Part shown: piece by piece, positions 1-64,000 of the stretch | How the letters are laid out: every line of letters starts with the position of its first letter | Numbering within the stretch: position 1 is the first letter of the stretch | Source: Deltaproteobacteria bacterium | Lineage (GTDB): Bacteria; Desulfobacterota; GWC2-55-46 | Direction: 5' to 3' | DNA length: 64,000 nt | Assembly: GCA_016212705.1 (NCBI GenBank) | Contig: JACREU010000091.1 | Location: 217-64,216, forward strand | The notes under the pieces: generated by a model | The model's input: only the letters and a program-made list of their open reading frames with translations | The model's database searches: none | Told to the model about the DNA's origin: nothing | Position numbers and translations under genes: made by a program

Positions 1-474
1 TCCAGAAAGGACCAGATGGAGCTCGCCGAGGAGTACGACTTAAACGACTACCCTTGCCCGTCCGGAGGGTGTTTATTGACCGACAAGATATTCTCGAAGA
101 AGGTCAGGGACCTGATATTCAATAAGAAGGACGTGAGCAAGAAAGACCTCGCGCTACTTAAGTCCGGCAGGCACTTCAGGTACAACGGAGTGAAGATAGT
201 AGTCGGGAGGAACGAATCAGACAACTCGAAGCTCAAAAACCTCGTCCAGCCGGGCGACACGCTCGTCGAGCCCTCGGGGTTCCACGGGCCAGTGGCCATA
301 GTCGCGGGGGAGGCAGGCGACGCGATAGCCTTCGCCGCCGGCCTCATCGTCAGGTACGCGCTCGACAAGGCCGGGGCGGACCCGGTCGTCACGGCATCGC
401 GTAACGGCGAGGCGAGGGATATGCGCCCGGCCCCGGTCTCCGACGTCGTGGTCGAGGAGACGCGCATATGCTGA
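1..474 (+). CDS. C-terminal part of a PP-loop ATPase/thiouridylase-like protein (5' end outside window)
   Basis: Frame 1 is open from nt 1 (SRKDQ precedes the first Met at 16). The CPSGGCLLTD and KIVVGRNESDN motifs recall the NFACT-R/DUF814-like C-terminal module fused to PP-loop ATPases (from memory). The stop overlaps the start of the next PP-loop gene. Confidence 0.45.
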   Translation, partial: SRKDQMELAEEYDLNDYPCPSGGCLLTDKIFSKKVRDLIFNKKDVSKKDLALLKSGRHFRYNGVKIVVGRNESDNSKLKNLVQPGDTLVEPSGFHGPVAIVAGEAGDAIAFAAGLIVRYALDKAGADPVVTASRNGEARDMRPAPVSDVVVEETRIC

Positions 475-1340
475 ACGATGCCGTCGTCTGCGCGGGCGGA
501 AGGGACCTCCTCATAACGGGTGAGAAAAAGGCGGACGCCGTCGGTAAGCTCGAAAGGCTCAAGGCTATTATCGAGGAGATGGGCTCGGTCCTCGTAGCCT
601 TCTCCGGCGGGGTCGACTCGACCTTCCTCCTTAAAGTCGCGTCAGACGCGCTCAAAGACAGGTGCGCCGCGATAACCGCGACGTCCCCGACCTACCCGGA
701 AAGGGAGTTCAAGGAGGCGGTCAGGCTCGCGGACTCCATGAAGGTAAGGCACATAATAGTAGAGTCTAACGAGCTCCTCATACCGAACTTCGCCGACAAC
801 ACGGAGAAGCGGTGCTATTACTGCAAGAGCGAGCTCTTTAAAATCTCGGTCGATAACGCGCGTTCGCTCGGCTTCAACCACGTCGCGGACGGCTCCAACG
901 CCGACGACCTCCTCGACTTCAGGCCCGGCAAGACCGCGGCAAACGAGCTCGGCGTCAGGAGCCCTCTTCAGGAAGCTGGCCTTACAAAAGACGAGATACG
1001 GATACTCAGCCGGGAGATGAATCTACCCACCTGGGACAAACAAAGCTTCGCGTGCCTCTCGTCCCGCTTCCCTTACGGGACGGCGATAACGGAAGAGAGG
1101 CTCTCGATGGTCTCCGAAGGCGAAGACCTCTTGCGCGACCTCGGGTTCAATCAGTTCAGGGTGAGGTACCACGGCGAGACCGTAAGGATAGAGGTCGAGG
1201 CAAAGGCGATAGCGAGGTTCCTTGACGAGGACCTCAGAAAAAAGATAGTCGCGGGCTTTAAAGACATAGGCTTCATATACATAACCCTCGACCTCCAGGG
1301 CTACAGGACCGGCTCCATGAACGAGGTGCTGGGTAGCTGA
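468..1340 (+). CDS. larE: LarE-family PP-loop ATP-dependent sulfur transferase (COG1606-like)
   Basis: PP-loop VAFSGGVDSTFLL. Cys triad CYYCK ... ACLSSRFPYG as in LarE homologues. 290-aa ORF. Confidence 0.75.
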   Translation: MLNDAVVCAGGRDLLITGEKKADAVGKLERLKAIIEEMGSVLVAFSGGVDSTFLLKVASDALKDRCAAITATSPTYPEREFKEAVRLADSMKVRHIIVESNELLIPNFADNTEKRCYYCKSELFKISVDNARSLGFNHVADGSNADDLLDFRPGKTAANELGVRSPLQEAGLTKDEIRILSREMNLPTWDKQSFACLSSRFPYGTAITEERLSMVSEGEDLLRDLGFNQFRVRYHGETVRIEVEAKAIARFLDEDLRKKIVAGFKDIGFIYITLDLQGYRTGSMNEVLGS

Positions 1341-4061
1341 CTAAGGCCTCAACAGCCCCTGGCTTTCGCTCCGGGCCTCGTCGAGCCACTGGTGGAAGTG
1401 GTATTTGACGAGCTGTCTGAAGAACTCGCCTTCTGAGTTGAGCATCTCGTAGATGACCATGGGGATATTCGTCTCGAAGCCCTTGAATATGACCTCGCCG
1501 CTTTTGAAGAAGGCCTCCGTCCGTTCCGAGTTTTTTATGGTCTCTGTCGAGAACCAGAATTCGAGCGGCGTGGCCGGGAAGAAGAAGGCGTCGCGGATGG
1601 CGCTGTCGAGGTCTTTTGGCTCGACGGTCTTTTTGAAGAAGAACTTGGTGCCCTTCTTCTCGCGCATGTAGGCGTCCAGCGCGTTTACGCTTATCGCCTG
1701 CCCCTTGTTATAGATGTCGGTCGTCGAGGAGATAATCCTTAAGTTTGTAAAGGCCTCGCCTGCGATTATCTTCTTAAGGTCAGTGAAGAACTCGTTAGCC
1801 ATTATCTGGGTCATGGCCTGCGCCGAGGCAGGCTTGCCGGAGCCTATGAGTTTCTCGAAGGCGTTTTCGAGCTCGGGCGGCATCTTTATGGAAAATACCC
1901 GGTCGATGTAGATGTCGAACGGGTATTTTACCTTCTGCCTGCGCCTGAGCCTCTCGTTTTCGAGGAGGAGTTCGAGCTTGGCCCTCACCATCGGGTTCCT
2001 GAACGTCCCTCTTGCCGCCTCGTTTATCTTCTCCCCTATGGCGACCTTTACCGGTCCCGAGAACTCGCCCCTGGGCTCTATGACGGTCGTCTCGGCCTTT
2101 GCGCCGTAAGAGATGTACAAGCCAGCCTCGAGTTCGCCTTTTATGGCGGCCTCGATCTCGTCCCTGTATGTGTTCTCGAGCCTGTGTTCCTCCTCGCCGA
2201 GGGAGACGAGCTTCAATTCCACGCCCGGCTCTTTCCTTTCGAGCGCCCTCTGCAGTTCGGTCCGCCTGAGTTTGAGCGCGTCCTTTTTTTCCTCGAAGGA
2301 CTTGTGGACCCCGTCGAGGATCTCTTCGTTCCTCATGGGCGGGAGTTTCTGGGCGAGCTGGTCCCTGTACCGTCTTATTATCTGCTGTATGTCGCGCGCG
2401 AGCGCTATGAGGTAGCTTACGCCGCCGGAGAATATCGCCGCGTCGCCGGGGAGGTTCGTGAGGTTTATGCCGCGCTCGTCGCTTGAGACCCCAATGCCGG
2501 CGCTGTACTGTGCCGCGGCGGAGAGGATAGGCTTGTAGAAGTGCTCATTCATGAACTCGGCCATCGCTATCTCCTTTACCTTGAGCGTCTTCCTGGTAAA
2601 GTCCTTCATGTCGATGAAGAGCTGGCCCTCCTCTTCGGTCGCGAGAGTTTTCAGAATGACCCTGTCGTCAACGGAGAACCTGTATAGGCGTCCCCTGTTG
2701 TATTCCTCTACGAGCATGTTCTGGTTGAACTCGCCCCTCCTGTCGGCGAGGGAGGCGCGCATCGGCCCCTCGAAGCCCTCTATGTGGTCGTCGAAGGCCG
2801 AGGCGCAGTAGCCCTCGACCAGCGGGAGTATCGAATCGAGCTCCTTTTTGGAGCTTTTGAGGAGACCGCCGAGGACCGATTTTTTCGAGGAGAGGAAGGA
2901 CTGAAGCGAGTTTAAGCGCTCCACCCTTCTGCCGTCTTTCGTGAACCTTTTTTTGATATCTTCGAGCGCCCTGGCGAGGTTCTGCGACGCCTTCTGGTCG
3001 TTAAGGAGGTTCCTTATGAGACGGTCCTCGTTCAGAACGTCGTAGAGGACCGACTGGACCTCCGAGCCGGGTATGTCGAACTCCATGAGGTAGGCGAGCG
3101 CTTCTTCCCTGAACCTCGTCGCGTCGAGGATGGACCTTAAGCCTTCCATTATCCCGGACTTATGCCTGATCTCCTCTGAAATGGAGTTTATGAGGTCCAA
3201 TGAGGCGGCCTTGCCCGAGACGGGCATCGCGTGGCCGGATAAGAGCTCGATGACCTCGGCGTTGATTCCGTACGGGTTCAGCGTGTTCGCGAAGAGGGAC
3301 TGGGGTATGGAGAGGAACGACCTCGGCGTAAGCGCGGAGCGCAGGAGCGCGTCGTTAAGCGGCGTGTACGCGGCCGCGCCCTGGTCCCTGAGCTTGTCCA
3401 GCGTATCCATTACGGAGGTCCTTAAAGAGGTAAAGAGCGCCATGCCCACGGCGAGGTCTATCTTTTCGTAGGTGAGCCCCTTTATCCTGAAGCTCTTTAC
3501 CTTCTCTTTCTTCTTCCTTACGGTATTTACAGCCGCGAGAACGGCGAGGTACGCGGTCTTCTCATCGCCACCGTGCCGCGCCTCGTCCTTCAGGGCCTTT
3601 TCCACGAGTGCGGAAGCCCATTTTACGAATTTTTTCCCGTGGCCGTCGCCTGTGAGCCATCCGGCGAGCATGGCGCTGTCAAGGTAAGGCGTCGATGAGA
3701 GTATACCGGCGGCTAGCCTCTTCTCCAGCGAGTCCGACATGAAGAGGTCTGTCCTGAACGTCTTGTCCTTTATCTGGGGGACGGTGAAGATGATCGGCTG
3801 GGGGCCTTCCCTGCCTTCTATGGAAGGGGGCGAATACCTCTTGACCATGAGGGCGACGAGCGACTGGACGGCGTCATCGATGAACGCCTCGTCGTCGGCG
3901 CCCATGTGGAACGGGATCTTAAGCTCCGCGATATTTTCGCCGTGCCTGAAACGGAGCGACTTGGGCTCTATGGTCCATGGCCTGCCGTTCGTTACGTCGA
4001 GACCGAGTTTTAAGAGCGCGTCGTGAATCGAGAGGCGCTCCTGCGGGTATCCTGAGGGCAT
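1341..4061 (-). CDS. large uncharacterised protein with an internal class III nucleotidyl-cyclase-like core
   Basis: 906-aa uninterrupted ORF. Motifs LFIDMKDFT, PGDAAIF and AIGEKINEAARGT occur in canonical order at aa ~478-690. Confidence 0.6.
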   Translation of the reverse strand: MPSGYPQERLSIHDALLKLGLDVTNGRPWTIEPKSLRFRHGENIAELKIPFHMGADDEAFIDDAVQSLVALMVKRYSPPSIEGREGPQPIIFTVPQIKDKTFRTDLFMSDSLEKRLAAGILSSTPYLDSAMLAGWLTGDGHGKKFVKWASALVEKALKDEARHGGDEKTAYLAVLAAVNTVRKKKEKVKSFRIKGLTYEKIDLAVGMALFTSLRTSVMDTLDKLRDQGAAAYTPLNDALLRSALTPRSFLSIPQSLFANTLNPYGINAEVIELLSGHAMPVSGKAASLDLINSISEEIRHKSGIMEGLRSILDATRFREEALAYLMEFDIPGSEVQSVLYDVLNEDRLIRNLLNDQKASQNLARALEDIKKRFTKDGRRVERLNSLQSFLSSKKSVLGGLLKSSKKELDSILPLVEGYCASAFDDHIEGFEGPMRASLADRRGEFNQNMLVEEYNRGRLYRFSVDDRVILKTLATEEEGQLFIDMKDFTRKTLKVKEIAMAEFMNEHFYKPILSAAAQYSAGIGVSSDERGINLTNLPGDAAIFSGGVSYLIALARDIQQIIRRYRDQLAQKLPPMRNEEILDGVHKSFEEKKDALKLRRTELQRALERKEPGVELKLVSLGEEEHRLENTYRDEIEAAIKGELEAGLYISYGAKAETTVIEPRGEFSGPVKVAIGEKINEAARGTFRNPMVRAKLELLLENERLRRRQKVKYPFDIYIDRVFSIKMPPELENAFEKLIGSGKPASAQAMTQIMANEFFTDLKKIIAGEAFTNLRIISSTTDIYNKGQAISVNALDAYMREKKGTKFFFKKTVEPKDLDSAIRDAFFFPATPLEFWFSTETIKNSERTEAFFKSGEVIFKGFETNIPMVIYEMLNSEGEFFRQLVKYHFHQWLDEARSESQGLLRP

Positions 4062-4248
4062 CTTGTCCGTTTTTTTAGAGAAAATCGCTTAAATTCCCGA
4101 TATTTACTTAAGTCTATAATAAATAAACGGTTAAATCAAGGGCGCAAGTCACAGGAATCATAAGCCTTGTATGTTTCCGCCAAAATAGTTAAAATAATCC
4201 AATTAAGACGCTGTCTTACAGACTTAGAGGGGCTCTCCCCGGGTAAAA

Positions 4249-6153
4249 ATGCGGAACGTTTCTTCGGCAAACAATAATTGCGGCCCCTCGGGGCAAGGGG
4301 AAAAAGACCTTTTTCATGTCGCGGTCCTCGTTGTCGTCGCAGTCATAGCGGTCGCGTATTCCAACACGCTTTTCGCCCCGTTCCAGTTCGACGACCACCT
4401 GTATGTCATAGACTACAACGCCGGCAAGGGGCTCGGCGCGTTCTGGCCGCCCTCAGGGACGCGGTATGTGACTTATTTGAGCTTCGCCCTCAACTACCGA
4501 TTCGGCGGGCTCTCTACCTTCGGCTATCACCTCGTAAACATCATCATACACGCGCTCAATTCCATCGGCGTCTACCTGCTCGTCGCGTGGATAGTGAGGG
4601 CGCCGTTATTAAAGGGAAGGGTCGCGCTCGCGCCCTCTATCGCGCTCCTTTCAGCGGTCCTCTTCGCCGCGCACCCGGTACAGACTGAGGCGATAACCTA
4701 CATAAGCCAGAGGTTTGCCTCCCTTGCAACGCTATTCTACGTCTATTCCATCGTCTTTTACCTCAAATGGCGTCTCTCCGGCGCCTCGCGCCAAAGGTGG
4801 TTTTTTTATCTATCCTCGATAGCGCTGGCCGTCCTCGCGCAGAAGACAAAGGAGATTGCGTTCACGCTCCCGTTCCTGCTCATTTTCTTCGAGTTCACGC
4901 TCTTTGAAAGGGGAGGCTACGGCGGAAGAATAGCGCGCCTCCTCCCATTCGCGCTCTGCCTCATCATAATACCGATGACCATCTACGGCCACGACCTCAT
5001 CCTCTGGGGCGGGGATAAGGCCGTCGGCGACGAGGTGAGGGGCCTTCAATTGAAAGACCTCCATTCCATCTCGAGGCACGATTACCTCTTGACCCAGTTC
5101 AGGGTCGTTGTAACTTATTTGCGGCTCATCGTCCTTCCCGTGGGACAGAACCTCGACTATGACTACCCGATGTACCGCTCGATTGCGGAGCCCGCCGTGT
5201 TCCTGTCCCTGGTTTTCGTCGCGTCCGTATTTTCCCTGGGCGTATGGCTCTTCGCGCGGTCTTGTCAAAAGGGGGGAGGGTACGGCGCTCTCGCGGGCCT
5301 CGGCGTCATCTGGTTCTTTGTGACGATCTCTATCGAGTCCTCGATAATCCCGATAAAGGACCTGATATTCGAGCACAGGCTCTATCTGCCGTCCGCGGGA
5401 GCCGCGCTATTTACGGCGACGGCCATATTTTTCCTGAAGGACAGAATCGCCCCCGGTCTAAAGACCGCCGCCTTTACCGCGCTTGCCGTAGCCGTGCTCG
5501 CGACCCCGCTCGGCGTGGCGACTTACATGAGGAACTCGCTCTGGAGCGACGAGGCGGCGATATTCGAGGACGCGGCGCGCAAATCCCCTGGCAAGGAGCG
5601 GGTCCACTACAACCTCGCGTGGGCGTACCAGAGGAAAGGGGAGAATGACAGGGCGATAGCCCACTATAAGGAGACTATACGGCTTAAGCCCGACAAGGAC
5701 AAGGCCCACTACAACCTCGCGGTCTTATACCAGACGACAGGGGACAACGCCGGGGCGCTCGAGCACTTCAAGGAGGTAGTCCGGCTCTCGCCCAATAACG
5801 CCGTTGCCCGCTACAACATGGCCGCCATTTACCACGACATGGGCGACGACCCCGGGGCCATAGAGAGCTACTCGGAGGCGATACGGATAAACCCCGGCTA
5901 CGGGGACGCGCACTTTAATATCGCCTGGCTCTACAAGGAGGCCGGGGACTTTAAAAGGGCTGAGGCGCACCTCCATGCGGTCATAGCCCTCGCCCCGGAA
6001 AGCGCGGACGCCCGCTATAACCTCGGGCTCATCTATTCGAAGGCGGGCCGCCCCGATCTGGCGGCGCAGGAGCTCAAGGCCGCGCTTGAGATAAACCCCG
6101 GTTACAATGACGCGGCTTTAGAGCTCGCGCGGCTCACGGGAGGGGCGAGGTAG
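4249..6153 (+). CDS. GT-C type membrane glycosyltransferase (PMT_2/TMTC-like) with C-terminal TPR repeats, paralogue 1
   Basis: About 11 hydrophobic segments. N-terminal loop motif NTLFAPFQFDD. Conserved YRP/HL(V)N/KE(I)A motifs shared with the three paralogues. At least 5 TPR units (AHYNLA..., ARYNLG...). Confidence 0.7.
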   Translation: MRNVSSANNNCGPSGQGEKDLFHVAVLVVVAVIAVAYSNTLFAPFQFDDHLYVIDYNAGKGLGAFWPPSGTRYVTYLSFALNYRFGGLSTFGYHLVNIIIHALNSIGVYLLVAWIVRAPLLKGRVALAPSIALLSAVLFAAHPVQTEAITYISQRFASLATLFYVYSIVFYLKWRLSGASRQRWFFYLSSIALAVLAQKTKEIAFTLPFLLIFFEFTLFERGGYGGRIARLLPFALCLIIIPMTIYGHDLILWGGDKAVGDEVRGLQLKDLHSISRHDYLLTQFRVVVTYLRLIVLPVGQNLDYDYPMYRSIAEPAVFLSLVFVASVFSLGVWLFARSCQKGGGYGALAGLGVIWFFVTISIESSIIPIKDLIFEHRLYLPSAGAALFTATAIFFLKDRIAPGLKTAAFTALAVAVLATPLGVATYMRNSLWSDEAAIFEDAARKSPGKERVHYNLAWAYQRKGENDRAIAHYKETIRLKPDKDKAHYNLAVLYQTTGDNAGALEHFKEVVRLSPNNAVARYNMAAIYHDMGDDPGAIESYSEAIRINPGYGDAHFNIAWLYKEAGDFKRAEAHLHAVIALAPESADARYNLGLIYSKAGRPDLAAQELKAALEINPGYNDAALELARLTGGAR

Positions 6154-6157
6154 GTTT

Positions 6158-7783
6158 GTGATAAGGCCCTGTAAAATCATACCCGCCCTTGTTGTCGTTG
6201 CCGCGGTCTTCGCGGTCTACGCGCAGACGCTTCAAAACGGCTTCGTCTACGACGACAACCACATCATACTCGCCAACGAGTGGATAAGGGACCTTGCGCG
6301 CATCCCGGATATACTCACGTCTTCGACCATATTCGCGGACCCGGCGCGCTCCGCCTCAAACACATACAGGCCGCTCCTCTTCCTCGTATTCATGGCCGAG
6401 CAATTCGTATTCGGGCTTGAGTCCCCCTGGGGCTTTCACCTCGTGAACGTCTCCTTGCTTGCGCTTAACGGCTGTCTCCTTTACGGGATAGCATCGATGC
6501 TGTTTGCGAAGGATGAGGAGGGACATGCCTCCGGTTACGGGTTTTTGCCTCCGCTCCTCGCCTCTCTTGTCTTTACGCTCCATACGATAAATTCAGAGGC
6601 CGCCAACTGGGCGTCCGCCCAGGCGGAGCTCCTTTTTACGGCCCTCTTCCTCGCCGCCTTCTGGATATATACGAAAGGCGGGAGAGAGGCGGTTGGGAGG
6701 GTAGCCGTTTCCGTTCTTGTCTATTTCTTAGCCCTCCTTGTCAAGGAGACTGCGATAATACTCCCGGCGCTCCTCTTCGCCTTCGACCTCATCCATGACG
6801 GCAGAAGGATATTCAAGAGGGCGTTCAATTACGCGATATTCTTCGGCGCGGCGGTAGTGTATATGGCCATAAGGACTTACGCCGTCGGCGGCGTCATCCA
6901 GCACAGGCAGGCGCCGTTAACCGGCGTAGAGCTCGTGATAAATATATTCCCGCTCGTCTTTCAATACGCCTGGAAGCTCGTCTACCCGACGGGCTTATCA
7001 GCGCTCTACGAGCTCCATGCGATAAAGTCGTTTGACCTGAACGCCGCGGCGGGCATCGCGGTGACAGCGGCCTTTGTCGCGGCGTTCGTCGTATTCAGGA
7101 GAAGGCGCGCGGTCTTCCTCGGGCTCATCATGATGGGGCTCCCGTTGCTCCCCGTGCTCTACATCCCCGCGTTGTCCACGTCCGCCTCAGCCGACAGGTA
7201 CATGTACCTGCCGACCGCCGGGTTCGGCATCATCGTCGGCTGTATAGTTGAGGCTGTCTTCAGGGGGAAGCTAAAGGCCGCTTTTTCCGTAGCTATTATC
7301 GCCGTCATGATAGCGGTCACTGCCGCTTACGCGTTTGCTTCCTTTGAAAGGGTTGCCGTATGGAGGGACGACTTCGCCCTCTGGTCGGATACCGTCAGGA
7401 AGTCGCCGGGGAGCAGGTACGCGCATTATAACCTCGCGCTCGCGTACCAGGACAGGGGCGATCTTGATAACGCCATAGTAGAGTTCAAGGCGGCGATAAA
7501 GGCCGCCCCCGGCTACGAGGACGCCCACTACAATCTCGCGTGGTGCTACCAGTCAAAAGGTGATAGCATTAACGCGGCCGTCCACTACAGGGAGGTCCTG
7601 AGGCTCGATCCAGGCTCCGCGGACGCGCACTACAACCTCGGGCTCATATACAGGGGTGAATCGTTTTTTGATGAGGCGGCTTTCGAGTTCAGGGAGGCGC
7701 TCCGGCTGAAACCCGGCTATGCCGAGGCAACAGGGGCCCTTGCGGAGATTCCAGGGGCCATTGGAGGGGTTACTGCGCGATGA
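6158..7783 (+). CDS. GT-C type membrane glycosyltransferase (PMT_2/TMTC-like) with C-terminal TPR repeats, paralogue 2
   Basis: LQNGFVYDDNHII, YRPLLFL, WGFHLVNV and LLVKETA motifs. C-terminal TPRs (AHYNLALAYQDRGD...). Confidence 0.7.
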   Translation: MIRPCKIIPALVVVAAVFAVYAQTLQNGFVYDDNHIILANEWIRDLARIPDILTSSTIFADPARSASNTYRPLLFLVFMAEQFVFGLESPWGFHLVNVSLLALNGCLLYGIASMLFAKDEEGHASGYGFLPPLLASLVFTLHTINSEAANWASAQAELLFTALFLAAFWIYTKGGREAVGRVAVSVLVYFLALLVKETAIILPALLFAFDLIHDGRRIFKRAFNYAIFFGAAVVYMAIRTYAVGGVIQHRQAPLTGVELVINIFPLVFQYAWKLVYPTGLSALYELHAIKSFDLNAAAGIAVTAAFVAAFVVFRRRRAVFLGLIMMGLPLLPVLYIPALSTSASADRYMYLPTAGFGIIVGCIVEAVFRGKLKAAFSVAIIAVMIAVTAAYAFASFERVAVWRDDFALWSDTVRKSPGSRYAHYNLALAYQDRGDLDNAIVEFKAAIKAAPGYEDAHYNLAWCYQSKGDSINAAVHYREVLRLDPGSADAHYNLGLIYRGESFFDEAAFEFREALRLKPGYAEATGALAEIPGAIGGVTAR

Positions 7784-8526
7784 AGAACGGCAAGGTGCTC
7801 TCCGTCATAATGCCTTCGTACAACGAGGGCGCGCACATCCGGAAGAACGTCGTTGAAACATGGGAGACGCTCGAGAAGGTCTGGGGCGATTCTTTCGAGA
7901 TAATAGTAGTCGACGACGGGAGCTCTGACAATACCCACGCGGAGGCACTGGCCGCTTCAAATATGCGCTCGCGCGTAAAGGTCGTCCATTACGCTGATAA
8001 CCGCGGCAAGGGCGGGGCGCTGAAGGAGGGGTTCAGGAACGCGGCTGGAGACTATATTGCCTTCCTGGACGCGGACCTCGACCTCCACCCCTCTCAGATA
8101 CCGGCGCTATTCAAGGTGATGGAGGAAAGCGGGGCCCAGGTAGTGATAGGGTCCAAGCACCACCCCTCTTCCGCCCTCAAGTACCCCGTGCGCCGGAGGA
8201 TAATTAGCAGGGTATACGCAACAGCTCTGAAGTTCCTCTTCAAGCTCCCCGTCCGGGACACGCAGACCGGGATCAAGATATTCAAGGCCGAGGTGCTTAA
8301 AAGGATATTCCCGAGGGTCGTCTGCGCGAGGTACGCCTACGACCTCGAGATACTCGCAAACGCGCACCGTCTCGGCTACACGATAGCCGAGACGCCGATA
8401 GTCCTTAACTTCCAGAGGGTCGCAAAATGGGGGAGGATAAGGACGAGAGACCTCTACCTCGCGGGAATGGACACGCTCGCCATATTTTACAGGATGTACT
8501 TTACTCGGCACTACAAGGGGATCTGA
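7780..8526 (+). CDS. family 2 glycosyltransferase, polyprenyl-phosphate mannose/glucose synthase-like (DPM1/GtrB-like, soluble form)
   Basis: SVIMPSYNEG...IIVVDDGSSDNT...FLDADLD (GT2 DxD). 248 aa with no C-terminal TM segments. Start overlaps the upstream stop (ATGA). Confidence 0.75.
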   Translation: MKNGKVLSVIMPSYNEGAHIRKNVVETWETLEKVWGDSFEIIVVDDGSSDNTHAEALAASNMRSRVKVVHYADNRGKGGALKEGFRNAAGDYIAFLDADLDLHPSQIPALFKVMEESGAQVVIGSKHHPSSALKYPVRRRIISRVYATALKFLFKLPVRDTQTGIKIFKAEVLKRIFPRVVCARYAYDLEILANAHRLGYTIAETPIVLNFQRVAKWGRIRTRDLYLAGMDTLAIFYRMYFTRHYKGI

Positions 8527-8532
8527 CGCGCC

Positions 8533-10281
8533 ATGCGCTCTGAAAGGGGGCTTAGACTGTTCTTTATCGCGATAGCCGCGCTCGTCTCATTCGCGGTCTA
8601 CGCTAACACCCTTGGGAACGGGTTCGTCTACGACGACCACCTGCAGATAGAGAAGAACGTCTGGCTCGTGTCCTTCTCCAGCATACCCGATATACTCACA
8701 AGCCATGTCTACGGTTTCAAGCAGGAGATCAAGGTAACGGGCTCATACAGGCCGCTATTCATGCTCGTCTATCTCTTCGAATACGCCGCATTCGGAATGA
8801 AACCCTGGGGCTGGCACCTCGTGAACGTCTCCCTCCACGCCGTTTCCGTTATAATGGTATTTCTCATAGCCGATACCCTGACAAGAGGACGACGCGCAGA
8901 GGCCGGGGCGCCGCAGGTAAGGCTCGTAGCCCCGTTCATAGCCTCTCTCCTCTTCGCCGTTCACCCGGCGCACAACGAGCCGGTGGCGTGGGTCGCCTGC
9001 GTCCCGGACCTCTCGTACACGGCGCTCTACCTCGTTGCGTTATATATTTCCATAAGGTCTACGCGCGCCTTAGCCGTTGTACCGGCGATCATTTATCTCA
9101 TCGCCCTCCTTTTTAAAGAGACGGCTGTTACGCTCCCCCTTGCGGTATTCGCCTGCGACAGGCTCATTGCCGAAGAAAAGACGGACAGCCTCAGGCGTTA
9201 CCTCCCATTCGTTGCGGCGCTCGCATTATATCTGGCCTTCCGGCGCTTGTTCCTCGGCGGCCTCGCGGGCGCGCCCTCGATGCACCCGTATATGGACGCG
9301 GGCATGACAGTCATAAACGCCGTCATATTCTTTGCCGGATATCTCCGCGCGCTCGTCTTCCCTTATTGGTTCGAGCCCTTCAGAGTATTCGCCCCGGCTG
9401 TCTCGATGGCGGATCCGAGGTTCATATCCGGCGCGCTCGCCGTATCAGCCGTCATAGCGGCGGTCATATACTGCCGTAAAAGGCACCCGCTCTCGGCGTT
9501 CTCACTTATCTTTTTTTCGATCGCCATACTCCCAGCGCTCTACATACCGGGCCTCAGCCAGAACCCGTTCGCCGAGAGGCAGGCCTATCTGCCCTCTGCC
9601 GGGCTCGCGATAGGGGCTGCGGCAGTTTCGTCCCGAATGATCGGTGAGAGGGTTTCGCGCGCAGTCCTCGCGCTCGCGCTCCTTCTCGTGATTACATCCG
9701 TCCTCTCATACGCCGCTATAACTCGTAACTTCGCCTGGAAAGACGACCTCTCCATCTGGACCGCCTCGGCGGTCTCTCAGGAAGGCAATTATCTCGCCTC
9801 GCACAATATCGCCGTTGAGCGCGTGATAGCAGGGGAAGCCGGCTCCGCCATATTCGATTACAGGGAATCGATACGGATGAACAAGGAGAGAGTATTCCCG
9901 GATGAAAAGACCCTTGTGCTGTCGAACCTGTATCTCGGAAAGATATACGCGGGCAAGGGCCTGCAGAGGGAGGCTGTTGCAAGGTTTAAGGAGGCCTTAC
10001 GGCTCAAGCCTGACCTCCCGGAGGCCCGTTTAGACCTCGCGCGCGCGCTGGAGGCGTCCGGCGACCCCGCGGGGGCGGTTATCGAATACAACAGGGCGCT
10101 CGGTCTGCCCTGGAGGAGGGAGGACCTCAAGGCCATATACAGGGACCTCGGCAGGACGCTTGCCGGACTCGGCATGCATGATGACGCGCTTCTGAGCCTC
10201 GAAGAGGCCCTGAAGCTCGACCCCGACGACGCGGATACGGCAAGGGACCTCGCGCTCGCAAGGAGGTTGTCCGGGAGATGA
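8533..10281 (+). CDS. GT-C type membrane glycosyltransferase (PMT_2/TMTC-like) with C-terminal TPR repeats, paralogue 3
   Basis: LGNGFVYDDHLQI, YRPLFML, WGWHLVNV and LLFKETA motifs. TPR-like C-terminus. Confidence 0.7.
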   Translation: MRSERGLRLFFIAIAALVSFAVYANTLGNGFVYDDHLQIEKNVWLVSFSSIPDILTSHVYGFKQEIKVTGSYRPLFMLVYLFEYAAFGMKPWGWHLVNVSLHAVSVIMVFLIADTLTRGRRAEAGAPQVRLVAPFIASLLFAVHPAHNEPVAWVACVPDLSYTALYLVALYISIRSTRALAVVPAIIYLIALLFKETAVTLPLAVFACDRLIAEEKTDSLRRYLPFVAALALYLAFRRLFLGGLAGAPSMHPYMDAGMTVINAVIFFAGYLRALVFPYWFEPFRVFAPAVSMADPRFISGALAVSAVIAAVIYCRKRHPLSAFSLIFFSIAILPALYIPGLSQNPFAERQAYLPSAGLAIGAAAVSSRMIGERVSRAVLALALLLVITSVLSYAAITRNFAWKDDLSIWTASAVSQEGNYLASHNIAVERVIAGEAGSAIFDYRESIRMNKERVFPDEKTLVLSNLYLGKIYAGKGLQREAVARFKEALRLKPDLPEARLDLARALEASGDPAGAVIEYNRALGLPWRREDLKAIYRDLGRTLAGLGMHDDALLSLEEALKLDPDDADTARDLALARRLSGR

Positions 10282-12008
10282 ACGGAAGGCTTAAACTCCT
10301 CCTTTTCGCGCTCGCCCTCGTAGCGGCCTCTTTTGCCGTTTACCACGCCACACTCTGGAACTCCTTCGTCTACGACGACGCGGAGCAGGTATTGAGGAAC
10401 CGCTGGATCACGGATTCGGGGTATTTAAAGGAGATATTCACCTCCCACACGTTCGGCTTCTCGGAATCCAGCTACCAGGCTATCTCCTACAGGCCTCTCT
10501 TCCTGGCCTTCTATATGGCCGAGTACGCCGTCTTCGGCCTTGAGCCGTGGGGGTGGCACCTTGTGAACATAATCCTCCACTCGGCAAACGCCGTAATCGC
10601 GTTCCTTCTCATAAGGCGGCTCATCGGAGCGGATGAGGAAGGGGCGTCCTTCGCCGCCTTTGCCGGAGCCCTCGTATTCACGGTCCTTCCGGCGGGGAGC
10701 GAGGTGGTCTCGTGGGTCGGGTGCGTCCCTGAGCTCTTATATACCTTTCTCTGTCTCGTTTCTTTTTATGTATACGCGGGGGCCGGCAAGGGGGTCGTAA
10801 GGGTCGTCGTTTCGGTTTTCTTTTATTTCATCGCGGCCTTCACGAAGGAGACCGCCATAATATTCCCGTTCTTTTTTTACGTGTATGATTCGCTCCGCGA
10901 GGGTTGGGTCCCTGGTCTCTCCCGCGTAAAAAGGTACGTCCCTTTTGCGGCGGCGGCAGTTGCCTACATCGGCATAAAATCCGCGCTACTCGGCCACATA
11001 GCCGCGCCCGTTCGGATACACACGGACCTTAAAGCGGCGGACTTCCTCGCAAGCGCCCCGTATCTTTTCGTTGAGTACCTGAGGGCGCTCGTATTCCCCG
11101 AGGGCGTCTACCCCCTTCAGCCCTTTGCGCCGATACCCTTCTTCGGCGCGGAGTTCATACTCTCGGCCCTGGGCATCGTTGCGCTCTCAGCCTTCTGTTT
11201 TTACTTTCGAAAGAGGTTCGGCAGGTTAACCCTCCTCGCCTTCGCGATATTAGTCGTGCCGCTTCTGCCGGCGCTCTACGCCCCGGCCATAAGCAGGACC
11301 CCTTTTGCCGAGAGATACCTGTATCTCCCGTCCGTCGGGTTAGCGCTCCTTATAGCCCTTGCCTTCCAAAGGGGCCTGCTCTATTCGGCTGTCTGGCGGA
11401 AAGCGCTTATTATCGCGCTCGCCGTCGTCTCGGCCTTTTACTCCGTCTGGTCGTACAAAAAGTCCCTCAACTGGAGGGATGACAGGGCCCTGTGGGAAGC
11501 ATCGCTCAAGGGGGGGCCGGGAAACCATCTCGCGCTGCATTCGCTGGGGTACATCGATTTCAAGGAGGGCAGGGACATTGAGGCGATAGAGAAGTTATCG
11601 CAGGCGCTTAAATACAACCTTGAGGGGATCCACCCTGACCCGACGATGGTCCTCCTTACGAGGAAGGTTCTCGCCAACGCGTACCAGAGGGGAGGCTTGA
11701 GTGACCGTGCGGTAATTGAGTACGAGGAGGTCTTAAGGTACGAGCCCGAGGACCCTGTCGCAGGCTTCAACCTTGGGACTATATACGAGGGGATGGGCCG
11801 CCCCGGCGACGCGATAGAACTCTATGAAAAGGCGCTTTACTTCGCGAAAAGGCCGGAGCTTCTGAGGGAGATTATCTTAAGGCTCGGAGAAGGTTATGCA
11901 AGGACCGGGCGCGCAACTGAGGCGCGTGCCTTATATGAGAGGGGCGCGGAGGCGTTCCCCGGAGACCCCGAGTTCCGGCAAAGGGCCCGCGCCCTCCCCG
12001 CGCGTTAG
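10278..12008 (+). CDS. GT-C type membrane glycosyltransferase (PMT_2/TMTC-like) with C-terminal TPR repeats, paralogue 4
   Basis: LWNSFVYDDAEQV, YRPLFLA, WGWHLVNI and AFTKETA motifs. TPR-like C-terminus. 4-nt overlap with paralogue 3. Confidence 0.7.
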   Translation: MNGRLKLLLFALALVAASFAVYHATLWNSFVYDDAEQVLRNRWITDSGYLKEIFTSHTFGFSESSYQAISYRPLFLAFYMAEYAVFGLEPWGWHLVNIILHSANAVIAFLLIRRLIGADEEGASFAAFAGALVFTVLPAGSEVVSWVGCVPELLYTFLCLVSFYVYAGAGKGVVRVVVSVFFYFIAAFTKETAIIFPFFFYVYDSLREGWVPGLSRVKRYVPFAAAAVAYIGIKSALLGHIAAPVRIHTDLKAADFLASAPYLFVEYLRALVFPEGVYPLQPFAPIPFFGAEFILSALGIVALSAFCFYFRKRFGRLTLLAFAILVVPLLPALYAPAISRTPFAERYLYLPSVGLALLIALAFQRGLLYSAVWRKALIIALAVVSAFYSVWSYKKSLNWRDDRALWEASLKGGPGNHLALHSLGYIDFKEGRDIEAIEKLSQALKYNLEGIHPDPTMVLLTRKVLANAYQRGGLSDRAVIEYEEVLRYEPEDPVAGFNLGTIYEGMGRPGDAIELYEKALYFAKRPELLREIILRLGEGYARTGRATEARALYERGAEAFPGDPEFRQRARALPAR

Positions 12009-12132
12009 TGGATAAACCGCTTTCTTGTTGTAATCCGCCATATTATGATATAATCAGCGTGCCGGGACTGGGTTGGGGGCGCGAGGCTCAAAGGCGCTGA
12101 ATTGTGAAAAAACACGTCGAGGGAATATCTTC

Positions 12133-12954
12133 ATGGCTTCTGAAAGAACAGACTCTAATCCGATGAGCTCAACCCGCGAAAAGCTGGCCCACATGTTCTC
12201 CAAGGTCATGGCAGGGACGGTCACGAGGGAAGAGGGGACGATGCTCCTCAACCACCTCGTAAAGGAGGACCATGCAGGTACGGTAAAGGAGCTCGCCTAT
12301 CTTATCGACTACCCGCCCCCTGGCGTTTTCCCCAAGACCATACTCCACACCATAGCGCTTTCGAGGAACAAGGCCTTCTACAACATAATGGTAGGGAGCC
12401 TCGAGCACAAGAACGAGGAGGTCTCGATACTCGCGGCCCAGGAGCTCGCCAGGCTCAAGACCTCGGACGCGAAGGTCGTGCTCGTCGAACACCTGAACAG
12501 CGAGGTATACCACGTAAGAAAGGCTTCAGCGATAGCGCTCGTAGATGGGTTGACCGACGGGATTGATATCGTCAGAAGACACCTCATGGACCAGGCAGAG
12601 CCTTTTTACAGATCCACTTCCGCGCTGGCGCTCCTTACAGGCGGCAGGAAGGGTATGGAGGCGCTCCTCGCCATTCTCAATTCCGGCGAGCCGGGCCCCG
12701 TGTCCACGGCCGCTGAGGCGGTAATGGGGGCGTCTTCCAGGCTTGACGCGGGAGACATACCAAAGGTCTTCGAGGCGTTGATGCTCGCCGGCGACAGGAA
12801 GGACTCAAGGACGATTATAGAGCTTCTGAAGGTGGCGACGGCGCTCGGAGGCAGGGCGAGGGGGTTCGATGGCTATGTGCAGGCCTTCATCGACTACCCG
12901 TTCGACGCGGTGAGGAACGAAGCCGTGGACGCGCTCCGTGTGATCAGGGCTTGA
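12133..12954 (+). CDS. HEAT/PBS-lyase-like repeat protein
   Basis: Repeated approx. 30-aa helical units (SILAAQELARLK..., VRKASAIALVD..., VRNEAVDALRV). Start chosen at the ATG at 12133 rather than the 12073 extension. Confidence 0.5.
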   Translation: MASERTDSNPMSSTREKLAHMFSKVMAGTVTREEGTMLLNHLVKEDHAGTVKELAYLIDYPPPGVFPKTILHTIALSRNKAFYNIMVGSLEHKNEEVSILAAQELARLKTSDAKVVLVEHLNSEVYHVRKASAIALVDGLTDGIDIVRRHLMDQAEPFYRSTSALALLTGGRKGMEALLAILNSGEPGPVSTAAEAVMGASSRLDAGDIPKVFEALMLAGDRKDSRTIIELLKVATALGGRARGFDGYVQAFIDYPFDAVRNEAVDALRVIRA

Positions 12955-13765
12955 ACCTTGTCCGCCTCAGGCCTTCAGCGGCCTCGAAGAGGAGCGGGTC
13001 CAGCCCCTGCGCGGTTTCGTATTCTTCTGCGGCGCGTATATGCTCGCCCGACATTTCAAACGCCTTCCCGAGCCCGTTATGGGCCTCGGCGGAGCCGGGG
13101 GCAAGCTCGACGGCACGGGAAAGGTTCTCGATGGCTGAGGCCGGGTCTTTCTTGATGATGAACGCCTCCCCGATCAGCCTGTGGGCGTCCGCGTAATCCG
13201 GCCTGTACCTTAACGCCGTTCTGTATTCCCCGATCGCCTCATCCAGCAAGCCCGTATCCCTGTAAAGATACCCCAGGTTAATGAGCGTCTTCACGTGAGA
13301 GGGTTTTATGCCGAGGGCCGTCCTGTATTCCTTAAGCGCCTCCGGGAACCTGCCCTTCGTGTAATAGGCGTATCCGAGGTTGTTGCGGGCCTCGACTATG
13401 TCGGGTTTGAGCGCAAGGGCGATCTCGTACTTTTCAATGGCTTCGTCTATCCTTCCCCATGTGTGGAATATCGCCCCGATGTTGAAGTACGCCTTCCCGT
13501 AATACGGGTATATCCCGATGGCCAGCAAGTTTTCCTCGAGCGCGCGGTCGAGGTCGCCGTTTCCGGCAAGCACCGTAGCGTAGTTGTAATGCGGGCGGGC
13601 CTTTGACGGGGATTTGCCGACGACGTCCGCCCAGAGCGTCTCCGGGCTCTTCCAGACCGAATTCCTGTTGAACGATATGAAGGCGAGCGCGATGATGGCC
13701 GCCGCAAGCGCGAGCGATGGGAGGGGGGACTGGTCGGTCCGGGCTGTTGGGCCGTTTACGCTCAT
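12944..13765 (-). CDS. membrane-anchored TPR repeat protein
   Basis: N-terminal TM segment (LALAAAIIALAFISF) followed by about 6 TPR units (YYGKAYFNIGAIF..., ARNNLGYAYY...). Its start overlaps the stop of the upstream OMP gene (TAATG). Confidence 0.7.
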   Translation of the reverse strand: MSVNGPTARTDQSPLPSLALAAAIIALAFISFNRNSVWKSPETLWADVVGKSPSKARPHYNYATVLAGNGDLDRALEENLLAIGIYPYYGKAYFNIGAIFHTWGRIDEAIEKYEIALALKPDIVEARNNLGYAYYTKGRFPEALKEYRTALGIKPSHVKTLINLGYLYRDTGLLDEAIGEYRTALRYRPDYADAHRLIGEAFIIKKDPASAIENLSRAVELAPGSAEAHNGLGKAFEMSGEHIRAAEEYETAQGLDPLLFEAAEGLRRTRFKP

Positions 13766-15774
13766 TACCAGACCCTCACGAAGACCCTTGTGGCCCTGAA
13801 TAGCAGCGAGGCCTCCTTCGTCTCGGTATTGCTCTCGACCGTGTACGTGTTCTTCTGTTCGAGACCGAGGAACCAGGCCCTCAGGGGATAGGTGAGGGAG
13901 TTGGTGAACGAAGTAGTGTCCTTGTCCGACTCAGAGCTCAGCTTCTGTGTGACCGAGAAGGTCGCCTGCCAGTTTAGGTTGTTGTAGAACTTCCTCGTGT
14001 ACTGGGTGAGGAACTGCAGGTCCCTTATAGTGTCGGAGCCGCCCTCAAATTCGGTGTCCATCAGCGTGTAGTAGAGCGAGAGGCTCAGCGACCCCTTGAA
14101 AAGGGGCCTGTTGTGCCCGACGGAGGCCCCGACGGAGTCGTTCTGTCCCGACCCGCTAACCCCGCTGAATGTGCTCGATCGTTCAGCGTAGCCCATGAGG
14201 TTGAAGTTCTTGAAGTAGGCGGAAGTGGCGTCGAGCCTGTACGTCTCGCTCTTGCTCCCGGTTATATCGATATAGGACTCGGTTACGGATTTGTTGAATG
14301 AGGCGTTAATGAGGACGTACTGTTTCCAGAGCTTGTTGAAGGCGTTGGCGTTGTAGTTACTTGAATGGGAGAATATGTCCTGGCCGGCGAGCGTGTAGGT
14401 GTCGGCGCGCGAGAAGCCTGCGCCGAAGCCGACGTACTTGTTTACGTCTATGTTGCCGAGCGACGCGTTGAAGCTGTGCTCGAGGCCCTGCCCGGTGCTG
14501 AAGCCCTCGGCCTTGTCCTCTATGTAGCCAAGCCCCCAGCCTGCCCCCAGCACGGCCCAGGAAAGCGCCTTCGAGTAGCTCAGCCTGGAGGTCGCCCTGA
14601 GCGTTGTCCTGTCGCCGGTCGTTGCGGACGTATCCGAGGCCGTGTCGGTCGTCGTTGTGTCAGTGGTGGTGTCGGTCGTGTCCGTCGTGTCCGTGGTTGA
14701 GGCGGCCGAGGTGTTGGCGTTTGTCTTGTAATCGGAATACGACACCGATTCCGAGGCCATGAGGTTATCCGTGAGCCTGAGGTTTACGCCGCCGCCCACG
14801 CCGAATGACTCGGTTTCGGAATCCGAGGTCGAAGAGTCGCTCTTTACGGTGCCGAGGCTGACGGAGAGGCTCGCGTCCGCCCTCTTCGATATCTTGTAGC
14901 CCATGTCGCCGGAGTAGGTGGTCCCTATCTGCTCGTCGCCGTCGGTTGAGTTCCTGTAGTAGGAGTACCTGTGGTCCTGCTTGAAGTCCTCGCTCGGCTT
15001 GGAGTTGAGGAGGAGGCTTAAGCCTTCGAGGCTCGTATTGGCGTCCGAGTCGGTCTCGGTAGAGGCGGAACGGCTGAGCGTGGCGCCCGCGTATATCTGG
15101 GTGCTCTTGGATATCTTTGTGAGGTTGTTGGCGTTAAAGGTGGCGGTCGACGATTCCGTGCCGTCGGTCGAGCCGCTCGTCGAGTACTGCATCGTCGCAT
15201 CGTTCACCGTCGGGCCGATGTCCTTCTTCAATATGACCTTGTAGTTGCCGGTCTCCGTATCGAGGCCTTCCGACTCCGAGAGCGTCCTCTCGGCGTAGAG
15301 AGAGGTCTGAGGCAGGGTCCGGAGTTTCAAAAACCAGTTGAGGCCGTAGGTAGTCTTTATCGTTTCCGCAGTGCTCGACTCGTCCACGGTCCTCTGTCCG
15401 TATAGGGAGAGAGGTATGGCGGATTTCGGGAGCGCCGTCGTGCGGAAGTAATAGCCGGTAGAGCGAGTCGTGACGTCGCTGGCATCCGACGAATAGTCGC
15501 TGTTCGTGAAGGACACCCCGGCGTCGTAGATTAAGAGCCTCCTCGACAGGAAGTTGCCCTTCAAGTCCAGTGTGTATGTCTGCTGGAAGCGGGCCGATTC
15601 CGACCCTATTCCGTTCTGCTCGGCCGCGGACTCCTCGAACTCGAACAAGACCTGTCCAACGAGGGACTTGTAGATGTACGGGTCCTCCTCGACCGCGTAG
15701 CCTCTTTGAGGCGCAAAGAGGAGAGCGGCGACGGCGGCTGTTGCGGCAACGAGCGCCAGTTTGTTGCGGAGCAT
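13765..15774 (-). CDS. large outer-membrane beta-barrel protein (putative)
   Basis: Sec signal (AAVAALLFAPQRGYA). Alternating-hydrophobic, Ser/Thr/Tyr/Gly-rich strands throughout. C-terminal ...VFVRVW aromatic end typical of OMPs. Internal Thr/Asp low-complexity loop. Confidence 0.6.
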   Translation of the reverse strand: MLRNKLALVAATAAVAALLFAPQRGYAVEEDPYIYKSLVGQVLFEFEESAAEQNGIGSESARFQQTYTLDLKGNFLSRRLLIYDAGVSFTNSDYSSDASDVTTRSTGYYFRTTALPKSAIPLSLYGQRTVDESSTAETIKTTYGLNWFLKLRTLPQTSLYAERTLSESEGLDTETGNYKVILKKDIGPTVNDATMQYSTSGSTDGTESSTATFNANNLTKISKSTQIYAGATLSRSASTETDSDANTSLEGLSLLLNSKPSEDFKQDHRYSYYRNSTDGDEQIGTTYSGDMGYKISKRADASLSVSLGTVKSDSSTSDSETESFGVGGGVNLRLTDNLMASESVSYSDYKTNANTSAASTTDTTDTTDTTTDTTTTDTASDTSATTGDRTTLRATSRLSYSKALSWAVLGAGWGLGYIEDKAEGFSTGQGLEHSFNASLGNIDVNKYVGFGAGFSRADTYTLAGQDIFSHSSNYNANAFNKLWKQYVLINASFNKSVTESYIDITGSKSETYRLDATSAYFKNFNLMGYAERSSTFSGVSGSGQNDSVGASVGHNRPLFKGSLSLSLYYTLMDTEFEGGSDTIRDLQFLTQYTRKFYNNLNWQATFSVTQKLSSESDKDTTSFTNSLTYPLRAWFLGLEQKNTYTVESNTETKEASLLFRATRVFVRVW
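14612..14712 (-). repeat. Thr/Asp-rich low-complexity tract (TTDTTDTTDTTTDTTTTDTASDTSATTGD) encoded by degenerate ACN-GAC trinucleotide repeats
   Basis: Visible in the DNA as gtcggtcgtgtccgtcgtgtccgtggt-type repeats inside the OMP gene. Confidence 0.7.
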
Positions 15775-15969
15775 GGAACGGTCCTTTCCCGGCCCGACGC
15801 TTTGTTTTATTCCGGTGTCGACTTAAGGCAAAAACGGCTGTTCCGCGGAGGCCCCGCTTAAGTGTGGGGCCTGCGCGGCGTGTCTTTTTGACCAAGGGCT
15901 TCACAGGGCCCGGAGGACGCGGTGGGCCCTGCGGCTCTCAGACGCGCCTTCAGGCGGCCTTGATGAGAT

Positions 15970-16761
15970 TTACCAGGCGCACCTGAACCCCACGTCGTCG
16001 TAACGTCTTTCGGGGGGCGCGGCGTTCCTGAAAGGCGCCCTGACGTAGACCTGGAGCGAGTAGTGGCCCATGCCGCCCCATCCGCCGCCGCGGACCACCT
16101 TGAGCTTCTCCCCGTAATCAGGGTCCTTGAACTCGTTATTCGGGTACGGTTTGTACCAGTCCGACGTCCACTCCTGCGCGTTGCCGGACATGTCATAGGC
16201 GCCGTAGGGGCCGACCCCGTCCTTGAGCGTGCCTACCGGGAGGGTGCCGCCGTACTCGCCTATGGTGTTGACCTTCTTTATGTCGAAGTCGTTGCCCCAG
16301 GGGAAAATCCTCCCGTCCGCGCCTCTGGCGGCCTTCTCCCACTCCGCTTCCGACGGTAGCCTCCGCCCCTTCCACTTGCAGTACTCATCGGCGTCCGCCC
16401 ATGTCACGAATACCACGGGATGGTCGGAGAGGTTCGCCGGATACGACCCCGCGGACCACTGCGGCGGAGCGGTCCGCCTGGTGGCGTCTACGAACTCCTT
16501 GTACTGTCTGTTCGTCACCTCGGTCCTGTCGATATGGAACGTATCGAGTTTTATCTTCCTCTCGGGCCTCTCGTTCGCGTACCAGGGGCGCCTGTCGCCG
16601 TACTGCATGGCCTTGGCCTCCCTGTCCACCTCGTTACTGCCGATCGTGAACTCGCCCCCCGGGACCTTCACCATGTCCTCGGGCGCTGATTGGCACCCAA
16701 CGAGGGCGAGAGAGAGTGACGTAAGGATCAAATAACCGGCATTCTTTACGGAGCGCATCAA
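15970..16761 (-). CDS. FGE-sulfatase (SUMF1/EgtB/PvdO-like) domain lipoprotein
   Basis: Lipobox LALVGCQ. Motifs RLPSEAEWEKAARG, WTSDWYKPYP, VRGGGW and GFRCAW. Lacks the Cx4C active-site pair of true FGEs. Confidence 0.75.
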   Translation of the reverse strand: MMRSVKNAGYLILTSLSLALVGCQSAPEDMVKVPGGEFTIGSNEVDREAKAMQYGDRRPWYANERPERKIKLDTFHIDRTEVTNRQYKEFVDATRRTAPPQWSAGSYPANLSDHPVVFVTWADADEYCKWKGRRLPSEAEWEKAARGADGRIFPWGNDFDIKKVNTIGEYGGTLPVGTLKDGVGPYGAYDMSGNAQEWTSDWYKPYPNNEFKDPDYGEKLKVVRGGGWGGMGHYSLQVYVRAPFRNAAPPERRYDDVGFRCAW

Positions 16762-16848
16762 AAACCTCCCTGTGTTTAAAGGCCTACCCCGCGGGGGCCG
16801 GCCCGAAATGTGAAGTATTAACCGCCGTTAGCGGCTTTTTCAAGCCTT

Positions 16849-18417
16849 TCAGTCCAGGACGATCTCCCGGTCCGACGTCGCAATAACGCTGAAGCGGAAC
16901 CGCTCCCTGGTCTTGAAGTCCTGGAAATCCACAGGGTTGAAGTCGTCCGTAAAAAGCGTCTCTCCAAGGGGAAGCTCTATTTTCCTTGAAAGGAGCGCCC
17001 TTACGTCCTCCTCGAACGCTGGATGAACCCTGGCTTCGTAGGAGTCATTTATCGGCCGCTCGACGAGGGTCGCCGCGAATATCATGTTCACTACCCTTGG
17101 GGCGGGGGCGGAATACTCAACCGACGTGTAGACGTCGATACGGGGGAAGACCTCCTTCAAGGTCCGCAGGAGCGACGAGGGGGCCGCGAGGTCCTCCGGC
17201 ATATTCGACCCGACGAAGTTTATTATAAGGACCCCGTCTACTGCGAGCCTTTTTCTGACGAGCTTGAACGCCTCCAGGCTTATGAGGTGGCTCGGTGGCG
17301 TATCCCCTGAGAACGCGTCGAGGACTATTATGTCGTAAGGCTCCGTTGACGCGTTGAGGAAGTACCGGCCGTCCTCGATGAACGTCGGGTGGAGCGACTT
17401 GTCATAGGCGAAGTACCTGGCCGCCGTCAGAACGACCGAGGGGTTTATCTCCACTACGTCGGTCTTTATGCCGTAGAGCTTATGCAGCCTGTTCGGTACG
17501 ATGCCGCTCCCGAGCCCTATGACAAGGGCGCGCTTTGCCGAAGGGTTGTAAGCGCGCGAGAGCTTCTCGATGTAGTACGTGTACTTGGAGACCGAAAGCC
17601 CGGTCCTCAAGTCGACGGCGCCCTGTATCATGTTCTCAAGAAGGAACTCGCGGACCAATTGGTCTCCGTAGGTGTAATCGACGACCTTTATCTGCCCGTA
17701 GGCGCTGTCCTCGTTTACGACGAGAGCGGCCTTTGTGCCGTCGGGCCTGACGACGGACGGGAGGTCCTTCGGGAAAAGAAGGAGGACTAACGGCACCGCG
17801 ACGACCGCCAGGGCGTAGGCCTTTCTCCTGAACAGGAGCCAGTAGAGCGCCCCGATCAGGATGAGGGACGCCGACGAGAGGTAGATTATGTTATTGACGC
17901 CGATATTCGGTATGAGGATAAAGCCGGTGGATACGGTGCCGACGAAGCTCCCGGCGGTCGATACCGCGTAGAGCCAGCCGACGGTCCTCCCGATCCCGTC
18001 CCTCCCGTCGCCCATGTAGAGCTTGACGGTGTACGGCGCGACCATGCCGAGTAAAAATAGCGGCGGGCCGAAGAGGACGGTCGAGCTTACGAGCGACCCG
18101 GCGCGCAGGCCCAGGGACAGGGAGAGACCTATGACAGTCCCCTTTATGACCGGGACCGCGAGAAGGGAGAGCCCGGCGAGGAAAATGACCGTAAAGAGCG
18201 CGCCGTGGCTCCCGTATCGGTCCGCGAGCCTGCCGCCCAGCCAGTAGCCTAACGCGAGCGATACGAGCGTTACGGTTATGAGCGAGGTCCAGACGAAGAG
18301 GCTCACGCCGAAAGGCGGTCCGATGACCCTTGAGCCGATGAGCTCGACGACCATTACTATCGAGCCGCACGCGAAGGCGGTGAAGACGAGGTATTTGTTC
18401 GAGCCTTCCCCTTTCAT
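16849..18417 (-). CDS. fused polytopic membrane domain / spermidine-synthase-like (SpeE-like) protein
   Basis: About 7 N-terminal TM segments. C-terminal SAM-MTase/aminopropyltransferase-like motifs: ALVIGLGSGIV and DIIVLDAFSGD. Confidence 0.65.
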   Translation of the reverse strand: MKGEGSNKYLVFTAFACGSIVMVVELIGSRVIGPPFGVSLFVWTSLITVTLVSLALGYWLGGRLADRYGSHGALFTVIFLAGLSLLAVPVIKGTVIGLSLSLGLRAGSLVSSTVLFGPPLFLLGMVAPYTVKLYMGDGRDGIGRTVGWLYAVSTAGSFVGTVSTGFILIPNIGVNNIIYLSSASLILIGALYWLLFRRKAYALAVVAVPLVLLLFPKDLPSVVRPDGTKAALVVNEDSAYGQIKVVDYTYGDQLVREFLLENMIQGAVDLRTGLSVSKYTYYIEKLSRAYNPSAKRALVIGLGSGIVPNRLHKLYGIKTDVVEINPSVVLTAARYFAYDKSLHPTFIEDGRYFLNASTEPYDIIVLDAFSGDTPPSHLISLEAFKLVRKRLAVDGVLIINFVGSNMPEDLAAPSSLLRTLKEVFPRIDVYTSVEYSAPAPRVVNMIFAATLVERPINDSYEARVHPAFEEDVRALLSRKIELPLGETLFTDDFNPVDFQDFKTRERFRFSVIATSDREIVLD

Positions 18418-18432
18418 CTCATCGCGGGCCTT

Positions 18433-19425
18433 TTATTTTTTGTCATTCGCGCACCGGAACCCGAAGTTGTTGTTCTTCGTGGTCGGGTGGAAGAATATCC
18501 TGTTGTAGTTCGGGGAGCTTATCCCGCACTTGTACGTGGTGCAGTCGTACCAGGAGCCGCCCTTCAACACCTTGTACTTTTCCCCGTAGTTCTCGTCGGG
18601 GTGGGTGTTCCCGGGGTAGGGTTTGAACCAGCTGTCCGTCCACTCGAATGCGTTGCCGGCCATGTCGTAGAGGCCGTAAGGGCTCTTGCCGCTCTCGAAG
18701 GACCCGATCGGTAGCGTGTCCTCGTGCCCGTACTGCGGCGTGTTACCCTTTTCCTTGGCGAACTTGTCGCCCCAGGGGAATGTCCTCTTGTCAACGCCTC
18801 TGGCGGCCTTTTCCCATTCCTCCTCGGAGGGAAGGCGCTTGCCCTCCCATCTGCAGAAGTTGTCCGCGTCCTTCCATGTCACATATACGACAGGGTGGTC
18901 CTTCTTGCCCTCCGGAATATTCCCGTCCTTCCAGTGGTCCGGGGCAGGGTAGCCTGCGGCGTCGACGAAGGCCTTATAGCGCGCATTTGTTACCTCGTAT
19001 CTGTCGATGTAGAAGGCCCCGACCATCCTTGAATGCTCCGGCTGGCTCTTGGGCCACCATTCATTCGACCCCATGGTGAACTCCCCGGCAGGGATGAGCA
19101 CCATCCCCTTTGGGGCGGCCCCCTTTACCGCGCCCTTGCCGGAAGCAACGGCAAGGGTCTCGGCGTACCTGTCTATTTCATTCCGCTCCGAGGGGTCCCT
19201 GAACCTCCCGTTTATCTCCACATAGTTGTCGCTTAAGCCCGGGCCGTGGCACTCCGCGCAGGTCTCGTCCCTGGTGTAGTCCGTCGAGTACCGCCTGTCC
19301 GGCGTGTGGCAGTCCATGCACTTGGGCTCGCCTGTGGCCGGGTCGTAGTCGCTCGCCGCGCCGTAAGCGGACGTTGCGAGCGCGCAGAGGGAGACGGCAA
19401 CGGCTGATAAGAGTAGTCTTTTCAT
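18433..19425 (-). CDS. diheme c-type cytochrome fused to an FGE-sulfatase domain
   Basis: Signal peptide. Two CxxCH motifs (CMDCH, CAECH) in the N-terminal 60 aa. FGE-domain motifs follow: RLPSEEEWEKAARG, WTDSWFKPYP, LKGGSW, then C-TTYK-C (Cx4C) and GFRCAN. Confidence 0.75.
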   Translation of the reverse strand: MKRLLLSAVAVSLCALATSAYGAASDYDPATGEPKCMDCHTPDRRYSTDYTRDETCAECHGPGLSDNYVEINGRFRDPSERNEIDRYAETLAVASGKGAVKGAAPKGMVLIPAGEFTMGSNEWWPKSQPEHSRMVGAFYIDRYEVTNARYKAFVDAAGYPAPDHWKDGNIPEGKKDHPVVYVTWKDADNFCRWEGKRLPSEEEWEKAARGVDKRTFPWGDKFAKEKGNTPQYGHEDTLPIGSFESGKSPYGLYDMAGNAFEWTDSWFKPYPGNTHPDENYGEKYKVLKGGSWYDCTTYKCGISSPNYNRIFFHPTTKNNNFGFRCANDKK

Positions 19426-19453
19426 TTTTAGCCAGTTTTTTTTGTTTGCGGCC

Positions 19454-19903
19454 TTATTTCGGGGCGGCCTTGCCCTCGCGTTCGAGCTGTCTTATGAACG
19501 CGAGCACGTCCCATCTCTCTTTTTCGGACAATATCTCCTGCCACCTCGGCATGGACATCGACTCTCCGCCGACCTCTTTGTGTATCCCCTCTGTTATGGA
19601 TTTAAAGAGCTCGGCGTCGGTCTTCGACATCCTCTTCGCGTCGTTTACGAAATCAGCCGGGTGAGGTGAGAGGGCTATGCCCACTGGCCCGTCGCCCATG
19701 CCCTTTTGCCCGTGGCAGAAGTGGCAGTACCTGAAGTATATATCCCTGCCCGCCGTTGCTTCGCCGGCTCCTGCCTGCATGGCCTGAGCCGCGGCCGGCG
19801 GCTTTTCAGGCTGAGGGGGGCTCTTTTTCTCGCCGGTGCATCCGGATACGGAAAGAAGCGCCGCAAGGGAGGCGGCTATGGTTATCGCGAGCGGCTTCTG
19901 CAT
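19454..19903 (-). CDS. monoheme class I c-type cytochrome lipoprotein
   Basis: Lipobox LSVSGC. Single CHFCH motif with a distal Met candidate (SMSMP). 149 aa. Confidence 0.75.
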   Translation of the reverse strand: MQKPLAITIAASLAALLSVSGCTGEKKSPPQPEKPPAAAQAMQAGAGEATAGRDIYFRYCHFCHGQKGMGDGPVGIALSPHPADFVNDAKRMSKTDAELFKSITEGIHKEVGGESMSMPRWQEILSEKERWDVLAFIRQLEREGKAAPK

Positions 19904-19954
19904 AAATGGGATATCCTTGTCTTCACATGCCGATACTGCCGGCCCGACACTCAG

Positions 19955-20950
19955 TCATTTAAGGGGTGTTACGAACTCGACCTTGGAGGAATCGCGCAGG
20001 CTTTTGAGCCATCCGCTCCAGAGCCTCTTGTACTCCTTGGCTTCGAGCTCCTTTTCGAGTTTTTCCTTGTTGAGCTCCTCGAACTTCTTCTGCACCGCAG
20101 GCTTGCTTCCCTCGAGCCTTATGACATGGTAGCCGTAAATTGACATGACCGGTCCGCCGACCTCGCCGGCCTTGAGCTTCGAGGCGGCGTCGTCTATCTC
20201 AGGTATTAGCTCGCCCTTGTGCGACCAGCCCATGTCGCCGCCATTTTTAGCGAACGGGTCCTCGGAGTTCTTCTCGGCGAGCTTGGCGAAGTCCTCGCCC
20301 GCCTTCGCCTTCTCCGCTAAATCCTTCGCCTTCTTGAGCGACTCGTTCCAGACCTTCTGGCCGCCTGAAGGGTCTGCCTTGACGAGTATGGACCTTAAGT
20401 GTATCTGCTCGGGCTCCTTGAACTTCGGGAGGTTCTTCTGATAGTAGTCCTTCATGAAGGCCTCGTCGACGGTCTTTTCCGAGAGCTTCTTTGTTTCCTC
20501 AGTTTTTTTCTTGGCGAGCCTCTCAACGACCATGTCCCTCTTGAAGTCCTCCTTCAAGTCGGCGAGCGTAATCCCGCTCCTCTTCAAGACCTTCTCAATG
20601 GTCTCGCCCTTCGGGAGCTTCTTCTTGAGTTCCTTGACCCTCGCGTCTATTTCCTTAGGGTCTACGTCGTCCTGTTTCGTTTCAACTGCGGCCTTGTACA
20701 TGAGCTCGTTGTTTATGAGCTTATCGAGCGCCTGCCTCTGTATCTCCCTCATCCGTTCGTCGGAGACCGACTGGTGATATGTCATGAGAGGGAGGAGGTT
20801 GCTTGTGGCGGTATCCAGGGTCTCCCTCGTTATGACCTTTCCGTTCACCTTTACTATCACGTCCGCCGGCGAAGTGGCCGCGAACGACGCCGGGGCGAGG
20901 AGCGCGACAAAGACGGCTGTGGCGAGGAGCCTTTTTGAAAAGCTTGACAT
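19955..20950 (-). CDS. parvulin-type peptidyl-prolyl cis-trans isomerase (SurA/PrsA-like chaperone)
   Basis: Signal peptide. SurA-like N-terminal region. Parvulin motifs: HLRSILV...GGDMGW...GYHVIRLEG. Confidence 0.7.
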   Translation of the reverse strand: MSSFSKRLLATAVFVALLAPASFAATSPADVIVKVNGKVITRETLDTATSNLLPLMTYHQSVSDERMREIQRQALDKLINNELMYKAAVETKQDDVDPKEIDARVKELKKKLPKGETIEKVLKRSGITLADLKEDFKRDMVVERLAKKKTEETKKLSEKTVDEAFMKDYYQKNLPKFKEPEQIHLRSILVKADPSGGQKVWNESLKKAKDLAEKAKAGEDFAKLAEKNSEDPFAKNGGDMGWSHKGELIPEIDDAASKLKAGEVGGPVMSIYGYHVIRLEGSKPAVQKKFEELNKEKLEKELEAKEYKRLWSGWLKSLRDSSKVEFVTPLK

Positions 20951-21336
20951 GTATGGACCTCCGGGGGTTAGTGATTGGCTATTATAATATAACGGAAATA
21001 AATAATAAATCTAAAATCTTATCCTGGCGGGCGAATAAACCGGCCCAGTGCCACATTCTATATTTTCAGTTTAAAATGACGGTTATGCGATTATTAAAAA
21101 ATTTTAACCTTCCGGGCAAGAAAACATTGACAAGACCATAAGAGAAAACAAAAAGGGGGAGACGCGGGCCGTTCGCGCCTGTTTCCGCGCGTTTTGTCGC
21201 CCCTGTCCGAATATGGAGGAGTATACATCAGGGTATGCTGTGTCGAGGTGATGATTCGCGAGGTATCCCCCCCCCCCTGGGTGGCGCCGTGGGCTTATGC
21301 AGGCACATCATCATAAGGGAGTGGCGCCGGATGGAG

Positions 21337-21373
21337 GCAAAAAAAAAGAAGGGCCGGTTTCCCGGCCCTTCTT
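21337..21373 (-). terminator. Rho-independent terminator of the tetraheme cytochrome gene
   Basis: 12-bp GC-rich stem AAGAAGGGCCGG/CCGGCCCTTCTT with a 4-nt loop. It is followed on the minus strand by a T9 run, about 30 nt after the stop codon. Confidence 0.85.
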
Positions 21374-21404
21374 TGCACCTTGCAGTCTCGCGACCGCAGA
21401 GTGA

Positions 21405-22295
21405 TTACTTCTGGTGGCAGGTTCTGCAGAGACCAGAACCGGTGTTGCCGCCGACCCTTCTAAGGAACAGGCCGTTGGACTCAGCTTCCTGGTCCGCGGT
21501 CACGTTCGAGTAGGTGGAGTCGATTTCCTGCCAAGACTTGTTGTTGAAGTGCGGATCGTGGCAGCTGGAGCACTCAACCTTGGAGGACCTGAGGAGGTCG
21601 GCGATCGTCGCCGAGTTGGAGACGAAGCCCTTTACCGCCCAGAGGTTCTTGGTGAGGTTGCCGTTGTCGTAGGTCGCGGCAGAGGTGTTGAGCTCAGAGG
21701 TAAGGTCGATACCGCTGATGGTTACGTTGGTGGCCCTCAGACCAGCGGCCGTCCCGGCGGCATAGGTCACGGAAACCGGGTGGTCGTTGGAGAGGTTAAG
21801 GCCGATGTTCAACCTGCTGGAGGTCATGAAGTCGGAGACGACTGACCCGAAGTCATAGAAGGTGTAGCCACGGTCCGAACCGCCGTTGACGACGCCGGAC
21901 TTACCAGGGGCGTTGACAATGTTGTCGAAGGTGGTTACGCCGTCATGGCATGAAAGACAGGCAAGCGAAGTCGAGCCGATGTCGGTGTTGAGGATCGAGG
22001 TACCCGCGATCGTCGAGCCATAGGCCGTGAAGGATGTCGGAGCGGAGGTGCCCCTGTTCCACATCGGCTTAAGGTTGTTGGCGGTGTTGGTGTGGTGAGG
22101 CGTGTGACAGAATACGCAGACTTCGGTCGTGCCCTGGGCGCCGATGTGCATCGAGAAGCCGCCGAGGTTGTGCCTGGAAGACGCGATGCCTGACGCGGCG
22201 TCGCCGTTGGCGTAGGTGTCAACTGCTGAAGCTGTACCGGCGGTGATGAAACCGATTGAGGCGACCGCTACTGCGATTGCGAGAAACCTTTTCAT
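21405..22295 (-). CDS. secreted tetraheme c-type cytochrome (doubled-CXXCH family)
   Basis: Sec signal (TASA/VD). Four CxxCH motifs: CVFCHTPHH, CLSCH, CSSCHDPH, CRTCH. SRHNL precedes heme 1 as in paired-CXXCH proteins. Gly/Ser/Thr/Asn-rich. Good RBS (AAAGGAG). Confidence 0.85.
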   Translation of the reverse strand: MKRFLAIAVAVASIGFITAGTASAVDTYANGDAASGIASSRHNLGGFSMHIGAQGTTEVCVFCHTPHHTNTANNLKPMWNRGTSAPTSFTAYGSTIAGTSILNTDIGSTSLACLSCHDGVTTFDNIVNAPGKSGVVNGGSDRGYTFYDFGSVVSDFMTSSRLNIGLNLSNDHPVSVTYAAGTAAGLRATNVTISGIDLTSELNTSAATYDNGNLTKNLWAVKGFVSNSATIADLLRSSKVECSSCHDPHFNNKSWQEIDSTYSNVTADQEAESNGLFLRRVGGNTGSGLCRTCHQK

Positions 22296-22371
22296 ATGAG
22301 ACTCCTTTCAATCTTTAAAGTTGTTTTTTTAGATACCTTGTTTCGTTTCGTCTCTGGCATTTTTTTTGGGT

Positions 22372-22422
22372 AAAAAAAATGCCTTCAGTTACCACCACCA
22401 GTCATCGGTAGTACCAAGGCAT
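22372..22422 (-). terminator. leader (attenuator-type) terminator inside the 5' UTR of the tetraheme cytochrome gene
   Basis: RNA AUGCCUU-GG-UACUACC ... GGUGGUA-ACUG-AAGGCAU forms two 7-bp helices, directly followed by U8. It lies about 75 nt upstream of the start codon. Confidence 0.45.
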
Positions 22423-22485
22423 CCATCGCCTGGAGGTCTGTCAGGGCCCGCCGTGAACCTTGTCAGCCTTCATTAAGTTACCACC

Positions 22486-22513
22486 ATTATACTCTTAAGT
22501 TAAAAACTGTCAA
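22486..22513 (-). promoter_or_regulatory. consensus sigma70 promoter of the tetraheme cytochrome gene
   Basis: Minus strand reads TTGACA-N16-TATAAT (plus strand tgtcaa at 22508-22513, attata at 22486-22491). This implies a leader of about 185 nt. Confidence 0.7.
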
Positions 22514-22677
22514 TAGGAAAATTAACAGGTTTTTAATAATTTTTTATGGAAGGGCTAATATTGTGTAAGTTGTTGTTTTTATTAAGTAAATATCTTTTTT
22601 GTTGTGCCATTTTGCCTTTTGGCCGGCCTTTTGAGGCCCTCTTCGCGTGTAAAAAGCCTTTTGTAAAAGTGCCTTCT

Positions 22678-22713
22678 CCCCTCCTTACCAAGGAGGGGCA
22701 AGGGGAGGTCGTC
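22678..22713. repeat. GC-rich hairpin repeat (CCCCTCCTT-ACC-AAGGAGGGG + CAAGGGGAGGTCGTC tail), family copy 1
   Basis: 9-bp perfect stem. Related copies lie at 30455, 34979 and 58140. Further small palindromes follow (22732-22754, 22764-22780, 22784-22806). Confidence 0.7.
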
Positions 22714-22824
22714 TTGAAATCACCCCACCCGGCCTCCCATTGTAGAGGGGAGGCGATTTACTCCTGCGCGCAAGCGCGCAACAAGGCCTTCAATTAAAAG
22801 GCCTTGCTTTTTGAAGGGCGGTCC

Positions 22825-22860
22825 AAAAAAAAAGCCCGGCGGGCTTGTGCCTGCCGGGCT
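22825..22860 (-). terminator. Rho-independent terminator of the NHL-repeat gene
   Basis: Stem GCCCGGCGGGC/GCCTGCCGGGC (one mismatch), loop TTGT, followed on the minus strand by T9. Confidence 0.75.
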
Positions 22861-22881
22861 GGATAATGCCAGGTGAGCCGC

Positions 22882-23922
22882 TTACTTCTTAATAACAGGC
22901 ACGCTCGTCCTCACTTTTGCCTTGTCCCCGAGGTACTCGAACTTCTCGATCCGCCTGTTCCAGGAGTCTACTACATATATATAGTCGTCCTTATCGACCG
23001 TGAGGCCCGCGGGCAGTATCATCTGCCCCCTGTCGCTCCCGTAGGAGGCGAACGCGAGGAGTATCTGCCCCTCCTCGTTGAATATCTGGATATTATTGAA
23101 GGCCGCGTCCACGACGTATATATGCCCTTCGCTGTCGACCCCGATGCCCTTGGGTCTGGCGAACATCCCCGGGGCGTCCCCGAACTGGCCGAAGGCCCGT
23201 ATGAACTTGCCTTCGGTATCGAATATCTGGACCCTGCCGTTCATGGTGTCTACTACGTAGAGGTTGCCCTTTGTGTCAACGGCTATGTGGGACGGGAAGT
23301 TGAACTCGCCCTCCTCCTTGCCCCTCTTGCCGATAGTGCTTATGTGCTTCAATGTCTCGGTATCGAAGACCTTTATGTTATGCGTGTGCGTGTCCGCGAC
23401 GTATATCTTCTTGCGCTCGAAGTCGGAGGCGATCCCGCTCGGCTGCTTGAAGGGCTGGTCCGCGACGAGGTTGCCGACGACCTTGCCGGTCGGGTCGAGG
23501 ACCGTAACCGAGTCGGTCTGGGAGTCCGATACATATATCCTGCCGTTTACGTCCGTCGCAACGCCTATGGGCTTGTAAAAGAGCTTCGCGCCCATCGCCG
23601 CGAGGGACGTGCCGGTCATGTTTACGGTGTCGAATATAAAGACGTCGGCGCTCGAGGTGTCGGTTACATAAATCTTGCCCTTTATGTCGGTATGGACGCC
23701 CATGGGCTTTCTAAGGGAGCCGCCGCCCTCGCCGCCGAGGAGGATGTCCATAGCCGCCGAGCCCTTCTTGAAGTCGGCTCCGCCGCGAAAGTCCCGGATA
23801 TATTTTATCCGGGGCTCGTCCGGGGGCTCGGGCCACAAGAGGTCCGGGAGCGGCGGCGCGGCGCAACCGTATATCAGGATGGGAAGGGCGATTGTGACGA
23901 GAACCTTGAATATCTTCTTCAT
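22882..23922 (-). CDS. NHL-repeat six-bladed beta-propeller lipoprotein
   Basis: Lipobox LIYGCA. Six or seven repeats of the G.IYV.D type roughly every 45 aa (IYVTD, IYVSD, IYVAD, LYVVD, IYVVD x2). Confidence 0.8.
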   Translation of the reverse strand: MKKIFKVLVTIALPILIYGCAAPPLPDLLWPEPPDEPRIKYIRDFRGGADFKKGSAAMDILLGGEGGGSLRKPMGVHTDIKGKIYVTDTSSADVFIFDTVNMTGTSLAAMGAKLFYKPIGVATDVNGRIYVSDSQTDSVTVLDPTGKVVGNLVADQPFKQPSGIASDFERKKIYVADTHTHNIKVFDTETLKHISTIGKRGKEEGEFNFPSHIAVDTKGNLYVVDTMNGRVQIFDTEGKFIRAFGQFGDAPGMFARPKGIGVDSEGHIYVVDAAFNNIQIFNEEGQILLAFASYGSDRGQMILPAGLTVDKDDYIYVVDSWNRRIEKFEYLGDKAKVRTSVPVIKK

Positions 23923-24140
23923 GTCGGACTCGTTCCTTGTTGTGTATTCTTTGTTTGTGTATCCATTACGGAAGCTTCCAAGGCCATTATCTAACTTTAA
24001 AATGATACTATGCCGAATCCGTCAAAGTCAAGGGGAAGGATGGTCCTGGCCGGACGGACAAAGTTCATATCGAAACGGCTTTGCCTGCCCTTGCTCTATA
24101 ACTTCCGAAGGACATTGCCGCCACGCCAGGGGGAGGGCGC

Positions 24141-24773
24141 CTACTTGAAAGTCTCCCTCTCAAGGGACTGCCCCTTTAGGATTATGTGGCACCTTACGCA
24201 GTTCTCCCTCGGCCAGAAGGTGAAGGCGACCTTGCCGTGGCACCTGCCGCACCACTGCCCCTTGAATATCTCGTCCATGGAGATCGGGTTCGCGCCGGCT
24301 TCAGGTATGAATATCTTCGGGTGGCAGTTGTTGCAACTCAGCCAGTAGGTGTGTATCGAGTGAGGGAAGATGACGTTAGCCATGAGCGGGACCTTGGCCT
24401 CTATGAAAATATTAAGGTTAAGCGGCTGGTCCTCGGGAACGCCGGGTTCGAGCGAGCCCCTCGGGTTTATATAGCCGTTTACAACCGCCGCGGTCCAGTT
24501 GACGTTGCCGGATGGGTCCTTGGGGAGCGAGTCGAGGGCCTTTATGTCAGAGGTGCCTTCCTTTATGTGAGACCTTCGTGCGACCTCTTTATAGAACTTC
24601 TCGTAATAGTCGTCGAGGTTGACCTTTTCATCGACCTTCTTCGGCATATCGGCGTTTACGAGGGTGTCGAAGTCATCGGCCATGCCGCCGCATCCTGTGA
24701 GGAGAGCCGCGCAGAAAAGCGCGAAAAAGAGGAGGCGGGCTGTATCGTTAAGGGACTTCCGCACCGGTTGCAC
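24141..24773 (-). CDS. c7-type triheme cytochrome domain lipoprotein
   Basis: Lipobox LLTGCGG. FPHSIH...CNNCH...GQWCGRCHGKVAF...CVRCH matches the triheme c7/c3-type pattern. Confidence 0.75.
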   Translation of the reverse strand: MQPVRKSLNDTARLLFFALFCAALLTGCGGMADDFDTLVNADMPKKVDEKVNLDDYYEKFYKEVARRSHIKEGTSDIKALDSLPKDPSGNVNWTAAVVNGYINPRGSLEPGVPEDQPLNLNIFIEAKVPLMANVIFPHSIHTYWLSCNNCHPKIFIPEAGANPISMDEIFKGQWCGRCHGKVAFTFWPRENCVRCHIILKGQSLERETFK

Positions 24774-24902
24774 CGTGTAGGGGCCTCAAGGCCTGGAGTT
24801 ATATTTTTTATACTTTACTACCTATAATAATTTGTACTATCAGTGCGTGCGTTTGTCAAGGGTTTAAATAATTTATCTCCTGAATAATGTTGACAATTTC
24901 AG

Positions 24903-26141
24903 GTGAAAAGGGTACTTAGTACGGCAATGCCTGGAAAAAAAACAATATGGTCCGTAGGCGGCGGCAAGGGCGGCGTGGGGAAAAGCATCGCCACCGCCAA
25001 TATAGGTTGCGCACTGGCCCAGAGGGGCAATAAGGTTATACTTGTCGACGCGGATCTGGGCGGCGCGAACCTGCACACCTACTTCGGCATAAGGCACCCG
25101 GAAAAGGGTCTCGACGATTTTTTGAAGGGCAGGGCAGGGTCCCTTGAAGATACCGCGCTTGAAACCGATGTCAAGGGCTTGCGCCTCATAACCGGCGGTG
25201 GCGAGTTCCTGGGGATAGCCAACCCGGCATTTGCCCAGAAGCAGAGGCTCCTCTCCCATATAAAAAAGCTCGAAGCCGACTTCATACTCGTAGACCTCGG
25301 CGCCGGCTCCACCTACAACATCCTCGACTTCTTCGCCGTCTCGAACGAGGGGATAGTCGTCCTCGTGCCTGAGCCCGCGGCTATCCAGAACGCCTATATA
25401 TTCCTCAAAAGTTTCGTTTACAGGAGGCTCCAGCGCCTCTTCGCCGAAAACGAAGGCATCTCCCGCATGGTCAGGGACGCGACGGACGCGAGGAGCGGCT
25501 CGTCGGTCAAGACCTTCTCCGACCTCTGCGAAAAGATAGCCTCTAAGGACAGGGAGGCCGCGAAGTCCGCGATAACCGAGATAAAGTCCTTCAGGCCAAA
25601 GGTCCTCTTGAACATGGCCGCCTCCAGGGAGGACCTGAAGGTCGTCGACGCCTTCAGGTCCGCCTCGAATACGTTCCTCGGCCTTGAGACCGATTACATA
25701 GGCGTCCTCTATTCCAGGCCGTCCGTCAAGGCCGCGGCCAGGCGCATGAGGCCGTTCATGTGCGACAGGACTGCGGACGACGCCCACAGGGACATGGGCG
25801 TCATAATAGAGAGCCTCCTTAAGGCCGCGGGAGAGGAGCCCATTGTCCGCCCCGTTCCCCAGAAGGAAGACGCGGCCCATGTACAGGAGGTATTCGGGTT
25901 CAACGACAACGTGAGCCACGCAGGCGCAGTCTACCATGTCCAGACAGAGGTCCAGGGCGGCAGTCTTCCCTCGATAGAGACGATCATATACTGCGGCGGC
26001 AGGATATATTTTTCAAAGAAGTCGCTCTGGAACGACATCGCGGAGGCGAACGGCGGGCTTGAGATAAAGGACTACGCCACGCGCCAGCACAGGGCCGCGA
26101 TGGCGGCTATAAAGATGGACAAGATCACACTCAAGGGCTGA
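24903..26141 (+). CDS. MinD/ParA-family P-loop ATPase with an unrecognised ~120-aa C-terminal extension
   Basis: Deviant Walker A GGGKGGVGKS. VLVDADLGGANLH and FILVDLGAG motifs. GTG start at 24903, or ATG at 24927. Confidence 0.75.
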   Translation: MKRVLSTAMPGKKTIWSVGGGKGGVGKSIATANIGCALAQRGNKVILVDADLGGANLHTYFGIRHPEKGLDDFLKGRAGSLEDTALETDVKGLRLITGGGEFLGIANPAFAQKQRLLSHIKKLEADFILVDLGAGSTYNILDFFAVSNEGIVVLVPEPAAIQNAYIFLKSFVYRRLQRLFAENEGISRMVRDATDARSGSSVKTFSDLCEKIASKDREAAKSAITEIKSFRPKVLLNMAASREDLKVVDAFRSASNTFLGLETDYIGVLYSRPSVKAAARRMRPFMCDRTADDAHRDMGVIIESLLKAAGEEPIVRPVPQKEDAAHVQEVFGFNDNVSHAGAVYHVQTEVQGGSLPSIETIIYCGGRIYFSKKSLWNDIAEANGGLEIKDYATRQHRAAMAAIKMDKITLKG

Positions 26142-26145
26142 ATAT

Positions 26146-26844
26146 ATGGGGTACGGCGTGGTGTTAATAGGCAAGGGAAGCGCCTTTACGGGCGATTTCA
26201 GGAAGCTCGTCGAGGACTGCGGCTATGAGGTCAGGGCCGGGGGAATGGACCAACAGGCGGATTTGAGAGACCTCTGCGTCTACGAGGTCGCGGACAAGGA
26301 CGACCTTAAGGGCCTCATGGAAATGGGGGGCCGCCTCCAGGCCGAGCCGTTTCTCGTCTTCACCGCTCTTGAGTCGCTTGACTGGCTCCAGCCATTGAGG
26401 GAGGCCGGGCTCATGGGCGTCGTCTCGCCCGCGTCTTCAGCCGAGGACGCCTCTTTCCTCTTGAACAAGGCCCTCTTCTATAAAAAGATGCTCAAAAGGA
26501 ACCCGAGGGTACAGGTGAACCTCCCGGTGGAGCTTAAAAGCGGGCCGCGCACCATAAGGACGAACGCGTCGCTATTAAGCAGGGACGGGATGTTCATCGT
26601 CACCTTGAACCCGCTCCCGGTGAACGCGCTCTGCGAGCTGAGGTTTTCACTGCCGGGCAGACCCCTTGAGACCGCCGCGAGGGTCCTCTATAATATCTCC
26701 ATAAACAAGGACCTGAACATCATCGCGGACCCGAAAGACCCATTCAAGAGGCTCGTCTCCCACCCGGGCATGGCAGTATTCTTTACGGGGCTATCGGACG
26801 CGGAGAAAGAAGAGATAGACGGGTATATAAAGGCGCTGGAATAA
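26146..26844 (+). CDS. receiver-like N-terminal domain + PilZ-like C-terminal domain protein
   Basis: The C-terminal half (KRNPRVQVNLPVEL...NASLLSRDGMFIV) resembles PilZ. The RxxxR / DxSxxG signatures are degenerate. The N-terminal half has a CheY-like pattern without a clear phospho-Asp. Confidence 0.5.
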   Translation: MGYGVVLIGKGSAFTGDFRKLVEDCGYEVRAGGMDQQADLRDLCVYEVADKDDLKGLMEMGGRLQAEPFLVFTALESLDWLQPLREAGLMGVVSPASSAEDASFLLNKALFYKKMLKRNPRVQVNLPVELKSGPRTIRTNASLLSRDGMFIVTLNPLPVNALCELRFSLPGRPLETAARVLYNISINKDLNIIADPKDPFKRLVSHPGMAVFFTGLSDAEKEEIDGYIKALE

Positions 26845-27074
26845 AGGCTATCTCTAAAAATTGTTCTTTTTCCTGACTGCTATGCGCAGGGCTAAAGTTG
26901 GCATGGAGTCTCCAGGCAAGTCAATTCTCCAGCCGTTTGATACGGATTTGCCAGTCCGGCGGGACTGCGTCAGGACGGAAATAAAAATGCTCACATATTC
27001 ACATATATGCTCCGCTTTTTATTTCCGCCCTTCCTTGACCTCAGAAAAAATTCCTAATTTTTAGAGGTAGCCTT
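26844..27074. repeat. 231-bp AT-rich MITE-like / structured element bounded by 19-bp imperfect inverted repeats
   Basis: AAGGCTATCTCTAAAAATT (26844-26862) versus AATTTTTAGAGGTAGCCTT (27056-27074), 18/19 complementary. Internal 11-12-bp hairpin: (C)GGAAATAAAAA (26978-26989) / TTTTTATTTCC(G) (27016-27027). Confidence 0.5.
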
Positions 27075-27088
27075 AAAATAATCTCCCC

Positions 27089-27115
27089 AAACCCCTCTTT
27101 AAAAAAGAGGGGTTT
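27089..27115. repeat. 12-bp stem hairpin AAACCCCTCTTT-AAA-AAAGAGGGGTTT in a convergent intergenic region
   Basis: Perfect inverted repeat between the PilZ-like (+) and PRTase (-) genes. Likely a bidirectional terminator or REP-like element. Confidence 0.55.
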
Positions 27116-27184
27116 AAATCCGGGCTGATGCCCCGTTCTTCGACCCCCGTATCTCCGGGCGGACTACCAACCCTCATACGAGTA

Positions 27185-27895
27185 TCAACCCGGCCCATCT
27201 GCAAACTCCTTAAGTATTTCTATTACCTCTTCGTCCTCTATTTGCCGGAAGTCCGCGTAGAGCTGGCTCACCGCGAAAAAGAGCGGCGGTATGACCGGGC
27301 AGACCACCTCTGAGACCTCTTTCATCCCCCGTATCAGCTCAACCGAATCCTCGGGCCCTCCGGGGACCGCTACTATTATCCTCGCCGCCCCTTCGGCTGA
27401 GGCGGCCTGTATGGCTGATATCATCGTCGCGCCTGTTGCGAGGCCGTCGTCGGCTATTATGACGGTCCTGCCCGAGAGCGGGACCTTCTTCCTTATCTTC
27501 CTGTATAAGGCGAGCCTCTCGGTAATCGCAGACAGGCGCGCCTTCTTTTCTTTCTCAAGATAGTCGGGCTTGACGTGAAGGCCCCTTATGGCGAGAGCGT
27601 TAAGGTAGACGCGCCCGTCCTCGGTTATGGCGCCTATGGCGAGCTCGGGGTTGTAAGGGGCCCGGAGCTTGCCCGCTATTATCACGTCGAGGTCGGCCTT
27701 CATGGCGCGGGCGACGATCGCGGCTACGACCACCCCGCCCCTCGGAAGCCCTACGACTACGGGGAGTTCTGATGCGTAAGGTTTGAGCTTGTCAACAAGC
27801 GCCATGCCCGCCTCACGCCTGTTTTCATACGGGTTATCGTTTCTCATTAGTAGTCCCTTTGATTCAGAGGATATCCGGATAAAGGCGTTTGTCAA
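27185..27895 (-). CDS. phosphoribosyltransferase-family protein
   Basis: PRPP-binding motif VIIADDGLATGATM. 236 aa. Confidence 0.7.
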   Translation of the reverse strand: MTNAFIRISSESKGLLMRNDNPYENRREAGMALVDKLKPYASELPVVVGLPRGGVVVAAIVARAMKADLDVIIAGKLRAPYNPELAIGAITEDGRVYLNALAIRGLHVKPDYLEKEKKARLSAITERLALYRKIRKKVPLSGRTVIIADDGLATGATMISAIQAASAEGAARIIVAVPGGPEDSVELIRGMKEVSEVVCPVIPPLFFAVSQLYADFRQIEDEEVIEILKEFADGPG

Positions 27896-28003
27896 GAGAA
27901 GCGGGGTTTTGGGATATACTGTATTTCGCGGTTGGCTCTCTTGCCGGAGGCCGGCTTATGGGTTATATTTAGTTTGGCAAGGCGCGCGGGGGCGATACTG
28001 AAG

Positions 28004-29389
28004 ATGAAGGCTGAAAAGAGACTGGCCGAAGAGATAGCCGGGTACGGGCAGGGCCTCAAGTTCACTGACCTGCCTGACGCGGTCGTCCGCGAGGTGAAGA
28101 GGCGCGTTATAGACGCCTTCGCCTGCGCGCTCGGGGCTTACGGGGCCTTGCCGGTGAAGGCCGCTTTGAGTGTAGCGCCTTCGATAAAAGACGGCCCGTC
28201 ATCCTCAATCATCGGCGGAGGCGAGACCTCCCCTGAGTTTGCCGCGTTTATAAACGGCATTCTCATAAGGTATCTCGACTTCAACGACACGTATCTCTCC
28301 AAGGAGCCGGCGCACCCCTCCGACAACATCGCCGCCGCGCTCGCATCCGCAGAGGCGGCAGGGAGGAGCGGCGGGGAGCTCATAACCGCGATAGCCGCGG
28401 CATATGAGCTTCAGTGCAGGCTCTGCGACGCGGCGTCTTTAAGGTCGAGAGGCTGGGACCATGTGACCTACGGCGCGTTCTCGGCGACCCTTGCGGCCTC
28501 CATGCTCCTCGGGCTCACAAAGGAAGAGACCGTCCACGCGCTCGGCATAGCCGGGACGACCTCTCCCGCGCTCAGGCAGACGAGGGCCGGGGTGCTGTCC
28601 ATGTGGAAGGGCGCGGCCTTTGCCCATGCGTCAAAGGAGGCGGTATTCTCCGCTATGCTTGCGAAGAACGGCATGACCGGGCCGGGTCCGGTATTCGAGG
28701 GCGAGTTTGGTTTCTTTAAGCTCGTCTCCGGGCCTTTCTCGCTTCCGCCGCTTGCGCGGGGGAGGCGCGATCACTTCAAGATACTCGACACCTACATCAA
28801 GTACTATCCCGTCGAGTACCACGCGCAAAGCGCCGTCGGCGCGGCGATAGAGATTTACAAAGAGATCGAAGACGGGGACGTTATAGAAGCCGTCGAGGTA
28901 AAGACATTCAGGGCGGCTTATGAGATAATAGGCTCCGGCCCCGAGAAGTGGAGGCCGAAGACGAGAGAGACCGCCGACCACAGCCTCCCGTTCGTCGTAG
29001 CCGCCGCCCTCGTTGACGGGACCGTTAACGAGGGCACTTTTGCCGGGAAGCTGGAGGACGCGAGGATAATGGCCCTCGCGGAAAAGGTCAGGGTCACGGT
29101 GGACGACGCGCTTGAGAGCCTTTACCCGGAGGCCGTACCTAACAGGGTCGAAGTGACGCTCTCTTCGGGCAGGCGCGTCTCAAGGGAGGTCATCTACCCG
29201 AAGGGGCACCCGAAGGACCCGCTTACCGACCGCGAGGTCGAGGAGAAGTTCAGGTCTCTCTCCGGCTGGCTCTTTTCAGGCGAAAGCATGGACCGGGCGT
29301 TAGATGCGCTATGGAATATCGAGAAGGCCGCTGATATAAGGGGGGTTTTTAAGGTGGGGATAGGAGGCTCAGTTGACCGGAGGTCTTAA
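28004..29389 (+). CDS. MmgE/PrpD-family protein (2-methylcitrate dehydratase-like)
   Basis: Length and motifs (DFNDTYL, HPSD, GWDH...) resemble PrpD. Start moved to the ATG at 28004 (MKAEKRLAEE...). Confidence 0.65.
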   Translation: MKAEKRLAEEIAGYGQGLKFTDLPDAVVREVKRRVIDAFACALGAYGALPVKAALSVAPSIKDGPSSSIIGGGETSPEFAAFINGILIRYLDFNDTYLSKEPAHPSDNIAAALASAEAAGRSGGELITAIAAAYELQCRLCDAASLRSRGWDHVTYGAFSATLAASMLLGLTKEETVHALGIAGTTSPALRQTRAGVLSMWKGAAFAHASKEAVFSAMLAKNGMTGPGPVFEGEFGFFKLVSGPFSLPPLARGRRDHFKILDTYIKYYPVEYHAQSAVGAAIEIYKEIEDGDVIEAVEVKTFRAAYEIIGSGPEKWRPKTRETADHSLPFVVAAALVDGTVNEGTFAGKLEDARIMALAEKVRVTVDDALESLYPEAVPNRVEVTLSSGRRVSREVIYPKGHPKDPLTDREVEEKFRSLSGWLFSGESMDRALDALWNIEKAADIRGVFKVGIGGSVDRRS

Positions 29390-30233
29390 GGGGCTCATAA
29401 GGAAGGGCGGGGCGCTCGTCGTACCCGGGGCCTTCGACGCGGCCTCAGCCATGCTCGTGGAGAAGGCCGGCTTCAAGGCGTTCTATGTGTCGGGGGCCGG
29501 GGTGTCGAACTCCAGCGGACTGCCGGACGCCGGGTTGCTCCCGAGAGACGAGGTCGCGCGCGTCGCCTCATACATGATAAAGGCGGTCGATATCCCCGCG
29601 ATAGTCGATTGCGACACCGGCTTCGGGGGCCCCGAAGACACTGGCGGGACAGTGGCCCTTTTTGAGGACCTCGGCGCAAAGGCAGTCCAGATAGAGGACC
29701 AGAGATACCCGAAGAGGTGCGGCCACCTGCCCGGCAAAGAGGTCGTGCCGATGGTTGAGTTCGCGGAAAAGATAGAGGCCGCGGCAAGGGCGAGAAAGAG
29801 CGGTGAGTTCATTATCATAGCGAGGACAGACGCATACGCCGTTGAGGGGATAGAGTCGGCGATAGCGCGGGGGCGCCTCTACGCCGAGGCCGGGGCGGAC
29901 GTCATATTCCCCGAGGCCTTGACGACAAGGGACGAGTTCGAGTATTACGCGAGCGAGGTCCGCGCTCCACTCATGGCCAACATGACCGAGTTCGGCAGGA
30001 CCCCATATTTCACGGTGGATGAATTCAAGGAGATGGGTTATTCTATGGTGGTATTCCCGATGACGGCGTTTCGCGCCGCGATGAAGGCGGTGGAGGGCGC
30101 GCTTTTTGAGATTCGGGGTAAAGGGACACAGGCCGGGATGCTCGATAAGCTCCAGACGAGGGCGGAGCTCTACGAACTGCTTAAATACCGCGGTTTTGAG
30201 CCTTCTGTCGGAACAGGGACAAAAACAGTTTGA
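29373..30233 (+). CDS. isocitrate lyase/PEP mutase-family enzyme (methylisocitrate lyase-like)
   Basis: Motifs GAFDAASA, CDTGFGG, IEDQRYPKRCGHLPGK. TTG start preceded by GGAGG. Confidence 0.7.
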   Translation: MTGGLKGLIRKGGALVVPGAFDAASAMLVEKAGFKAFYVSGAGVSNSSGLPDAGLLPRDEVARVASYMIKAVDIPAIVDCDTGFGGPEDTGGTVALFEDLGAKAVQIEDQRYPKRCGHLPGKEVVPMVEFAEKIEAAARARKSGEFIIIARTDAYAVEGIESAIARGRLYAEAGADVIFPEALTTRDEFEYYASEVRAPLMANMTEFGRTPYFTVDEFKEMGYSMVVFPMTAFRAAMKAVEGALFEIRGKGTQAGMLDKLQTRAELYELLKYRGFEPSVGTGTKTV

Positions 30234-30246
30234 GCGGACGGCAGAG

Positions 30247-30438
30247 ATGGCGATAGAGAAGGCAGACTGCTTCAAGTGCAAGTTTTTTTACATCACCTGG
30301 GACGAGTTCTTCCCGAGGGGCTGCAAGGCCCTCGGCTTCAAGAGCAGGGAGGTCCCCTCTGCCGTGGTCTTCAACTCGTCGGGCCTGCCGTGCCAGAAGT
30401 TCGAGCTTAATGCAAGAAGGTCAAAAGGCTCGGAGTAG
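30247..30438 (+). CDS. small Cys-rich hypothetical protein (63 aa)
   Basis: The ATG at 30247 follows the prpB-like stop. CFKCKFFYITWDEFFPRGCKALGFKS...LPCQKF looks like a conserved small-protein family. The longer 30106 ORF overlaps the upstream gene and is rejected. Confidence 0.45.
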   Translation: MAIEKADCFKCKFFYITWDEFFPRGCKALGFKSREVPSAVVFNSSGLPCQKFELNARRSKGSE

Positions 30439-30454
30439 GGCGATATCTTTTTCT

Positions 30455-30493
30455 CCTCCCCTTTTTACAAGGGGAGGCAGGGAGGGGTCGTCC
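30455..30493. repeat. GC-rich hairpin repeat (CCTCCCCTT-TTTAC-AAGGGGAGG + CAGGGAGGGGTCGTCC tail), family copy 2
   Basis: 9-bp perfect stem. Its tail is shared with the copy at 35012-35048. Confidence 0.7.
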
Positions 30494-30561
30494 TCTTTTT
30501 TTAGTTTCCGCCTTACCTGTAAATCCGTAACAGCTAATAAAGCCCAAGGAGAACCGGATAA

Positions 30562-31977
30562 ATGATAGATTCGTTCGAGCCGTTCAAGATACTCAAGGCC
30601 GCGCTCAAAAACGGAGGCGAGTTCGCCGATATTTATGTCGAGGACAACTGCAACACATCCATCGTCTCCGAGGAGGGGAGGATTGAGAAGGTCATAACGG
30701 GCAGGGACAGGGGGTGCGGCGTCCGTGTTATCGCAAACCTCAAGACCTACTACGCCTACACGAACGACCTGACCGAGAGGGGGCTCATCGAGGTCGCCGG
30801 TATTGTCGCCAACGGCGTCCGGGACGGCAAAGAGGCGGGGGACATAAGCCTCGTTAAAAAGGAAAAGGCCCCCGGCTTCGACATAAAGAGGCTCCCGACA
30901 CGGACGGATTTAAAAGAGAAGGTCGCTCTCGTGAACCGCGCGATGGACACCGCCTGGAAGACGGACAAGAGGATAGTGCAGGTGAGGGTCGTTTACGGGG
31001 ACGGCTGGAAGAGGGTCGCCATAGTGAATTCGCTCGGCGAGTGGGTGGAAGAGGAACGCGTCGGGCTCGTCTTTTTGTGCAACGCGGTTTCAAAGGACGG
31101 CGACGTCGTCCAGACCGGGTACGAGCCGCTCGGCGGGGCCTTCGGCATCGAGGCGTTCGACGAGACCCCGCCCGAGCTTGTCGCACGGACCGCCGCAAAG
31201 AGGGCGCTCTCAATGCTCAAGGCGCGGAGGGCGCCCGGCGGCAGGATGGGCGTGATACTCTCATCCGACGCCGGAGGCACGATGATACACGAGGCCGTGG
31301 GCCACGGGCTGGAGGCCGACCTCGCGCAACAGAACCTCTCTGTATATTCGGGGAAGATAGGCGAAAAAGTTGCCTCCCCCATCATCACGGTACTGGACGA
31401 CGCTACGATCCCTTACAAGAGGGGGTCGTTCTTCTTTGACGACGAGGGCGTGCGCGCGGAAAAGACGGTCCTTGTCGATAAGGGCGTATTGAAGAGCTAC
31501 ATGTGCGACAGGTTGAACTCCATGAAGAGCGGGCACAAGCCGACAGGGAACGGAAGGCGCGAATCCTATCACCACAGGCCCATACCCCGCATGACTAACA
31601 CTATCATCGCGCCCGGCAAGGACGATCCGGAGGCCATCATAAGGTCGCTCGACAAGGGATTGTTCGTCAAGAAGATGGGCGGCGGCCAGGTCAATACCGT
31701 AAACGGCGACTTCGTATTCGAGGTGACCGAAGGCTATCTAATAGAGAACGGCAAGATAGGCGAGATGGTGAGGGGAGCGACCCTTACGGGCAACGGCCCC
31801 GAGGTATTGATGAACATAGACATGGTGGGCACTGACCTCGGCTTCAGCATAGGCACCTGCGGCAAGGACGCTCAGGGCGTGCCGGTATCCGACGCACAGC
31901 CGACTCTACGCATACCTGAGATAACCGTCGGCGGGGGCGTTGGAGGCGAGGTCCTCGCAAAGAGTACGTTATGGTAA
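30562..31977 (+). CDS. tldD: TldD-family metalloprotease
   Basis: HEAVGHGLEAD zinc motif. 471 aa. TldD/PmbA-type C-terminus (GDF.FEVTEGY...). Confidence 0.85.
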   Translation: MIDSFEPFKILKAALKNGGEFADIYVEDNCNTSIVSEEGRIEKVITGRDRGCGVRVIANLKTYYAYTNDLTERGLIEVAGIVANGVRDGKEAGDISLVKKEKAPGFDIKRLPTRTDLKEKVALVNRAMDTAWKTDKRIVQVRVVYGDGWKRVAIVNSLGEWVEEERVGLVFLCNAVSKDGDVVQTGYEPLGGAFGIEAFDETPPELVARTAAKRALSMLKARRAPGGRMGVILSSDAGGTMIHEAVGHGLEADLAQQNLSVYSGKIGEKVASPIITVLDDATIPYKRGSFFFDDEGVRAEKTVLVDKGVLKSYMCDRLNSMKSGHKPTGNGRRESYHHRPIPRMTNTIIAPGKDDPEAIIRSLDKGLFVKKMGGGQVNTVNGDFVFEVTEGYLIENGKIGEMVRGATLTGNGPEVLMNIDMVGTDLGFSIGTCGKDAQGVPVSDAQPTLRIPEITVGGGVGGEVLAKSTLW

Positions 31978-32150
31978 AGGACCCGGTCTGCGGCATGGGG
32001 CTTATGGAGGAGAAGGCGCCGTTCAAATATGAGTATAAGGGACAGTTTTATTATTTCTGCGGCAAGGGTTGTAAGGAAAGGTTCGAGCGCGACCCGGAGA
32101 AGTACCTGTCGGGGAGGCCGGTGGACTGGATAGCGGACGAAGAACAATGA
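31971..32150 (+). CDS. YHS/TRASH-domain small metal-binding protein (59 aa; below the ORF-track cutoff)
   Basis: Own translation: MVKDPVCGMGLMEEKAPFKYEYKGQFYYFCGKGCKERFERDPEKYL... matches the YHS pattern DPVCGM...YYFC...C...F. The ATG overlaps the tldD stop (ATGGTAA). Confidence 0.7.
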   Translation: MVKDPVCGMGLMEEKAPFKYEYKGQFYYFCGKGCKERFERDPEKYLSGRPVDWIADEEQ

Positions 32151-32316
32151 TAACTTAACGATTTTTTTACACCTTACAGTCTGTCACCTAATGTATTGAA
32201 TTATAAATGGATAATGCTGAAGCCCCCCTGTTTTTTAAAAAGAAGGTGTCCAGTTTTTTTACACTCTTTTGTCTTGTTATTTTTAATTCTTTAAGAAAAT
32301 TACATAGTTAGTTTTT

Positions 32317-32332
32317 TGGCACGGGATTTGCT
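32317..32332 (+). promoter_or_regulatory. sigma54 (-24/-12) promoter upstream of the PEP-CTERM gene
   Basis: TGGCACGGGATTTGCT matches TGGCACG-N4-TTGC(T/A). It lies 37 nt upstream of the ATG. Confidence 0.65.
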
Positions 32333-32368
32333 TTTATTACATGATAAAACCCGAACAGGAGGCTAATC

Positions 32369-32980
32369 ATGAAAAGGGCATTAATGATCTTGCTCAGCAT
32401 TGGGGTAGTATCCTTTGCTGCACAGGCTGAGGCGACGCTTATAACCTATGATTTCAACAGTTTGGCCAGCGGTACTTATACGGAGGCCGCTTTCAACACC
32501 AACTTCCTCGGCGTAGCTTTCGACAACACTGGAGGCAGTAATTTCGAAATTCAAACCGTTTCCCTGGACCCTGATTTTTCCGGTCAGGCGGTGCTTAATG
32601 CACCGTATAGTACCAGCGGCAACAGCACGATCGCTACCCTCTCATCGCTGACGGATTACGTAAGCGTCACTATAGGAGATTATGACGCGGATGCAGACAA
32701 CCTGTATCTTTATGCCTACGATTCGGCCAACGCCCTTCTCGATTCGGCCTTCTTTTACAACCCCGCGTCTTCGTATGCCGGCAATACCCTCATCGTTTCA
32801 ACAGGGTCGGCGTCGATCGCCTGGGTTGAGTTCTACGGCGTAGGCGTGAATAACAACAGCGTCTATTGGGATAACTTTACCTTCAATGACACCTCTTCCG
32901 TTCCCGAACCCTCCACCATGCTTCTCCTTGGAAGCGGCCTGGTAGGGTTTGGCTTGGTGAGGAGAAAGTTCAAGGGATAG
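32369..32980 (+). CDS. PEP-CTERM sorting-domain secreted protein
   Basis: Signal peptide. C-terminus VPEPSTMLLLGSGLVGFGLVRRKFKG (PEP motif + TM + basic tail). Confidence 0.85.
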   Translation: MKRALMILLSIGVVSFAAQAEATLITYDFNSLASGTYTEAAFNTNFLGVAFDNTGGSNFEIQTVSLDPDFSGQAVLNAPYSTSGNSTIATLSSLTDYVSVTIGDYDADADNLYLYAYDSANALLDSAFFYNPASSYAGNTLIVSTGSASIAWVEFYGVGVNNNSVYWDNFTFNDTSSVPEPSTMLLLGSGLVGFGLVRRKFKG

Positions 32981-33027
32981 ACGCCGGTGGAGGGTCTCAA
33001 TCCCGACAGGATCGAGCGCAAGACCAA

Positions 33028-33068
33028 CAAACCCCGGCCTTTTATCAAGGCCGGGGTTTGTTTTATTT
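33028..33068 (+). terminator. Rho-independent terminator of the PEP-CTERM gene
   Basis: 14-bp stem CAAACCCCGGCCTT/AAGGCCGGGGTTTG, loop TTATC, followed by TTTTATTT. Confidence 0.85.
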
Positions 33069-33101
33069 GGAGCGAAGCGGAAAGAAGTGCAAAATCAGCG
33101 G

Positions 33102-33196
33102 GTAGGCTGGGTTAGCGGAGCGTAACCCGGCATCTACTTAAATCATCAGCGCTTCCACTTCTATCATTGACACCCCGCCTCTCTTTACCTTAAAAT
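33102..33196 (+). repeat. REP-like hairpin fused to a portable sigma70-like promoter, copy A (upstream of the sulfatase-like gene)
   Basis: GTAGGCTGGGTTAGCGGAGCGTAACCCGGCATCTAC followed by cattgacaccccgcctctctttaccttaaaata (TTGACA 33167-33172, TAAAAT 33191-33196). Near-identical to 35076-35160. Confidence 0.65.
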
Positions 33197-33249
33197 ATCT
33201 AAATACCGCATATAGACAAACATCTGCTCCAAATTGAAAATCAATATAT

Positions 33250-34947
33250 ATGCAGGCCAACGCCCTCAGGAGTATCCTTCCACGCAGTCTCTTCGTCCTC
33301 TTTCCCCTGTTTGCCTGGGGTTGCGGATTGGGCGGAGAGGTCGTCTCCGACGTTACGCCTCCGTCTCTCTCCATCACCGTCAATAATAACGAGAGCTCTA
33401 CCACCTCCGGCATTGTCACGGTCGATATCGTCGCGGATGACGATGTATCAGTGGCCGCGTATTTTATCTCGGAATCCGTTGAGGCCGCCTCGGCAAATTC
33501 CGTAGAGTGGGTTAGCGTTGAACCGGCAAAGGGATACAGAGGGACAGCCTCTTTCAATCTCAGCTCCGGCTACGGGAACAAGACGATTTATGTATGGACG
33601 ATGGATTCTTCAGGCAATGTGTCGGCGCCGGCGTCCGTTGGCATAGAGAACTCTTTTGTCGAGACCGGAGAGGGCAGACCTAACGTCATTCTTATCGTGG
33701 TGGACACCCTCAGGGCCGACCACCTCTCCACCTACGGCTATGCCCGGGATACGAGCCCCAATATAAGCGCCTTCGCCGGTTCCGCCGTCAGGTTCACGCA
33801 GGCGATCAGCCCGGCCCCGTGGACGCTCCCGGCATATACGTCCATACTCACGGGGAAACACGCCTTCCACCACGCCTTAAACCAGCCCACGCTCACCGGC
33901 ACGCCCACCGGGGTCTTGCCCAAGCTTATTATGGATGAGGGATACAAGGCGGTATCGATACAGACCAACTATTATTTGCAAAACCTGGACCAGGCCTTCA
34001 AGGAAAGATACCAGTACTTCGATCCCGAGGAGATATGCGGCAGTGACCTTGATTGCGACTGGGAGCATACCGGCGTCCAGGACCCGGCGGCGATTGCGAG
34101 GGCGATAAAATGGCTGAGTGTGCCTGATAACGTTGACGAGAGCTTCTTCATGTTCATCGGGCTTATAAACCCGCACCTGGACTACAAGACAGGCAACGGC
34201 TACCTCGAGGAATTTGTCACCGATTCGACCTTCACTTCAGCGCCGGCCCTGTCTTTCTCCCTCTCCAGCTCGCTCACCTACTTGATCACCTCTGCGGACC
34301 TTTCAATCGAGGTCCAGGCCTGTATCGGCGAGCCGCCCTCGGATTACGGATATTACCAGGACAGCAGGCTCTATATCGCGGCCTACGATTCGGAGATAAA
34401 GCATACGGATTATTACATAGGCCTGCTCATGAGCAAACTCAAGAGCCTCGGGCTCTATGACGGCTCGCTAATCATAATAACAGCCGACCACGGCGAGAAT
34501 TTGGACGATTTCTCGCCCCCCTTCAGCCACGGCAACAACCTCAATAATACCCTCATCCACGTGCCCCTGCTGATAAAATTCCCCGGCCAGACAGAGGGCC
34601 TCGACGTCGACTCCTACATCAGGACAATAGACATCCTGCCGACGGTCCTGGACTACGCCGGCATAGCGCCTCCCGACGACGTGGACGGCCGTAGCCTCAT
34701 CCCCGTCGTCAACAACACGGTAACGGACGCCGAGGACAGGCCCGTGCTCTCGTACCGTGAAGACATCCTGGCGGGAGATGAAGGCAAGTACGTGTCCATC
34801 ATAAAGGACGGTTTCAAGCTGATAAAAAAAGGCGACGGCACCTATGTCCTATACAACCTCGCACTCGACCCGACGGAGAAGTACAAAATTACCGACCCGG
34901 ACAGGGCGAAAGACCTTTTTGATTATCTCCATCTGTATTACGAATAA
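33250..34947 (+). CDS. sulfatase-like (alkaline-phosphatase superfamily) lipoprotein with an N-terminal Ig-like region
   Basis: Lipobox FAWGCG. PNVILIVVDTLRADHL metal-binding motif. TADHGEN. The nucleophile position reads T-L-P-A-Y where C/S-x-P-x-R is expected. Confidence 0.7.
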   Translation: MQANALRSILPRSLFVLFPLFAWGCGLGGEVVSDVTPPSLSITVNNNESSTTSGIVTVDIVADDDVSVAAYFISESVEAASANSVEWVSVEPAKGYRGTASFNLSSGYGNKTIYVWTMDSSGNVSAPASVGIENSFVETGEGRPNVILIVVDTLRADHLSTYGYARDTSPNISAFAGSAVRFTQAISPAPWTLPAYTSILTGKHAFHHALNQPTLTGTPTGVLPKLIMDEGYKAVSIQTNYYLQNLDQAFKERYQYFDPEEICGSDLDCDWEHTGVQDPAAIARAIKWLSVPDNVDESFFMFIGLINPHLDYKTGNGYLEEFVTDSTFTSAPALSFSLSSSLTYLITSADLSIEVQACIGEPPSDYGYYQDSRLYIAAYDSEIKHTDYYIGLLMSKLKSLGLYDGSLIIITADHGENLDDFSPPFSHGNNLNNTLIHVPLLIKFPGQTEGLDVDSYIRTIDILPTVLDYAGIAPPDDVDGRSLIPVVNNTVTDAEDRPVLSYREDILAGDEGKYVSIIKDGFKLIKKGDGTYVLYNLALDPTEKYKITDPDRAKDLFDYLHLYYE

Positions 34948-34978
34948 TGGTAATGGGAACCGTTACGACCTCCCACGG

Positions 34979-35048
34979 CCCCTCCTTGTTAAGGAGGGGA
35001 GACCTAAAACTCCTCCCCTTTTTGCAAGGGGAGGTGGGGAGGGGTCAT
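34979..35048. repeat. GC-rich hairpin repeat, composite copy 3 (both hairpin types + tail)
   Basis: CCCCTCCTT-GTT-AAGGAGGGG (34979-34999) and CCTCCCCTT-TTTGC-AAGGGGAGG (35012-35034), then TGGGGAGGGGTCAT. Confidence 0.7.
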
Positions 35049-35075
35049 TTTCAGGGCTGTTTTGCCGTTTAAGCG

Positions 35076-35160
35076 TAGGTCGGGTTAGCGGAGCGTAACC
35101 CGACATCTACTCGTTTCCCCCTTCCACCATTGACACCCCGCCTATCTTTACCTTAAAATA
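35076..35160 (+). repeat. REP-like hairpin fused to a portable sigma70-like promoter, copy B (upstream of cstA)
   Basis: GTAGGTCGGGTTAGCGGAGCGTAACCCGACATCTAC followed by cattgacaccccgcctatctttaccttaaaata (TTGACA 35130-35135, TAAAAT 35154-35159). Confidence 0.65.
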
Positions 35161-35173
35161 CTCATTAGCCATT

Positions 35174-37105
35174 ATGAAGCCATCAACCGTCATCCTTGCC
35201 ATACTCTCAATCGTATTCGCCGTATCCTTCGGCTTCGTTGTGCGGGTATGGAGCCCGTCTGAATCGGTCAACGCCCTCTGGCTTGTCATCGCCTCGGCCT
35301 GCTTCTTTATCGTCATATACAGGGTCTACGGCGCGTTCATCTCGGCGAAGATTCTCGCGATAGACGAGAGGCGGAAGACCCCGGCCTATAAGCACGACGA
35401 CGGCAAGGACTTTCACCCGACTCACACGCTCGTCCTCTTCGGCCACCACTTCGCGGCTATAGCCGGGGCAGGGCCGCTCATCGGCCCGGTCCTCGCCGCG
35501 CAGTTCGGGTACCTCCCCGGATTTCTCTGGATACTCATAGGCGCCGCCTTCGGCGGCGCCGTACACGACATGGTGATACTCGCGGCGTCCGTCAGGAGGG
35601 ACGGCTCGTCGCTCGCGCAAATCGCGAAAAAGGAGATAGGGCCCGTCGCCGGGTTCACCGCCGCGCTCGCCATACTCTTTATCATCATCGTCGCGCTCGC
35701 GGGCTTGGGGCTCGCGGTAGTAAACGCCCTGTACAGGAGCCCGTGGGGTACGTTCACGATATTCGCGACGATCCCGATAGCCCTCTTCATGGGCCTTTAT
35801 CTATATAAGATAAGGCGCGGGAAGGTCGGCGAGGTAAGCGTCATGGGTGTAGCGCTCCTCCTTGCCGCCGTCATCGGCGGGAGGTACATACCGGGGTCCG
35901 CGCTCGGCCCGTTCTTTACGCTCGACAAGACCACGATAGTCGTCATCATGGCGGCCTACGGGTTTATTGCCTCTGTCCTTCCGGTATGGTTGCTCCTTTG
36001 CCCTCGCGATTATCTCTCTACTTATTTGAAAATCGGCACAGTCCTGATACTTGCGGCAGGGGTCATATTCATGGCCCCCGAGATACAAATGCCGGCCTTC
36101 ACAAGGTTCGTCGACGGGGGCGGGCCTGTGATACCGGGGTCCGTATTCCCGTTCATGTTCATAACGATAGCCTGCGGCGCGATCTCCGGCTTCCACTCGC
36201 TCATATCATCCGGCACAACGCCCAAGATGATAAAGAGCGAGGGGGACATTCAATTGATAGGTTTCGGCGCGATGCTCGCCGAGGGGTTCGTCGCGGTCAT
36301 GGCGATAATCGCGGCTACGGTTCTCATGCCCGGAGACTACTTCGCCATCAACTCGACGCTCTCGTTCGACGCGCTCGTTGCGCTCGGCTTTCCGCCCGTA
36401 AATATAAACGAATTGTCGGAGACCGTCGGGGTGAACGTCGCGGGGAGGCCCGGGGGCGCGGTCTCTCTCGCGGTCGGGATGTCGTACATATTCTCGGCGC
36501 TCCCCGGCATGAAGGGGCTAATGCCCTACTGGTACAACTTCGCGCTCATGTTCGAGGCGCTCTTTATCCTGACGACGGTGGATACCGGCACGAGGGTCGC
36601 GCGGTTCATACTCCAGGAGCTCGGCGCTTATGTCTATAAGCCGCTCGGGAGGACGAACTGGACGCCGGGCACGGTCTTAACGAGCGCGCTCGTCGTCGTC
36701 GCGTGGGCGTACCTTATAAACTCGGGTTCTGTCTCCACCATCTGGCCGATGTTCGGGGTCGCCAACCAGTTGCTCGCCGCGCTCGCCCTCTCCGTCGGCA
36801 CGACGATTATATTGAAACTCAATCCGAACAGGATAAAATACGCCCTCGTGACGTTCATCCCCATGGTATTCATGTTCGTCATGACGGTCGTCGCTTCGTG
36901 GGAACTCTTCTGGATATTCTCGACAAAAGCGGCTATTGCCGCGAACCCCTCCGACGCGTTCACCTTCAGGCTGGATTCGGTCCTTGTGGCCGCGATGGCC
37001 GCGCTAGCCGTCGTCGCCATGCTGGACGCCGCGATAAAGTGGCGCTCTCTCGTGAATAACGCGTCTGCAATAACTCCCGACGCGGAGGCGCTCGATAACG
37101 ATTGA
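35174..37105 (+). CDS. cstA: carbon starvation protein A (peptide/pyruvate transporter family)
   Basis: The N-terminus aligns from memory with E. coli CstA (NALW.V.AS.C...YR.YG..IA..VL..D..R.TPA...DG.D..PT). FGHHFAAIAGAGPLIGPVLAAQFGYLPG motif. 643 aa, polytopic. Confidence 0.9.
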   Translation: MKPSTVILAILSIVFAVSFGFVVRVWSPSESVNALWLVIASACFFIVIYRVYGAFISAKILAIDERRKTPAYKHDDGKDFHPTHTLVLFGHHFAAIAGAGPLIGPVLAAQFGYLPGFLWILIGAAFGGAVHDMVILAASVRRDGSSLAQIAKKEIGPVAGFTAALAILFIIIVALAGLGLAVVNALYRSPWGTFTIFATIPIALFMGLYLYKIRRGKVGEVSVMGVALLLAAVIGGRYIPGSALGPFFTLDKTTIVVIMAAYGFIASVLPVWLLLCPRDYLSTYLKIGTVLILAAGVIFMAPEIQMPAFTRFVDGGGPVIPGSVFPFMFITIACGAISGFHSLISSGTTPKMIKSEGDIQLIGFGAMLAEGFVAVMAIIAATVLMPGDYFAINSTLSFDALVALGFPPVNINELSETVGVNVAGRPGGAVSLAVGMSYIFSALPGMKGLMPYWYNFALMFEALFILTTVDTGTRVARFILQELGAYVYKPLGRTNWTPGTVLTSALVVVAWAYLINSGSVSTIWPMFGVANQLLAALALSVGTTIILKLNPNRIKYALVTFIPMVFMFVMTVVASWELFWIFSTKAAIAANPSDAFTFRLDSVLVAAMAALAVVAMLDAAIKWRSLVNNASAITPDAEALDND

Positions 37106-37158
37106 CCACTGGGCTCTTTAAGTTTTTAAGATCAAGGTGGGGTGGGGGAGATAAATTT

Positions 37159-37192
37159 CAGGCGCGCCCCCCCGGTTGGGGCGGCGCGCCTG
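37159..37192. terminator. GC-rich hairpin between convergent cstA and hsp20
   Basis: CAGGCGCGCCCCCC-CGGTT-GGGGCGGCGCGCCTG (14-bp stem with one bulge). There is no clear U-tract on either strand, so the terminator call is tentative. Confidence 0.4.
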
Positions 37193-37244
37193 GGTATGGG
37201 TATACGTGCATGGGCGGTAGTAGGTCAGGCGGGATTGCGGGCAA

Positions 37245-37709
37245 TTACTCGATATCGACCTTTATCCTCCTGGGTTGCAGGTCCTCTGCCTTCGGGAGAT
37301 GGATAGAGAGTATCCCGTCCTTTAGCGTCGCCTTTATATTGTCAGTGGCTATCTTTACCGGGATGTTTATGGCCCTGGCATAATACCTGTAAGTCCTCTC
37401 CGAATACGAGTACTCGCCATTGTCCTTCTCGGCCTCATCTTTTATCTCGCCATTCAGGGTAAGTGTCCCCTCCTGCATGGAGATGTTGATGTTTTCTCTC
37501 GCGACCCCCGGCATCTCGGCCTTTACGATTATCTCGTTCGTCCTGTCGATTATGTCGATCGCCGGGGAAGCGGCGCCGCCCTTCTCTCCCGGCCTCCTCC
37601 ACTGGGCCTCTGCCCTCCTCGGCGAGGCGAATACGTCGTCCCAGATCCTGTCCATCTCTTTCTTCATGGACTCAAGCTCCCGTAACGGATTCCACTTTTC
37701 AAGCGGCAT
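37245..37709 (-). CDS. Hsp20/alpha-crystallin family small heat-shock protein
   Basis: 154 aa. Alpha-crystallin domain pattern (PAIDIIDRTNEIIVKAEMPGV...GTLTLNGE...ATLKDGILSIHLPK). Confidence 0.9.
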   Translation of the reverse strand: MPLEKWNPLRELESMKKEMDRIWDDVFASPRRAEAQWRRPGEKGGAASPAIDIIDRTNEIIVKAEMPGVARENINISMQEGTLTLNGEIKDEAEKDNGEYSYSERTYRYYARAINIPVKIATDNIKATLKDGILSIHLPKAEDLQPRRIKVDIE

Positions 37710-37787
37710 GTGTTGCCCTCCCTTCAGCGATATTGCTTAAGGATAGGCGCCGGTGGACCAGTTGTCAAGGGGGCGTGGGAGAAGAAA

Positions 37788-38690
37788 TTATATGAGGTTA
37801 GATACGATAAGCAGGACGCCTGTCGAAAGGTGCGCGAGGATGACGGACTTTATCGCGGGAATGAGCGCGGGGCCGCCCTTATAATTCCTTATAAGACCTA
37901 TGGCGCCGGGGAGCGCCACTACGATGGAGAGCGCGGCTAAGAGGGAGGCGCGGGGTAACGCCCCAGTAGCCGCGCCGAGGATTATGCTTGAGTACGCCCC
38001 GCCCAGGATGACGAGTATGCCCCACCTGCCGCGCGCAGGCCCGAGCCTTACGACGAGCGTCCTCTTGCCGGCTTTTTTATCCGCCTCGTAATCCGGGAAC
38101 TCGTTTATGTAGAGGAGCGCGGCTATGAGAAAGGCCATGGGGAGGGATGAGAAAAAGGCCGACGCCCCGAGCTCTCCGGTCTGCACGAGATACGCCCCGA
38201 GGACCGTCAATACGCCGAAAGAGAGCCCGACGGCCGCCTCTCCGAGACCGCGCCCGGCGAGGAAGACCGGGGGCGCGGAGTAGGAAAAACCTATTAGGAG
38301 CCCAAGGGCCCCGATGACGATGAGCAGAGGGTTTATGGTGAGCGCGAGGTATAACCCCGCAATCGAGCCGAGTAAAACGAGCGCGAGCCCGAACAGGAGG
38401 GTCTCGCCGGGTGTTATGCGTTTGTTCTGGATAAACCTGGACCCGCCGGTAAAGGGCGTGAGCGCGGACGTATTGATGTTGTCGGAGCCGTTTTTGAAGT
38501 CGAAGTAGTCGTTCAGGACGTTCATCCCGCCGTGGAATAGGACGGCCGCTATGAGAGAAATAAGGAAGCGCGCCGGGTGGAACTCGCTATGTGTGTGCCA
38601 CGCGACGGACGCGCCGAGCGAGACCGGGACGGCTATGCCAGGGAAGAACTGCGGTCTTGTGGAGAGAAAGAAGTCTTTTAGCCTTCGCAT
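37788..38690 (-). CDS. menA: UbiA-family prenyltransferase, 1,4-dihydroxy-2-naphthoate prenyltransferase-like
   Basis: NVLNDYFDFKNGSD (NDxxD) and a second Asp-rich loop (YINEFPDYEADKK). About 8 TM segments. 300 aa. Confidence 0.6.
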   Translation of the reverse strand: MRRLKDFFLSTRPQFFPGIAVPVSLGASVAWHTHSEFHPARFLISLIAAVLFHGGMNVLNDYFDFKNGSDNINTSALTPFTGGSRFIQNKRITPGETLLFGLALVLLGSIAGLYLALTINPLLIVIGALGLLIGFSYSAPPVFLAGRGLGEAAVGLSFGVLTVLGAYLVQTGELGASAFFSSLPMAFLIAALLYINEFPDYEADKKAGKRTLVVRLGPARGRWGILVILGGAYSSIILGAATGALPRASLLAALSIVVALPGAIGLIRNYKGGPALIPAIKSVILAHLSTGVLLIVSNLI

Positions 38691-38740
38691 ACTGTATTAT
38701 GTATCGCTTTCCCGGCAAGCGCTCAGAGGGGCGCGCGGCG

Positions 38741-39763
38741 TCATCTGATAAGCATGAATAGGACTATGAGGACAAAGGAGACGTAGCACGCGCCGTTCAG
38801 TATGAAGTAAAAGGGTTTGAGCCTCTTGAATTTGACGGCCATCAGGTAGAGCCATAGAGCGGCTATAATAGTAATGATTCCGCTCGTAAGGACGGTCGTG
38901 TTGAGCGTCCAGGGCGTGAGGAATATGCCTATCGCCGGGAGCAGGCTCCCCTGGAATACCATCGCCCCGGTGATATTGCCCGTGGCCATCGTGTCCTTCC
39001 CGTTCCTTATCCAGAGTATGCTGTTGATCTTGTCCGGCAGTTCCGTAGCCACGGGCACGATAAGGAGCGAGAGCGCGATTATCGGCATGTGGAGGATATC
39101 GGCGAGTGATTCAACTCCGTGGACAAAGCCCCTGGCGCCGACGATTATGAGGCCGAGAGCGAAGAGGAGCTGGAGGAGGACCGTCCCCATGTGCTCCTTG
39201 AATATGAGCGAGAGATAGAGATTTTTAGTGCTCTCGGTCGAGTGGCCCTCCTTTACGAGGTCCGCGCTCGCCTTTACAGTCTCAAGGACGTAGTAGAAGT
39301 AGGTAAGGACGAGGACGAAGCAGACGAAGAGCCGGACCGACCTGTACTCGTGAGGGGTGAACGCGACGAGGAACGAGAGTATGAAGGCGAAGAGGAAGAA
39401 CTCGATATCGCGCTTGAAGCCTGACCTCTCCGGGGCGACGTCCGCCGAAGGCCTTCTTTTCCTGAACTTCCACGCGGACAGGCCCACGAGGAACATCGCG
39501 AGCGTTGAGAGCATGAACGGCGCGCCGAGTATCGCCCCGACGCCGACCTCCTCGCTCACGTGCGCGGAGTTGCCTCCGAATATGGCTACGAGCGGGACCA
39601 TCGTCTCCGGGAGCGCCGTGCCTACCGCCGCGAATATGGAGCCCGTGACGCCCTCGGAAAATTTGAGCTTGGCGCCGAGCGCCTCTATCGCGTTCGTGAA
39701 AATTTCGCTCGCCGCTACTATGACGACGAGGTAAAAGCCGAGTACAAGTAGTTCGTAGAACAA
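38741..39763 (-). CDS. CaCA-family sodium/calcium exchanger membrane protein (YrbG-like)
   Basis: Two alpha-repeat signatures: GTALPE and ATELPD. 340 aa, polytopic. Confidence 0.7.
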   Translation of the reverse strand: MFYELLVLGFYLVVIVAASEIFTNAIEALGAKLKFSEGVTGSIFAAVGTALPETMVPLVAIFGGNSAHVSEEVGVGAILGAPFMLSTLAMFLVGLSAWKFRKRRPSADVAPERSGFKRDIEFFLFAFILSFLVAFTPHEYRSVRLFVCFVLVLTYFYYVLETVKASADLVKEGHSTESTKNLYLSLIFKEHMGTVLLQLLFALGLIIVGARGFVHGVESLADILHMPIIALSLLIVPVATELPDKINSILWIRNGKDTMATGNITGAMVFQGSLLPAIGIFLTPWTLNTTVLTSGIITIIAALWLYLMAVKFKRLKPFYFILNGACYVSFVLIVLFMLIR

Positions 39764-39887
39764 TTCAGAGTCTCCTTATTTGTTTAAGCGCAACATACAG
39801 CGCGGCAATGGGTCTCTTTCCAACCTCTCCCGCCTGTCGGACACGTGCAGGGGTGGTTAGAAAGGATATTCCAGTCGGCGTGTAATT

Positions 39888-40916
39888 TCAACCCTTTTGT
39901 CTTAAGAGCTCGCCCCTGTCTCCCCTGAAAAAGAGGAGTAGTAGCATCCCCGCGACGAGCACGCTGGAGCCGGCGATGATGAGCCAGATGCCGGGGTCTT
40001 TGTGGATGGCGAGCACCGCATATTCCTTTATTATGAAGTCCTCGAGGGTGAAGGTCCTATTCCAGGCCCGGACGCTCGTGCCGGTCCTTGAGAGGTCGAG
40101 GAAGGCCGGGTCCCCGGGGCCTTTTATCTCGATATAAGGGTTGCTGAAGTCGTTGGAACGGCTAAAGGGCCTGCCGTCGGCGTCGAGCGCGAAGTCCGGG
40201 TATATCTCTCCCAGAGAGAAAGACGCGCCGTCGGACGTGGCAAACGACGCGTCAAAGTCCGCCTCTATCGTTTCTCCGTTAGACGAGAGGACTATCCCCG
40301 CCGGGGAGGTCCCCTGGTCGAGGTGATAGAAGGCTATGCCCTTGTATACGACCGGGGAGTTCATCTCTATGTCGCCTGTCTTTACCTCGCCTCCGTCCCT
40401 TAGAAGCGTTATGTTGGACCTTAAGTATTCGAGGCCTCGCTCCTCGCTGCCCTTTATCTCCATTTCATTCAGCCTGACCTGAAGCCCCGGCGCGTTCGGC
40501 ACGGGAGCGGAGCCACCCTTGAATACGACGTTCCCCTGGCTCCTGAACCCGCCGACGGACCCCGCGAGATGGCCGAGGAGCGCGATAAAGAACCCGACAT
40601 GGACGATATGCGGAAAGAGCGACTGGACAGGTCTCTTCGATTTGAGTATCAGAGAGACCTTGTCGAGCGTGCAGACTACCGTGTTTATCGTGAATAGGGA
40701 TACGAGGAAGACGAGCGCGTATATCCATCCGGTAAGCGGCAGGCGCTTAAGCCCCTCATCGGCGAGCCATGGGAAGAGTATCTCATGGTCGAGCGCCCTG
40801 TAGAACCGGGGGTACTTCATGGTTAGGAGCGACCCCAGCGCCGCTACGACGCATATGACGAAAGCCAGGACTATAGTGAGATAGATGGACGCGAAAAAAC
40901 GCCAGACCTTCGACAT
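39888..40916 (-). CDS. ResB-like (cytochrome c biogenesis CcsB-family) membrane protein, short form
   Basis: N-terminus VWRFFASIYLTIVLAFV... and C-terminus ...IHKDPGIWLIIAGSSVLVAGMLLLLF resemble the ResB termini. No ccsA lies adjacent. Confidence 0.55.
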   Translation of the reverse strand: MSKVWRFFASIYLTIVLAFVICVVAALGSLLTMKYPRFYRALDHEILFPWLADEGLKRLPLTGWIYALVFLVSLFTINTVVCTLDKVSLILKSKRPVQSLFPHIVHVGFFIALLGHLAGSVGGFRSQGNVVFKGGSAPVPNAPGLQVRLNEMEIKGSEERGLEYLRSNITLLRDGGEVKTGDIEMNSPVVYKGIAFYHLDQGTSPAGIVLSSNGETIEADFDASFATSDGASFSLGEIYPDFALDADGRPFSRSNDFSNPYIEIKGPGDPAFLDLSRTGTSVRAWNRTFTLEDFIIKEYAVLAIHKDPGIWLIIAGSSVLVAGMLLLLFFRGDRGELLRQKG

Positions 40917-40919
40917 CCC

Positions 40920-41747
40920 TTATTCCCTGAACCACCTGATGATGTTATCCGCGAGCTTCCTGTTGTCGGCCTCTCCGATGAACTTGTTGGCGAACGGGGC
41001 GTCGTCGGCTACGACCACGACCTTGCCCTTGCCGAATTCGCTTACCGCGACGACGCCGAAGGCCTGCTGAGGCTCGTCCTTGCCGAGTTTTCTGTCCCTG
41101 TTCATGTCGGCCCAGGCCTTGTCAGAGGTGGAGGCGACGACCTTGGCGCTTCCCTCGGCGAGCAGGCCCCATGTGCCGAAGACCGCGAGCCGTTTCACTC
41201 CAGCCGTCACGGGGTGCGGCGCGATAGCGGATACGTAGAAGTCCTGCGACTGCTTCTTTATGTTCCCCGACTTCTCCGATATGACGAAGTTGGAGACGAT
41301 TATCCCGAACTCCTCGGTAAGGGGCGCGACAGGCCCGGAGATGTGGAGGAGCACAAGGAGGTTGCCGCCGTTATTTACGAAGTCGGTGAGCGCGGCGATC
41401 TCTCCCCTGGCGATCGGCTGGGCCGGGCCGGCTATCACATAGGTGGTCGCGCGCGCGAGCGCGTCCGTGTTTATCTGCCCCTCGTTCAAAGAGACCTCTT
41501 CGCCCGACTTCTTTATCGCCTTATAGAAGCCCGTGTAGTTGAGCGGGCCTTCCTTTACGGGCGAGAATATCTCGGAATGAGAGGCGTCGAATACGGTCTT
41601 TCCCGGGGCGTTCGCGGACGACGCGGCTTGTACGGGCGCGGACAGCGGCTTTGCCTTCTCTTCACGGTCCGTCGCAGGGGACGCGGAGGCGCATGCGACA
41701 GCGGCCAAGAGGAGAGAGACAGTGAGGCTCGTGAGCTTCTTTTTCAT
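40920..41747 (-). CDS. secreted lipoprotein, DUF4350/GldG-like (class I glutamine-amidotransferase-like fold)
   Basis: Lipobox LAAVAC. The pattern YVIAGPAQPI...GGNLLVLLH...VVVVADD recalls DUF4350. Confidence 0.4.
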   Translation of the reverse strand: MKKKLTSLTVSLLLAAVACASASPATDREEKAKPLSAPVQAASSANAPGKTVFDASHSEIFSPVKEGPLNYTGFYKAIKKSGEEVSLNEGQINTDALARATTYVIAGPAQPIARGEIAALTDFVNNGGNLLVLLHISGPVAPLTEEFGIIVSNFVISEKSGNIKKQSQDFYVSAIAPHPVTAGVKRLAVFGTWGLLAEGSAKVVASTSDKAWADMNRDRKLGKDEPQQAFGVVAVSEFGKGKVVVVADDAPFANKFIGEADNRKLADNIIRWFRE

Positions 41748-41907
41748 GGGGTCTTATTCCCTTTCTAAAGGCGTTTTTTAACAGCATTAAGGATATCCGT
41801 TGGGGCCGGGTAAAGTCAAGCCATATGACGGGGGACGCGCGTAACTTAATAAGCCTTTAACCTTTTTTTATTGATTTTGAGCCGTTGAACCGTGTTAAAC
41901 TGGGCTT

Positions 41908-42276
41908 ATGTATGAACTGACCGTAATTTCACATTTTTCCTCCGCCCATAACCTCCGCGGCTACGATGGCGCGTGCGAGAACCTCCACGGCCACAACTGG
42001 AAGGTCGAGGCGTCCGTTACCGCGGAGAGGCTCGACAAGCTCGGCATGGCGCTCGACTTCAAAGTCTTGAAGGGCGCGCTTATGAAGATAGTCGACGGGC
42101 TTGACCACAGGTACTTGAACGAGGTTCCCCCGTTCGATAAGGAGAACGCGACCGCCGAGAATATATCGATGCACATATTCACCGTGCTCTCGAAGGCCTT
42201 GAACGACGGCAATATAAAAGTATCCGGCGTGCGCGTCTGGGAATCCGAGACCGCCTCGGCCTTGTACTCGGAATAA
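41908..42276 (+). CDS. queD: 6-carboxy-5,6,7,8-tetrahydropterin synthase
   Basis: 122 aa. SAHNL...CENLHGHNW (Cx3HGH). Confidence 0.85.
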   Translation: MYELTVISHFSSAHNLRGYDGACENLHGHNWKVEASVTAERLDKLGMALDFKVLKGALMKIVDGLDHRYLNEVPPFDKENATAENISMHIFTVLSKALNDGNIKVSGVRVWESETASALYSE

Positions 42277-42294
42277 GGGGGCGAGCGGACCGGG

Positions 42295-43095
42295 ATGGCA
42301 AAGAAAGTATTAAGGGACGTCCAGTCCGAGCCCGACTCAAGGCGCATAGCGATCGACAAGGTCGGCGTAAAGGACATCCGCTACCCGATAGTCGTGCTCG
42401 ACAGGAAGAACAAGTTCCAGCACACGATAGCCTCCATCAACATGTACGTGGACCTCCCGCATCAGTTCAAGGGCACGCACATGTCGCGGTTCATTGAAAT
42501 TCTGAATGAGCACAGGGGCGAGATCTCCGTCAGGAACTTCCCGGAGATACTCGGGAAGATGAAAAAGAGGTTCAACGCCTCGACCGCCCACCTCCACGTC
42601 GAGTTTCCGTACTTCATTGAAAAATCCGCGCCGGTCTCCAAGTCAAAGGGGCTCATGGAGTACCGGTGCTCCTACTCCGGAGAGCTGAGGGAAAAAAGAG
42701 ACTTCGTGCTCTCGGTCTCCGTCCCGGTATCCACGCTTTGCCCGTGCTCGAAGGAGATAAGCGAACGCGGCGCGCACAACCAGCGGGGGATAGTTAAAGT
42801 CTCCGTCCGCTTCGACGGGTTTGTATGGATAGAGGACATAGTGAAGGCGATAGAAAAGTCGGCCTCAAGTCCGGTATATTCGCTCCTTAAGAGGGTGGAC
42901 GAGAAGCACGTGACCGAGCAGGCCTATGACAACCCCATGTTCGTCGAGGACGTGGTGCGGGAGGCCGCGTTGAACCTTCAGAAGATAAAATCGATAGTGT
43001 GGTTCAAGGTAGAGGCCGAGAACTGGGAGTCGATACACAACCACAGCGCGTACGCCTTTCTCGAAAGGGACCTCTCAGAGAAAGGACGGGCATAG
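42295..43095 (+). CDS. folE2: GTP cyclohydrolase I type 2 (FolE2/MptA)
   Basis: 266 aa. KGTHMSRF and LCPCSKEIS..GAHNQR motifs. Confidence 0.85.
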   Translation: MAKKVLRDVQSEPDSRRIAIDKVGVKDIRYPIVVLDRKNKFQHTIASINMYVDLPHQFKGTHMSRFIEILNEHRGEISVRNFPEILGKMKKRFNASTAHLHVEFPYFIEKSAPVSKSKGLMEYRCSYSGELREKRDFVLSVSVPVSTLCPCSKEISERGAHNQRGIVKVSVRFDGFVWIEDIVKAIEKSASSPVYSLLKRVDEKHVTEQAYDNPMFVEDVVREAALNLQKIKSIVWFKVEAENWESIHNHSAYAFLERDLSEKGRA

Positions 43096-43111
43096 GATGT
43101 TTTTGTCTGTC

Positions 43112-43135
43112 ATTCCCGAGGTTTTTATCGGGAAT
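43112..43135. repeat. REP-like hairpin ATTCCCGA-N8-TCGGGAAT (followed by CCAG)
   Basis: 8-bp perfect stem in the convergent intergenic region. It resembles the widespread ...cattcccg...cgggaatccag intergenic repeat type. Confidence 0.5.
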
Positions 43136-43222
43136 CCAGTTTTGAAAATCCGGTGTCATACAGACATACGGGTTATGCAGGGGGCTCGTAAATAAAAGGC
43201 GGGGCGGGGATGTTGCTTCCGT

Positions 43223-43978
43223 TCAGTCCTTGTACATCACTTCTTTGATCTTCAGTTTCAGCTCTTCAGCCCAGAAGGGGTTCCCCTTCTGGATAAAGCC
43301 CTTCACATGCAGGTCGAACCACTTGGGGTCGAGGACGAGGTCGTCGAGTATGTCCTTGCCCGTAGTTATTATCGCGGGTATGCTCATGCCCGATGCGACG
43401 ACCCTTTTCAAGAGGTCCTCGCCGTCTATGAGGGACTCCGGGTCAGCGGGGTTCTTAAGATAGAGGTCGGTTACGATGAGGTTCACGCGTTCGGTCCGGA
43501 GGGCCTTCAACGCCTCGGCGGCGTTCTTTGCCTGAACAAGCCTTATGCCGACGTCCTTAAGCGTGTTCTGGACCATCTCCCTTGCGAGCTTGTCGTCTTC
43601 TATAAGGAGTATCGTCTCGGTCTCCGGGGCCTCTTCCAGAGGGACGGCCTCGCGAAAGGGCGGACGCGTGTCCCGCGCGCTCGCCTCGGCCTCGGCGGTC
43701 TCCCGCGCCGGTTTGGGCCTCGGCTGGGAGGTCTTCTCGTCAGCGGGCTTGGGTTGCCGCAGGGGCAGGGCCTCGAACGAGCCTCCGGCCGTCCTTCGGA
43801 CGAAGTGCTGTGCGCCGCAACGGATACAGTTGACCCGCACCCCGGCCTCCCATTCCCTTATGTTCTCAAGCGGCACCCAGAGCCTGAAACCGGTGTTGCA
43901 GTCGAGGCAATGGATCTCGATAGGTTCTTTTTTTTGGGCCATTTTGGCGTCTTTCGTACTGCCGACCGCGTAAGCCAT
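43223..43978 (-). CDS. response-regulator receiver protein with an N-terminal zinc-ribbon and Pro/Glu-rich linker
   Basis: CLDCN...CIRCG zinc ribbon. C-terminal REC domain (ILLIEDDKLAREMV...LIVTDLYL...). No output domain. Confidence 0.65.
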   Translation of the reverse strand: MAYAVGSTKDAKMAQKKEPIEIHCLDCNTGFRLWVPLENIREWEAGVRVNCIRCGAQHFVRRTAGGSFEALPLRQPKPADEKTSQPRPKPARETAEAEASARDTRPPFREAVPLEEAPETETILLIEDDKLAREMVQNTLKDVGIRLVQAKNAAEALKALRTERVNLIVTDLYLKNPADPESLIDGEDLLKRVVASGMSIPAIITTGKDILDDLVLDPKWFDLHVKGFIQKGNPFWAEELKLKIKEVMYKD

Positions 43979-44071
43979 TCGTTAAGCGCCGGGATCCCTG
44001 GAATTTGTGGCAGGCCACAGTTTAACTTAAATAAGACGGCAGTGTCAATGATTCAAGGTAATTCAGGGAGG

Positions 44072-46213
44072 TTAGCGCGTAAGCGACCCTTCGAATCCGG
44101 CGAGCTTGCCGAGCCCCTTTAAATTGAAGGTTACGAACAGGAGCTTCTCCTCGAGACGGTTTGTGTAGCCGAACTGGGCGGACCAGCACTGGTGCCTGTA
44201 CTCGAAGCCGTATGAGGCCTCGAGCGACTTGTATTCATCGTATGAGTACCTGTTGAGATAGATGAAATCCAGGGGGTCGGTCAAGCGGACCCTCGCCGAG
44301 GCCTCGAGGTAGCTTGTGGAGTCCCTGACGAACCTGTACGCGAGGTTAAAGGAGTCCCCCCGGCTTGTCGCGGTCCCTAATGAGGCGTCGAAGCTTGAAA
44401 AGAGCGACTCATAGACGTCGAACTTGCCCTTTGCCGTAATCGACGTGGCGACGGTCGGTTTCACGATCAATTCGCCGTTTATCTCCTTGAAGGGTTTTTT
44501 CTTGTCCTCTTCGCTCTCCCCCTCCCGGGTCGCCTCGTTTATGTCGAATGCCTGGCTCAAGTCGAAGTAGAGGTAGTCCTGGTAGAGAGCGCCTTCGCCC
44601 TGCTTGAGCTTCCCGGTAAGCGTGGAATTGACAGAGTAGGTAATGCTGTTGGTCTTCTCTATCGCGTCGACGGAGTCGAAGTCCGGGAGGTCCGACTGCT
44701 CGGTGTCGGGGATATAGGTGTACGAGAGCTTGGGCCTTATCGTGTGCTTCACGGCTGAAAGATTTTCGCCGCCCGTCTGGAAGACCCTGACGAACGTGGT
44801 CGTAAGGTCCGACTGTACGTCGTAGAGGAACCTGTCGAGGTACGCGCCTTCCGGGTGGTCCTTTACCACGTAGAACGTCCCCCTCGGAGCGACAGAGACG
44901 GTGAAGTCGGCGTAGCCATTGACGCTCATGGGGAGCGAGACCCTCGGGTGGAGGTCGAGCCTGTCGCCCTCGGCCCCCTCCTCCCTGTAAAAGTTGATGA
45001 ACGAGGTCTCGGAAGAAAAATAGAACGGCGTCTCCAGTATCCGCTTGTCGGACCCTGTGAGCGTTATTTCCGGGAGCCTCTGGAGCGTCTCCGAGTCGTC
45101 GGCGTCAAGGAGGTTGTTGAAGACCCGGATTTGACCGACGAGGCTGTATCCGTTAAAGCTCTTTGTGACCGATACGTTGGATTCGATTGATTCGAGCGAC
45201 CTCTCGGCCCCGCCCGCCCCGAAGTCGAGGAAGTACTCGTCGTCGCTTACCACGTTTATATCGGCCTTGATGTTGAAGTCTCCGGAGAGGACCTCGGTGT
45301 GCTTGTATTTTATCCGCCACCTGTCGTCGGAGGCGGTCTCGGGCCTCGACAGGTTGTCGGCGTCTTCCCTGAACTCCCTTACGCGTCCCATGTCGTTTTC
45401 GCTGAAGTGGTAGAGGAACGCCTCTCCGTAGCTGTCGGCGGTCCTGAAGTACCTGTACTCGGCGCCGGCCCCGATGCCCCGCGCCGTCTCTACGTCGAGA
45501 TAGAAGGTCGCGTCAGCGCTCTCGGAGATGGCCCAGAAGAACGAGTTATCGAGCATAAAGCCCCTGAGCTCGGAGAACCCCGGCTCAGATGGCAGGAAGC
45601 CGGTCTGCCTCTCCCTCTTCACAGGGACCGTGACATACGGGAAGTAGAAGACAGGGACGTCCTTTATCTTGAAACGGGCGTTCCAGCCCGTCAAAAATTC
45701 CCCGATGGTGACATCAGCCGAGGTGGCCGTGAAGGACCACGCCGGGGACTCTCCCTCGCCGCACTCGCAGGCGGTGTACGTGACGGACTCGGCCGTATAC
45801 GACTCTGTCCCCGTCTTCCTTAAGACCCTGCCGGTGATGTATATCCCTTCCTCGGAGTAGAAGATGCGCGCGTTCGTTATAACGGCCGTCTTTGCCTTTA
45901 TGTCGAATGTGAGGCCTACTCCGGTGATGGTGGAGCCGCCCTCGTCGGTCAACATCACCTTGCCCTTGGCTGTGGCGACCCCGGAGGCCGTGTCGAGGAT
46001 CACCTCGTCGGTCCTTACCGAGACCCCTTTTTGTCGGAGTTCCACGGACCCGCGAGCGTAGTAGGTCTCGGTCTCCTTTTCGTAGGTGATGAAGTCCGCG
46101 TCCAGCTCTATCGGGAGGCCGCCCTTGGAAAGCGGTCCTTCGGCCTCTGCGGTGGCCTGGATGAATAGCGCGAGGGAAAAGGCTATGAGGAAGATGAGTT
46201 TTATTGGTTTCAT
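44072..46213 (-). CDS. lptD: LPS-assembly outer-membrane protein LptD
   Basis: Signal peptide. N-terminal OstA-like beta-jellyroll (LDADFITYEKETETYYARGSVELRQ...). Large C-terminal barrel. 713 aa. Confidence 0.8.
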   Translation of the reverse strand: MKPIKLIFLIAFSLALFIQATAEAEGPLSKGGLPIELDADFITYEKETETYYARGSVELRQKGVSVRTDEVILDTASGVATAKGKVMLTDEGGSTITGVGLTFDIKAKTAVITNARIFYSEEGIYITGRVLRKTGTESYTAESVTYTACECGEGESPAWSFTATSADVTIGEFLTGWNARFKIKDVPVFYFPYVTVPVKRERQTGFLPSEPGFSELRGFMLDNSFFWAISESADATFYLDVETARGIGAGAEYRYFRTADSYGEAFLYHFSENDMGRVREFREDADNLSRPETASDDRWRIKYKHTEVLSGDFNIKADINVVSDDEYFLDFGAGGAERSLESIESNVSVTKSFNGYSLVGQIRVFNNLLDADDSETLQRLPEITLTGSDKRILETPFYFSSETSFINFYREEGAEGDRLDLHPRVSLPMSVNGYADFTVSVAPRGTFYVVKDHPEGAYLDRFLYDVQSDLTTTFVRVFQTGGENLSAVKHTIRPKLSYTYIPDTEQSDLPDFDSVDAIEKTNSITYSVNSTLTGKLKQGEGALYQDYLYFDLSQAFDINEATREGESEEDKKKPFKEINGELIVKPTVATSITAKGKFDVYESLFSSFDASLGTATSRGDSFNLAYRFVRDSTSYLEASARVRLTDPLDFIYLNRYSYDEYKSLEASYGFEYRHQCWSAQFGYTNRLEEKLLFVTFNLKGLGKLAGFEGSLTR

Positions 46214-46294
46214 TATATGGGGTGTTTAACAGGTGTGAAAAAAATAGCACAGAAAAGGGCTATTTACAAGTTTGCGAGGGGAGGGCGCTAAGGA

Positions 46295-47560
46295 CTATTT
46301 TTTCGATTTAATGAGATACCCGCGCGCCTCTCCCACGGTGAATATGGAGCCCGTTACGCAGACCGCGTCCTCCGGGCCGGCCTCGGCAATAGCAAGGCGG
46401 CAGGCCTCTTTTACGGACCCCGCGGATATGACGCGCTTTTTGAAGGGGAGGGCGAGCCTTTCAAGGGCCTCGACCGGCGCCGAGCGCTTGACGCGAGGCG
46501 AGGCGAGAAAGACCGTATCAGAGAGCGGCATGAGCTCTTTGAATATCCCCTTTATGTCCTTGTCGTTCATGACACCTATGACGAGAGAGAGGCGTCTTTT
46601 TTTGAGCCCTTCGAGGTAGGCCCCGAGGGCCTTCGCCCCGGACGGGTTGTGGGCGGCGTCGAGGAGGACGAGCGGCCGTTTCTTAACGACTTCAAGCCTC
46701 CCGGGCCACGAGGCCTTTTTAAGCCCGTCCCTTACGGCCTTTGCCGTTATGTGGAGCCCGTACATCCTTACGCACTCCAGGGCCGCGAGCGCGACTGAGG
46801 CGTTACTCATCTGGTGCGCGCCGGAAAGGCCCAATTTAAGGCCCCTTATCCCGCCGTCTATCCCGGTGTAATCAACGGACCTCTCGTCGCCGTCGATATC
46901 GAAGGCGCGCCCGAGAATGATGAGGGGGGCGTCGAGCTCACGCGCCCTTTTGGCTATCACCGAGAGCGCGGCCTTGTGAGTCTCGCCGGTCACGACAGGG
47001 ACGCCGTATTTTATTATCCCGGCCTTCTCGAAGGCTATCTCCGCGAGAGTAGAGCCCAGGTGCGCCGTGTGGTCGAGGCCGACGTTGGTTATTATCGACA
47101 CGAGCGGCGCTACTGTGTTAGTAGCGTCCCACCTGCCGCCCATGCCGGTCTCGACGACAACGACGTCGGTCTTTTTTTCGCTGAAGTACAGGAAAGCGAG
47201 CGTGGTCGTGAACTCGAAGAACGAAAGCTGTCCCTTGACGCCTCTCGCCGCATTTCTCACGCGGGGGACGAGGCGTGAGAGGTCCGCATCGCTGATCGCT
47301 CGGCCGTTTACCTGTATCCGTTCGTTGAATTTGGAGAGGTGGGGGGAGGTGTAGAGGCCGGTCCTGAAGCCCGCCTCCCTGAGTATGGAGGCCGCGAAGG
47401 CCGAGGTCGAGCCCTTGCCGTTTGTCCCGGCTATGTGAATGGACAGGAAGTCGCTCTCCGGGTTGCCGAGGAGGCCAAGGAGCTTCTCCACGCGGGCGAG
47501 CCCGGGCCTTATGCCGTGCCTCTGGAGGCCGTAGAGGAAGGAGAGCGCGTTACCCTTCAT
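46295..47560 (-). CDS. folC: bifunctional folylpolyglutamate synthase/dihydrofolate synthase
   Basis: [12 protein letters not shown]-loop. Mur-ligase-type central and C-terminal motifs (DAAHNP). Confidence 0.85.
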
Positions 47561-48401
47561 TTTGCGAGAGCATGGACAGGAGGCGCGAGAGCGTGTCCTT
47601 CAAGAGCTTCCTTTCCACTATCATGTCTATCATCCCGTGGTCGAGGAGGTACTCGGCCCTCTGGAAGCCTTCGGGCAGTTTCTGCCTTATAGTTTCGGCT
47701 ATGACCCTCGGCCCGGCGAACCCGACGAGCGCTCTGGGCTCGGCTATTATGACGTCGCCGAGCATGGCGAAGGACGCCGTTACGCCGCCCATCGTCGGGT
47801 CGGTCACGACCGATATGTACGGGAGCCCCGCCTCCTTGAGCTTTGCGAGCGCGGCGGAGGTCTTGGCCATCTGCATGAGCGACAATATCGACTCCTGCAT
47901 CCGCGCGCCGCCCGAGGACGAGAATATGACGACGCCGCATCTTTCCCCTATCGCCTTTTCCACGGCGCGGGCTATTTTTTCCCCGACGACCGAGCCCATC
48001 GAGCCGCCCATGAACGAGAACTCGAATACGGCGACACAGGCGCGCTCTCCGTTTATCGTCCCTTTTCCGGTGACGACGGCGTCCTTAAGGCGCGTCTCCT
48101 TCTGCGAGGCCTTTATCCTGTCCTTGTACTTCTTGAGGTCGCGGAAGTCGAGCCCGTCGACAGGCTCCAGATGGGAGTCGAACTCGCTGAAGGACCCTTC
48201 GTCCATGACGATATCGAGCCGGGAGTGGGCGGAGATGCGGAAGTGGTAGTTGCATTTGGGGCAGACGTCGAGGTTCCGCTCGACCTCCTTCTTGTAGATG
48301 ATCTCTCCGCAGTGCTCGCATTTGACCCAGAGGCCTATCGGGACCTTGACGCTTTTGCCTTCGTCGCCGTTGGTGAGTATGTCTTTTTTAAACCAGATCA
48401 T
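47550..48401 (-). CDS. accD: acetyl-CoA carboxylase carboxyltransferase beta subunit
   Basis: N-terminal Zn ribbon CEHCGE...[17 protein letters not shown] and SGGARMQE motifs. Confidence 0.9.
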
Positions 48402-48427
48402 CGCCTGTTCTTCCCCGTGTTTTCGCC

Positions 48428-50107
48428 TTAAGCCCCGTGCGCCGTCGCCGGTATCGCGCCGGTGATGTCGCCGTTATCGAAGGCCCTGATGAAGGCCTCG
48501 ACCACCCTCCCGTCGAACTGCACCCCGGCGTATTTCCTGAGCTCGGCTATCGCCACCTCCGGGGGGAGCCCCTTCCTGTAAGGCCGGGTCGTCGTCATCG
48601 CGTCGTAGGTGTCGGCGACCGAGATTATCCGGGCGATGAGCGGTATCTGCTCGCCCTTGAACCCCCTGGGGTAGCCCTGTCCGTCGAAGCGCTCGTGGTG
48701 GTGGAGCATGCCGGGGACGATGTCCTTCAATTGCGGGACGTGCTTCATTATCTCGGCCCCGTACTGCGGGTGGAGCCTCATAACCGCGGCCTCGTCGGCG
48801 TCGAGCGGCGCGTCCTTGCGGAGTATCCTGTCCTCTATGCCAATTTTGCCGATGTCGTGGAGGACGGCCGAGAGCTTCAATATCTCGAGCGCCTTAGGGG
48901 GCATCGTCATGTGCTTGCCTATGGCGAGCGAGTACTCGAAGACCCTCTTCGTGTGTCCGCCGGTGTACGGGTCCCGTTTTTCTATGGCCTCCGCGAGCGC
49001 TTCCGACGTCGCGTGGAAGGTCTCCCTGATCTCCTCGTAGAGCCGCGCGTTGTCGAGAGCGATAGCGACCTGGTTTGAAAAAAGCTGGAAAAGGCGCAGG
49101 TCTTCCTTCTCGAACGTCCCGCCTATCCTGTTGATCGCCTGCAGTACCCCGATGGTCTTGCCCTTTATGCGCACCGGCACGCAGACCATGTCGCGCGTCG
49201 TGAACCTTGACTTCCTGTCCACGTTGGCCTGAAACCGCTTGTCGCTGGCGACGTCGTTTATGACAAGCGGGCGTCCGTGCTTGGCCACCCATCCGGCGAT
49301 GCCCTCGCCGATATTGAGCCTTACTTCTTTTATCTCGTCGCCCTTTTCCCCGAGCGCGACCTCGAAGTAGAGCTGTTTGTTCAACTCATCGACGAGCAGG
49401 AGCGAGCCTGCCTCGGCGCGCATGATCGAGGTTATAGCCTCCATCGCCCTCAGCCTGACGACCTTCTGGTCGAGCGTGGAGTTCAGGAGGTTCCCGACTT
49501 CCTGCAGGGTCGAGAACTGGCGGAGCCTGCCGTCGAGCTCCGAGAAGAGCTCGGCCCTCTCCATGATTATGGAGAAGTGGTTGGCGAGCGATTTGAGGGT
49601 CTTGAGGTCCGCCTTTGTGAACGGTCTTGAGTCTATCTTGTTTATTACCTCTATGACGCCTATGGCCCGCTTCTTCCTGAAGAGCGGCACCGCGAGCATG
49701 TTGCCGTGCTCCCGGGTTGTCTTTATCCCTATCCAGTACTTGTCTTTCCCGAGGTCGGAGCTTATATAGGGCCTGCCGGTCTTGAGTACGTGCCCCGCTA
49801 TGCCCGCCACGCCCTTCATGCGCAGGCCCTTGAGCTTTCTGGCGAGAGGGCCCTTGACCACCTCGAACGAGAGCTCGTTGGAGGCGGCGTCCAGCAGGTA
49901 GAGCGTCCCGGACCGCGTCTCCATCGCGTTAAGGGTAAAGTCCATGAGCCTGCTGAGTATCGCGGACCTGGAGGCCCCCTTGACGGCGAGGCCGCCTATC
50001 TTCCTGTATATCTCGAGCTCGATGCCCATCACATCGAGCCTTTTCCTGCAGGAGGCGAGGTCGGTCTTCTCCTTAGCGGTCTTATCCCTCTGTTTTTTCT
50101 CTGCCAT
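48428..50107 (-). CDS. GAF-GAF-HD-GYP domain protein (probable c-di-GMP phosphodiesterase)
   Basis: Two GAF-like regions. HD motif (LHDIGKIGI) and [13 protein letters not shown]. Confidence 0.85.
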
Positions 50108-50133
50108 GCGGGGCCCTTGGTTTAAGGGTTAGG

Positions 50134-50952
50134 TTACGAATCCATCGCGGAGCGGAGGGAGGAGACGAATCTCCTGACCTCTCCCACGAGCTTTTTCCCG
50201 TTCGCCTGGTTCTTCGCTATGACGTTAACGATGGCGCTTCCGACGATGACGGCGTCGGCGTATCTTGAGACCTCTTTGGCCTGTGCCGGGGTGGAGATGC
50301 CGAATCCGACGCCGACTGGCAGGTCCGTAGTCTTTCTTATCTTCGCGACAAAGCTTTTTGCGTCGCCCGCGACTGTTGAGCGCGCGCCTGTTACGCCGGT
50401 GACGGAGACGAAGTAGATGAAGCCCGAGGCCTTTGAGGCAACGATGGACATGCGCCCGGCGTTTGACGTTGGCGTCAGGAGGAAGACCATGTCGAGGGAC
50501 TTTTCATCGAGCCTGTCCTTGAGCTCTCCGGCCTCTTCGGGCGGCAGGTCGACGATGAGCGCGCCGTCGGCGCCGGCGGCCTTTGCGTCCCGCGCGAATT
50601 TCTCCAGCCCGTAGTTGAATACCGGGTTGTAGTATCCGAATAGGACGATCGGGATCTCGGTTTCCTTCCTTACGTCCCTGACGAGCCGGAGCACGTCCTT
50701 AAGGTGCGTGCCCTTCTTGACGGCCCTTTCGGACGACGCCTGTATGGTAGGGCCGTCGGCCATGGGGTCGGAAAACGGGACCCCGAGCTCTATTATATCG
50801 GCCCCGGCTTCTTCAAGCGCGAGAATAATGTCCTTGGTGGACGGGAGGTCCGGGTCCCCGGCGGTGATGAACGTGATGAGCGCCTTCCTACCTTCCGCCT
50901 TTAGCCTTCCGAAGGCCGCCTCTATCCTGCCGTTTGCGATCGTCGTGGTCAT
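50134..50952 (-). CDS. trpA: tryptophan synthase alpha chain
   Basis: 272 aa. IELGVPFSDPMADGPTIQ motif. Last gene of the trp operon. Confidence 0.9.
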   Translation of the reverse strand: MTTTIANGRIEAAFGRLKAEGRKALITFITAGDPDLPSTKDIILALEEAGADIIELGVPFSDPMADGPTIQASSERAVKKGTHLKDVLRLVRDVRKETEIPIVLFGYYNPVFNYGLEKFARDAKAAGADGALIVDLPPEEAGELKDRLDEKSLDMVFLLTPTSNAGRMSIVASKASGFIYFVSVTGVTGARSTVAGDAKSFVAKIRKTTDLPVGVGFGISTPAQAKEVSRYADAVIVGSAIVNVIAKNQANGKKLVGEVRRFVSSLRSAMDS

Positions 50953-50961
50953 GGGGTTTTC

Positions 50962-52155
50962 CTATAGCTCGAAGTTGAACGCCTTGGATACCGTGTTGAG
51001 GTCCTTGTCCCCCCGGCCAGAGAGGTTCACGATGATGACCTTGCCCTTGCCGAGCTCTTTTGCGGCCTTTATCGCGTGGGCGACGGCATGAGAGCTCTCA
51101 AGCGCCGGGATGATGCCCTCGGAGAGGGTGAGCGCCTTGAAGCCGTCGAGCGCCTCGCTGTCCTTGATGGTAACGTAGTTGACGCGTCCGGCGTCGTGGA
51201 GGTACGCGTGCTCCGGGCCGACACCGGGGTAGTCGAGGCCAGCGGATATCGAATGAGTGTCTATTATCTGCCCGAACCTGTCCTGCAACAAATAGGTCTT
51301 GTTGCCGTGGAGGACCCCGACGCGCCCGCCGTTAATGGAGGCCGCGTGCCTGCCGGTCGACAGCCCGTGCCCCCCTGCCTCGACGCCGGTCATCTTCACC
51401 CCCGCGTCCTCAAGGAACGGGTGGAAGAGCCCCATGGCGTTGGAGCCGCCGCCGACGCAGGCGATTAATTCATCCGGGAGCCTCCCGGCCGTCTCCTTGA
51501 TTTGTCTGCGCGCCTCGGTCCCTATGACGGACTGGAAATCGCGGACCAGCATCGGGTACGGGTGAGGCCCGGCCACGGTGCCTATGATGTAGAAGGTGTT
51601 GTTGACGTTAGTCACCCAGTCGCGTAGCGCCTCGTTCATCGCGTCCTTCAGAGTCTTCGAGCCGGATGTCACGGGCGTGACCTTCGCGCCGAGCAACTTC
51701 ATCCTGAAGACGTTAGGCGACTGCCTCTTTATATCGTCCTCGCCCATGTATATCTCGCACTCGTTCCCGAACATCGCGGCGACCGTCGCCGTGGCGACCC
51801 CGTGCTGTCCTGCGCCGGTCTCGGCTATGACGCGCTTTTTACCCATCCTCTTGGCCAGCAGTATCTGGCCGATAGTGTTGTTTATCTTGTGGGCGCCGGT
51901 GTGGCAGAGGTCTTCTCTCTTAAGATAGATATCGGCCCCGCCTGTTTTCCGGGTGAGCCTCTCTGCGAAGTAGAGGGGGGTGGGGCGTCCGACGTATTCC
52001 TTGAGATAGTAGGCGAACTCGGCCTTGAAGTCGGGGTTCGTCCGCCACTTGTCGTACGCCTCTTCAAGCTCCTGGACGGCGGGCATGAGGGTTTCAGATA
52101 TATACCGGCCTCCGTATATGCCGTAGTGTCCTAACCTGTCAGGGGTCCTTTTCAT
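50962..52155 (-). CDS. trpB: tryptophan synthase beta chain
   Basis: 397 aa. [12 protein letters not shown]-Lys motif and GGGSNA. Confidence 0.95.
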
Positions 52156-52766
52156 GCGGTCTTCGCCTCTTCGATAAACTTTTTCATCTTTTCCAGGTCC
52201 TTCTTTCCCGGCCTGGCCTCTACCCCCGAGCTTACGTCCACCGCGTAGGGCCGGACCGTCTTTATTGCCATAGCCACATTGCCCGGGGTGAGCCCGCCGG
52301 ATAATATTATACGCCGAAGCGCGGAGGCTTCAACAGCTATTTCCCAGTTGAATGTTTCGCCTGTGCCGCCGGGCACGCCATCCACGTAGGTGTCGAGTAG
52401 AAATGCCGATACATCGTACAAGGCAAGCTTCTCCATATCCGCCCGGCCTCTTATCCTGAACGCCTTTATGACGCCGGGAGAGGCCTCAGCGCAATATCCG
52501 GGTGTCTCGTCCCCGTGGAACTGGAGCCTGTCGAGTGAGGCGTCTTCCCTTACGCGGGAAACCTCTTCGAGCGCCGTGTCCACAAAGACGCCGACCTTTA
52601 TGACAAAGGGCGGGAGCGCCCGGATAATAGCCGCCGCGCGGAGCGGGTCTATGTAACGGGGGCTTTTTTTATAGAATATGAACCCGAGGGCGTCGGCGCC
52701 GAACGCGACCGCGGCCTCGGCGTCTTCGAGGTTCGTTATCCCGCATATCTTTACTCTTACCGGCAT
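52152..52766 (-). CDS. trpF: phosphoribosylanthranilate isomerase
   Basis: 204 aa. VKICGIT...QFHGDE pattern. Operon context. Confidence 0.85.
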
Positions 52767-52769
52767 GGG

Positions 52770-53567
52770 CTACTTCGGCGGGAGTATGCCCCGGAGCTCC
52801 TTCACTTTCTTTATTATCTCTTTTTCGCGGATAAGCGCCTCGCCTATCAAAACGGCGTTAACGCCTGCGTCCATCAGGTCGAGGATGTCGGCGTAGCTCT
52901 CGATCCCGCTCTCGCTTACGATGAGTGTTCCGGCGCCGACGAGCGGCGCGAGCCTCAGCGTGGTGTTGAGATCGACCTCGAAAGTCCGCAAGTCCCTGTT
53001 GTTTATCCCGATTATCTTCGCGCCGGAATCGACGACCCTCTTCATCTCTGTCTCGTCGTGGACCTCTACGAGCGTTTGCATGCCGAGTTGCGCGGCGAGC
53101 GCCATGAGTTCCTTAAGCCTCTTGTCGTCGAGTATCGCGGCTATGAGGAGGACGGCGTCCGCGCCGGCGGCCCTGGACTCATACATCTGGAAGTCGTCGA
53201 AGATGAAGTCCTTCCTTAAGATCGGGATCCTCAGGTGGCTCTTTATGGGGGTCAGGAAATCGAGTTTGCCCTTGAAGTACTTTTCTTCGGTAACGACCGA
53301 TACCGCCGCCGCGCCTCCGACCTCGTATGAGCGCGCGATGTCGTAGGGGATGAATTCCTCACGGAGTATCCCCTTCGAGGGCGAGGCCCTCTTTACTTCG
53401 GCTATTATCCGTACCGCCTTCGGCGCGGGCCGCACGGTTAGCGCGGAGGCGAAGTCCCTGAGCGGCCTCGCGAGCAACGTCCTTTTTTCAAGCTCCGCTA
53501 TCGTCGTGTACGCCTTTACGCGTTCGAGCTCCAGCCGTTTATTCGCAACTATTTCGTCGAGTATCAT
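52770..53567 (-). CDS. trpC: indole-3-glycerol-phosphate synthase
   Basis: 265 aa. [12 protein letters not shown] and ILRKDFI motifs. Confidence 0.9.
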
Positions 53568-54574
53568 CTGTTGGATATCCTTTTTAGCTTTATGAGCTTT
53601 TCAAGCGCCGCTCCTGAGTCAATGGAGCCGTGGGCGAGCGCGATGCCTTCCGCGATGGTCCCGGCCTTGCCGCCGGCGGTTATCGCGGCGGCTGAGTTCA
53701 AGAGGACAACGTCCCTTGCCGGGCCCTTCCTGCCTTCGAGCACGTCCGTTATTATCCGCGCGTTCTCCCCTGGGTCCCCGCCCTTCAGGGCCTCCGGGGC
53801 GCACCGCTCAAACCCGAAGTCCTCGGGTTTTATGTGATATGTCTTTATGTTTCCGTCCTTGAGCTCTGTCACGCGCGTCTCTTTTGTGAGGGTTATCTCA
53901 TCGAGCCCGTCCTCGCCCCGCACGACGAAGGCGTGGACCGATCCGAGATTGAAGAGGACCTTGGCTAAAACGTCTGTCAGCGCCGCGTCATAGACGCCGA
54001 TGACCTGCCTCCTGGCCCCGGCGGGGTTTGTGAGCGGGCCTAAAATATTGAATATCGAGCGGATGCCTATCTCCCTTCTAACGGGCGCCGCGTACTTCAT
54101 CGCTCCGTGGAGCATGGGCGCGAACAGGAATCCTATGCCCGCTTCCGATATGCACTCCTCTACGCGGGACGCCTCCGCCTCGATGTTGACGCCGAGCGAG
54201 CGGAGCACGTCGGCGGAGCCGCTCCTTGAGGATACCGAGCGGTTCCCGTGCTTGGCGACGATGAGCCCCGCGCCAGCCGCTACGAACGCCGAGGCCGTGG
54301 ATATATTGAAGGTCATCGATTCGTCCCCGCCCGTGCCGCAGGTATCGAGTACGTCGCTACCCGCCTCGACCTTCGTAGCCTTTTCGCGCATGACGCGCGC
54401 GGCGCCGGTTATCTCCGAGACCGTCTCGCCCTTCATGCGTAGCGCCGTTATGAACGAGCCGATTTGGGCCGGGGAGGCCCCTCCGGTCATGACCTCGTTC
54501 ATGACCGAGACCATCTCGTCTTCGGAGAGGTCAGAGCCCTTTACGACCCTCGCTATCGCGTCCTTTACGGTCAT
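53564..54574 (-). CDS. trpD: anthranilate phosphoribosyltransferase
   Basis: 336 aa. DTCGTGGD and KHGNRSVSS motifs. Confidence 0.9.
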
Positions 54575-55144
54575 TTACCTGTACCTCTCAAGGAAGTTCC
54601 TTAAAATATCCTTGCCCGAGTTCGTAAGTATCGACTCCGGGTGGAACTGCACGCCTTCGATTGCGAGCGTCTTATGGCGCAGGCCCATTATCTCGTCAGA
54701 TTCGGTCCACGCGCTCACCTCAAAACAGTCCGGGAGGGTCTCTTTCCTTACTATGAGCGAATGATACCTGTTCGCCTCAAACGGGTTAGGGATGCCTTCG
54801 AAGATGGTCTTCGAGTCGTGATAGACCATGGAGGTCTTGCCGTGCATGAGGCGCTGTGCCTTTACTACCTCCCCGCCGAATGCGTAGCCGATGGACTGGT
54901 GCCCGAGGCATACGCCGAGGATCGGGACCTTGCCGGCGAAGTGTCTTATCGCCGCAACGGATATCCCGGCCTTCGGCGGGTCGCACGGCCCAGGAGAGAT
55001 GACGAGCCTTCTCGGGGCGAGCCTTTCTATCCCTTCGATGGTTATGGCGTCGTTCCTGTATACCGATACATCGGCCCCGCGATCCATGAAATACTGGGCG
55101 AGGTTGAATGTGAAGGAGTCGTAGTTGTCTATGATGAGGAGCAT
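54575..55144 (-). CDS. trpG: anthranilate synthase component II (glutamine amidotransferase)
   Basis: 189 aa. GVCLGHQ catalytic Cys and FHPES motif. Confidence 0.9.
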
Positions 55145-55145
55145 G

Positions 55146-55307
55146 TTATATTAGCCCCCCCCTTGCGAGCTCGACGGCTTTGAGCATCCCGCGCGCCTTG
55201 TTCTCGGTCTCCTCGAACTCCTTTTCAGGGACCGAGTCGGCTACGATCCCCGCCCCGGCCTGTATGTAGATCGAGCCGTCCTTTATGACGAGCGTCCTTA
55301 TTGTGAT
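55146..55307 (-). pseudogene. trpE: in-frame continuation of trpE downstream of an internal TGA (C-terminal 53 codons)
   Basis: Own translation after the TGA at 55308-55310: [53 protein letters not shown]. This is the conserved TrpE C-terminus, in the same frame as the upstream ORF. Confidence 0.8.
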
Positions 55308-56642
55308 TCACATGTCCATGTTGCCGGTGTATGAGAAGTACCCTACTGAGCCGCCGTAGACGCCCCTCTTGCAGGGCTCGAGCTCCTCTATTATCTCCAT
55401 CGCCCGGACCTTAGGCGCGCCCGTCAGGGTCCCTGCCGGGAAACACGACCTGAACGCGTCGAACGCGGAGAGTTCCTTTTTAAGTAGGCCTTTGACGTTA
55501 GAGACGATGTGCATGACGTGCGAGTATCTCTCTATGGTCATGAGCTCGTCGACCTCCACTGTCCCGGCGCGCGCTACCCGCCCGATGTCGTTCCTGCCGA
55601 GGTCCACGAGCATGATGTGCTCGGCCCTTTCCTTGGGGTCGGCGAGGAGGTCTTTTTCGAGTGCGAGGTCTTCCTCATCGTCCCGCCCGCGCTTTCTTGT
55701 CCCGGCTATGGGTTTCAGGTTTATGTCGTCGCCCTCGACCCGGACGAGTATCTCGGGAGATGAGCCCGCGAGCGTCAAGTCCCCGAGCCTGAGGAAAAAC
55801 ATATATGGCGAGGGGTTTACGACGCGCAGCGCCCTGTATATGTCGAATGGTTCGACGTCTAAAGGGGTCTCGAACCTCTGCGAGAGGACCGCCTGTATGA
55901 TGTCTCCGTCGAGGATGTAGCCCTTTGTCTTCTCCACGGCCTTCAGGAACTCCCCCCTCCTGAAGTTGGACGCGACGGCGCGGTCGCCGTTTGCACCGGA
56001 AACCGGCCTTGCCGGGAGGTGGGTCTCCCTGAGCCTCGCTATCAAGGCGTCTATCCGCGCCGTGGCCTTTCCGTAGGCCTCAACAGGGTCGTCGCCGTCT
56101 TTTATGAAGGCGTTGGCGACGACCTTTATCTTGTGCTCGACGTTGTCGAATACGAGGAATGTGTCGGTGAATATGAAGAATAGGTCGTAGAGGTCGAGGT
56201 CCTTGGGCGCCGTGTCCGGGAGCTTCTCTATGTGCCGGATGACGTCGTAGCCCATGTAGCCTATGGCGCCTCCGGCGAACCTCGGCGCGCCCTCGACCTC
56301 GGCGGCCTTAATCGACGACATGAGCCCGCGCAACACCTCGACCGGGTCCCCTTCGACGGTCCTTGTGGCGCCGCCCTCGATTATCTCTACGGCAGTGCCC
56401 TTTGCGCGGACGACCCTCATGGGAGAGGCCCCGATGAGGGAGAAGCGCCCCCACTTCTCGCCGCCCTCGACGCTCTCCAGGAGAAATGCGTCCCCTCCGG
56501 TGTCTATCTTCATGAACGCCCCTACCGGGGTCTCGGTATCGGCGAGGATGTCTCTAAAGACCGGGACGGCGTTGGAGGTCTTCGCCTTGTCCCTGAAGAC
56601 CTCTAAGGAAGGGAAATAGCTGGGCTTTTTCATAAGCTTCAT
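55308..56642 (-). CDS. trpE: anthranilate synthase component I, interrupted by an in-frame TGA at 55308-55310
   Basis: Chorismate-binding-enzyme motifs (SPEILVRV, GTLTGAPKVRAMEIIEELE, RGVYGGSVGYFSYTGNMD). Start set at the MKLMKK Met (56642) because the longer ORF overlaps the upstream DUF882 gene. Confidence 0.85.
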   Translation of the reverse strand: MKLMKKPSYFPSLEVFRDKAKTSNAVPVFRDILADTETPVGAFMKIDTGGDAFLLESVEGGEKWGRFSLIGASPMRVVRAKGTAVEIIEGGATRTVEGDPVEVLRGLMSSIKAAEVEGAPRFAGGAIGYMGYDVIRHIEKLPDTAPKDLDLYDLFFIFTDTFLVFDNVEHKIKVVANAFIKDGDDPVEAYGKATARIDALIARLRETHLPARPVSGANGDRAVASNFRRGEFLKAVEKTKGYILDGDIIQAVLSQRFETPLDVEPFDIYRALRVVNPSPYMFFLRLGDLTLAGSSPEILVRVEGDDINLKPIAGTRKRGRDDEEDLALEKDLLADPKERAEHIMLVDLGRNDIGRVARAGTVEVDELMTIERYSHVMHIVSNVKGLLKKELSAFDAFRSCFPAGTLTGAPKVRAMEIIEELEPCKRGVYGGSVGYFSYTGNMDM

Positions 56643-56648
56643 AGAATA

Positions 56649-56683
56649 CCACACAGGCCTTGAACGGGTCAAGGCCTGTGTGG
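56649..56683 (-). promoter_or_regulatory. 15-bp perfect hairpin immediately upstream of the trpE start (terminator of the upstream gene and/or trp leader element)
   Basis: CCACACAGGCCTTGA-ACGGG-TCAAGGCCTGTGTGG. On the minus strand it ends 6 nt before the trpE ATG and is followed by UAUUCU. Confidence 0.5.
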
Positions 56684-56736
56684 GCAGGATTAAACGCGAT
56701 TTAAGGGGTTTTACAAAGGATGGAGAGGTGAGGGCG

Positions 56737-57381
56737 TCACCAGCGGCGGACCCTGCCGGAGTCGAGGTGTACAAACCCGGCCCTCGGGTAGTAGCCGACG
56801 CCGCCGAACTCGAGGTCGAGCGCCGTGCGCCGGAGCAACTTCGTGGTTACGCCCGGGATGCGTATGTCAACGGCCTTGCCGTAAAGGTGCAGAGAGTTCT
56901 TGGCGACCCTCCGTCTCATCTTTTTACGGAGCATGTCGTTGTACTTCTTCGACCTGTAACCCGAGACAACGTGGATGAGGTTGTCTCCGTCGCCTATGCC
57001 CTTGTCCACGGCGCTCAGGAACTCTATCGTGCGGACGTCTATATCGGTCTCTTCGTCATTGTGGTGGCAACGGAAGAGGTGGTTAATGGCCTTCATCGCC
57101 TGTTCGTCGTATTCGCCTTTAGAGTTCCTGAACGTGACGTCGAGCTTTTCGTTCATCCTCGGGCGGTAGATGCGGAGCCTGCCCTCGGGGAGGTTCTCCC
57201 TTACAGCCTCATCATAGAGGTCTTTGCCGATAGTCTCTCCTCCAGCCGCGTCGAGGAGGAGGTTGGACGAGGATGATTCTTCCTCTATGAGCTCGGTGGC
57301 GAGCGCGGGTTTGCCGAAGAGGAGCAGGGTGCCGATTATAGCGGCCTTGACAAACGACCTTCTGCTGATGAGTTGCTTCAT
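56737..57381 (-). CDS. DUF882/YcbK-like peptidase M15 family protein with Tat-type signal
   Basis: SRRSFVKAAIIG twin-Arg-like signal. C-terminal HLYGKAVDI...GGVGYYPRAGFVHLDSG motif. Confidence 0.65.
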   Translation of the reverse strand: MKQLISRRSFVKAAIIGTLLLFGKPALATELIEEESSSSNLLLDAAGGETIGKDLYDEAVRENLPEGRLRIYRPRMNEKLDVTFRNSKGEYDEQAMKAINHLFRCHHNDEETDIDVRTIEFLSAVDKGIGDGDNLIHVVSGYRSKKYNDMLRKKMRRRVAKNSLHLYGKAVDIRIPGVTTKLLRRTALDLEFGGVGYYPRAGFVHLDSGRVRRW

Positions 57382-57620
57382 GATCAGACTCCGCTTCGGG
57401 GATTTCAGGGCCTGTTACAAAATGTGCGGCATATTAACAGAAAAAAAAGAGCGAGTCAACCCAAAAAACTCTCATGTCCGGGATACGCATCGTCAGGGGT
57501 ATGCGGCCGTTACAATATGTTTTCGGCCCGATTCCGATAACCTTTATACCCGAGGCGCAAAAAAAAAGAAGTGATAAAAGACACGCGGGCCTGCTTATGG
57601 GCTTTTCGGCGTTTTTTTCC

Positions 57621-57649
57621 TTGACATGGGGTTGTCTTTTTCCTAAAAT
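57621..57649 (+). promoter_or_regulatory. sigma70-type promoter for the small coiled-coil lipoprotein gene
   Basis: TTGACA-N17-TAAAAT. Confidence 0.55.
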
Positions 57650-57785
57650 TCCTTTGCCCGTTAATGTTTTTTGCGTTTGACCAGGCGGCCTTCGCGGGCC
57701 TTCGCGGGTCTTTATTTACTTGAGACCGTTTTTCGCGGGAGAGCGCCCGGCGGCCAGCCGAAAAAATAGAAAAGGAGAAGAAGGA

Positions 57786-58067
57786 ATGACGAAGAAGATA
57801 GGTCTTTTTGGCATGGTATTGGCCCTCCTGCTTTTCGTGTCAGGCTGCGGACAGCAGTTGAAGCAGGAAAACGAGCAGTTAAAGGGGCAGGTGGCTACGC
57901 TGACAGAGGAGGGGAACGGCTTGAAGGGCCAGGTCGCCTCGTTACAGAAAGAGGCAGAGGACTTGAAAGCCCAGGTTGAGACCCTCTCCGCCGAGAGAGA
58001 CGCCCTAAAGAAGGAGCTTGAGGCGAAGTCCAAGCCCGCCCCCAAGGCCAAGAAGAAAAAGAGATAA
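57786..58067 (+). CDS. small coiled-coil lipoprotein (Lpp-like architecture)
   Basis: The ATG at 57786 is preceded by AAGGAGAAGAAGG. Lipobox LFVSGC. Heptad-like QLKQENEQLKGQVATL... repeats and a Lys-rich tail. Confidence 0.55.
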   Translation: MTKKIGLFGMVLALLLFVSGCGQQLKQENEQLKGQVATLTEEGNGLKGQVASLQKEAEDLKAQVETLSAERDALKKELEAKSKPAPKAKKKKR

Positions 58068-58088
58068 GGCGTTAAACGTTTTTTTCAG

Positions 58089-58122
58089 GGCCCGCCGGGG
58101 GTATCCGGCGGGCCTTTTTTTT
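58089..58122 (+). terminator. Rho-independent terminator
   Basis: GGCCCGCCGG-GGGTAT-CCGGCGGGCC followed by T8. Confidence 0.85.
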
Positions 58123-58229
58123 AAGCGCCGGGCTAAAGGGGAGGGGCGTCCCCTCCGATATGAACTGAATAGCCTCATATTCCGTCTTTTTCTCAATCGC
58201 CGGGCCTCAGGGGCAGGGTCTTTTTTTTG

Positions 58230-58258
58230 TTGACACCAGGGGGAGGTTTTAATAGAAT
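58230..58258 (+). promoter_or_regulatory. sigma70-type promoter upstream of the MCP gene (~270-nt leader)
   Basis: TTGACA-N17-TAGAAT. Confidence 0.5.
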
Positions 58259-58531
58259 TCCTTTTTTAAAGGGTATATACTAATCTCCTAAGTTCCTTTT
58301 TTACGTTGTTTTTTCGCGTCCGGCGTTGGTACTTTCAGGTCCCTCTCATAAGCTCTATTGAAGCGTCTTTTTATTAACCGTAGAACGGAAAACGGGCGGC
58401 GGGCCGCAAACCGCGGCTTGTGCCTCTTTTCGCCCGCGGTTAAGCCACTCTGTAAATAAGCGCCGTCAGCCGGGCTCCATCGGCATACCGGTCCGTACGG
58501 CCGCTTAAAGCCTATCGTCTTCGGGATACCA

Positions 58532-60724
58532 ATGTTCCGTCAAGGCCTCAAATCAAAGATATTGAACCTGACCATAGGGTTGTCGCTTCTCGGCTTCGGC
58601 GTCCTCGTTTTTATCGTCATCAAGGAGGAGGAGAAGAGCCTGCTGCGCGAGAGGATGAAGGCGAGCGAGCTCATGGCCCAGCCTATCCTGCATACCATAT
58701 ACAAGGACATGCTCGACGAGAGGGCGGATATGCCCCGTTTCCTTATCGAGGGCTTGAAGACCATAAAGGGTGTCGAGAGGGTACAGCTCATAAGGGCGAA
58801 CGGCGTCGAGGAGGCGTTCAAGGACTATAAGACCTTGAACGCCGTAAAGGTCGAGTTCGGCGAGATAAAGCCCGAGTGGGTCGTAGACCACCCGAACATA
58901 CTCAATAACGTGGCGCTCGGCACGCAGAACCAGGATTTCAAGAAGGCCCTTCTGGACTTCAACAAGGGGGCGAAAGAGGCGGTCTCCTATATAGAGAAGG
59001 AAGGCGAGAGGTCCCTCTTTACCTACCTCGTGCCGATAGTGGCAAAGCCGAAGTGTTCGTCGTGCCACTCGCAGGAGGAGGCCGCGCGCGGCGTCCTCAT
59101 GATATCGACCTCGCTCGACGAGATGTACGAACTGCTGAAGAGCTCGCGTAACAGGTGGATTATTTACGGGGTAATGACGGTCGCGGCTACGACCGTGCTA
59201 CTCGGCCTCCTCGTTACGGGTGTCGTCACCAAGCCTGTCGACAGGGCCGTCGGCATGCTGAAGGCCATAGCCGAGGGCAAGGGCGATTTGACGCAGAGGC
59301 TCGATATCTCGTCGAACGACGAGATGGGCATGCTCGGCAGGTGGTTCAACAAGTTCGTCGAAGGCATGCAGCACATGGTCAAGGAGATATTCGGGATCTC
59401 GCGCGAGGTCTCCGTCGCGTCGTCCGAGATCGAGGCCTCGTCAAGGGAGATAGTCGGGGCCGTCGCCAAACAGCTCCGCGCCGCCGAGGATACCTCGGTT
59501 TCCATCAAGGAGATGGACGCATCGATAAAGACCGTAGCCGAGGAGGCCGAGGCCCTTAACCTCTCGGCGATGGAGGTCTCGACTTCCGCTCACGCGATGT
59601 CTTCATCCGTCGACGAGGTGCGGGTCAACATAGAGAAGCTCTTTTACTCGGCCTCGTCCACGACCTCGTCGATCAACGAGATGGCGATATCCATAAACCA
59701 GGTCGCCTCGCACGTCGACGAGCTCTTCAAGAGGACCGAGGAGGTCGTCTCTTCCATCATCGAGATAGGCTCGCGCGTAAAGGACGTCGAGAACTACTCG
59801 CGCAGGCAGGCCGAGCTCGCCGAGAAGGTCCGCTCCGACGCCGAGGACATAGGCATGGCCGCGGTCGTAAAGACGCGCGAGGGCATAGAGAAGGTAAGCG
59901 AGGAGGTCGCCTCGACCGGCATAGTGATAAACAGGCTCGGCGAGCGCTCCAAGGAGATAGGAAAGATCCTGACCGTCATAAACGAGATAGCCGACAACAC
60001 GCACCTCCTTGCCCTTAACGCGACTATACTCGCGGCCCAGGCCGGGGAGCACGGCAAGGGGTTCGCCGTCGTCGCGCGCCAGGTCAAGGACCTCGCCACC
60101 AAGACGACGTTATCCACCAAGGAGATAGCCGGGCTCATAAGCCAGGTCCAGGGCGAGGTATCCGTGGCGGTAGAATCGATGCAGAGGTCTTCGGAAAAGG
60201 TCGAGGACGGGGTCAGGTTATCACGGGACGCGCAGGACGCGCTCAAGATGATACTGGATTCGGCCAGAGGCTCCTTCGAGATGGCGAAGATGATAGAGAG
60301 GACGACGATAGAGCAGACCAAGGGCGCGGTCCAGATAACTAACGCCGCGCAGATAATAAGCCACATGGTCGGCGACATAAAGAACGCGGCGAACGAGCAG
60401 TCCTCGGCGGCGCGCGAGATATTGAAGGACACCGTCCAGATGAAGGAGTTCATGGAGAGGGTGAAGCACTCGACTATCGAGCAGTCGAGGGAGGGCAGGC
60501 ACGTCTCGGAATCCATCTTCAAGGTCGCGGACAGGATAAAGAAGGTGGCGTCCGCTACGTCCGCGCAGATGGAGTTCTCGAGGAGGATAGTCGCGGCTGT
60601 GGAGACGGTCAAGCAGGCGGCCGAGGACAACGCGGCGCTCGCTTCCCGGCTCGATAAGACGGTAAAAGAGATGAACAGGCAGGCCGAGGCGCTCCGGTCC
60701 ACCGTCGGGAGCTTCAAGGCGTAA
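58532..60724 (+). CDS. methyl-accepting chemotaxis protein with a periplasmic c-type-heme (DUF3365/Tll0287-like) sensor domain and HAMP
   Basis: Two TM segments flank a ~170-aa periplasmic region ending in YLVPIVAKPKCSSCHS...GVLMISTS. HAMP follows. Long MCP signalling hairpin (LLALNATILAAQAGEHGKGFAVVA). Confidence 0.8.
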   Translation: MFRQGLKSKILNLTIGLSLLGFGVLVFIVIKEEEKSLLRERMKASELMAQPILHTIYKDMLDERADMPRFLIEGLKTIKGVERVQLIRANGVEEAFKDYKTLNAVKVEFGEIKPEWVVDHPNILNNVALGTQNQDFKKALLDFNKGAKEAVSYIEKEGERSLFTYLVPIVAKPKCSSCHSQEEAARGVLMISTSLDEMYELLKSSRNRWIIYGVMTVAATTVLLGLLVTGVVTKPVDRAVGMLKAIAEGKGDLTQRLDISSNDEMGMLGRWFNKFVEGMQHMVKEIFGISREVSVASSEIEASSREIVGAVAKQLRAAEDTSVSIKEMDASIKTVAEEAEALNLSAMEVSTSAHAMSSSVDEVRVNIEKLFYSASSTTSSINEMAISINQVASHVDELFKRTEEVVSSIIEIGSRVKDVENYSRRQAELAEKVRSDAEDIGMAAVVKTREGIEKVSEEVASTGIVINRLGERSKEIGKILTVINEIADNTHLLALNATILAAQAGEHGKGFAVVARQVKDLATKTTLSTKEIAGLISQVQGEVSVAVESMQRSSEKVEDGVRLSRDAQDALKMILDSARGSFEMAKMIERTTIEQTKGAVQITNAAQIISHMVGDIKNAANEQSSAAREILKDTVQMKEFMERVKHSTIEQSREGRHVSESIFKVADRIKKVASATSAQMEFSRRIVAAVETVKQAAEDNAALASRLDKTVKEMNRQAEALRSTVGSFKA

Positions 60725-60726
60725 AG

Positions 60727-60766
60727 AGAGGCGATCTTTCCGCTGGAAAGGCGCAAGGCCTCTTTT
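60727..60766 (+). terminator. probable terminator after the MCP gene
   Basis: AGAGGC...CTTTCC-GCT-GGAAAG...GCCTCT composite hairpin followed by TTTT. Confidence 0.45.
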
Positions 60767-60840
60767 AAATAGGCCGTAGCGGAAGCAGGCGATGCGGGCC
60801 GATCGTGACAGATTTTTCTGCACCATGACCAGGAGGTCAT

Positions 60841-61839
60841 ATGAGGACAAACGCAGTTGCCGTTGCGATTCTGTTGATGATTGTTTTTCTGGCTGTGCCC
60901 GCCAAAGGCGCCCTTGGCGCCGACTGGACAAAAGCCGTTGCGGCGGACGTTACGCTCTTCTACCCTGGCGTCGCCTCGTGGGAGTTTCTTAACAGCGACG
61001 ACCACAGGCTCGGCGGCAGGGAGATAAAACAGGTGAGAAAGGACTGCAGGCACTGCCACCTGTCCAAGGGCGGCGAGCTGGATCTGAAGGCAGACGAGAT
61101 CGCCGCAGGGTCCATTAAGATGAAGAGGTCGCATAACCCGTTCGAGCCGGAGCCGCTTCCCGGTAAAAAAGGGATCATGTCGGCCAAGGCGCAGGCCGCT
61201 TACGACGACGAGTTCCTTTACATAAAGGTCGAGTGGGAATCCAGGGGCGCGGGCTGGTCAAAGGGCGCGAAAAAATCGGACAGGGTCTCCCTCCAGATAA
61301 ACAAGGCCGAGCCGACCTTCAAAAAATACGGCTGTTTCATAACCTGCCACAACGACCTGAACACGATGCCCGAGTCCCCTTCCAAGAAAGAGGTCTCCGC
61401 CAACCCGTACTACGGCGGACAGCAGAGGGACGACGTCCGCCTCTACGCCTATTACGCGAGGTCGGCCTGGGACCAGAGGAGGCCGGAAGGGGAGCTGTCG
61501 AAGAAGCTCAAGGACGGCGGCAGGATAGACCTCGTCTCAGTCGAGTTCGAAAACGGCTCAGCTACGGCGTTCGACGGCTGGATTTTCGACGACAGGCGCT
61601 GGGAGGATAAGGCCGGGAACGCCACGGGCGCTTACTCCAAAGGAAAGTACTCCGCCGAGTTCAAGCTTAAATTAAAGTCAAAGGACCAGTTCGACGCCGA
61701 CCTCTTTGAGGGCGACGTCGTCTCCATAGGCATGGCAGTCCACGACGACGGCGCATCGAAGAGAAAACACTACGTATCTTTCCCGTTCACGATAGGGCTC
61801 GGGGTCGCCGCGGACATAAAGGCCGAAAAGACAAAGTAA
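60841..61839 (+). CDS. periplasmic heme protein, EB_dh/DOMON-like (ethylbenzene-dehydrogenase gamma-like) domain with an extra CxxCH
   Basis: Signal peptide. CRHCH motif. AAYDDEFLYIKVEWES...DRVSLQI...YGCFITCHNDLNTMP fits my recollection of the EB_dh heme-binding domain. Good RBS (AGGAGG). Confidence 0.5.
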   Translation: MRTNAVAVAILLMIVFLAVPAKGALGADWTKAVAADVTLFYPGVASWEFLNSDDHRLGGREIKQVRKDCRHCHLSKGGELDLKADEIAAGSIKMKRSHNPFEPEPLPGKKGIMSAKAQAAYDDEFLYIKVEWESRGAGWSKGAKKSDRVSLQINKAEPTFKKYGCFITCHNDLNTMPESPSKKEVSANPYYGGQQRDDVRLYAYYARSAWDQRRPEGELSKKLKDGGRIDLVSVEFENGSATAFDGWIFDDRRWEDKAGNATGAYSKGKYSAEFKLKLKSKDQFDADLFEGDVVSIGMAVHDDGASKRKHYVSFPFTIGLGVAADIKAEKTK

Positions 61840-61848
61840 GGAGGCTGG

Positions 61849-63021
61849 ATGAGAGCCTTTTCAAGACGCGCTTTCAAGATGGCCGCCAACTGCGCTGTCC
61901 CCGTCGTATTCTGCACGATATTCTTATCCGTCATTTTTTCCCCGTCGCTCTCGGAGGCCTATCCGTTCTTCTCAAGGCAGGTCGGCAGGGACTGCACCTT
62001 CTGCCACTCCGTATTCCCGAAGCTGAACGAGACGGGCAGGATGTTCCGCTCCGGCGGATACAGGCTCTCAGCCGAAGCCGAGTGGAAGGAAGTAAAGGAC
62101 TTAAGCGCCATCCCGGCCGCTATCGAAGTCGAGGTAGAGGCCGCGTACAACGACCTCAACGCCAACGGCGCGAATGTTAAATCATCCGACCTTAAGATCG
62201 AGGAGATAGAGCTCTTCGCCGGCGGCGCGTTCGGAAAGACCGGGAGGGTCTCGGTCAATACCGCCATCACCTTCGAGGATACCGAGGCAGGGGCCGACGT
62301 CTCCATAAGGAAGGCGTTCCTTCAGGTGAACGACCTCGTAGGGCCGACAGGCGAGGGGATGCTTAACTTCCGGGCCGGGAAGTGGGACATAGGGTTGCCG
62401 TTTGTGAATACCATCGCCCCGATCTCGAACCGCTATCTCGCCGAATCCGCGCTTGGCGTACTCTCCATAGAAAATAAGGCATTGGAGCTTAACGGTACGC
62501 TCACTTCTGAAGGCGAGACGCTAATTGTCACGCACCGCTGGGCCGTTGGGGCGTCACAGGAGGACGTTCTGAGCGACGACAAGCTAAAGGGCGGCTACGC
62601 CCTGTATTCGGTAACCTTTCAGGAGGATTACAGCCTGGGCGCGCTCGTGAGGACCGGCGAGGAGGCAACAAACGGCGTGGACGCATCCTACACGAGGTAC
62701 GGGCTCGCGGCAGAGGCCGAGTTGGGGCCGACTATACTTACTTTAGGATACTTCAGGGCGGACTCCGGTGCGGACGCCGACGACTTTCTCGTTGAGGCCC
62801 TATGGCTGCCCCGCGCGAAGGTGAAGCTCGGGGTCCGCTACGAGTATCTGAGGGAAGACGAGAGTCAAGGGGTTTCGTCACAGACCTTGATGGCCCGATA
62901 TAATATACTCAGCAATGCGTATGTACAGGCGGAATGCAGGTTGCTATCCGACGAGGACCATGTGACTTCAATTAACGAGGACGAGACGAAGCTCCGCGCC
63001 TTTCTCGTCGCGGTATTCTAA
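61849..63021 (+). CDS. fused monoheme cytochrome-porin candidate (Cyc2-like outer-membrane beta-barrel)
   Basis: Signal peptide (SLSEA/YP). Single N-terminal heme motif in YPFFSRQVGRDCTFCHSVFPKLNETGRMFRSGGYR. About 330 aa of amphipathic beta-strand pattern follow, ending ...AFLVAVF. Confidence 0.55.
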   Translation: MRAFSRRAFKMAANCAVPVVFCTIFLSVIFSPSLSEAYPFFSRQVGRDCTFCHSVFPKLNETGRMFRSGGYRLSAEAEWKEVKDLSAIPAAIEVEVEAAYNDLNANGANVKSSDLKIEEIELFAGGAFGKTGRVSVNTAITFEDTEAGADVSIRKAFLQVNDLVGPTGEGMLNFRAGKWDIGLPFVNTIAPISNRYLAESALGVLSIENKALELNGTLTSEGETLIVTHRWAVGASQEDVLSDDKLKGGYALYSVTFQEDYSLGALVRTGEEATNGVDASYTRYGLAAEAELGPTILTLGYFRADSGADADDFLVEALWLPRAKVKLGVRYEYLREDESQGVSSQTLMARYNILSNAYVQAECRLLSDEDHVTSINEDETKLRAFLVAVF

Positions 63022-63033
63022 AGAGCTTAATAT

Positions 63034-63609
63034 ATGGGCGCAAAAGATGAAATAGAACTGCTGGACTCGAAGATCGCCCGGCTCAAGGTCGAGTACGAGC
63101 AGTATTTCATGCGGGTCTTGAAGAGAGAGCCCGCGAAGCTCCGCGACGAGGTCGACAGGCTCGTCCTGTTTTACAGCAACAAGAACCTCACCAACACGTC
63201 CCTCAGGTTCAAGTACAACACCATCGTCGCCAAATACAACTCATACAAGCAGTATTGGACGAGGACGCTCCGCGCCATAGAAGAAGGCGATTTTTACAGG
63301 AAGGCCGAGGGCGAGCTTGATACGGGCGCGCGCACGGCGAGCGCGCATCGGGAGGCCCGGAGTGCGCCAACAGAGGCCGCCCCGGCCGCCGGCAATGACG
63401 TAAGGGAGATATACGAAAAATACATCGAGGCGAGAAAGGCCTGCAACGAGCCGATTGAGGGCATAACGCTCGGCACGCTTGAAAAGACCCTGCAGGAGTA
63501 CAAGAAGAAGGTGGAGGCGCAGTACAACACGCAGGACGTGGAATTTAAGGTGGCCATAAGGGACGGCAAAGCGAAGCTCACGATCGCGCCGAAGAAGAAG
63601 GCGGGGTAG
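63034..63609 (+). CDS. hypothetical cytoplasmic protein (coiled-coil N-terminus, low-complexity linker, conserved C-terminal domain)
   Basis: 191 aa with no signal peptide. The C-terminal VREIYEKYIEARKACNE...DVEFKVAIRDGKAKLTIAPK resembles a deltaproteobacterial MXAN_5187-type C-terminal domain (weak recollection). Confidence 0.4.
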   Translation: MGAKDEIELLDSKIARLKVEYEQYFMRVLKREPAKLRDEVDRLVLFYSNKNLTNTSLRFKYNTIVAKYNSYKQYWTRTLRAIEEGDFYRKAEGELDTGARTASAHREARSAPTEAAPAAGNDVREIYEKYIEARKACNEPIEGITLGTLEKTLQEYKKKVEAQYNTQDVEFKVAIRDGKAKLTIAPKKKAG

Positions 63610-63616
63610 GATTTTT

Positions 63617-63640
63617 TGTAGGGTGGGCTCCGCCCACCAA
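63617..63640. repeat. REP hairpin GTAGGGTGGGC-TCC-GCCCACC next to the RAYT gene
   Basis: 7-bp stem GGTGGGC/GCCCACC (63622-63638) preceded by GTAG, a classic REP-type sequence. Confidence 0.6.
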
Positions 63641-63671
63641 ATTATATTTCCGTTTAGACCATCGCATTGAT

Positions 63672-64000
63672 ATGTCCAATTACATAAGGTCGAGAGGCCC
63701 GAGCGTCTTTTTTTTTACCGTCGTAACGCACATGCGTCAACCTATTCTTTGCCTGGACGATTCGGTTAGCGCATTAGAAGACTCGATAGTGGAGGTGCGG
63801 AAGGAAAGGCCCTTTGAGACCAAGGCACTGGTCGTTTTGCCGGACCACATGCATTGCATATGGGAGCTTCCCGAAGGCGACACGGATTATTCCGTCAGAT
63901 GGGCGTTGATAAAAATTGGTTTCACGAAGAGGATGAAAGGGCGGCTCAAAACTCCTCAGTCGAGTCTTTCGCGGACAAGGCACAGGGAGGCCGCTGTCTG
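63672..64000 (+). mobile_element. REP-associated tyrosine transposase (RAYT, IS200/IS605 Y1 HUH family), 3' end outside window
   Basis: Own translation: MSNYIRSRGPSVFFFTVVTHMRQPIL...ALVVLPDHMHCIWELPEGDTDYSVRWALIKIGFTK... It has the HUH motif (HMH) and the typical RAYT N-terminus. The ORF stays open to nt 64000, so it is absent from the ORF track. Confidence 0.8.

Follow-up and report, generated by a model that had tools for sequence, protein, structure and literature searches.

Dual-hairpin antiterminator systems of the ANTAR type include EutV/eutP of E. faecalis, NasR/nasF, AmiR/amiE and, closest to the leader described here, GnfR, which in Geobacter sulfurreducens acts at the terminators of nif, glnK and amtB. 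Their targets consist of two tandem small hairpins with conserved closing pairs and a short linker; an A and a G are conserved in both loops, and the second hairpin (P2) is made from the 5' base of the terminator, the canonical signature being, as we read it, A1 and G4 in each loop (PMC3369931, PMC8934654). The site CAGGCAANGGCGCC of GnfR, a REC-ANTAR protein, has been experimentally implicated at the Geobacter nif terminators (PMC2995071). A second comparable group is that of the GEMM-I/Ib riboswitches (c-di-GMP or 3'3'-cGAMP), which likewise combine a 5' leader with a terminator platform and, in Geobacter, a metal-reducing-type deltaproteobacterium, govern extracellular multihaem cytochromes such as OmcS together with signalling genes. 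Since OmcE of G. sulfurreducens itself has no GEMM association (PMC1950547), the analogy with Geobacter that an earlier sequence-only reading had drawn for the present locus is a loose one. We describe here the leader of an OmcE-like gene in the window, by which we mean the whole 64,000-nt stretch of DNA that was analysed, and compare it with these systems.

Architecture of the leader and of the gene behind it

The cytochrome gene (21405..22295; like all features of the leader below, on the minus strand) encodes a secreted tetrahaem protein of 296 aa that matches the G. sulfurreducens OmcE filament structure PDB 7TFS (E 1.4e-15) and 9YUQ (E 1.9e-12). OmcE (GSU0618) also has four CXXCH motifs, but it is 232 aa long, and filament formation by the protein studied here is putative. 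The start codon ATG (22295-22293) is preceded by the ribosome-binding site AGGAG (22306-22302; 22293..22306 together), the gene ends in its own terminator (21374-21345), and its neighbours encode an NHL-repeat protein, a PPIase and c7-type cytochromes.

Upstream of the leader lies a sigma-70 promoter (22486..22513) made of TTGACA (22513-22508), a 16-nt spacer and TATAAT (22491-22486). It agrees with the consensus at 12/12 positions, as the sequence-only reading had stated, and is the sole such site in 21000-23200. Among the leader family members described below, the promoter is perfect (12/12) in 53/102 and reaches at least 10/12 in 82/102, the end of the -10 element standing mostly 2-7 nt ahead of the start of the RNA model; in the window, transcription is predicted to begin at about 22479 (+/-2). 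As the promoter is perfect in 53 of the 102 copies, control must act after initiation.

The first element of the RNA is P1 (22431..22472), a long imperfect hairpin of -14.1 kcal/mol and a candidate 'recruitment hairpin'. Its apical loop, UCACGGCGG (22456-22448), is near-invariant, with the family consensus UCAHGRNGG closed by a Y-G pair (U in 102/103 copies, C in 99, A in 98, G in 103 and GG in 103/103). It is followed by P2 (22418..22430), a candidate antiterminator hairpin GGC-GAUGGAU-GCC of only 3 bp (GGC 22430-22428, GCC 22420-22418), whose family consensus is GGY-N-A-Y-G-(R)-R-U-GCC and whose columns are almost fixed (G54 103/103, G55 102, A58 102, G60 102, G65 102, C66 and C67 103). The 3' arm GCC doubles as the 5' base of the terminator, and P2 is worth only -3 to -4 kcal/mol as compared with -20 for the terminator. 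Both the P1 loop UCACGGCGG and the conserved segment GGCGAUGGAUGCC (22430-22418) had been missed in the earlier reading. P1 and P2 are near-duplicates: both stems have a top of the GGY...GCC type, and both carry a loop of 6-7 nt whose second position is A and whose fourth is G. When the copies were folded one by one, 71 of about 100 had a linker of 0-5 nt between the two hairpins, which in the window directly adjoin each other (linker 0 nt). The near-invariant nucleotides, some 20 in all and among them the loop GG, are concentrated in the P1 loop and the joint. On paper, the loops could kiss (UCA:UGR), or the GG of the P1 loop could pair with the CC of the terminator; since all the partners are invariant, such contacts are beyond the reach of covariation. 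A CsrA-type GGA site in the P2 loop was considered and rejected, GGA being present in only part of the family.

The terminator hairpin (22380..22422) has its 5' arm at 22422-22407 and its 3' arm at 22396-22380, with about 14-17 bp and bulges, AUGCCUU (22422-22416) pairing with AAGGCAU (22385-22379) and UACUACC (22413-22407) with GGUGGUA (22396-22390). Its stability is -20.4 kcal/mol in the window, and the family has a mean of -20 kcal/mol and U-tracts of 6-9. A bulged A four pairs above the base, within the motif UG-A-YGGCA, is found in 54/103 copies. The U8 tract (22372..22379) is conserved as well, columns 178-183 being T in 94-101 of the 103 copies. Both helices and the U-run had been seen before; the layout had not been read correctly, since the run has eight U in total (22379-22372), of which the first is the U of AAGGCAU, giving AAGGCA+U8 and not AAGGCAU+U8. 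A stable hairpin is thus directly followed by at least six U, as in an intrinsic terminator, and to judge from its sequence it is expected to terminate transcription in vivo. The earlier proposal is supported in this respect: the 5' leader is long and structured, and inside it lies an intrinsic terminator that has to be read through before the cytochrome can be expressed.

Beyond the U-tract, the segment A8UGCC (22356..22367), hereafter the clamp, is a perfect complement, over 12 nt and 4 nt apart, of GGCAU8 (22383-22372), with a pairing energy of -12.4 kcal/mol; the perfect U8/A8 hairpin that the sequence-only reading had pointed out is thereby borne out at 100% complementarity. A perfect complement of at least 8 nt is present in 31/101 members, with a mean of 6.8 as against 4.6 in shuffled sequences, and the clamp sequences themselves differ among members (GAGGU7/A7CCUC, UGACGGCC/GGCCGUCA). 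The clamp can form only in read-through transcripts, in which it presumably functions. In several copies, the end of the terminator lies only 21-32 nt ahead of the ATG, too close for a second promoter to fit in between.

Distribution and covariation of the leader family

A covariance model of the leader detected about 135 copies in 51 of the 81 genomes sampled from the same order, four of them in the window's own genome, and had no match outside the order among 401 genomes sampled from the phylum. The 51 genomes bearing the leader are exactly the 51 that have an OmcE-like gene, and all three OmcE-like genes of the own genome stand behind a leader copy. At 85/98 copies (~85%), the downstream gene encodes an OmcE-like cytochrome with 4-5 haems, while most of the remaining copies are located ahead of a PocR-GAF-GGDEF diguanylate cyclase (17 orthologous proteins; one REC-GGDEF).

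Column counts were taken from an alignment of 103 copies. MAFFT and RNAalifold alone recovered the stem tops only, and the upper terminator stem, too variable to align, was modelled as an insert. We observed that 85% of the cells are paired, compared with 30-45% when the arms are slid, and that 249 cells carry double changes as against 90 after shuffling (0/500). The six inner pairs of P1 all show double-sided changes (79.5% of cells paired versus 30-45% slid), and in helix 2 of the terminator, which is paired in 89.5%, five of the eight pairs do. The P2 stem is pairable in 99.4% but invariant, and for this reason it yields no covariation evidence; a fourth P2 pair (columns 57-64) gave no signal, being pairable in 82% with about 79% expected from base composition. 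The leader of the window as a whole also folds better than its shuffles (z = -3.1, 0/200). Conservation and covariation in relatives, which the sequence-only reading had named as a check, thus came out strongly positive. Since the terminator hairpin and the U8/A8 pairing recur and covary in relatives, they are more than chance, which is not so for a third feature of that reading, a direct repeat.

The repeat itself is real, 22384-22397 and 22473-22486 being 13/14 identical, but it is not conserved in relatives. In place of its upstream copy, box 1 (GGTGGTAACTTAATGAAGGC, 22466..22485), orthologues from the same genus have GGTTTTAAC or GGTGTTAAC and the next orthologue has AAAACTAAA, and in columns 11-16 of the 103 copies, the part of the 5' flank that was tabulated, no residue exceeds about 50%. 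The GAAGGC of box 1 is the outer part of P1, and in the minimum-free-energy fold AAGGCUG pairs within P1. It had been suspected that this copy is partly untranscribed, and its 5' six bases indeed lie upstream of the predicted start. The family comparison shows instead that the conserved competitor of the terminator is the 3-bp hairpin GGC (22430-22428)/GCC (22420-22418), which together with P1 makes up an ANTAR-type dual-hairpin layout. Segment 22372-22479 is probably one representative of a cis-acting transcription attenuator found across the lineage and would act by terminating transcription in vivo.

Proposed ANTAR-type control and its alternatives

As in ANTAR leaders, all 103 of the 103 copies have two adjacent hairpins upstream of or overlapping the terminator, with P2 and the terminator mutually exclusive. 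An A and a G are likewise conserved in both loops, as are the closing pairs, and the linker is short. The GGC/GCC stem of the GnfR site CAGGCAANGGCGCC and its CA prefix are identical in the P2 of the window, CAGGC-GAUGGAU-GCC. Some members even have canonical A1/G4 hexaloops, as does the own-genome copy C54 (GGC-AAAGGU-GCC). The likeness has its limits. Canonical ANTAR loops are hexaloops, whereas the P2 loop has 6 nt in about 36/103 copies and 7-8 nt otherwise, the window's GAUGGAU having 7, and the P1 loop counts 9 nt, reduced to 5-7 nt when U.G and C-G are taken as closing pairs. Counted from one nucleotide before the A, the G falls at position 4 in both loops (G27 103/103; G60 102/103) and the invariant A at position 2 (A25 98/103; A58 102/103). 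The conserved A and G are therefore one nucleotide apart instead of two as in canonical loops; position 1 is an A in only 18/103 P2 loops, and AA stands at positions 1-2 of the GnfR site. P1 is a long hairpin of 8-12 bp where ANTAR systems have a mini-hairpin, the post-terminator clamp is an additional conserved element, and the regulon comprises extracellular cytochromes and a diguanylate cyclase rather than nitrogen or ethanolamine metabolism.

We then considered the ANTAR genes themselves. ANTAR domains (PF03861) occur in 81/81 genomes of the order, so that a presence/absence correlation is uninformative; the own genome has two REC-ANTAR genes, and the presence of the C6-type REC-ANTAR does not discriminate either, since it is also found in genomes without the motif. 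In at least eight genomes of other genera (G010, G012, G015, G024, G030, G032, G034 and G035), small ANTAR-only genes of 89-142 aa, confirmed with Pfam, are found at most about 1 kb away from OmcE-like genes, in upstream-divergent, upstream-codirectional or downstream arrangement, and all of these genomes except G030 have the motif there. Unlike the regulators of the described systems, these proteins consist of the ANTAR domain alone, with no receiver domain, and they are proposed to bind RNA. The leaders beside them have a somewhat different P2, with GYC instead of GGY. No ANTAR gene was found near any leader copy in the genus of the window organism, and a loose regular expression for a GnfR-like site with a U-tract returned only the known copies and noise in the own genome. 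On this comparison, we consider it rather likely that protein-dependent antitermination of the ANTAR type controls the leader, with the identity of the factor a proposal drawn from the same data.

The conserved ~20 nt exceed the canonical ANTAR signature and would also suit a small aptamer. A new small-molecule riboswitch is accordingly the foremost alternative, though an unlikely one: a compact aptamer would be built from the P1 loop, the GGYNAYG joint and the base of the terminator, and binding of a ligand such as a cyclic dinucleotide or a redox-, haem- or iron-linked metabolite would be enough, with no protein involved, to stabilise P2 and so prevent termination. The near-invariant loop and joint, an expression platform that is a classic terminator, the lack of a linked ANTAR gene in the window's genus and a cytochrome and GGDEF regulon resembling that of GEMM-I/Ib in Geobacter (PMC1950547) all speak for it. 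The niche would moreover be free, since the own genome has no GEMM-I: with Rfam 15, nothing reached the gathering threshold across the window and nothing relevant appeared at E<=10 in 22200-22900, the noise including, for example, a 5.8S rRNA match of 17.6 bits against a threshold of 42. The GEMM-I model RF01051 (gathering score 35 bits) likewise had no match at gathering threshold in the window, none at E<=10 in 22200-22900 and none at E<=0.01 in the whole own genome. The suggestion of a cis-regulator other than GEMM is thus upheld, and the GNRA tetraloop/receptor two-hairpin aptamer of GEMM-I/Ib is absent from the leader, which matches it neither in sequence nor in structure. Against a ligand, the two conserved loops are near-duplicates, as is typical of a site for a dimeric protein, there is neither a multi-helix junction nor a covarying pseudoknot (the UCA:UGR contact is invariant and only 3 bp), ANTAR genes are repeatedly linked in genomes, and P2 resembles the protein-binding site of GnfR. 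It is doubtful, then, that the family is a new riboswitch class in which a minimal two-loop aptamer, fused to a terminator and directly sensing a second messenger or a metabolite of the kind named above, switches on nanowire-type cytochromes and a diguanylate cyclase; equally doubtful is its corollary that the neighbouring ANTAR proteins are unrelated or auxiliary, the host being an uncultured groundwater lineage without GEMM.

Stabilisation of P2, or melting of the terminator, by some other RNA-binding protein or by a trans-acting RNA appears improbable. The loops are non-canonical for ANTAR and the universal C6-type ANTAR is present in motif-less genomes too, which would fit such a factor, but the loci have no other candidate gene linked to them, and both the linkage to ANTAR genes and the resemblance to the GnfR site are specific. 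More improbable still is a small RNA gene, whose abundant ~105-nt product would act in trans while the cytochrome was expressed by constitutive leak-through: the combination of a very strong promoter with a strong terminator behind it recalls sRNA genes and tandem copies exist (L015/L069, L145, L146), yet the element invariably lies 5' of members of the same two families, in the same orientation and in many cases only 7-30 nt from the start codon, does not occur where OmcE-like genes are missing, and has a conserved clamp formed only after read-through. Finally, competition of box 1 (22466-22485) and box 2 (22381-22399) for 22407-22422, in a factor-independent or leader-peptide version of the 1:2 versus 2:3 attenuator that the sequence-only reading had placed on the GGUGGUAAC..GAAGGC boxes, is barely credible, and so is the use of the boxes as DNA operators, the alternative offered there; both are largely refuted by the comparative data. 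The repeat and its complementarity to the terminator 5' arm are real in the own genome, but box 1 varies within the genus and is absent beyond it, and its 5' half precedes the start predicted at about 22479. The 10-codon uORF MKADKVHGGP lacks conservation: upstream of the P1 loop, only 28/103 copies contain any ATG, and the peptides are unrelated. Stems that covary instead of keeping their sequence argue for selection on RNA over a DNA site.

A proposed switch for nanowire-type cytochromes

The leader is a real, conserved RNA "stop/go" element between a very strong promoter and an OmcE-type cytochrome gene. In the ANTAR-type mechanism that we propose, the near-constitutive consensus promoter would fire and, by default, the nascent RNA would fold P1 and then the strong terminator (about -20 kcal/mol plus U8), so that transcription would stop about 105 nt downstream, before the OmcE-like gene. 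Expression would require the weak 3-bp P2 (GGC...GCC), which takes the 5' base of the terminator, to be stabilised by a trans-acting factor. As P1 and P2 are near-duplicates and adjacent (0-5 nt apart), this factor would most likely be a dimeric ANTAR-domain antiterminator, with P1 as recruitment hairpin and P2 as antitermination hairpin. Candidates are an orphan REC-ANTAR response regulator in the window's genus (own genome, C6:15984-16589) and, in other genera, the small stand-alone ANTAR proteins encoded beside cytochrome genes. After read-through, A8UGCC would pair with the freed 3' arm and the U-tract. The same switch on the PocR-GAF-GGDEF cyclase would couple nanowire-cytochrome output to c-di-GMP synthesis.

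Few biological "wires" for extracellular electron transfer are known, and OmcE-type cytochrome filaments are among them; the control of their production has, to our knowledge, hardly been described outside Geobacter. Here, the near-perfect promoter ahead of the leader indicates that the on/off decision is made at the terminator. In the literature searched, an attenuator leader of omcE was not reported, and we found no earlier description of an OmcE riboswitch or antitermination, or of ANTAR with Geobacter cytochromes; ANTAR-type control of a leader has most likely not yet been described for OmcE-type cytochromes. The leader is a compact, portable promoter-attenuator cassette, and its covariance model can be used to find such cytochrome genes in metagenomes. 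If the ANTAR reading is true, antitermination by ANTAR proteins would be extended to respiration and electroactivity, a non-canonical loop code (A2/G4, heptaloops) would be defined, the receiver-less, often Cys-pair-bearing ANTAR subfamily would provide candidate dedicated regulators, and nanowire output would be tied to c-di-GMP synthesis through a shared switch.

The leader in the window and its family

On the minus strand of the window, a gene at 21405-22295 encodes a secreted cytochrome of 296 aa with four CXXCH motifs; among solved structures, the OmcE nanowire filament of Geobacter sulfurreducens comes closest (7TFS, E 1.4e-15; also 9YUQ). The sole perfect consensus sigma-70 promoter of the neighbourhood (TTGACA, 16 nt, TATAAT; 22513-22486, minus strand) places a probable transcription start near 22479 and a leader of about 185 nt; the sequence-only reading had the same promoter and a long 5' UTR. 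The sequence just upstream of the -35 element is very A+T-rich and resembles an UP element. The 370-nt spacer (22514-22881) between the terminator of the NHL-repeat gene (22846-22832) and the promoter contains several unrelated perfect palindromes, among them CCCCTCCTT/AAGGAGGGG (22678-22698) and CAAGGCCTT/AAGGCCTTG (22782-22806). The leader folds at -51.7 kcal/mol, far under shuffled controls (z = -3.1, 0/200). The two-part hairpin and the U-run after it, already described as a terminator, are present (22422-22372, -20.4 kcal/mol); the run does total eight U, but the first doubles as the U of AAGGCAU.

We compared this leader with those of cytochrome relatives from uncultured groundwater "Deltaproteobacteria"/Thermodesulfobacteriota MAGs. 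The GWB2_55_19 leader was almost identical, and one architecture was common to 21 of the 22 upstream regions inspected, from orthologues and distant paralogues: a consensus promoter, a hairpin (P1) whose apical loop is constant, an equally constant GGCGAUGRAUGCC-like joint, and a strong but variable hairpin with AUGCC/GGCAU as its closing stem, then U7-9. The exception, L011, sits behind another cytochrome gene. Where some five OmcE-like genes stand in tandem (G001:C53:25399-30431; L011, L100), the first alone has the leader, and L011 shows a downstream array copy with another cytochrome gene directly before it.

A covariance model (R1) was built from 21 upstream regions. It detected four copies in the own 1.98-Mb assembly, the window copy included; two precede OmcE-like paralogues of 325 and 329 aa (contigs C85 and C11) and a weaker one precedes a GGDEF protein (C54). 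Among 81 genomes of the same order, 51 had the element, with 1-7 copies each and about 135 in all. An OmcE-like gene (E<=1e-20) occurs in precisely these 51, and the other 30 have neither. In a 401-genome sample of the phylum, matches were confined to this order under strict filters, which weak matches could escape. No family of Rfam 15 matched the leader, and we found no description of it in the searchable literature. In line with the Rfam result, the leader is not GEMM, as the sequence-only reading had suspected; in G. sulfurreducens, OmcE itself belongs to those Omc genes that lack GEMM (PMC1950547). The leader is a genuine conserved cis-regulatory element.

Fold and position of the proposed switch

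To measure covariation, 103 distinct copies were aligned under the guidance of the model. Pairing reached 85% in the inner stem of P1 and the base of the terminator, against 30-45% with the 3' partners slid. The anticipated covariation of homologous leaders was found: double-sided changes numbered 249, with shuffles giving 90 (0/500); since the alignment was fitted to the model, these figures lean towards it, although the margin is still large. P1 typically has 8-12 bp (mean -14 kcal/mol; 22431-22472 in the window) and the terminator averages -20 kcal/mol. Across the 103 copies, the P1 loop (U-C-A-H-G-R-N-G-G(-G)) and the joint (G-G-Y-N-A-Y-G-(R)-R-U-G-C-C) are near-invariant, and in 54 an A bulges out of the terminator stem four base pairs up from its base. 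In 99.4% of copies the joint's GGY is able to pair with its GCC as a 3-bp hairpin, P2 (22418-22430), which shows no covariation signal because its arms are invariant. P2 occupies the first three nucleotides of the terminator 5' arm and is the probable conserved competitor of the terminator. It is worth just -3 to -4 kcal/mol in the window, and by modelled energies P2 unaided could not compete.

OmcE-like cytochromes with 4-5 CXXCH lie downstream of 85 of the 98 distinct copies with a readable ORF. Another 17 copies, lower-scoring ones counted, precede one orthologous group of ~530-aa PocR-GAF-GGDEF diguanylate cyclases, and single copies precede a REC-GGDEF protein, a PEP-CTERM protein and a secreted protein without assigned family. 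The leader is always co-oriented with the downstream gene and often just 7-30 nt from its start codon (U-tract end to ATG, 21-32 nt in L013, L012, L017, L019 and L005). This leaves no space for a second promoter, so the gene presumably can only be expressed by terminator read-through. The promoter matches the consensus at 12/12 positions in 53 of 102 copies and at >=10/12 in 82, which shifts the point of control to the terminator, where transcription would end. The cyclase leaders comprise C54:4111-4198 of the own genome (L029 1501-1588) and 16 orthologous loci (e.g. L084, L128, L136), and their P2 comes near the canonical hexaloop form GGC-AAAGGU-GCC; the L029 copy, the one inspected for this, has no obvious consensus promoter.

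ANTAR proteins as candidate partners

ANTAR targets consist of two tandem small hairpins with A1/G4 hexaloops; the second, P2, is built on the terminator's own 5' base, and the linker is length-sensitive (PMC3369931, PMC8934654). The leader has this architecture, with a P1-P2 linker of 0-5 nt in ~70% of copies, and its P1 and P2 nearly duplicate each other, sharing a GGY(U)...(G)GCC stem top and an N-A-N-G-R-N(-N) loop. Contrary to the canonical form, most copies have a P2 heptaloop and about one in three a hexaloop, and the loops carry their invariant A in position 2, with G in position 4. Several members are exact A1/G4 hexaloops, e.g. GGC-AAAGGU-GCC in the C54 copy. The proposed recognition site of the G. 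sulfurreducens REC-ANTAR regulator GnfR, CAGGCAANGGCGCC, is located at the 5' edge of nif/glnK/amtB terminators (PMC2995071), and its window equivalent, CAGGC-GAUGGAU-GCC, takes the same place relative to the terminator.

ANTAR proteins are encoded in all 81 genomes. Extra small ANTAR-only genes, singly or in pairs, directly adjoin OmcE-like genes in G010, G012, G015, G024, G030, G032, G034 and G035 (genera g7, g9 and g12), and the leader was found at the ANTAR-adjacent cytochrome gene in all of these but G030. They lie at L145 437-733(-) and 1154-1462(+), L146 1249-1677(-) and 3414-3725(+), L147 1437-1736(-), L148 1429-1707(-), L149 1248-1622(+) and L124 1245-2102(+). Every one inspected in context had an OmcE-like neighbour, in three different arrangements, some cytochrome genes being flanked by two. 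The proteins (89-142 aa) are receiver-less, with a short N-terminus, a coiled coil and a Pfam-confirmed ANTAR domain; an N-terminal CxxC or CxxxC, often present, hints at redox or metal sensing. Leaders adjoining these genes (L146 2009-2109; L147 2105-2206; L148 2135-2238) score lower with R1 and carry a variant joint, AAGYCC-AUGGAU-GCC, with GYC instead of GGY; the RNA may here co-vary with its dedicated ANTAR protein.

The own genus has just two REC-ANTAR genes. One, on C115, adjoins amtB-glnB-amtB (C115:11437-17045) and is presumably a nitrogen regulator, as expected for a GnfR/NasT-like antiterminator; a loose pattern scan detected no GnfR-type site. The other is an orphan (C6:15984-16589). 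Its type is the single ANTAR of the leader-bearing genus g29 and also occurs in genomes without the leader, so the orphan is no more than a candidate partner.

The GnfR-site likeness and the ANTAR gene linkage are two independent observations that raise the ANTAR reading. A protein-free riboswitch is less likely, although the loops are extensively conserved and the regulon combines cytochromes with GGDEF proteins, both of which keep that reading in play. The most probable reading of the leader is a non-canonical antiterminator of ANTAR type that serves nanowire-type cytochromes specifically; its factor and its signal are both putative. In P. putida, c-di-GMP is reported to impair NasT, an ANTAR protein (PMC10783516). 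A link between the switch and the co-regulated cyclase is plausible.

Boxes, downstream segment and tandem leaders

A 1:2/2:3 attenuator formed by duplicated boxes (22466-22485 and 22381-22399) found no support. The direct repeat exists (13/14 identical, 22473-22486 vs 22384-22397), but box 1 directly adjoins the -10 element, and its first six bases are therefore probably untranscribed; same-genus orthologues have GGTTTTAAC or GGTGTTAAC in its place and more distant copies nothing recognisable, its GAAGGC pairs in the outer P1 stem (MFE fold), and conservation of the window's 10-codon uORF was not found among family copies.

The 12-bp GGCAU8/A8UGCC hairpin (22383-22356) is present and perfect, as first described. 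It is no oddity of the window, since many copies carry, downstream of the terminator, a segment complementary to its 3' arm, with or without the U-tract. The complement is perfect over >=8 nt in 31 of 101 copies (mean longest match 6.8 nt vs 4.6 in shuffles), and its sequence varies by member (GGCAU8/A8UGCC, GAGGU7/A7CCUC, UGACGGCC/GGCCGUCA, UUUGAAGGUAUUUU/AAAAUACCUUCAAA). Being transcribed only after the termination decision, it cannot be an antiterminator. We suggest, with low confidence, a role in read-through mRNA: by pairing with the 3' arm and U-tract once these are free, the segment would hold the ON fold in place or shield the 5' region.

In several genomes, two complete tandem leaders (P1-P2-terminator) precede one cytochrome gene (L015/L069, G019:C3; L145 37-254; L146 2009-2218; L108 1670-1881). 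Such tandem leaders would multiply the stringency of the switch.

Follow-up and report, generated by a model that had tools for sequence, protein, structure and literature searches.

Chemoreceptor gene and its downstream neighbours

The window, i.e. the whole stretch of 64,000 nucleotides that was analyzed, carries three co-directional genes on the plus strand, namely gene 1 (nt 60841-61839, an ORF of 332 aa), gene 2 (nt 61849-63021, 390 aa), and gene 3 (nt 63034-63609, 191 aa). The gaps of 9 and 12 bp between them, as listed in a first-pass annotation of this DNA, were reproduced exactly from the ORF coordinates. Homologue searches with the three genes returned 79, 215, and 264 matches, respectively; since each has tens to hundreds of homologues, all three are genuine genes rather than chance ORFs. 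Upstream of gene 1, nt 58532-60724 on the same strand encode a chemoreceptor (MCP) of 730 aa. A promoter-like site, TTGACA-17-TAGAAT, is located upstream of the MCP gene (nt 58230-58258, plus strand); it agrees with 11 of 12 consensus positions and is a consensus match only. The small lipoprotein gene preceding this site ends in a strong terminator-like hairpin (nt 58087-58116). A sequence scan for strong terminators between the genes of the unit found none, and a GC-rich hairpin, GGTGGGC-TCC-GCCCACC, follows 13 bp past the stop codon of gene 3 (nt 63622-63638, plus strand). This hairpin possibly marks the end of the transcription unit, an assignment kept tentative because its T-tail is weak. 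The promoter-like site, the lack of a strong intergenic terminator, and the final hairpin were counted in favor of a four-gene unit.

The MCP consists of a first transmembrane segment, a periplasmic haem-c sensor, a second transmembrane segment, a HAMP domain (Pfam, E 5e-11), and an MCP signalling domain (MCPsignal, E 4e-37). A haem attachment motif, CSSCH, lies between the two transmembrane segments (residues 175-179, nt 59054-59068). The sensor aligned across its haem site with the Geobacter GSU0582/GSU0935 sensor structures 3B47/3B42 (phmmer E 4.7e-4); matches to the Pfam families Mcp40H-20_sensor and Tll0287-like were weak and below the gathering cutoffs, therefore the assignment is made at the superfamily level only. 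At that level, the MCP is a predicted homologue of the solved haem-c Cache/PAS-like MCP sensors. It shares with GSU0582/GSU0935 and with sCache_haem (DUF3365/Tll0287) a layout in which two transmembrane segments flank a periplasmic sensor that carries a single CXXCH. The gene had been described before as a haem-sensing MCP; it does encode an MCP, but one that is predicted to contain haem in its periplasmic part rather than one that senses haem.

Gene 1 matched Pfam EB_dh (PF09459) with E 4e-20 and 73.3 bits (gathering cutoff 33.3), the domain extending from nt 61147 to 61779. A CXXCH motif, CRHCH, was located at residues 69-73 (nt 61045-61059), in agreement with the earlier description of a periplasmic EB_dh-like haem protein with a CRHCH site. 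The stretch YGCFITCHND, also quoted in that description, hides a second haem motif, CFITCH (CX3CH), at residues 165-170 (nt 61333-61350) within the EB_dh domain. Alignment of 49 homologues revealed that C69, C72, H73, C165, C169, H170, H55, M176, H301, and H310 are invariant. The AF2 model (pLDDT 81.6) gave NxrC (7b04_C) and EbdC (2ivf_C) as best Foldseek matches, and a PDB sequence search returned NxrC as the sole match (E 4e-4). Gene 1 is predicted to encode a secreted protein of the EB_dh fold, in which both attachment motifs for c-type haem are invariant. This protein shares its fold and the Pfam EB_dh domain with EbdC, NxrC, the type II DMSO-reductase gamma subunits, and archaeal FoxC, the latter a precedent for the EB_dh fold in an iron-oxidation cluster (PMC10654088). 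EbdC/NxrC-type subunits contain non-covalent haem b and are parts of molybdoenzymes or oxidase clusters, whereas gene 1 has an invariant in-domain CX3CH, an extra N-terminal CXXCH, and no molybdoenzyme neighbours: genes for molybdoenzyme alpha or beta subunits were absent from every locus examined around gene 1 homologues, and none of the NCBIfam gamma-subunit models matched gene 1.

In an alignment of 15 orthologues, gene 3 showed two conserved domains, an N-terminal one of ~105 aa and a C-terminal one, joined by a variable linker; its homologues are ~190 aa long. The C-terminal part (nt 63394-63588, plus strand) matched MXAN_5187_C_dom (NCBIfam NF041621, E 3e-20), and neither a signal peptide nor a transmembrane segment was found in the protein. 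Hence, the cytoplasmic location and the C-terminal domain noted earlier were retained; the coiled-coil-like Pfam matches of gene 3 proved to be noise. A PDB search returned no relative of gene 3, no publication on MXAN_5187 was found in the literature searched, and the best 120 matches of gene 3 included no homologue from outside the module's clade.

Gene 2, a predicted Cyc2-type cytochrome-porin

Gene 2 starts with a signal peptide, recognized by inspection from basic residues, a hydrophobic stretch, and a likely cleavage site SEA|Y; the AF2 model has a helix at residues 16-29, and all homologues have the same N-terminal layout. The only CXXCH motif, CTFCH, occupies residues 49-53, about 12 residues past the likely cleavage site, as expected from the signal peptide and lone early haem motif noted in the first-pass annotation. 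C49, C52, and H53 are invariant among 64 aligned homologues. The AF2 model (pLDDT 84, pTM 0.79) has a beta-barrel of 16 strands (nt 62116-63015, plus strand), which provides the strand count that the annotation had called for, and the protein ends with an aromatic residue (...VAVF), as noted there. A Foldseek search with the model yielded porins of 16 strands; among them are OprP (2o4v) and OprO (4rjw), which reportedly served as templates for Cyc2 of strain PV-1 (PMC8406198).

Criteria for Cyc2 have been published by Keffer et al. 2021 (PMC8406198). These comprise a signal peptide, one N-terminal CXXCH, a length of at least 365 aa, a 16-strand barrel, the motif AXPXFAR[Q/K][T/Y] with five residues from its R to the CXXCH, and PXL four residues after the CXXCH; furthermore, similarity is judged by a FeGenie HMM score above cutoff or a BLASTP E-value of ≤1e-5 against a reference Cyc2, plus placement in the Cyc2 tree, and function by the oxidation of Fe(II) with a covalently attached haem. 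The signature of gene 2, AYPFFSRQVGRDCTFCHSVFPKL, follows the signal peptide at nt 61957-62025 (plus strand), and its register was checked against the published motif. It reads AYPFFSRQV-GRD-C, which is in exact register but has V for T/Y and S for A. The consensus of the 64 homologues is PxFARQV with V/I, not T/Y, at the last position; a strict regular-expression filter for Cyc2 would reject gene 2 because of these substitutions. The consensus of the signature is known to vary between Cyc2 clusters (PMC8406198). The PXL motif is present as H53-SVF-P57-K-L59, with L59 invariant and P57 nearly invariant. At 390 aa, gene 2 is short for a Cyc2, as remarked in the earlier annotation, although it exceeds the threshold of 365 aa.

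Two homologues from a plasmid collection served as surrogates for a reference Cyc2 sequence. The family profile of gene 2 matched a Ralstonia megaplasmid ORF with the exact published signature at 49 bits and an Ideonella "cytochrome C", which has a dihaem c cytochrome next downstream, at 40 bits. Among 4,030 representative clusters matched by this profile, only 52 reached E ≤ 1e-30; gene 2 and its relatives apparently form a tight clade of their own. The distant matches include a member from "Ca. Mariimomonas ferrooxydans". Neither Pfam nor NCBIfam assigned a family to gene 2, Porin_4 remaining under its cutoff, and a PDB sequence search yielded only weak matches to OmpU.

The register of the signature, the AF2 model, and the profile mark gene 2 as an outer-membrane cytochrome-porin of the Cyc2 type, with a single predicted site for c-haem. 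The Cyc2/Cyt572-type architecture suggested from the first inspection is thus supported: gene 2 has in common with Cyc2 of Acidithiobacillus ferrooxidans and Mariprofundus PV-1 and with Leptospirillum Cyt572 the signal peptide, the single N-terminal CXXCH, the OprP/OprO-like 16-strand barrel, AxPxF[A/S]RQ, the spacing of five residues to the CXXCH, and PxL four residues beyond. It differs from Cyc2 in its length, in the substitutions mentioned above, and in its own clade.

Conservation of the locus and exchange of its parts

Synteny was determined in 43 non-redundant loci, 40 of them scorable for the MCP and 39 for gene 2. A haem-c MCP was found directly 5' of the EB_dh gene in 38 of the 40 loci. 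The remaining two (L019, L033) have a pair of a histidine kinase and an RR-HD-GYP protein in its place; the periplasmic domain of the kinase is 34% identical to the MCP sensor over 79 aa (E 1e-6), the region of the haem motif being common to both. Gene 2 came next after the EB_dh gene in 32 of 39 loci, and in most loci gene 3 came after it or, if gene 2 was lacking, after gene 1. Gene 1 was located directly 5' of all gene 2 homologues of at least 41% identity with upstream DNA, so the pairing of genes 1 and 2 proposed earlier holds. Tens of non-redundant loci, with identities of 41-96%, have the genes in the same order and orientation, and the block recurred in unrelated flanks, e.g. in L002 as compared to the window and L001. 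The MCP was the most constant and best-conserved member of the module among the non-redundant loci: identities of MCP, gene 1, gene 2, and gene 3 were 100, 96, 92, and 88% in L010 and 84, 60, 55, and 56% in L001. The MCP and genes 1, 2, and 3 are co-inherited over many genomes and in different neighbourhoods.

As deduced from gene order, conservation extends to four genes, MCP–EB_dh–Cyc2-like–gene 3, and not to three. The earlier reading of a three-gene conduit operon beside an incidental MCP was not borne out in this form, given the constancy of the MCP, its exchange for a kinase, the Che cluster described below, and the dispensability of gene 2. An accidental adjacency of unrelated genes that form no functional unit is extremely improbable in view of the order and orientation conserved across differing flanks and the informative replacements, a histidine kinase for the MCP and MtrAB for Cyc2.

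Some loci (L057, L058, L075) lack gene 2 and have kept MCP–EB_dh–gene 3. Gene 2-less loci nest among those bearing gene 2 in a midpoint-rooted NJ tree of gene 1, which roughly suggests that gene 2 was lost secondarily in some lineages; a gene 2-less state as the ancestral one in the crown clade was rejected from this rough tree. In L004, L005, and L030, MCP–EB_dh–Cyc2-like is directly followed by genes for DUF4388/PatA_N, CheY, CheA, an AAA ATPase, and two CheW proteins. In L082, gene 2 is followed by a gene for a tetrahaem cytochrome with a membrane anchor. A quinol dehydrogenase, bc1 complex, or oxidase was found in none of the clusters in ~40 loci of the module's clade.

Additionally, we analyzed more distant relatives of gene 1. 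Deeper-branching loci (L086-L090) have the order MCP–EB_dh(–EB_dh)–decahaem–MtrB/PioB, the MCP of L086 having no CXXCH in its sensor. A NapC/NirT–EB_dh–decahaem–MtrB/PioB cluster is present in L133, tandem EB_dh–decahaem–MtrB sets in L096 and L103, and NapC/NirT::EB_dh fusions adjoining cytochrome cd1 in L125; both haem motifs are kept in the EB_dh proteins of these four loci. The window cluster contains neither a decahaem cytochrome nor an MtrB/PioB porin. A specificity of EB_dh for the Cyc2-like porin was rejected; loci without gene 2 retain EB_dh beside the MCP, and elsewhere EB_dh is paired with MtrAB-type conduits. Two unrelated types of outer-membrane conduit, and NapC/NirT as well, repeatedly have a member of this EB_dh-fold c-type cytochrome family as their periplasmic partner, a role of the family that is apparently undescribed. 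The literature searched contained no paper on an EB_dh partner of Cyc2, as the first-pass annotation had supposed, and no description of an MCP–EB_dh–Cyc2-like association. Cyc2 is usually accompanied by Cyc1/c4-type cytochromes, whereas gene 2 pairs with the dihaem EB_dh protein and the MCP; in L006 and in Ideonella (L056), class-I or dihaem c cytochromes are the partners of gene 2 relatives.

A possible redox relay to the chemoreceptor

Sequence, models, and synteny taken together give about an even chance that the module is a four-gene chemosensory input which connects redox conditions outside the cell to the motility system, rather than one that powers respiration. The more specific proposal that extracellular redox state or Fe(II)/Fe(III) is read directly, by conduction of electrons from the conduit via the EB_dh dihaem protein to the haem of the MCP or kinase and not through metabolism, is plausible at somewhat less than even chances. 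The cytochrome-porin would exchange electrons with redox species at the surface, for which Fe(II)/Fe(III) entering the pore is the most plausible candidate, and the EB_dh protein would relay the redox state over the periplasm to the receptor, either through reduction or oxidation of the sensor haem or through docking that depends on redox state. The receptor would then signal via a Che-type pathway to motility or a related behavior, with gene 3 as a putative cytoplasmic accessory. Electrons could flow either way, by uptake or delivery at the cell surface. The link to the outer membrane is apparently not obligatory since gene 2 has been lost where MCP–EB_dh–gene 3 is kept, and transfer from haem to haem is not universal because the L086 sensor lacks CXXCH. 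Two swap patterns were counted for a sensory role: the output changes with the sensor kept, and the conduit changes with MCP–EB_dh kept. The electron-transfer settings of the gene 1 family in L096, L103, L125, and L133 and the kinship of the MCP sensor with the solved Geobacter sensors were likewise counted for it. The distant gene 1 relatives in apparently respiratory clusters were counted against it, as was the reported NO sensing by haem-c Cache domains in signalling fusions (PMC12889525).

An energy-conserving conduit, in which the Cyc2-like protein either oxidizes Fe(II) or passes electrons to an acceptor outside the cell, the EB_dh carrier leads to inner-membrane respiratory components encoded elsewhere, and the MCP is co-located for joint expression, is considered unlikely. 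Gene 2 shares its architecture with Cyc2 and Cyt572, both validated biochemically as Fe(II) oxidases; distant gene 1 relatives occur in clusters with NapC/NirT, decahaem cytochrome, and MtrB/PioB or fused to NapC/NirT, and the tetrahaem cytochrome of L082 as well as further c-type cytochromes encoded in the window, 40 kb from the module, fit such a role. However, the function of divergent Cyc2 homologues is regarded as uncertain (PMC8406198), and a sensory role is favored because the proposed conduit varies more than the MCP in both presence and sequence, gene 2 is dispensable, the MCP is substituted specifically by another haem-sensor signalling protein, a Che cluster lies directly downstream in L004, and quinol dehydrogenase, bc1 complex, and oxidase are missing from the cluster. 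Hence, caution is advisable when lithotrophic iron oxidation is deduced from Cyc2-like genes in MAGs of uncultured Desulfobacterota-type bacteria.

The module may also sense a small ligand such as NO, with the haem-c Cache domain of the MCP binding a diatomic gas, the EB_dh protein keeping the haem ferrous or scavenging the ligand, and the porin as an accessory for reductant or entry; this, too, is rather improbable. The sensor of the MCP is a member of the DUF3365/Tll0287/GSU0582 group, whose signalling-fused members bind NO tightly, form no stable O2 complex, and reportedly behave as NO sensors (PMC12889525); these data come from a Pseudomonas protein of another clade, though. The NapC/NirT::EB_dh fusions adjoin the NO-producing cytochrome cd1 nitrite reductase, and some genomes keep MCP–EB_dh without any outer-membrane partner, but the cluster of the module's clade contains no NO-metabolizing gene, and the two unrelated conduits, Cyc2-type and MtrAB-type, beside MCP–EB_dh in most lineages would be left unexplained. 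For GSU0582/GSU0935-type sensors, no dedicated periplasmic cytochrome or outer-membrane partner was found described in the literature searched. The natural signal of haem-c Cache sensors is still debated, and the module offers a possible physiological partner for them.

As a redox relay to the receptor, the module can be compared to the Mto, Pio, and Mtr systems, which place an outer-membrane conduit (MtoAB, PioAB, MtrAB), a soluble periplasmic carrier (MtoD, PioC), and an inner-membrane haem protein (CymA/ImoA, NapC/NirT family) in three compartments. The module has the same three-compartment logic, and gene 1 relatives hold the carrier position in the NapC/NirT–EB_dh–decahaem–MtrB/PioB clusters. 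In contrast, the window has a monohaem Cyc2-type conduit without the decahaem cytochrome and the 26-strand MtrB/PioB porin, an EB_dh-fold carrier instead of a class-I cytochrome c or HiPIP, and a chemoreceptor instead of a quinol dehydrogenase.

The module bears on the way in which bacteria find redox substrates that are insoluble or lie outside the cell, such as iron minerals or electrodes. Congregation and energy taxis of Shewanella near insoluble acceptors involve MtrBC/OmcA, CymA, the MCP SO_2240, and CheA-3. This system and the Esn network, by which Geobacter senses electrodes, resemble the proposed relay in that redox surfaces outside the cell are sensed behaviorally with outer-membrane cytochromes together with MCP/Che proteins. 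Both organisms need cytochromes as well as MCPs; the connection between them is thought to be indirect, made by proton-motive force, self-sensing, or a cytoplasmic GAF domain, and the genes are dispersed. In the module, one locus encodes conduit, carrier, and receptor; this would imply a direct link, and the module is therefore a directly testable candidate for a physical connection of conduit and receptor. Compared by composition only, the CheA–AAA ATPase–CheW genes downstream in L004 resemble esnB–GSU2221–esnC.

Organisation and conservation of the unit

Three genes are arranged co-directionally on the + strand: gene 1 (60841-61839) encodes a secreted EB_dh-fold protein of 332 aa (Pfam EB_dh, E 4e-20, above cutoff), gene 2 (61849-63021) a protein of 390 aa, and gene 3 (63034-63609) a cytoplasmic protein of 191 aa whose sole family match is the NCBIfam MXAN_5187 C-terminal domain. 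The gaps are exactly 9 bp and 12 bp, in agreement with the first-pass annotation. Gene 2 matched no curated family of Pfam or NCBIfam, with Porin_4 staying below cutoff, and its database counterpart P0001 (100% identity) is annotated as hypothetical; the contig belongs to the MAG of an uncultured 'Deltaproteobacteria bacterium'. Sequence searches yielded 79, 215 and 264 homolog matches for the three genes. Upstream of gene 1, a methyl-accepting chemotaxis protein (MCP) of 730 aa is encoded at 58532-60724 (+). No strong terminator was seen in the window between any of the MCP gene and genes 1, 2 and 3; a promoter-like site is located 5' of the MCP gene, itself 3' of a strong terminator, and a hairpin lies 3' of gene 3.

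The order MCP(730 aa)-EB_dh-gene 2-gene 3 recurred in L001 and L002, two contexts of divergent gene 2 homologs, and the flanks of the L002 unit were unrelated. When 185,579 species-representative genomes were scanned from the gene 2 side, 45 loci came up, and in these EB_dh immediately preceded each gene 2 homolog of at least 41% identity for which upstream DNA was available. Additionally, a metagenome scan with gene 1 found 375 contigs; 78 loci were kept, and redundancy removal at 97% left 43 loci with a gene 1 ortholog of at least 41% identity. Of the loci that could be scored, 38 of 40 have the MCP immediately 5' of gene 1, and 32 of 39 have gene 2 right after gene 1. The pairing of genes 1 and 2 proposed at first pass is hence conserved, but the unit is not limited to three genes, and the MCP, a protein with a haem-c motif that the first-pass annotation called heme-sensing, is not an incidental neighbour. 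It is the best conserved of the four proteins: identities for MCP, gene 1, gene 2 and gene 3 were 100/96/92/88% in L010 and 84/60/55/56% in L001.

The MCP carries CSSCH in its periplasmic domain, with one transmembrane segment on each side. Its sensor aligns over the haem site with the Geobacter MCP haem-c sensors GSU0582 and GSU0935 (3B47, E 4.7e-4; 3B42). In several loci small ORFs (78-119 aa) are located immediately 5' of the MCP gene (L002:3988-4347, L057:5214-5450, L058:5186-5467, L059:3941-4216); the one in the window (57720-58067, +) is coiled-coil lipoprotein-like and separated from the MCP gene by the strong terminator.

The cytochrome-porin and its EB_dh partner

Cyc2 has been defined by a signal peptide, a single CXXCH, a minimum length of 365 aa and a 16-strand porin, with the motifs AXPXFAR[Q/K][T/Y] five residues ahead of CXXCH and PXL four residues behind it (Keffer et al. 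2021; PMC8406198). The gene 2 sequence A-Y-P-F-F-S-R-Q-V-GRD-CTFCH-SVF-PKL is in identical register with this signature. Its 64 homologs give the consensus PxFARQV...CTYCH...PKLN, with P39, F41, R43, C49, C52, H53, L59, G63, G70 and R72 invariant; the family departs from the signature by V/I in place of T/Y, and the window protein also has S for A. A confident AlphaFold2 model built from the 64-sequence alignment (pLDDT 84, pTM 0.79) contained 16 long strands, and Foldseek retrieved 16-strand porins, among them OprP and OprO, which are also the reported templates of Cyc2 from strain PV-1. An exhaustive profile search found 4,030 representative clusters at E ≤ 1e-3 and only 52 at ≤ 1e-30; therefore, gene 2 belongs to a tight clade within a very large superfamily.

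Ralstonia and Ideonella homologs served as surrogates for reference Cyc2. The gene 2 family profile scored 49 bits against a Ralstonia megaplasmid ORF bearing the exact published signature (ANPLFARQTGLNCASCHTIYPEL) and 40 bits against an Ideonella 'cytochrome C', next to which a dihaem c cytochrome is encoded downstream; Ralstonia is among the genera listed with Cyc2 homologs (PMC8406198). Since authentic Cyc2 proteins share only ~17-23% identity between clusters, a low identity of gene 2 is expected. These results uphold the Cyc2/Cyt572-type architecture suggested by the first-pass annotation: judged by signature, single CXXCH, profile scores and model, gene 2 falls into the Cyc2-type cytochrome-porin superfamily as a divergent member with a putative enzymatic function. 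'Deltaproteobacteria' sequences are present in published Cyc2 trees, so members of this clade may already count among putative iron oxidases. No Met or His besides H53 was conserved in the haem domain (residues 37-89, window 61957-62115) of the homolog alignment; thus, the distal haem ligand would be absent or provided by the barrel.

Distant relatives of gene 2 (at most 34% identity) were never found beside EB_dh; their partners are a class-I cytochrome c (L006), CCP_MauG (L008) or nothing obvious. L006 (4779-7924 and 9515-12180; likewise L007) has two units in tandem. Each encodes a class-I cytochrome c, a Cyc2-like protein that is 34% identical to gene 2, and a ~300-aa protein lacking annotation; a stand-alone response regulator comes after the first unit.

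Both haem motifs of gene 1, C69-x-x-C72-H73 and C165-x-x-x-C169-H170, were invariant in 49 homologs (49-85% identity), as were H55, M176, H301 and H310. The first of them is the additional CRHCH site noticed at first pass in this EB_dh-like haem protein; the second, CX3CH, sits within the EB_dh domain. Most likely, the protein binds two haems covalently, as its motifs suggest. The AF2 model (pLDDT 81.6) was least confident precisely at both motifs, which is expected because the cofactors are absent from it. Its closest structures are the haem-b subunits NxrC (7b04_C) and EbdC (2ivf_C); unlike these, gene 1 has no molybdoenzyme neighbours.

Variants of the unit

In L019 and L033 the MCP is replaced by a divergent sensor histidine kinase and an RR-HD-GYP response regulator; in the haem-motif region, the periplasmic domain of this kinase matches the MCP sensor (34% identity across 79 aa, E 1e-6). 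L057, L058 and L071-L076 contain MCP-EB_dh-gene 3 without gene 2, in the same trp...ATP synthase neighbourhood; there, EB_dh and gene 3 lie just 17-118 bp apart. These loci are nested inside gene 2-containing clades of the gene 1 tree, which indicates secondary loss. In the deeper-branching L086-L090 the order is MCP-EB_dh(-EB_dh)-decahaem cytochrome-MtrB/PioB porin (Pfam E 9e-115); therefore, the same receptor-carrier pair adjoins an unrelated type of conduit. The MCP of L086 (487-2595), upstream of EB_dh-decahaem, lacks CXXCH in its N-terminal domain, whereas all other MCPs have one; if the module still works there, protein docking and not haem-to-haem transfer may carry the signal.

The gene 3 position varies as well. 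In L004, L005 and L030 it is taken by a DUF4388/PatA_N protein followed by CheY, CheA, an AAA ATPase, CheW and CheW. In L004 this series (9590-15922, AAA_22 ATPase) lies 3' of MCP-EB_dh-Cyc2-like, with a phage-type integrase immediately 5' of the MCP gene; its CheA-ATPase-CheW composition recalls the Geobacter electrode-sensing cluster esnB-GSU2221-esnC. L022 (11159-11947) encodes there a secreted protein of 262 aa that matched no family, and L082 (8230-8850) a membrane-anchored tetrahaem cytochrome.

Both haem motifs are retained by more distant gene 1 relatives (28-40% identity), which occur in recognizable electron-transfer contexts: NapC/NirT-EB_dh-decahaem-MtrB/PioB in L133, and two tandem EB_dh-decahaem cytochrome-MtrB/PioB porin triplets without an MCP in L096 (1396-9962) and L103 (4763-10384). 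NapC/NirT::EB_dh fusions of ~585 aa adjoin cytochrome cd1 nitrite reductase in L121, L125 (5203-6960), L130 and L131. They consist of a NapC/NirT tetrahaem quinol dehydrogenase, a CXXCH and an EB_dh (CX3CH) module, a TorC-like layout but with an EB_dh-fold terminal domain, and probably explain why JGI names gene 1 homologs 'NapC'. Of all observations, these contexts argue most strongly that gene 1 and its relatives act as a periplasmic electron-transfer module, which would connect outer-membrane conduits or periplasmic enzymes to inner-membrane haem proteins. EB_dh-fold dihaem proteins seem to be general accessories of Mtr/Pio-type conduits, a role apparently not yet described.

A possible redox relay to chemotaxis

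C-haem motifs are present in three co-encoded and co-inherited proteins, predicted in the outer membrane, in the periplasm and on the periplasmic face of an inner-membrane receptor. Comparison of loci showed that a different haem-sensor signalling protein can stand in for the receptor, and a different kind of conduit for the Cyc2-type one. We give an even chance to a relay in which the outer-membrane conduit would equilibrate with a redox couple outside the cell (iron being the most plausible by analogy with Cyc2), EB_dh would pass the redox state of the conduit on to the sensor, and the receptor would drive a Che-type output.

The receptor could instead sense NO, which we regard as unlikely. 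A 2026 preprint (PMC12889525), which reclassifies the DUF3365/Tll0287 family as haem-c Cache domains, supports this reading in that a signalling-fused member showed NO-sensor-like and stand-alone members redox-type behaviour; the link of NapC/NirT::EB_dh fusions to NirS also speaks for it, but it leaves the repeated recruitment of outer-membrane conduits unexplained. A respiratory role of the conduit is similarly improbable, as the cluster lacks any quinol-linked partner and gene 2 is dispensable.

In Shewanella congregation and the Geobacter Esn network, behaviour toward extracellular acceptors requires both outer-membrane cytochromes and MCP/Che proteins; there, the proposed coupling is indirect and the genes are dispersed. 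Full-text literature searches gave no paper linking Cyc2 with EB_dh-type proteins, as presumed at first pass, or with MCP synteny, nor EB_dh-type proteins with Mtr/Pio conduits; the sole co-mention concerned archaeal FoxC, which has an EbdC-like fold. The parts of the module are of known kinds; their conserved combination and proposed sensory wiring appear to be undescribed.

Starting 63 bp past gene 3, an ORF containing '...VVLPDHMHCIWELPEGD...' runs off the window end (63672-64000, +). We take it to resemble REP-associated/IS200-like tyrosine transposases; a Pfam search with the incomplete product gave no match. In L010, a locus with 92% identity, the stretch from gene 3 to the ATP synthase genes contains no ORF of 90 aa or more. 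Further c-type cytochrome genes lie ~40 kb upstream, all on the - strand: an FGE-sulfatase-domain protein with two N-terminal CXXCH (18433-19425), a monohaem class-I cytochrome c (19454-19903) and a tetrahaem cytochrome of the Paired_CXXCH/c7-like type (21405-22295).
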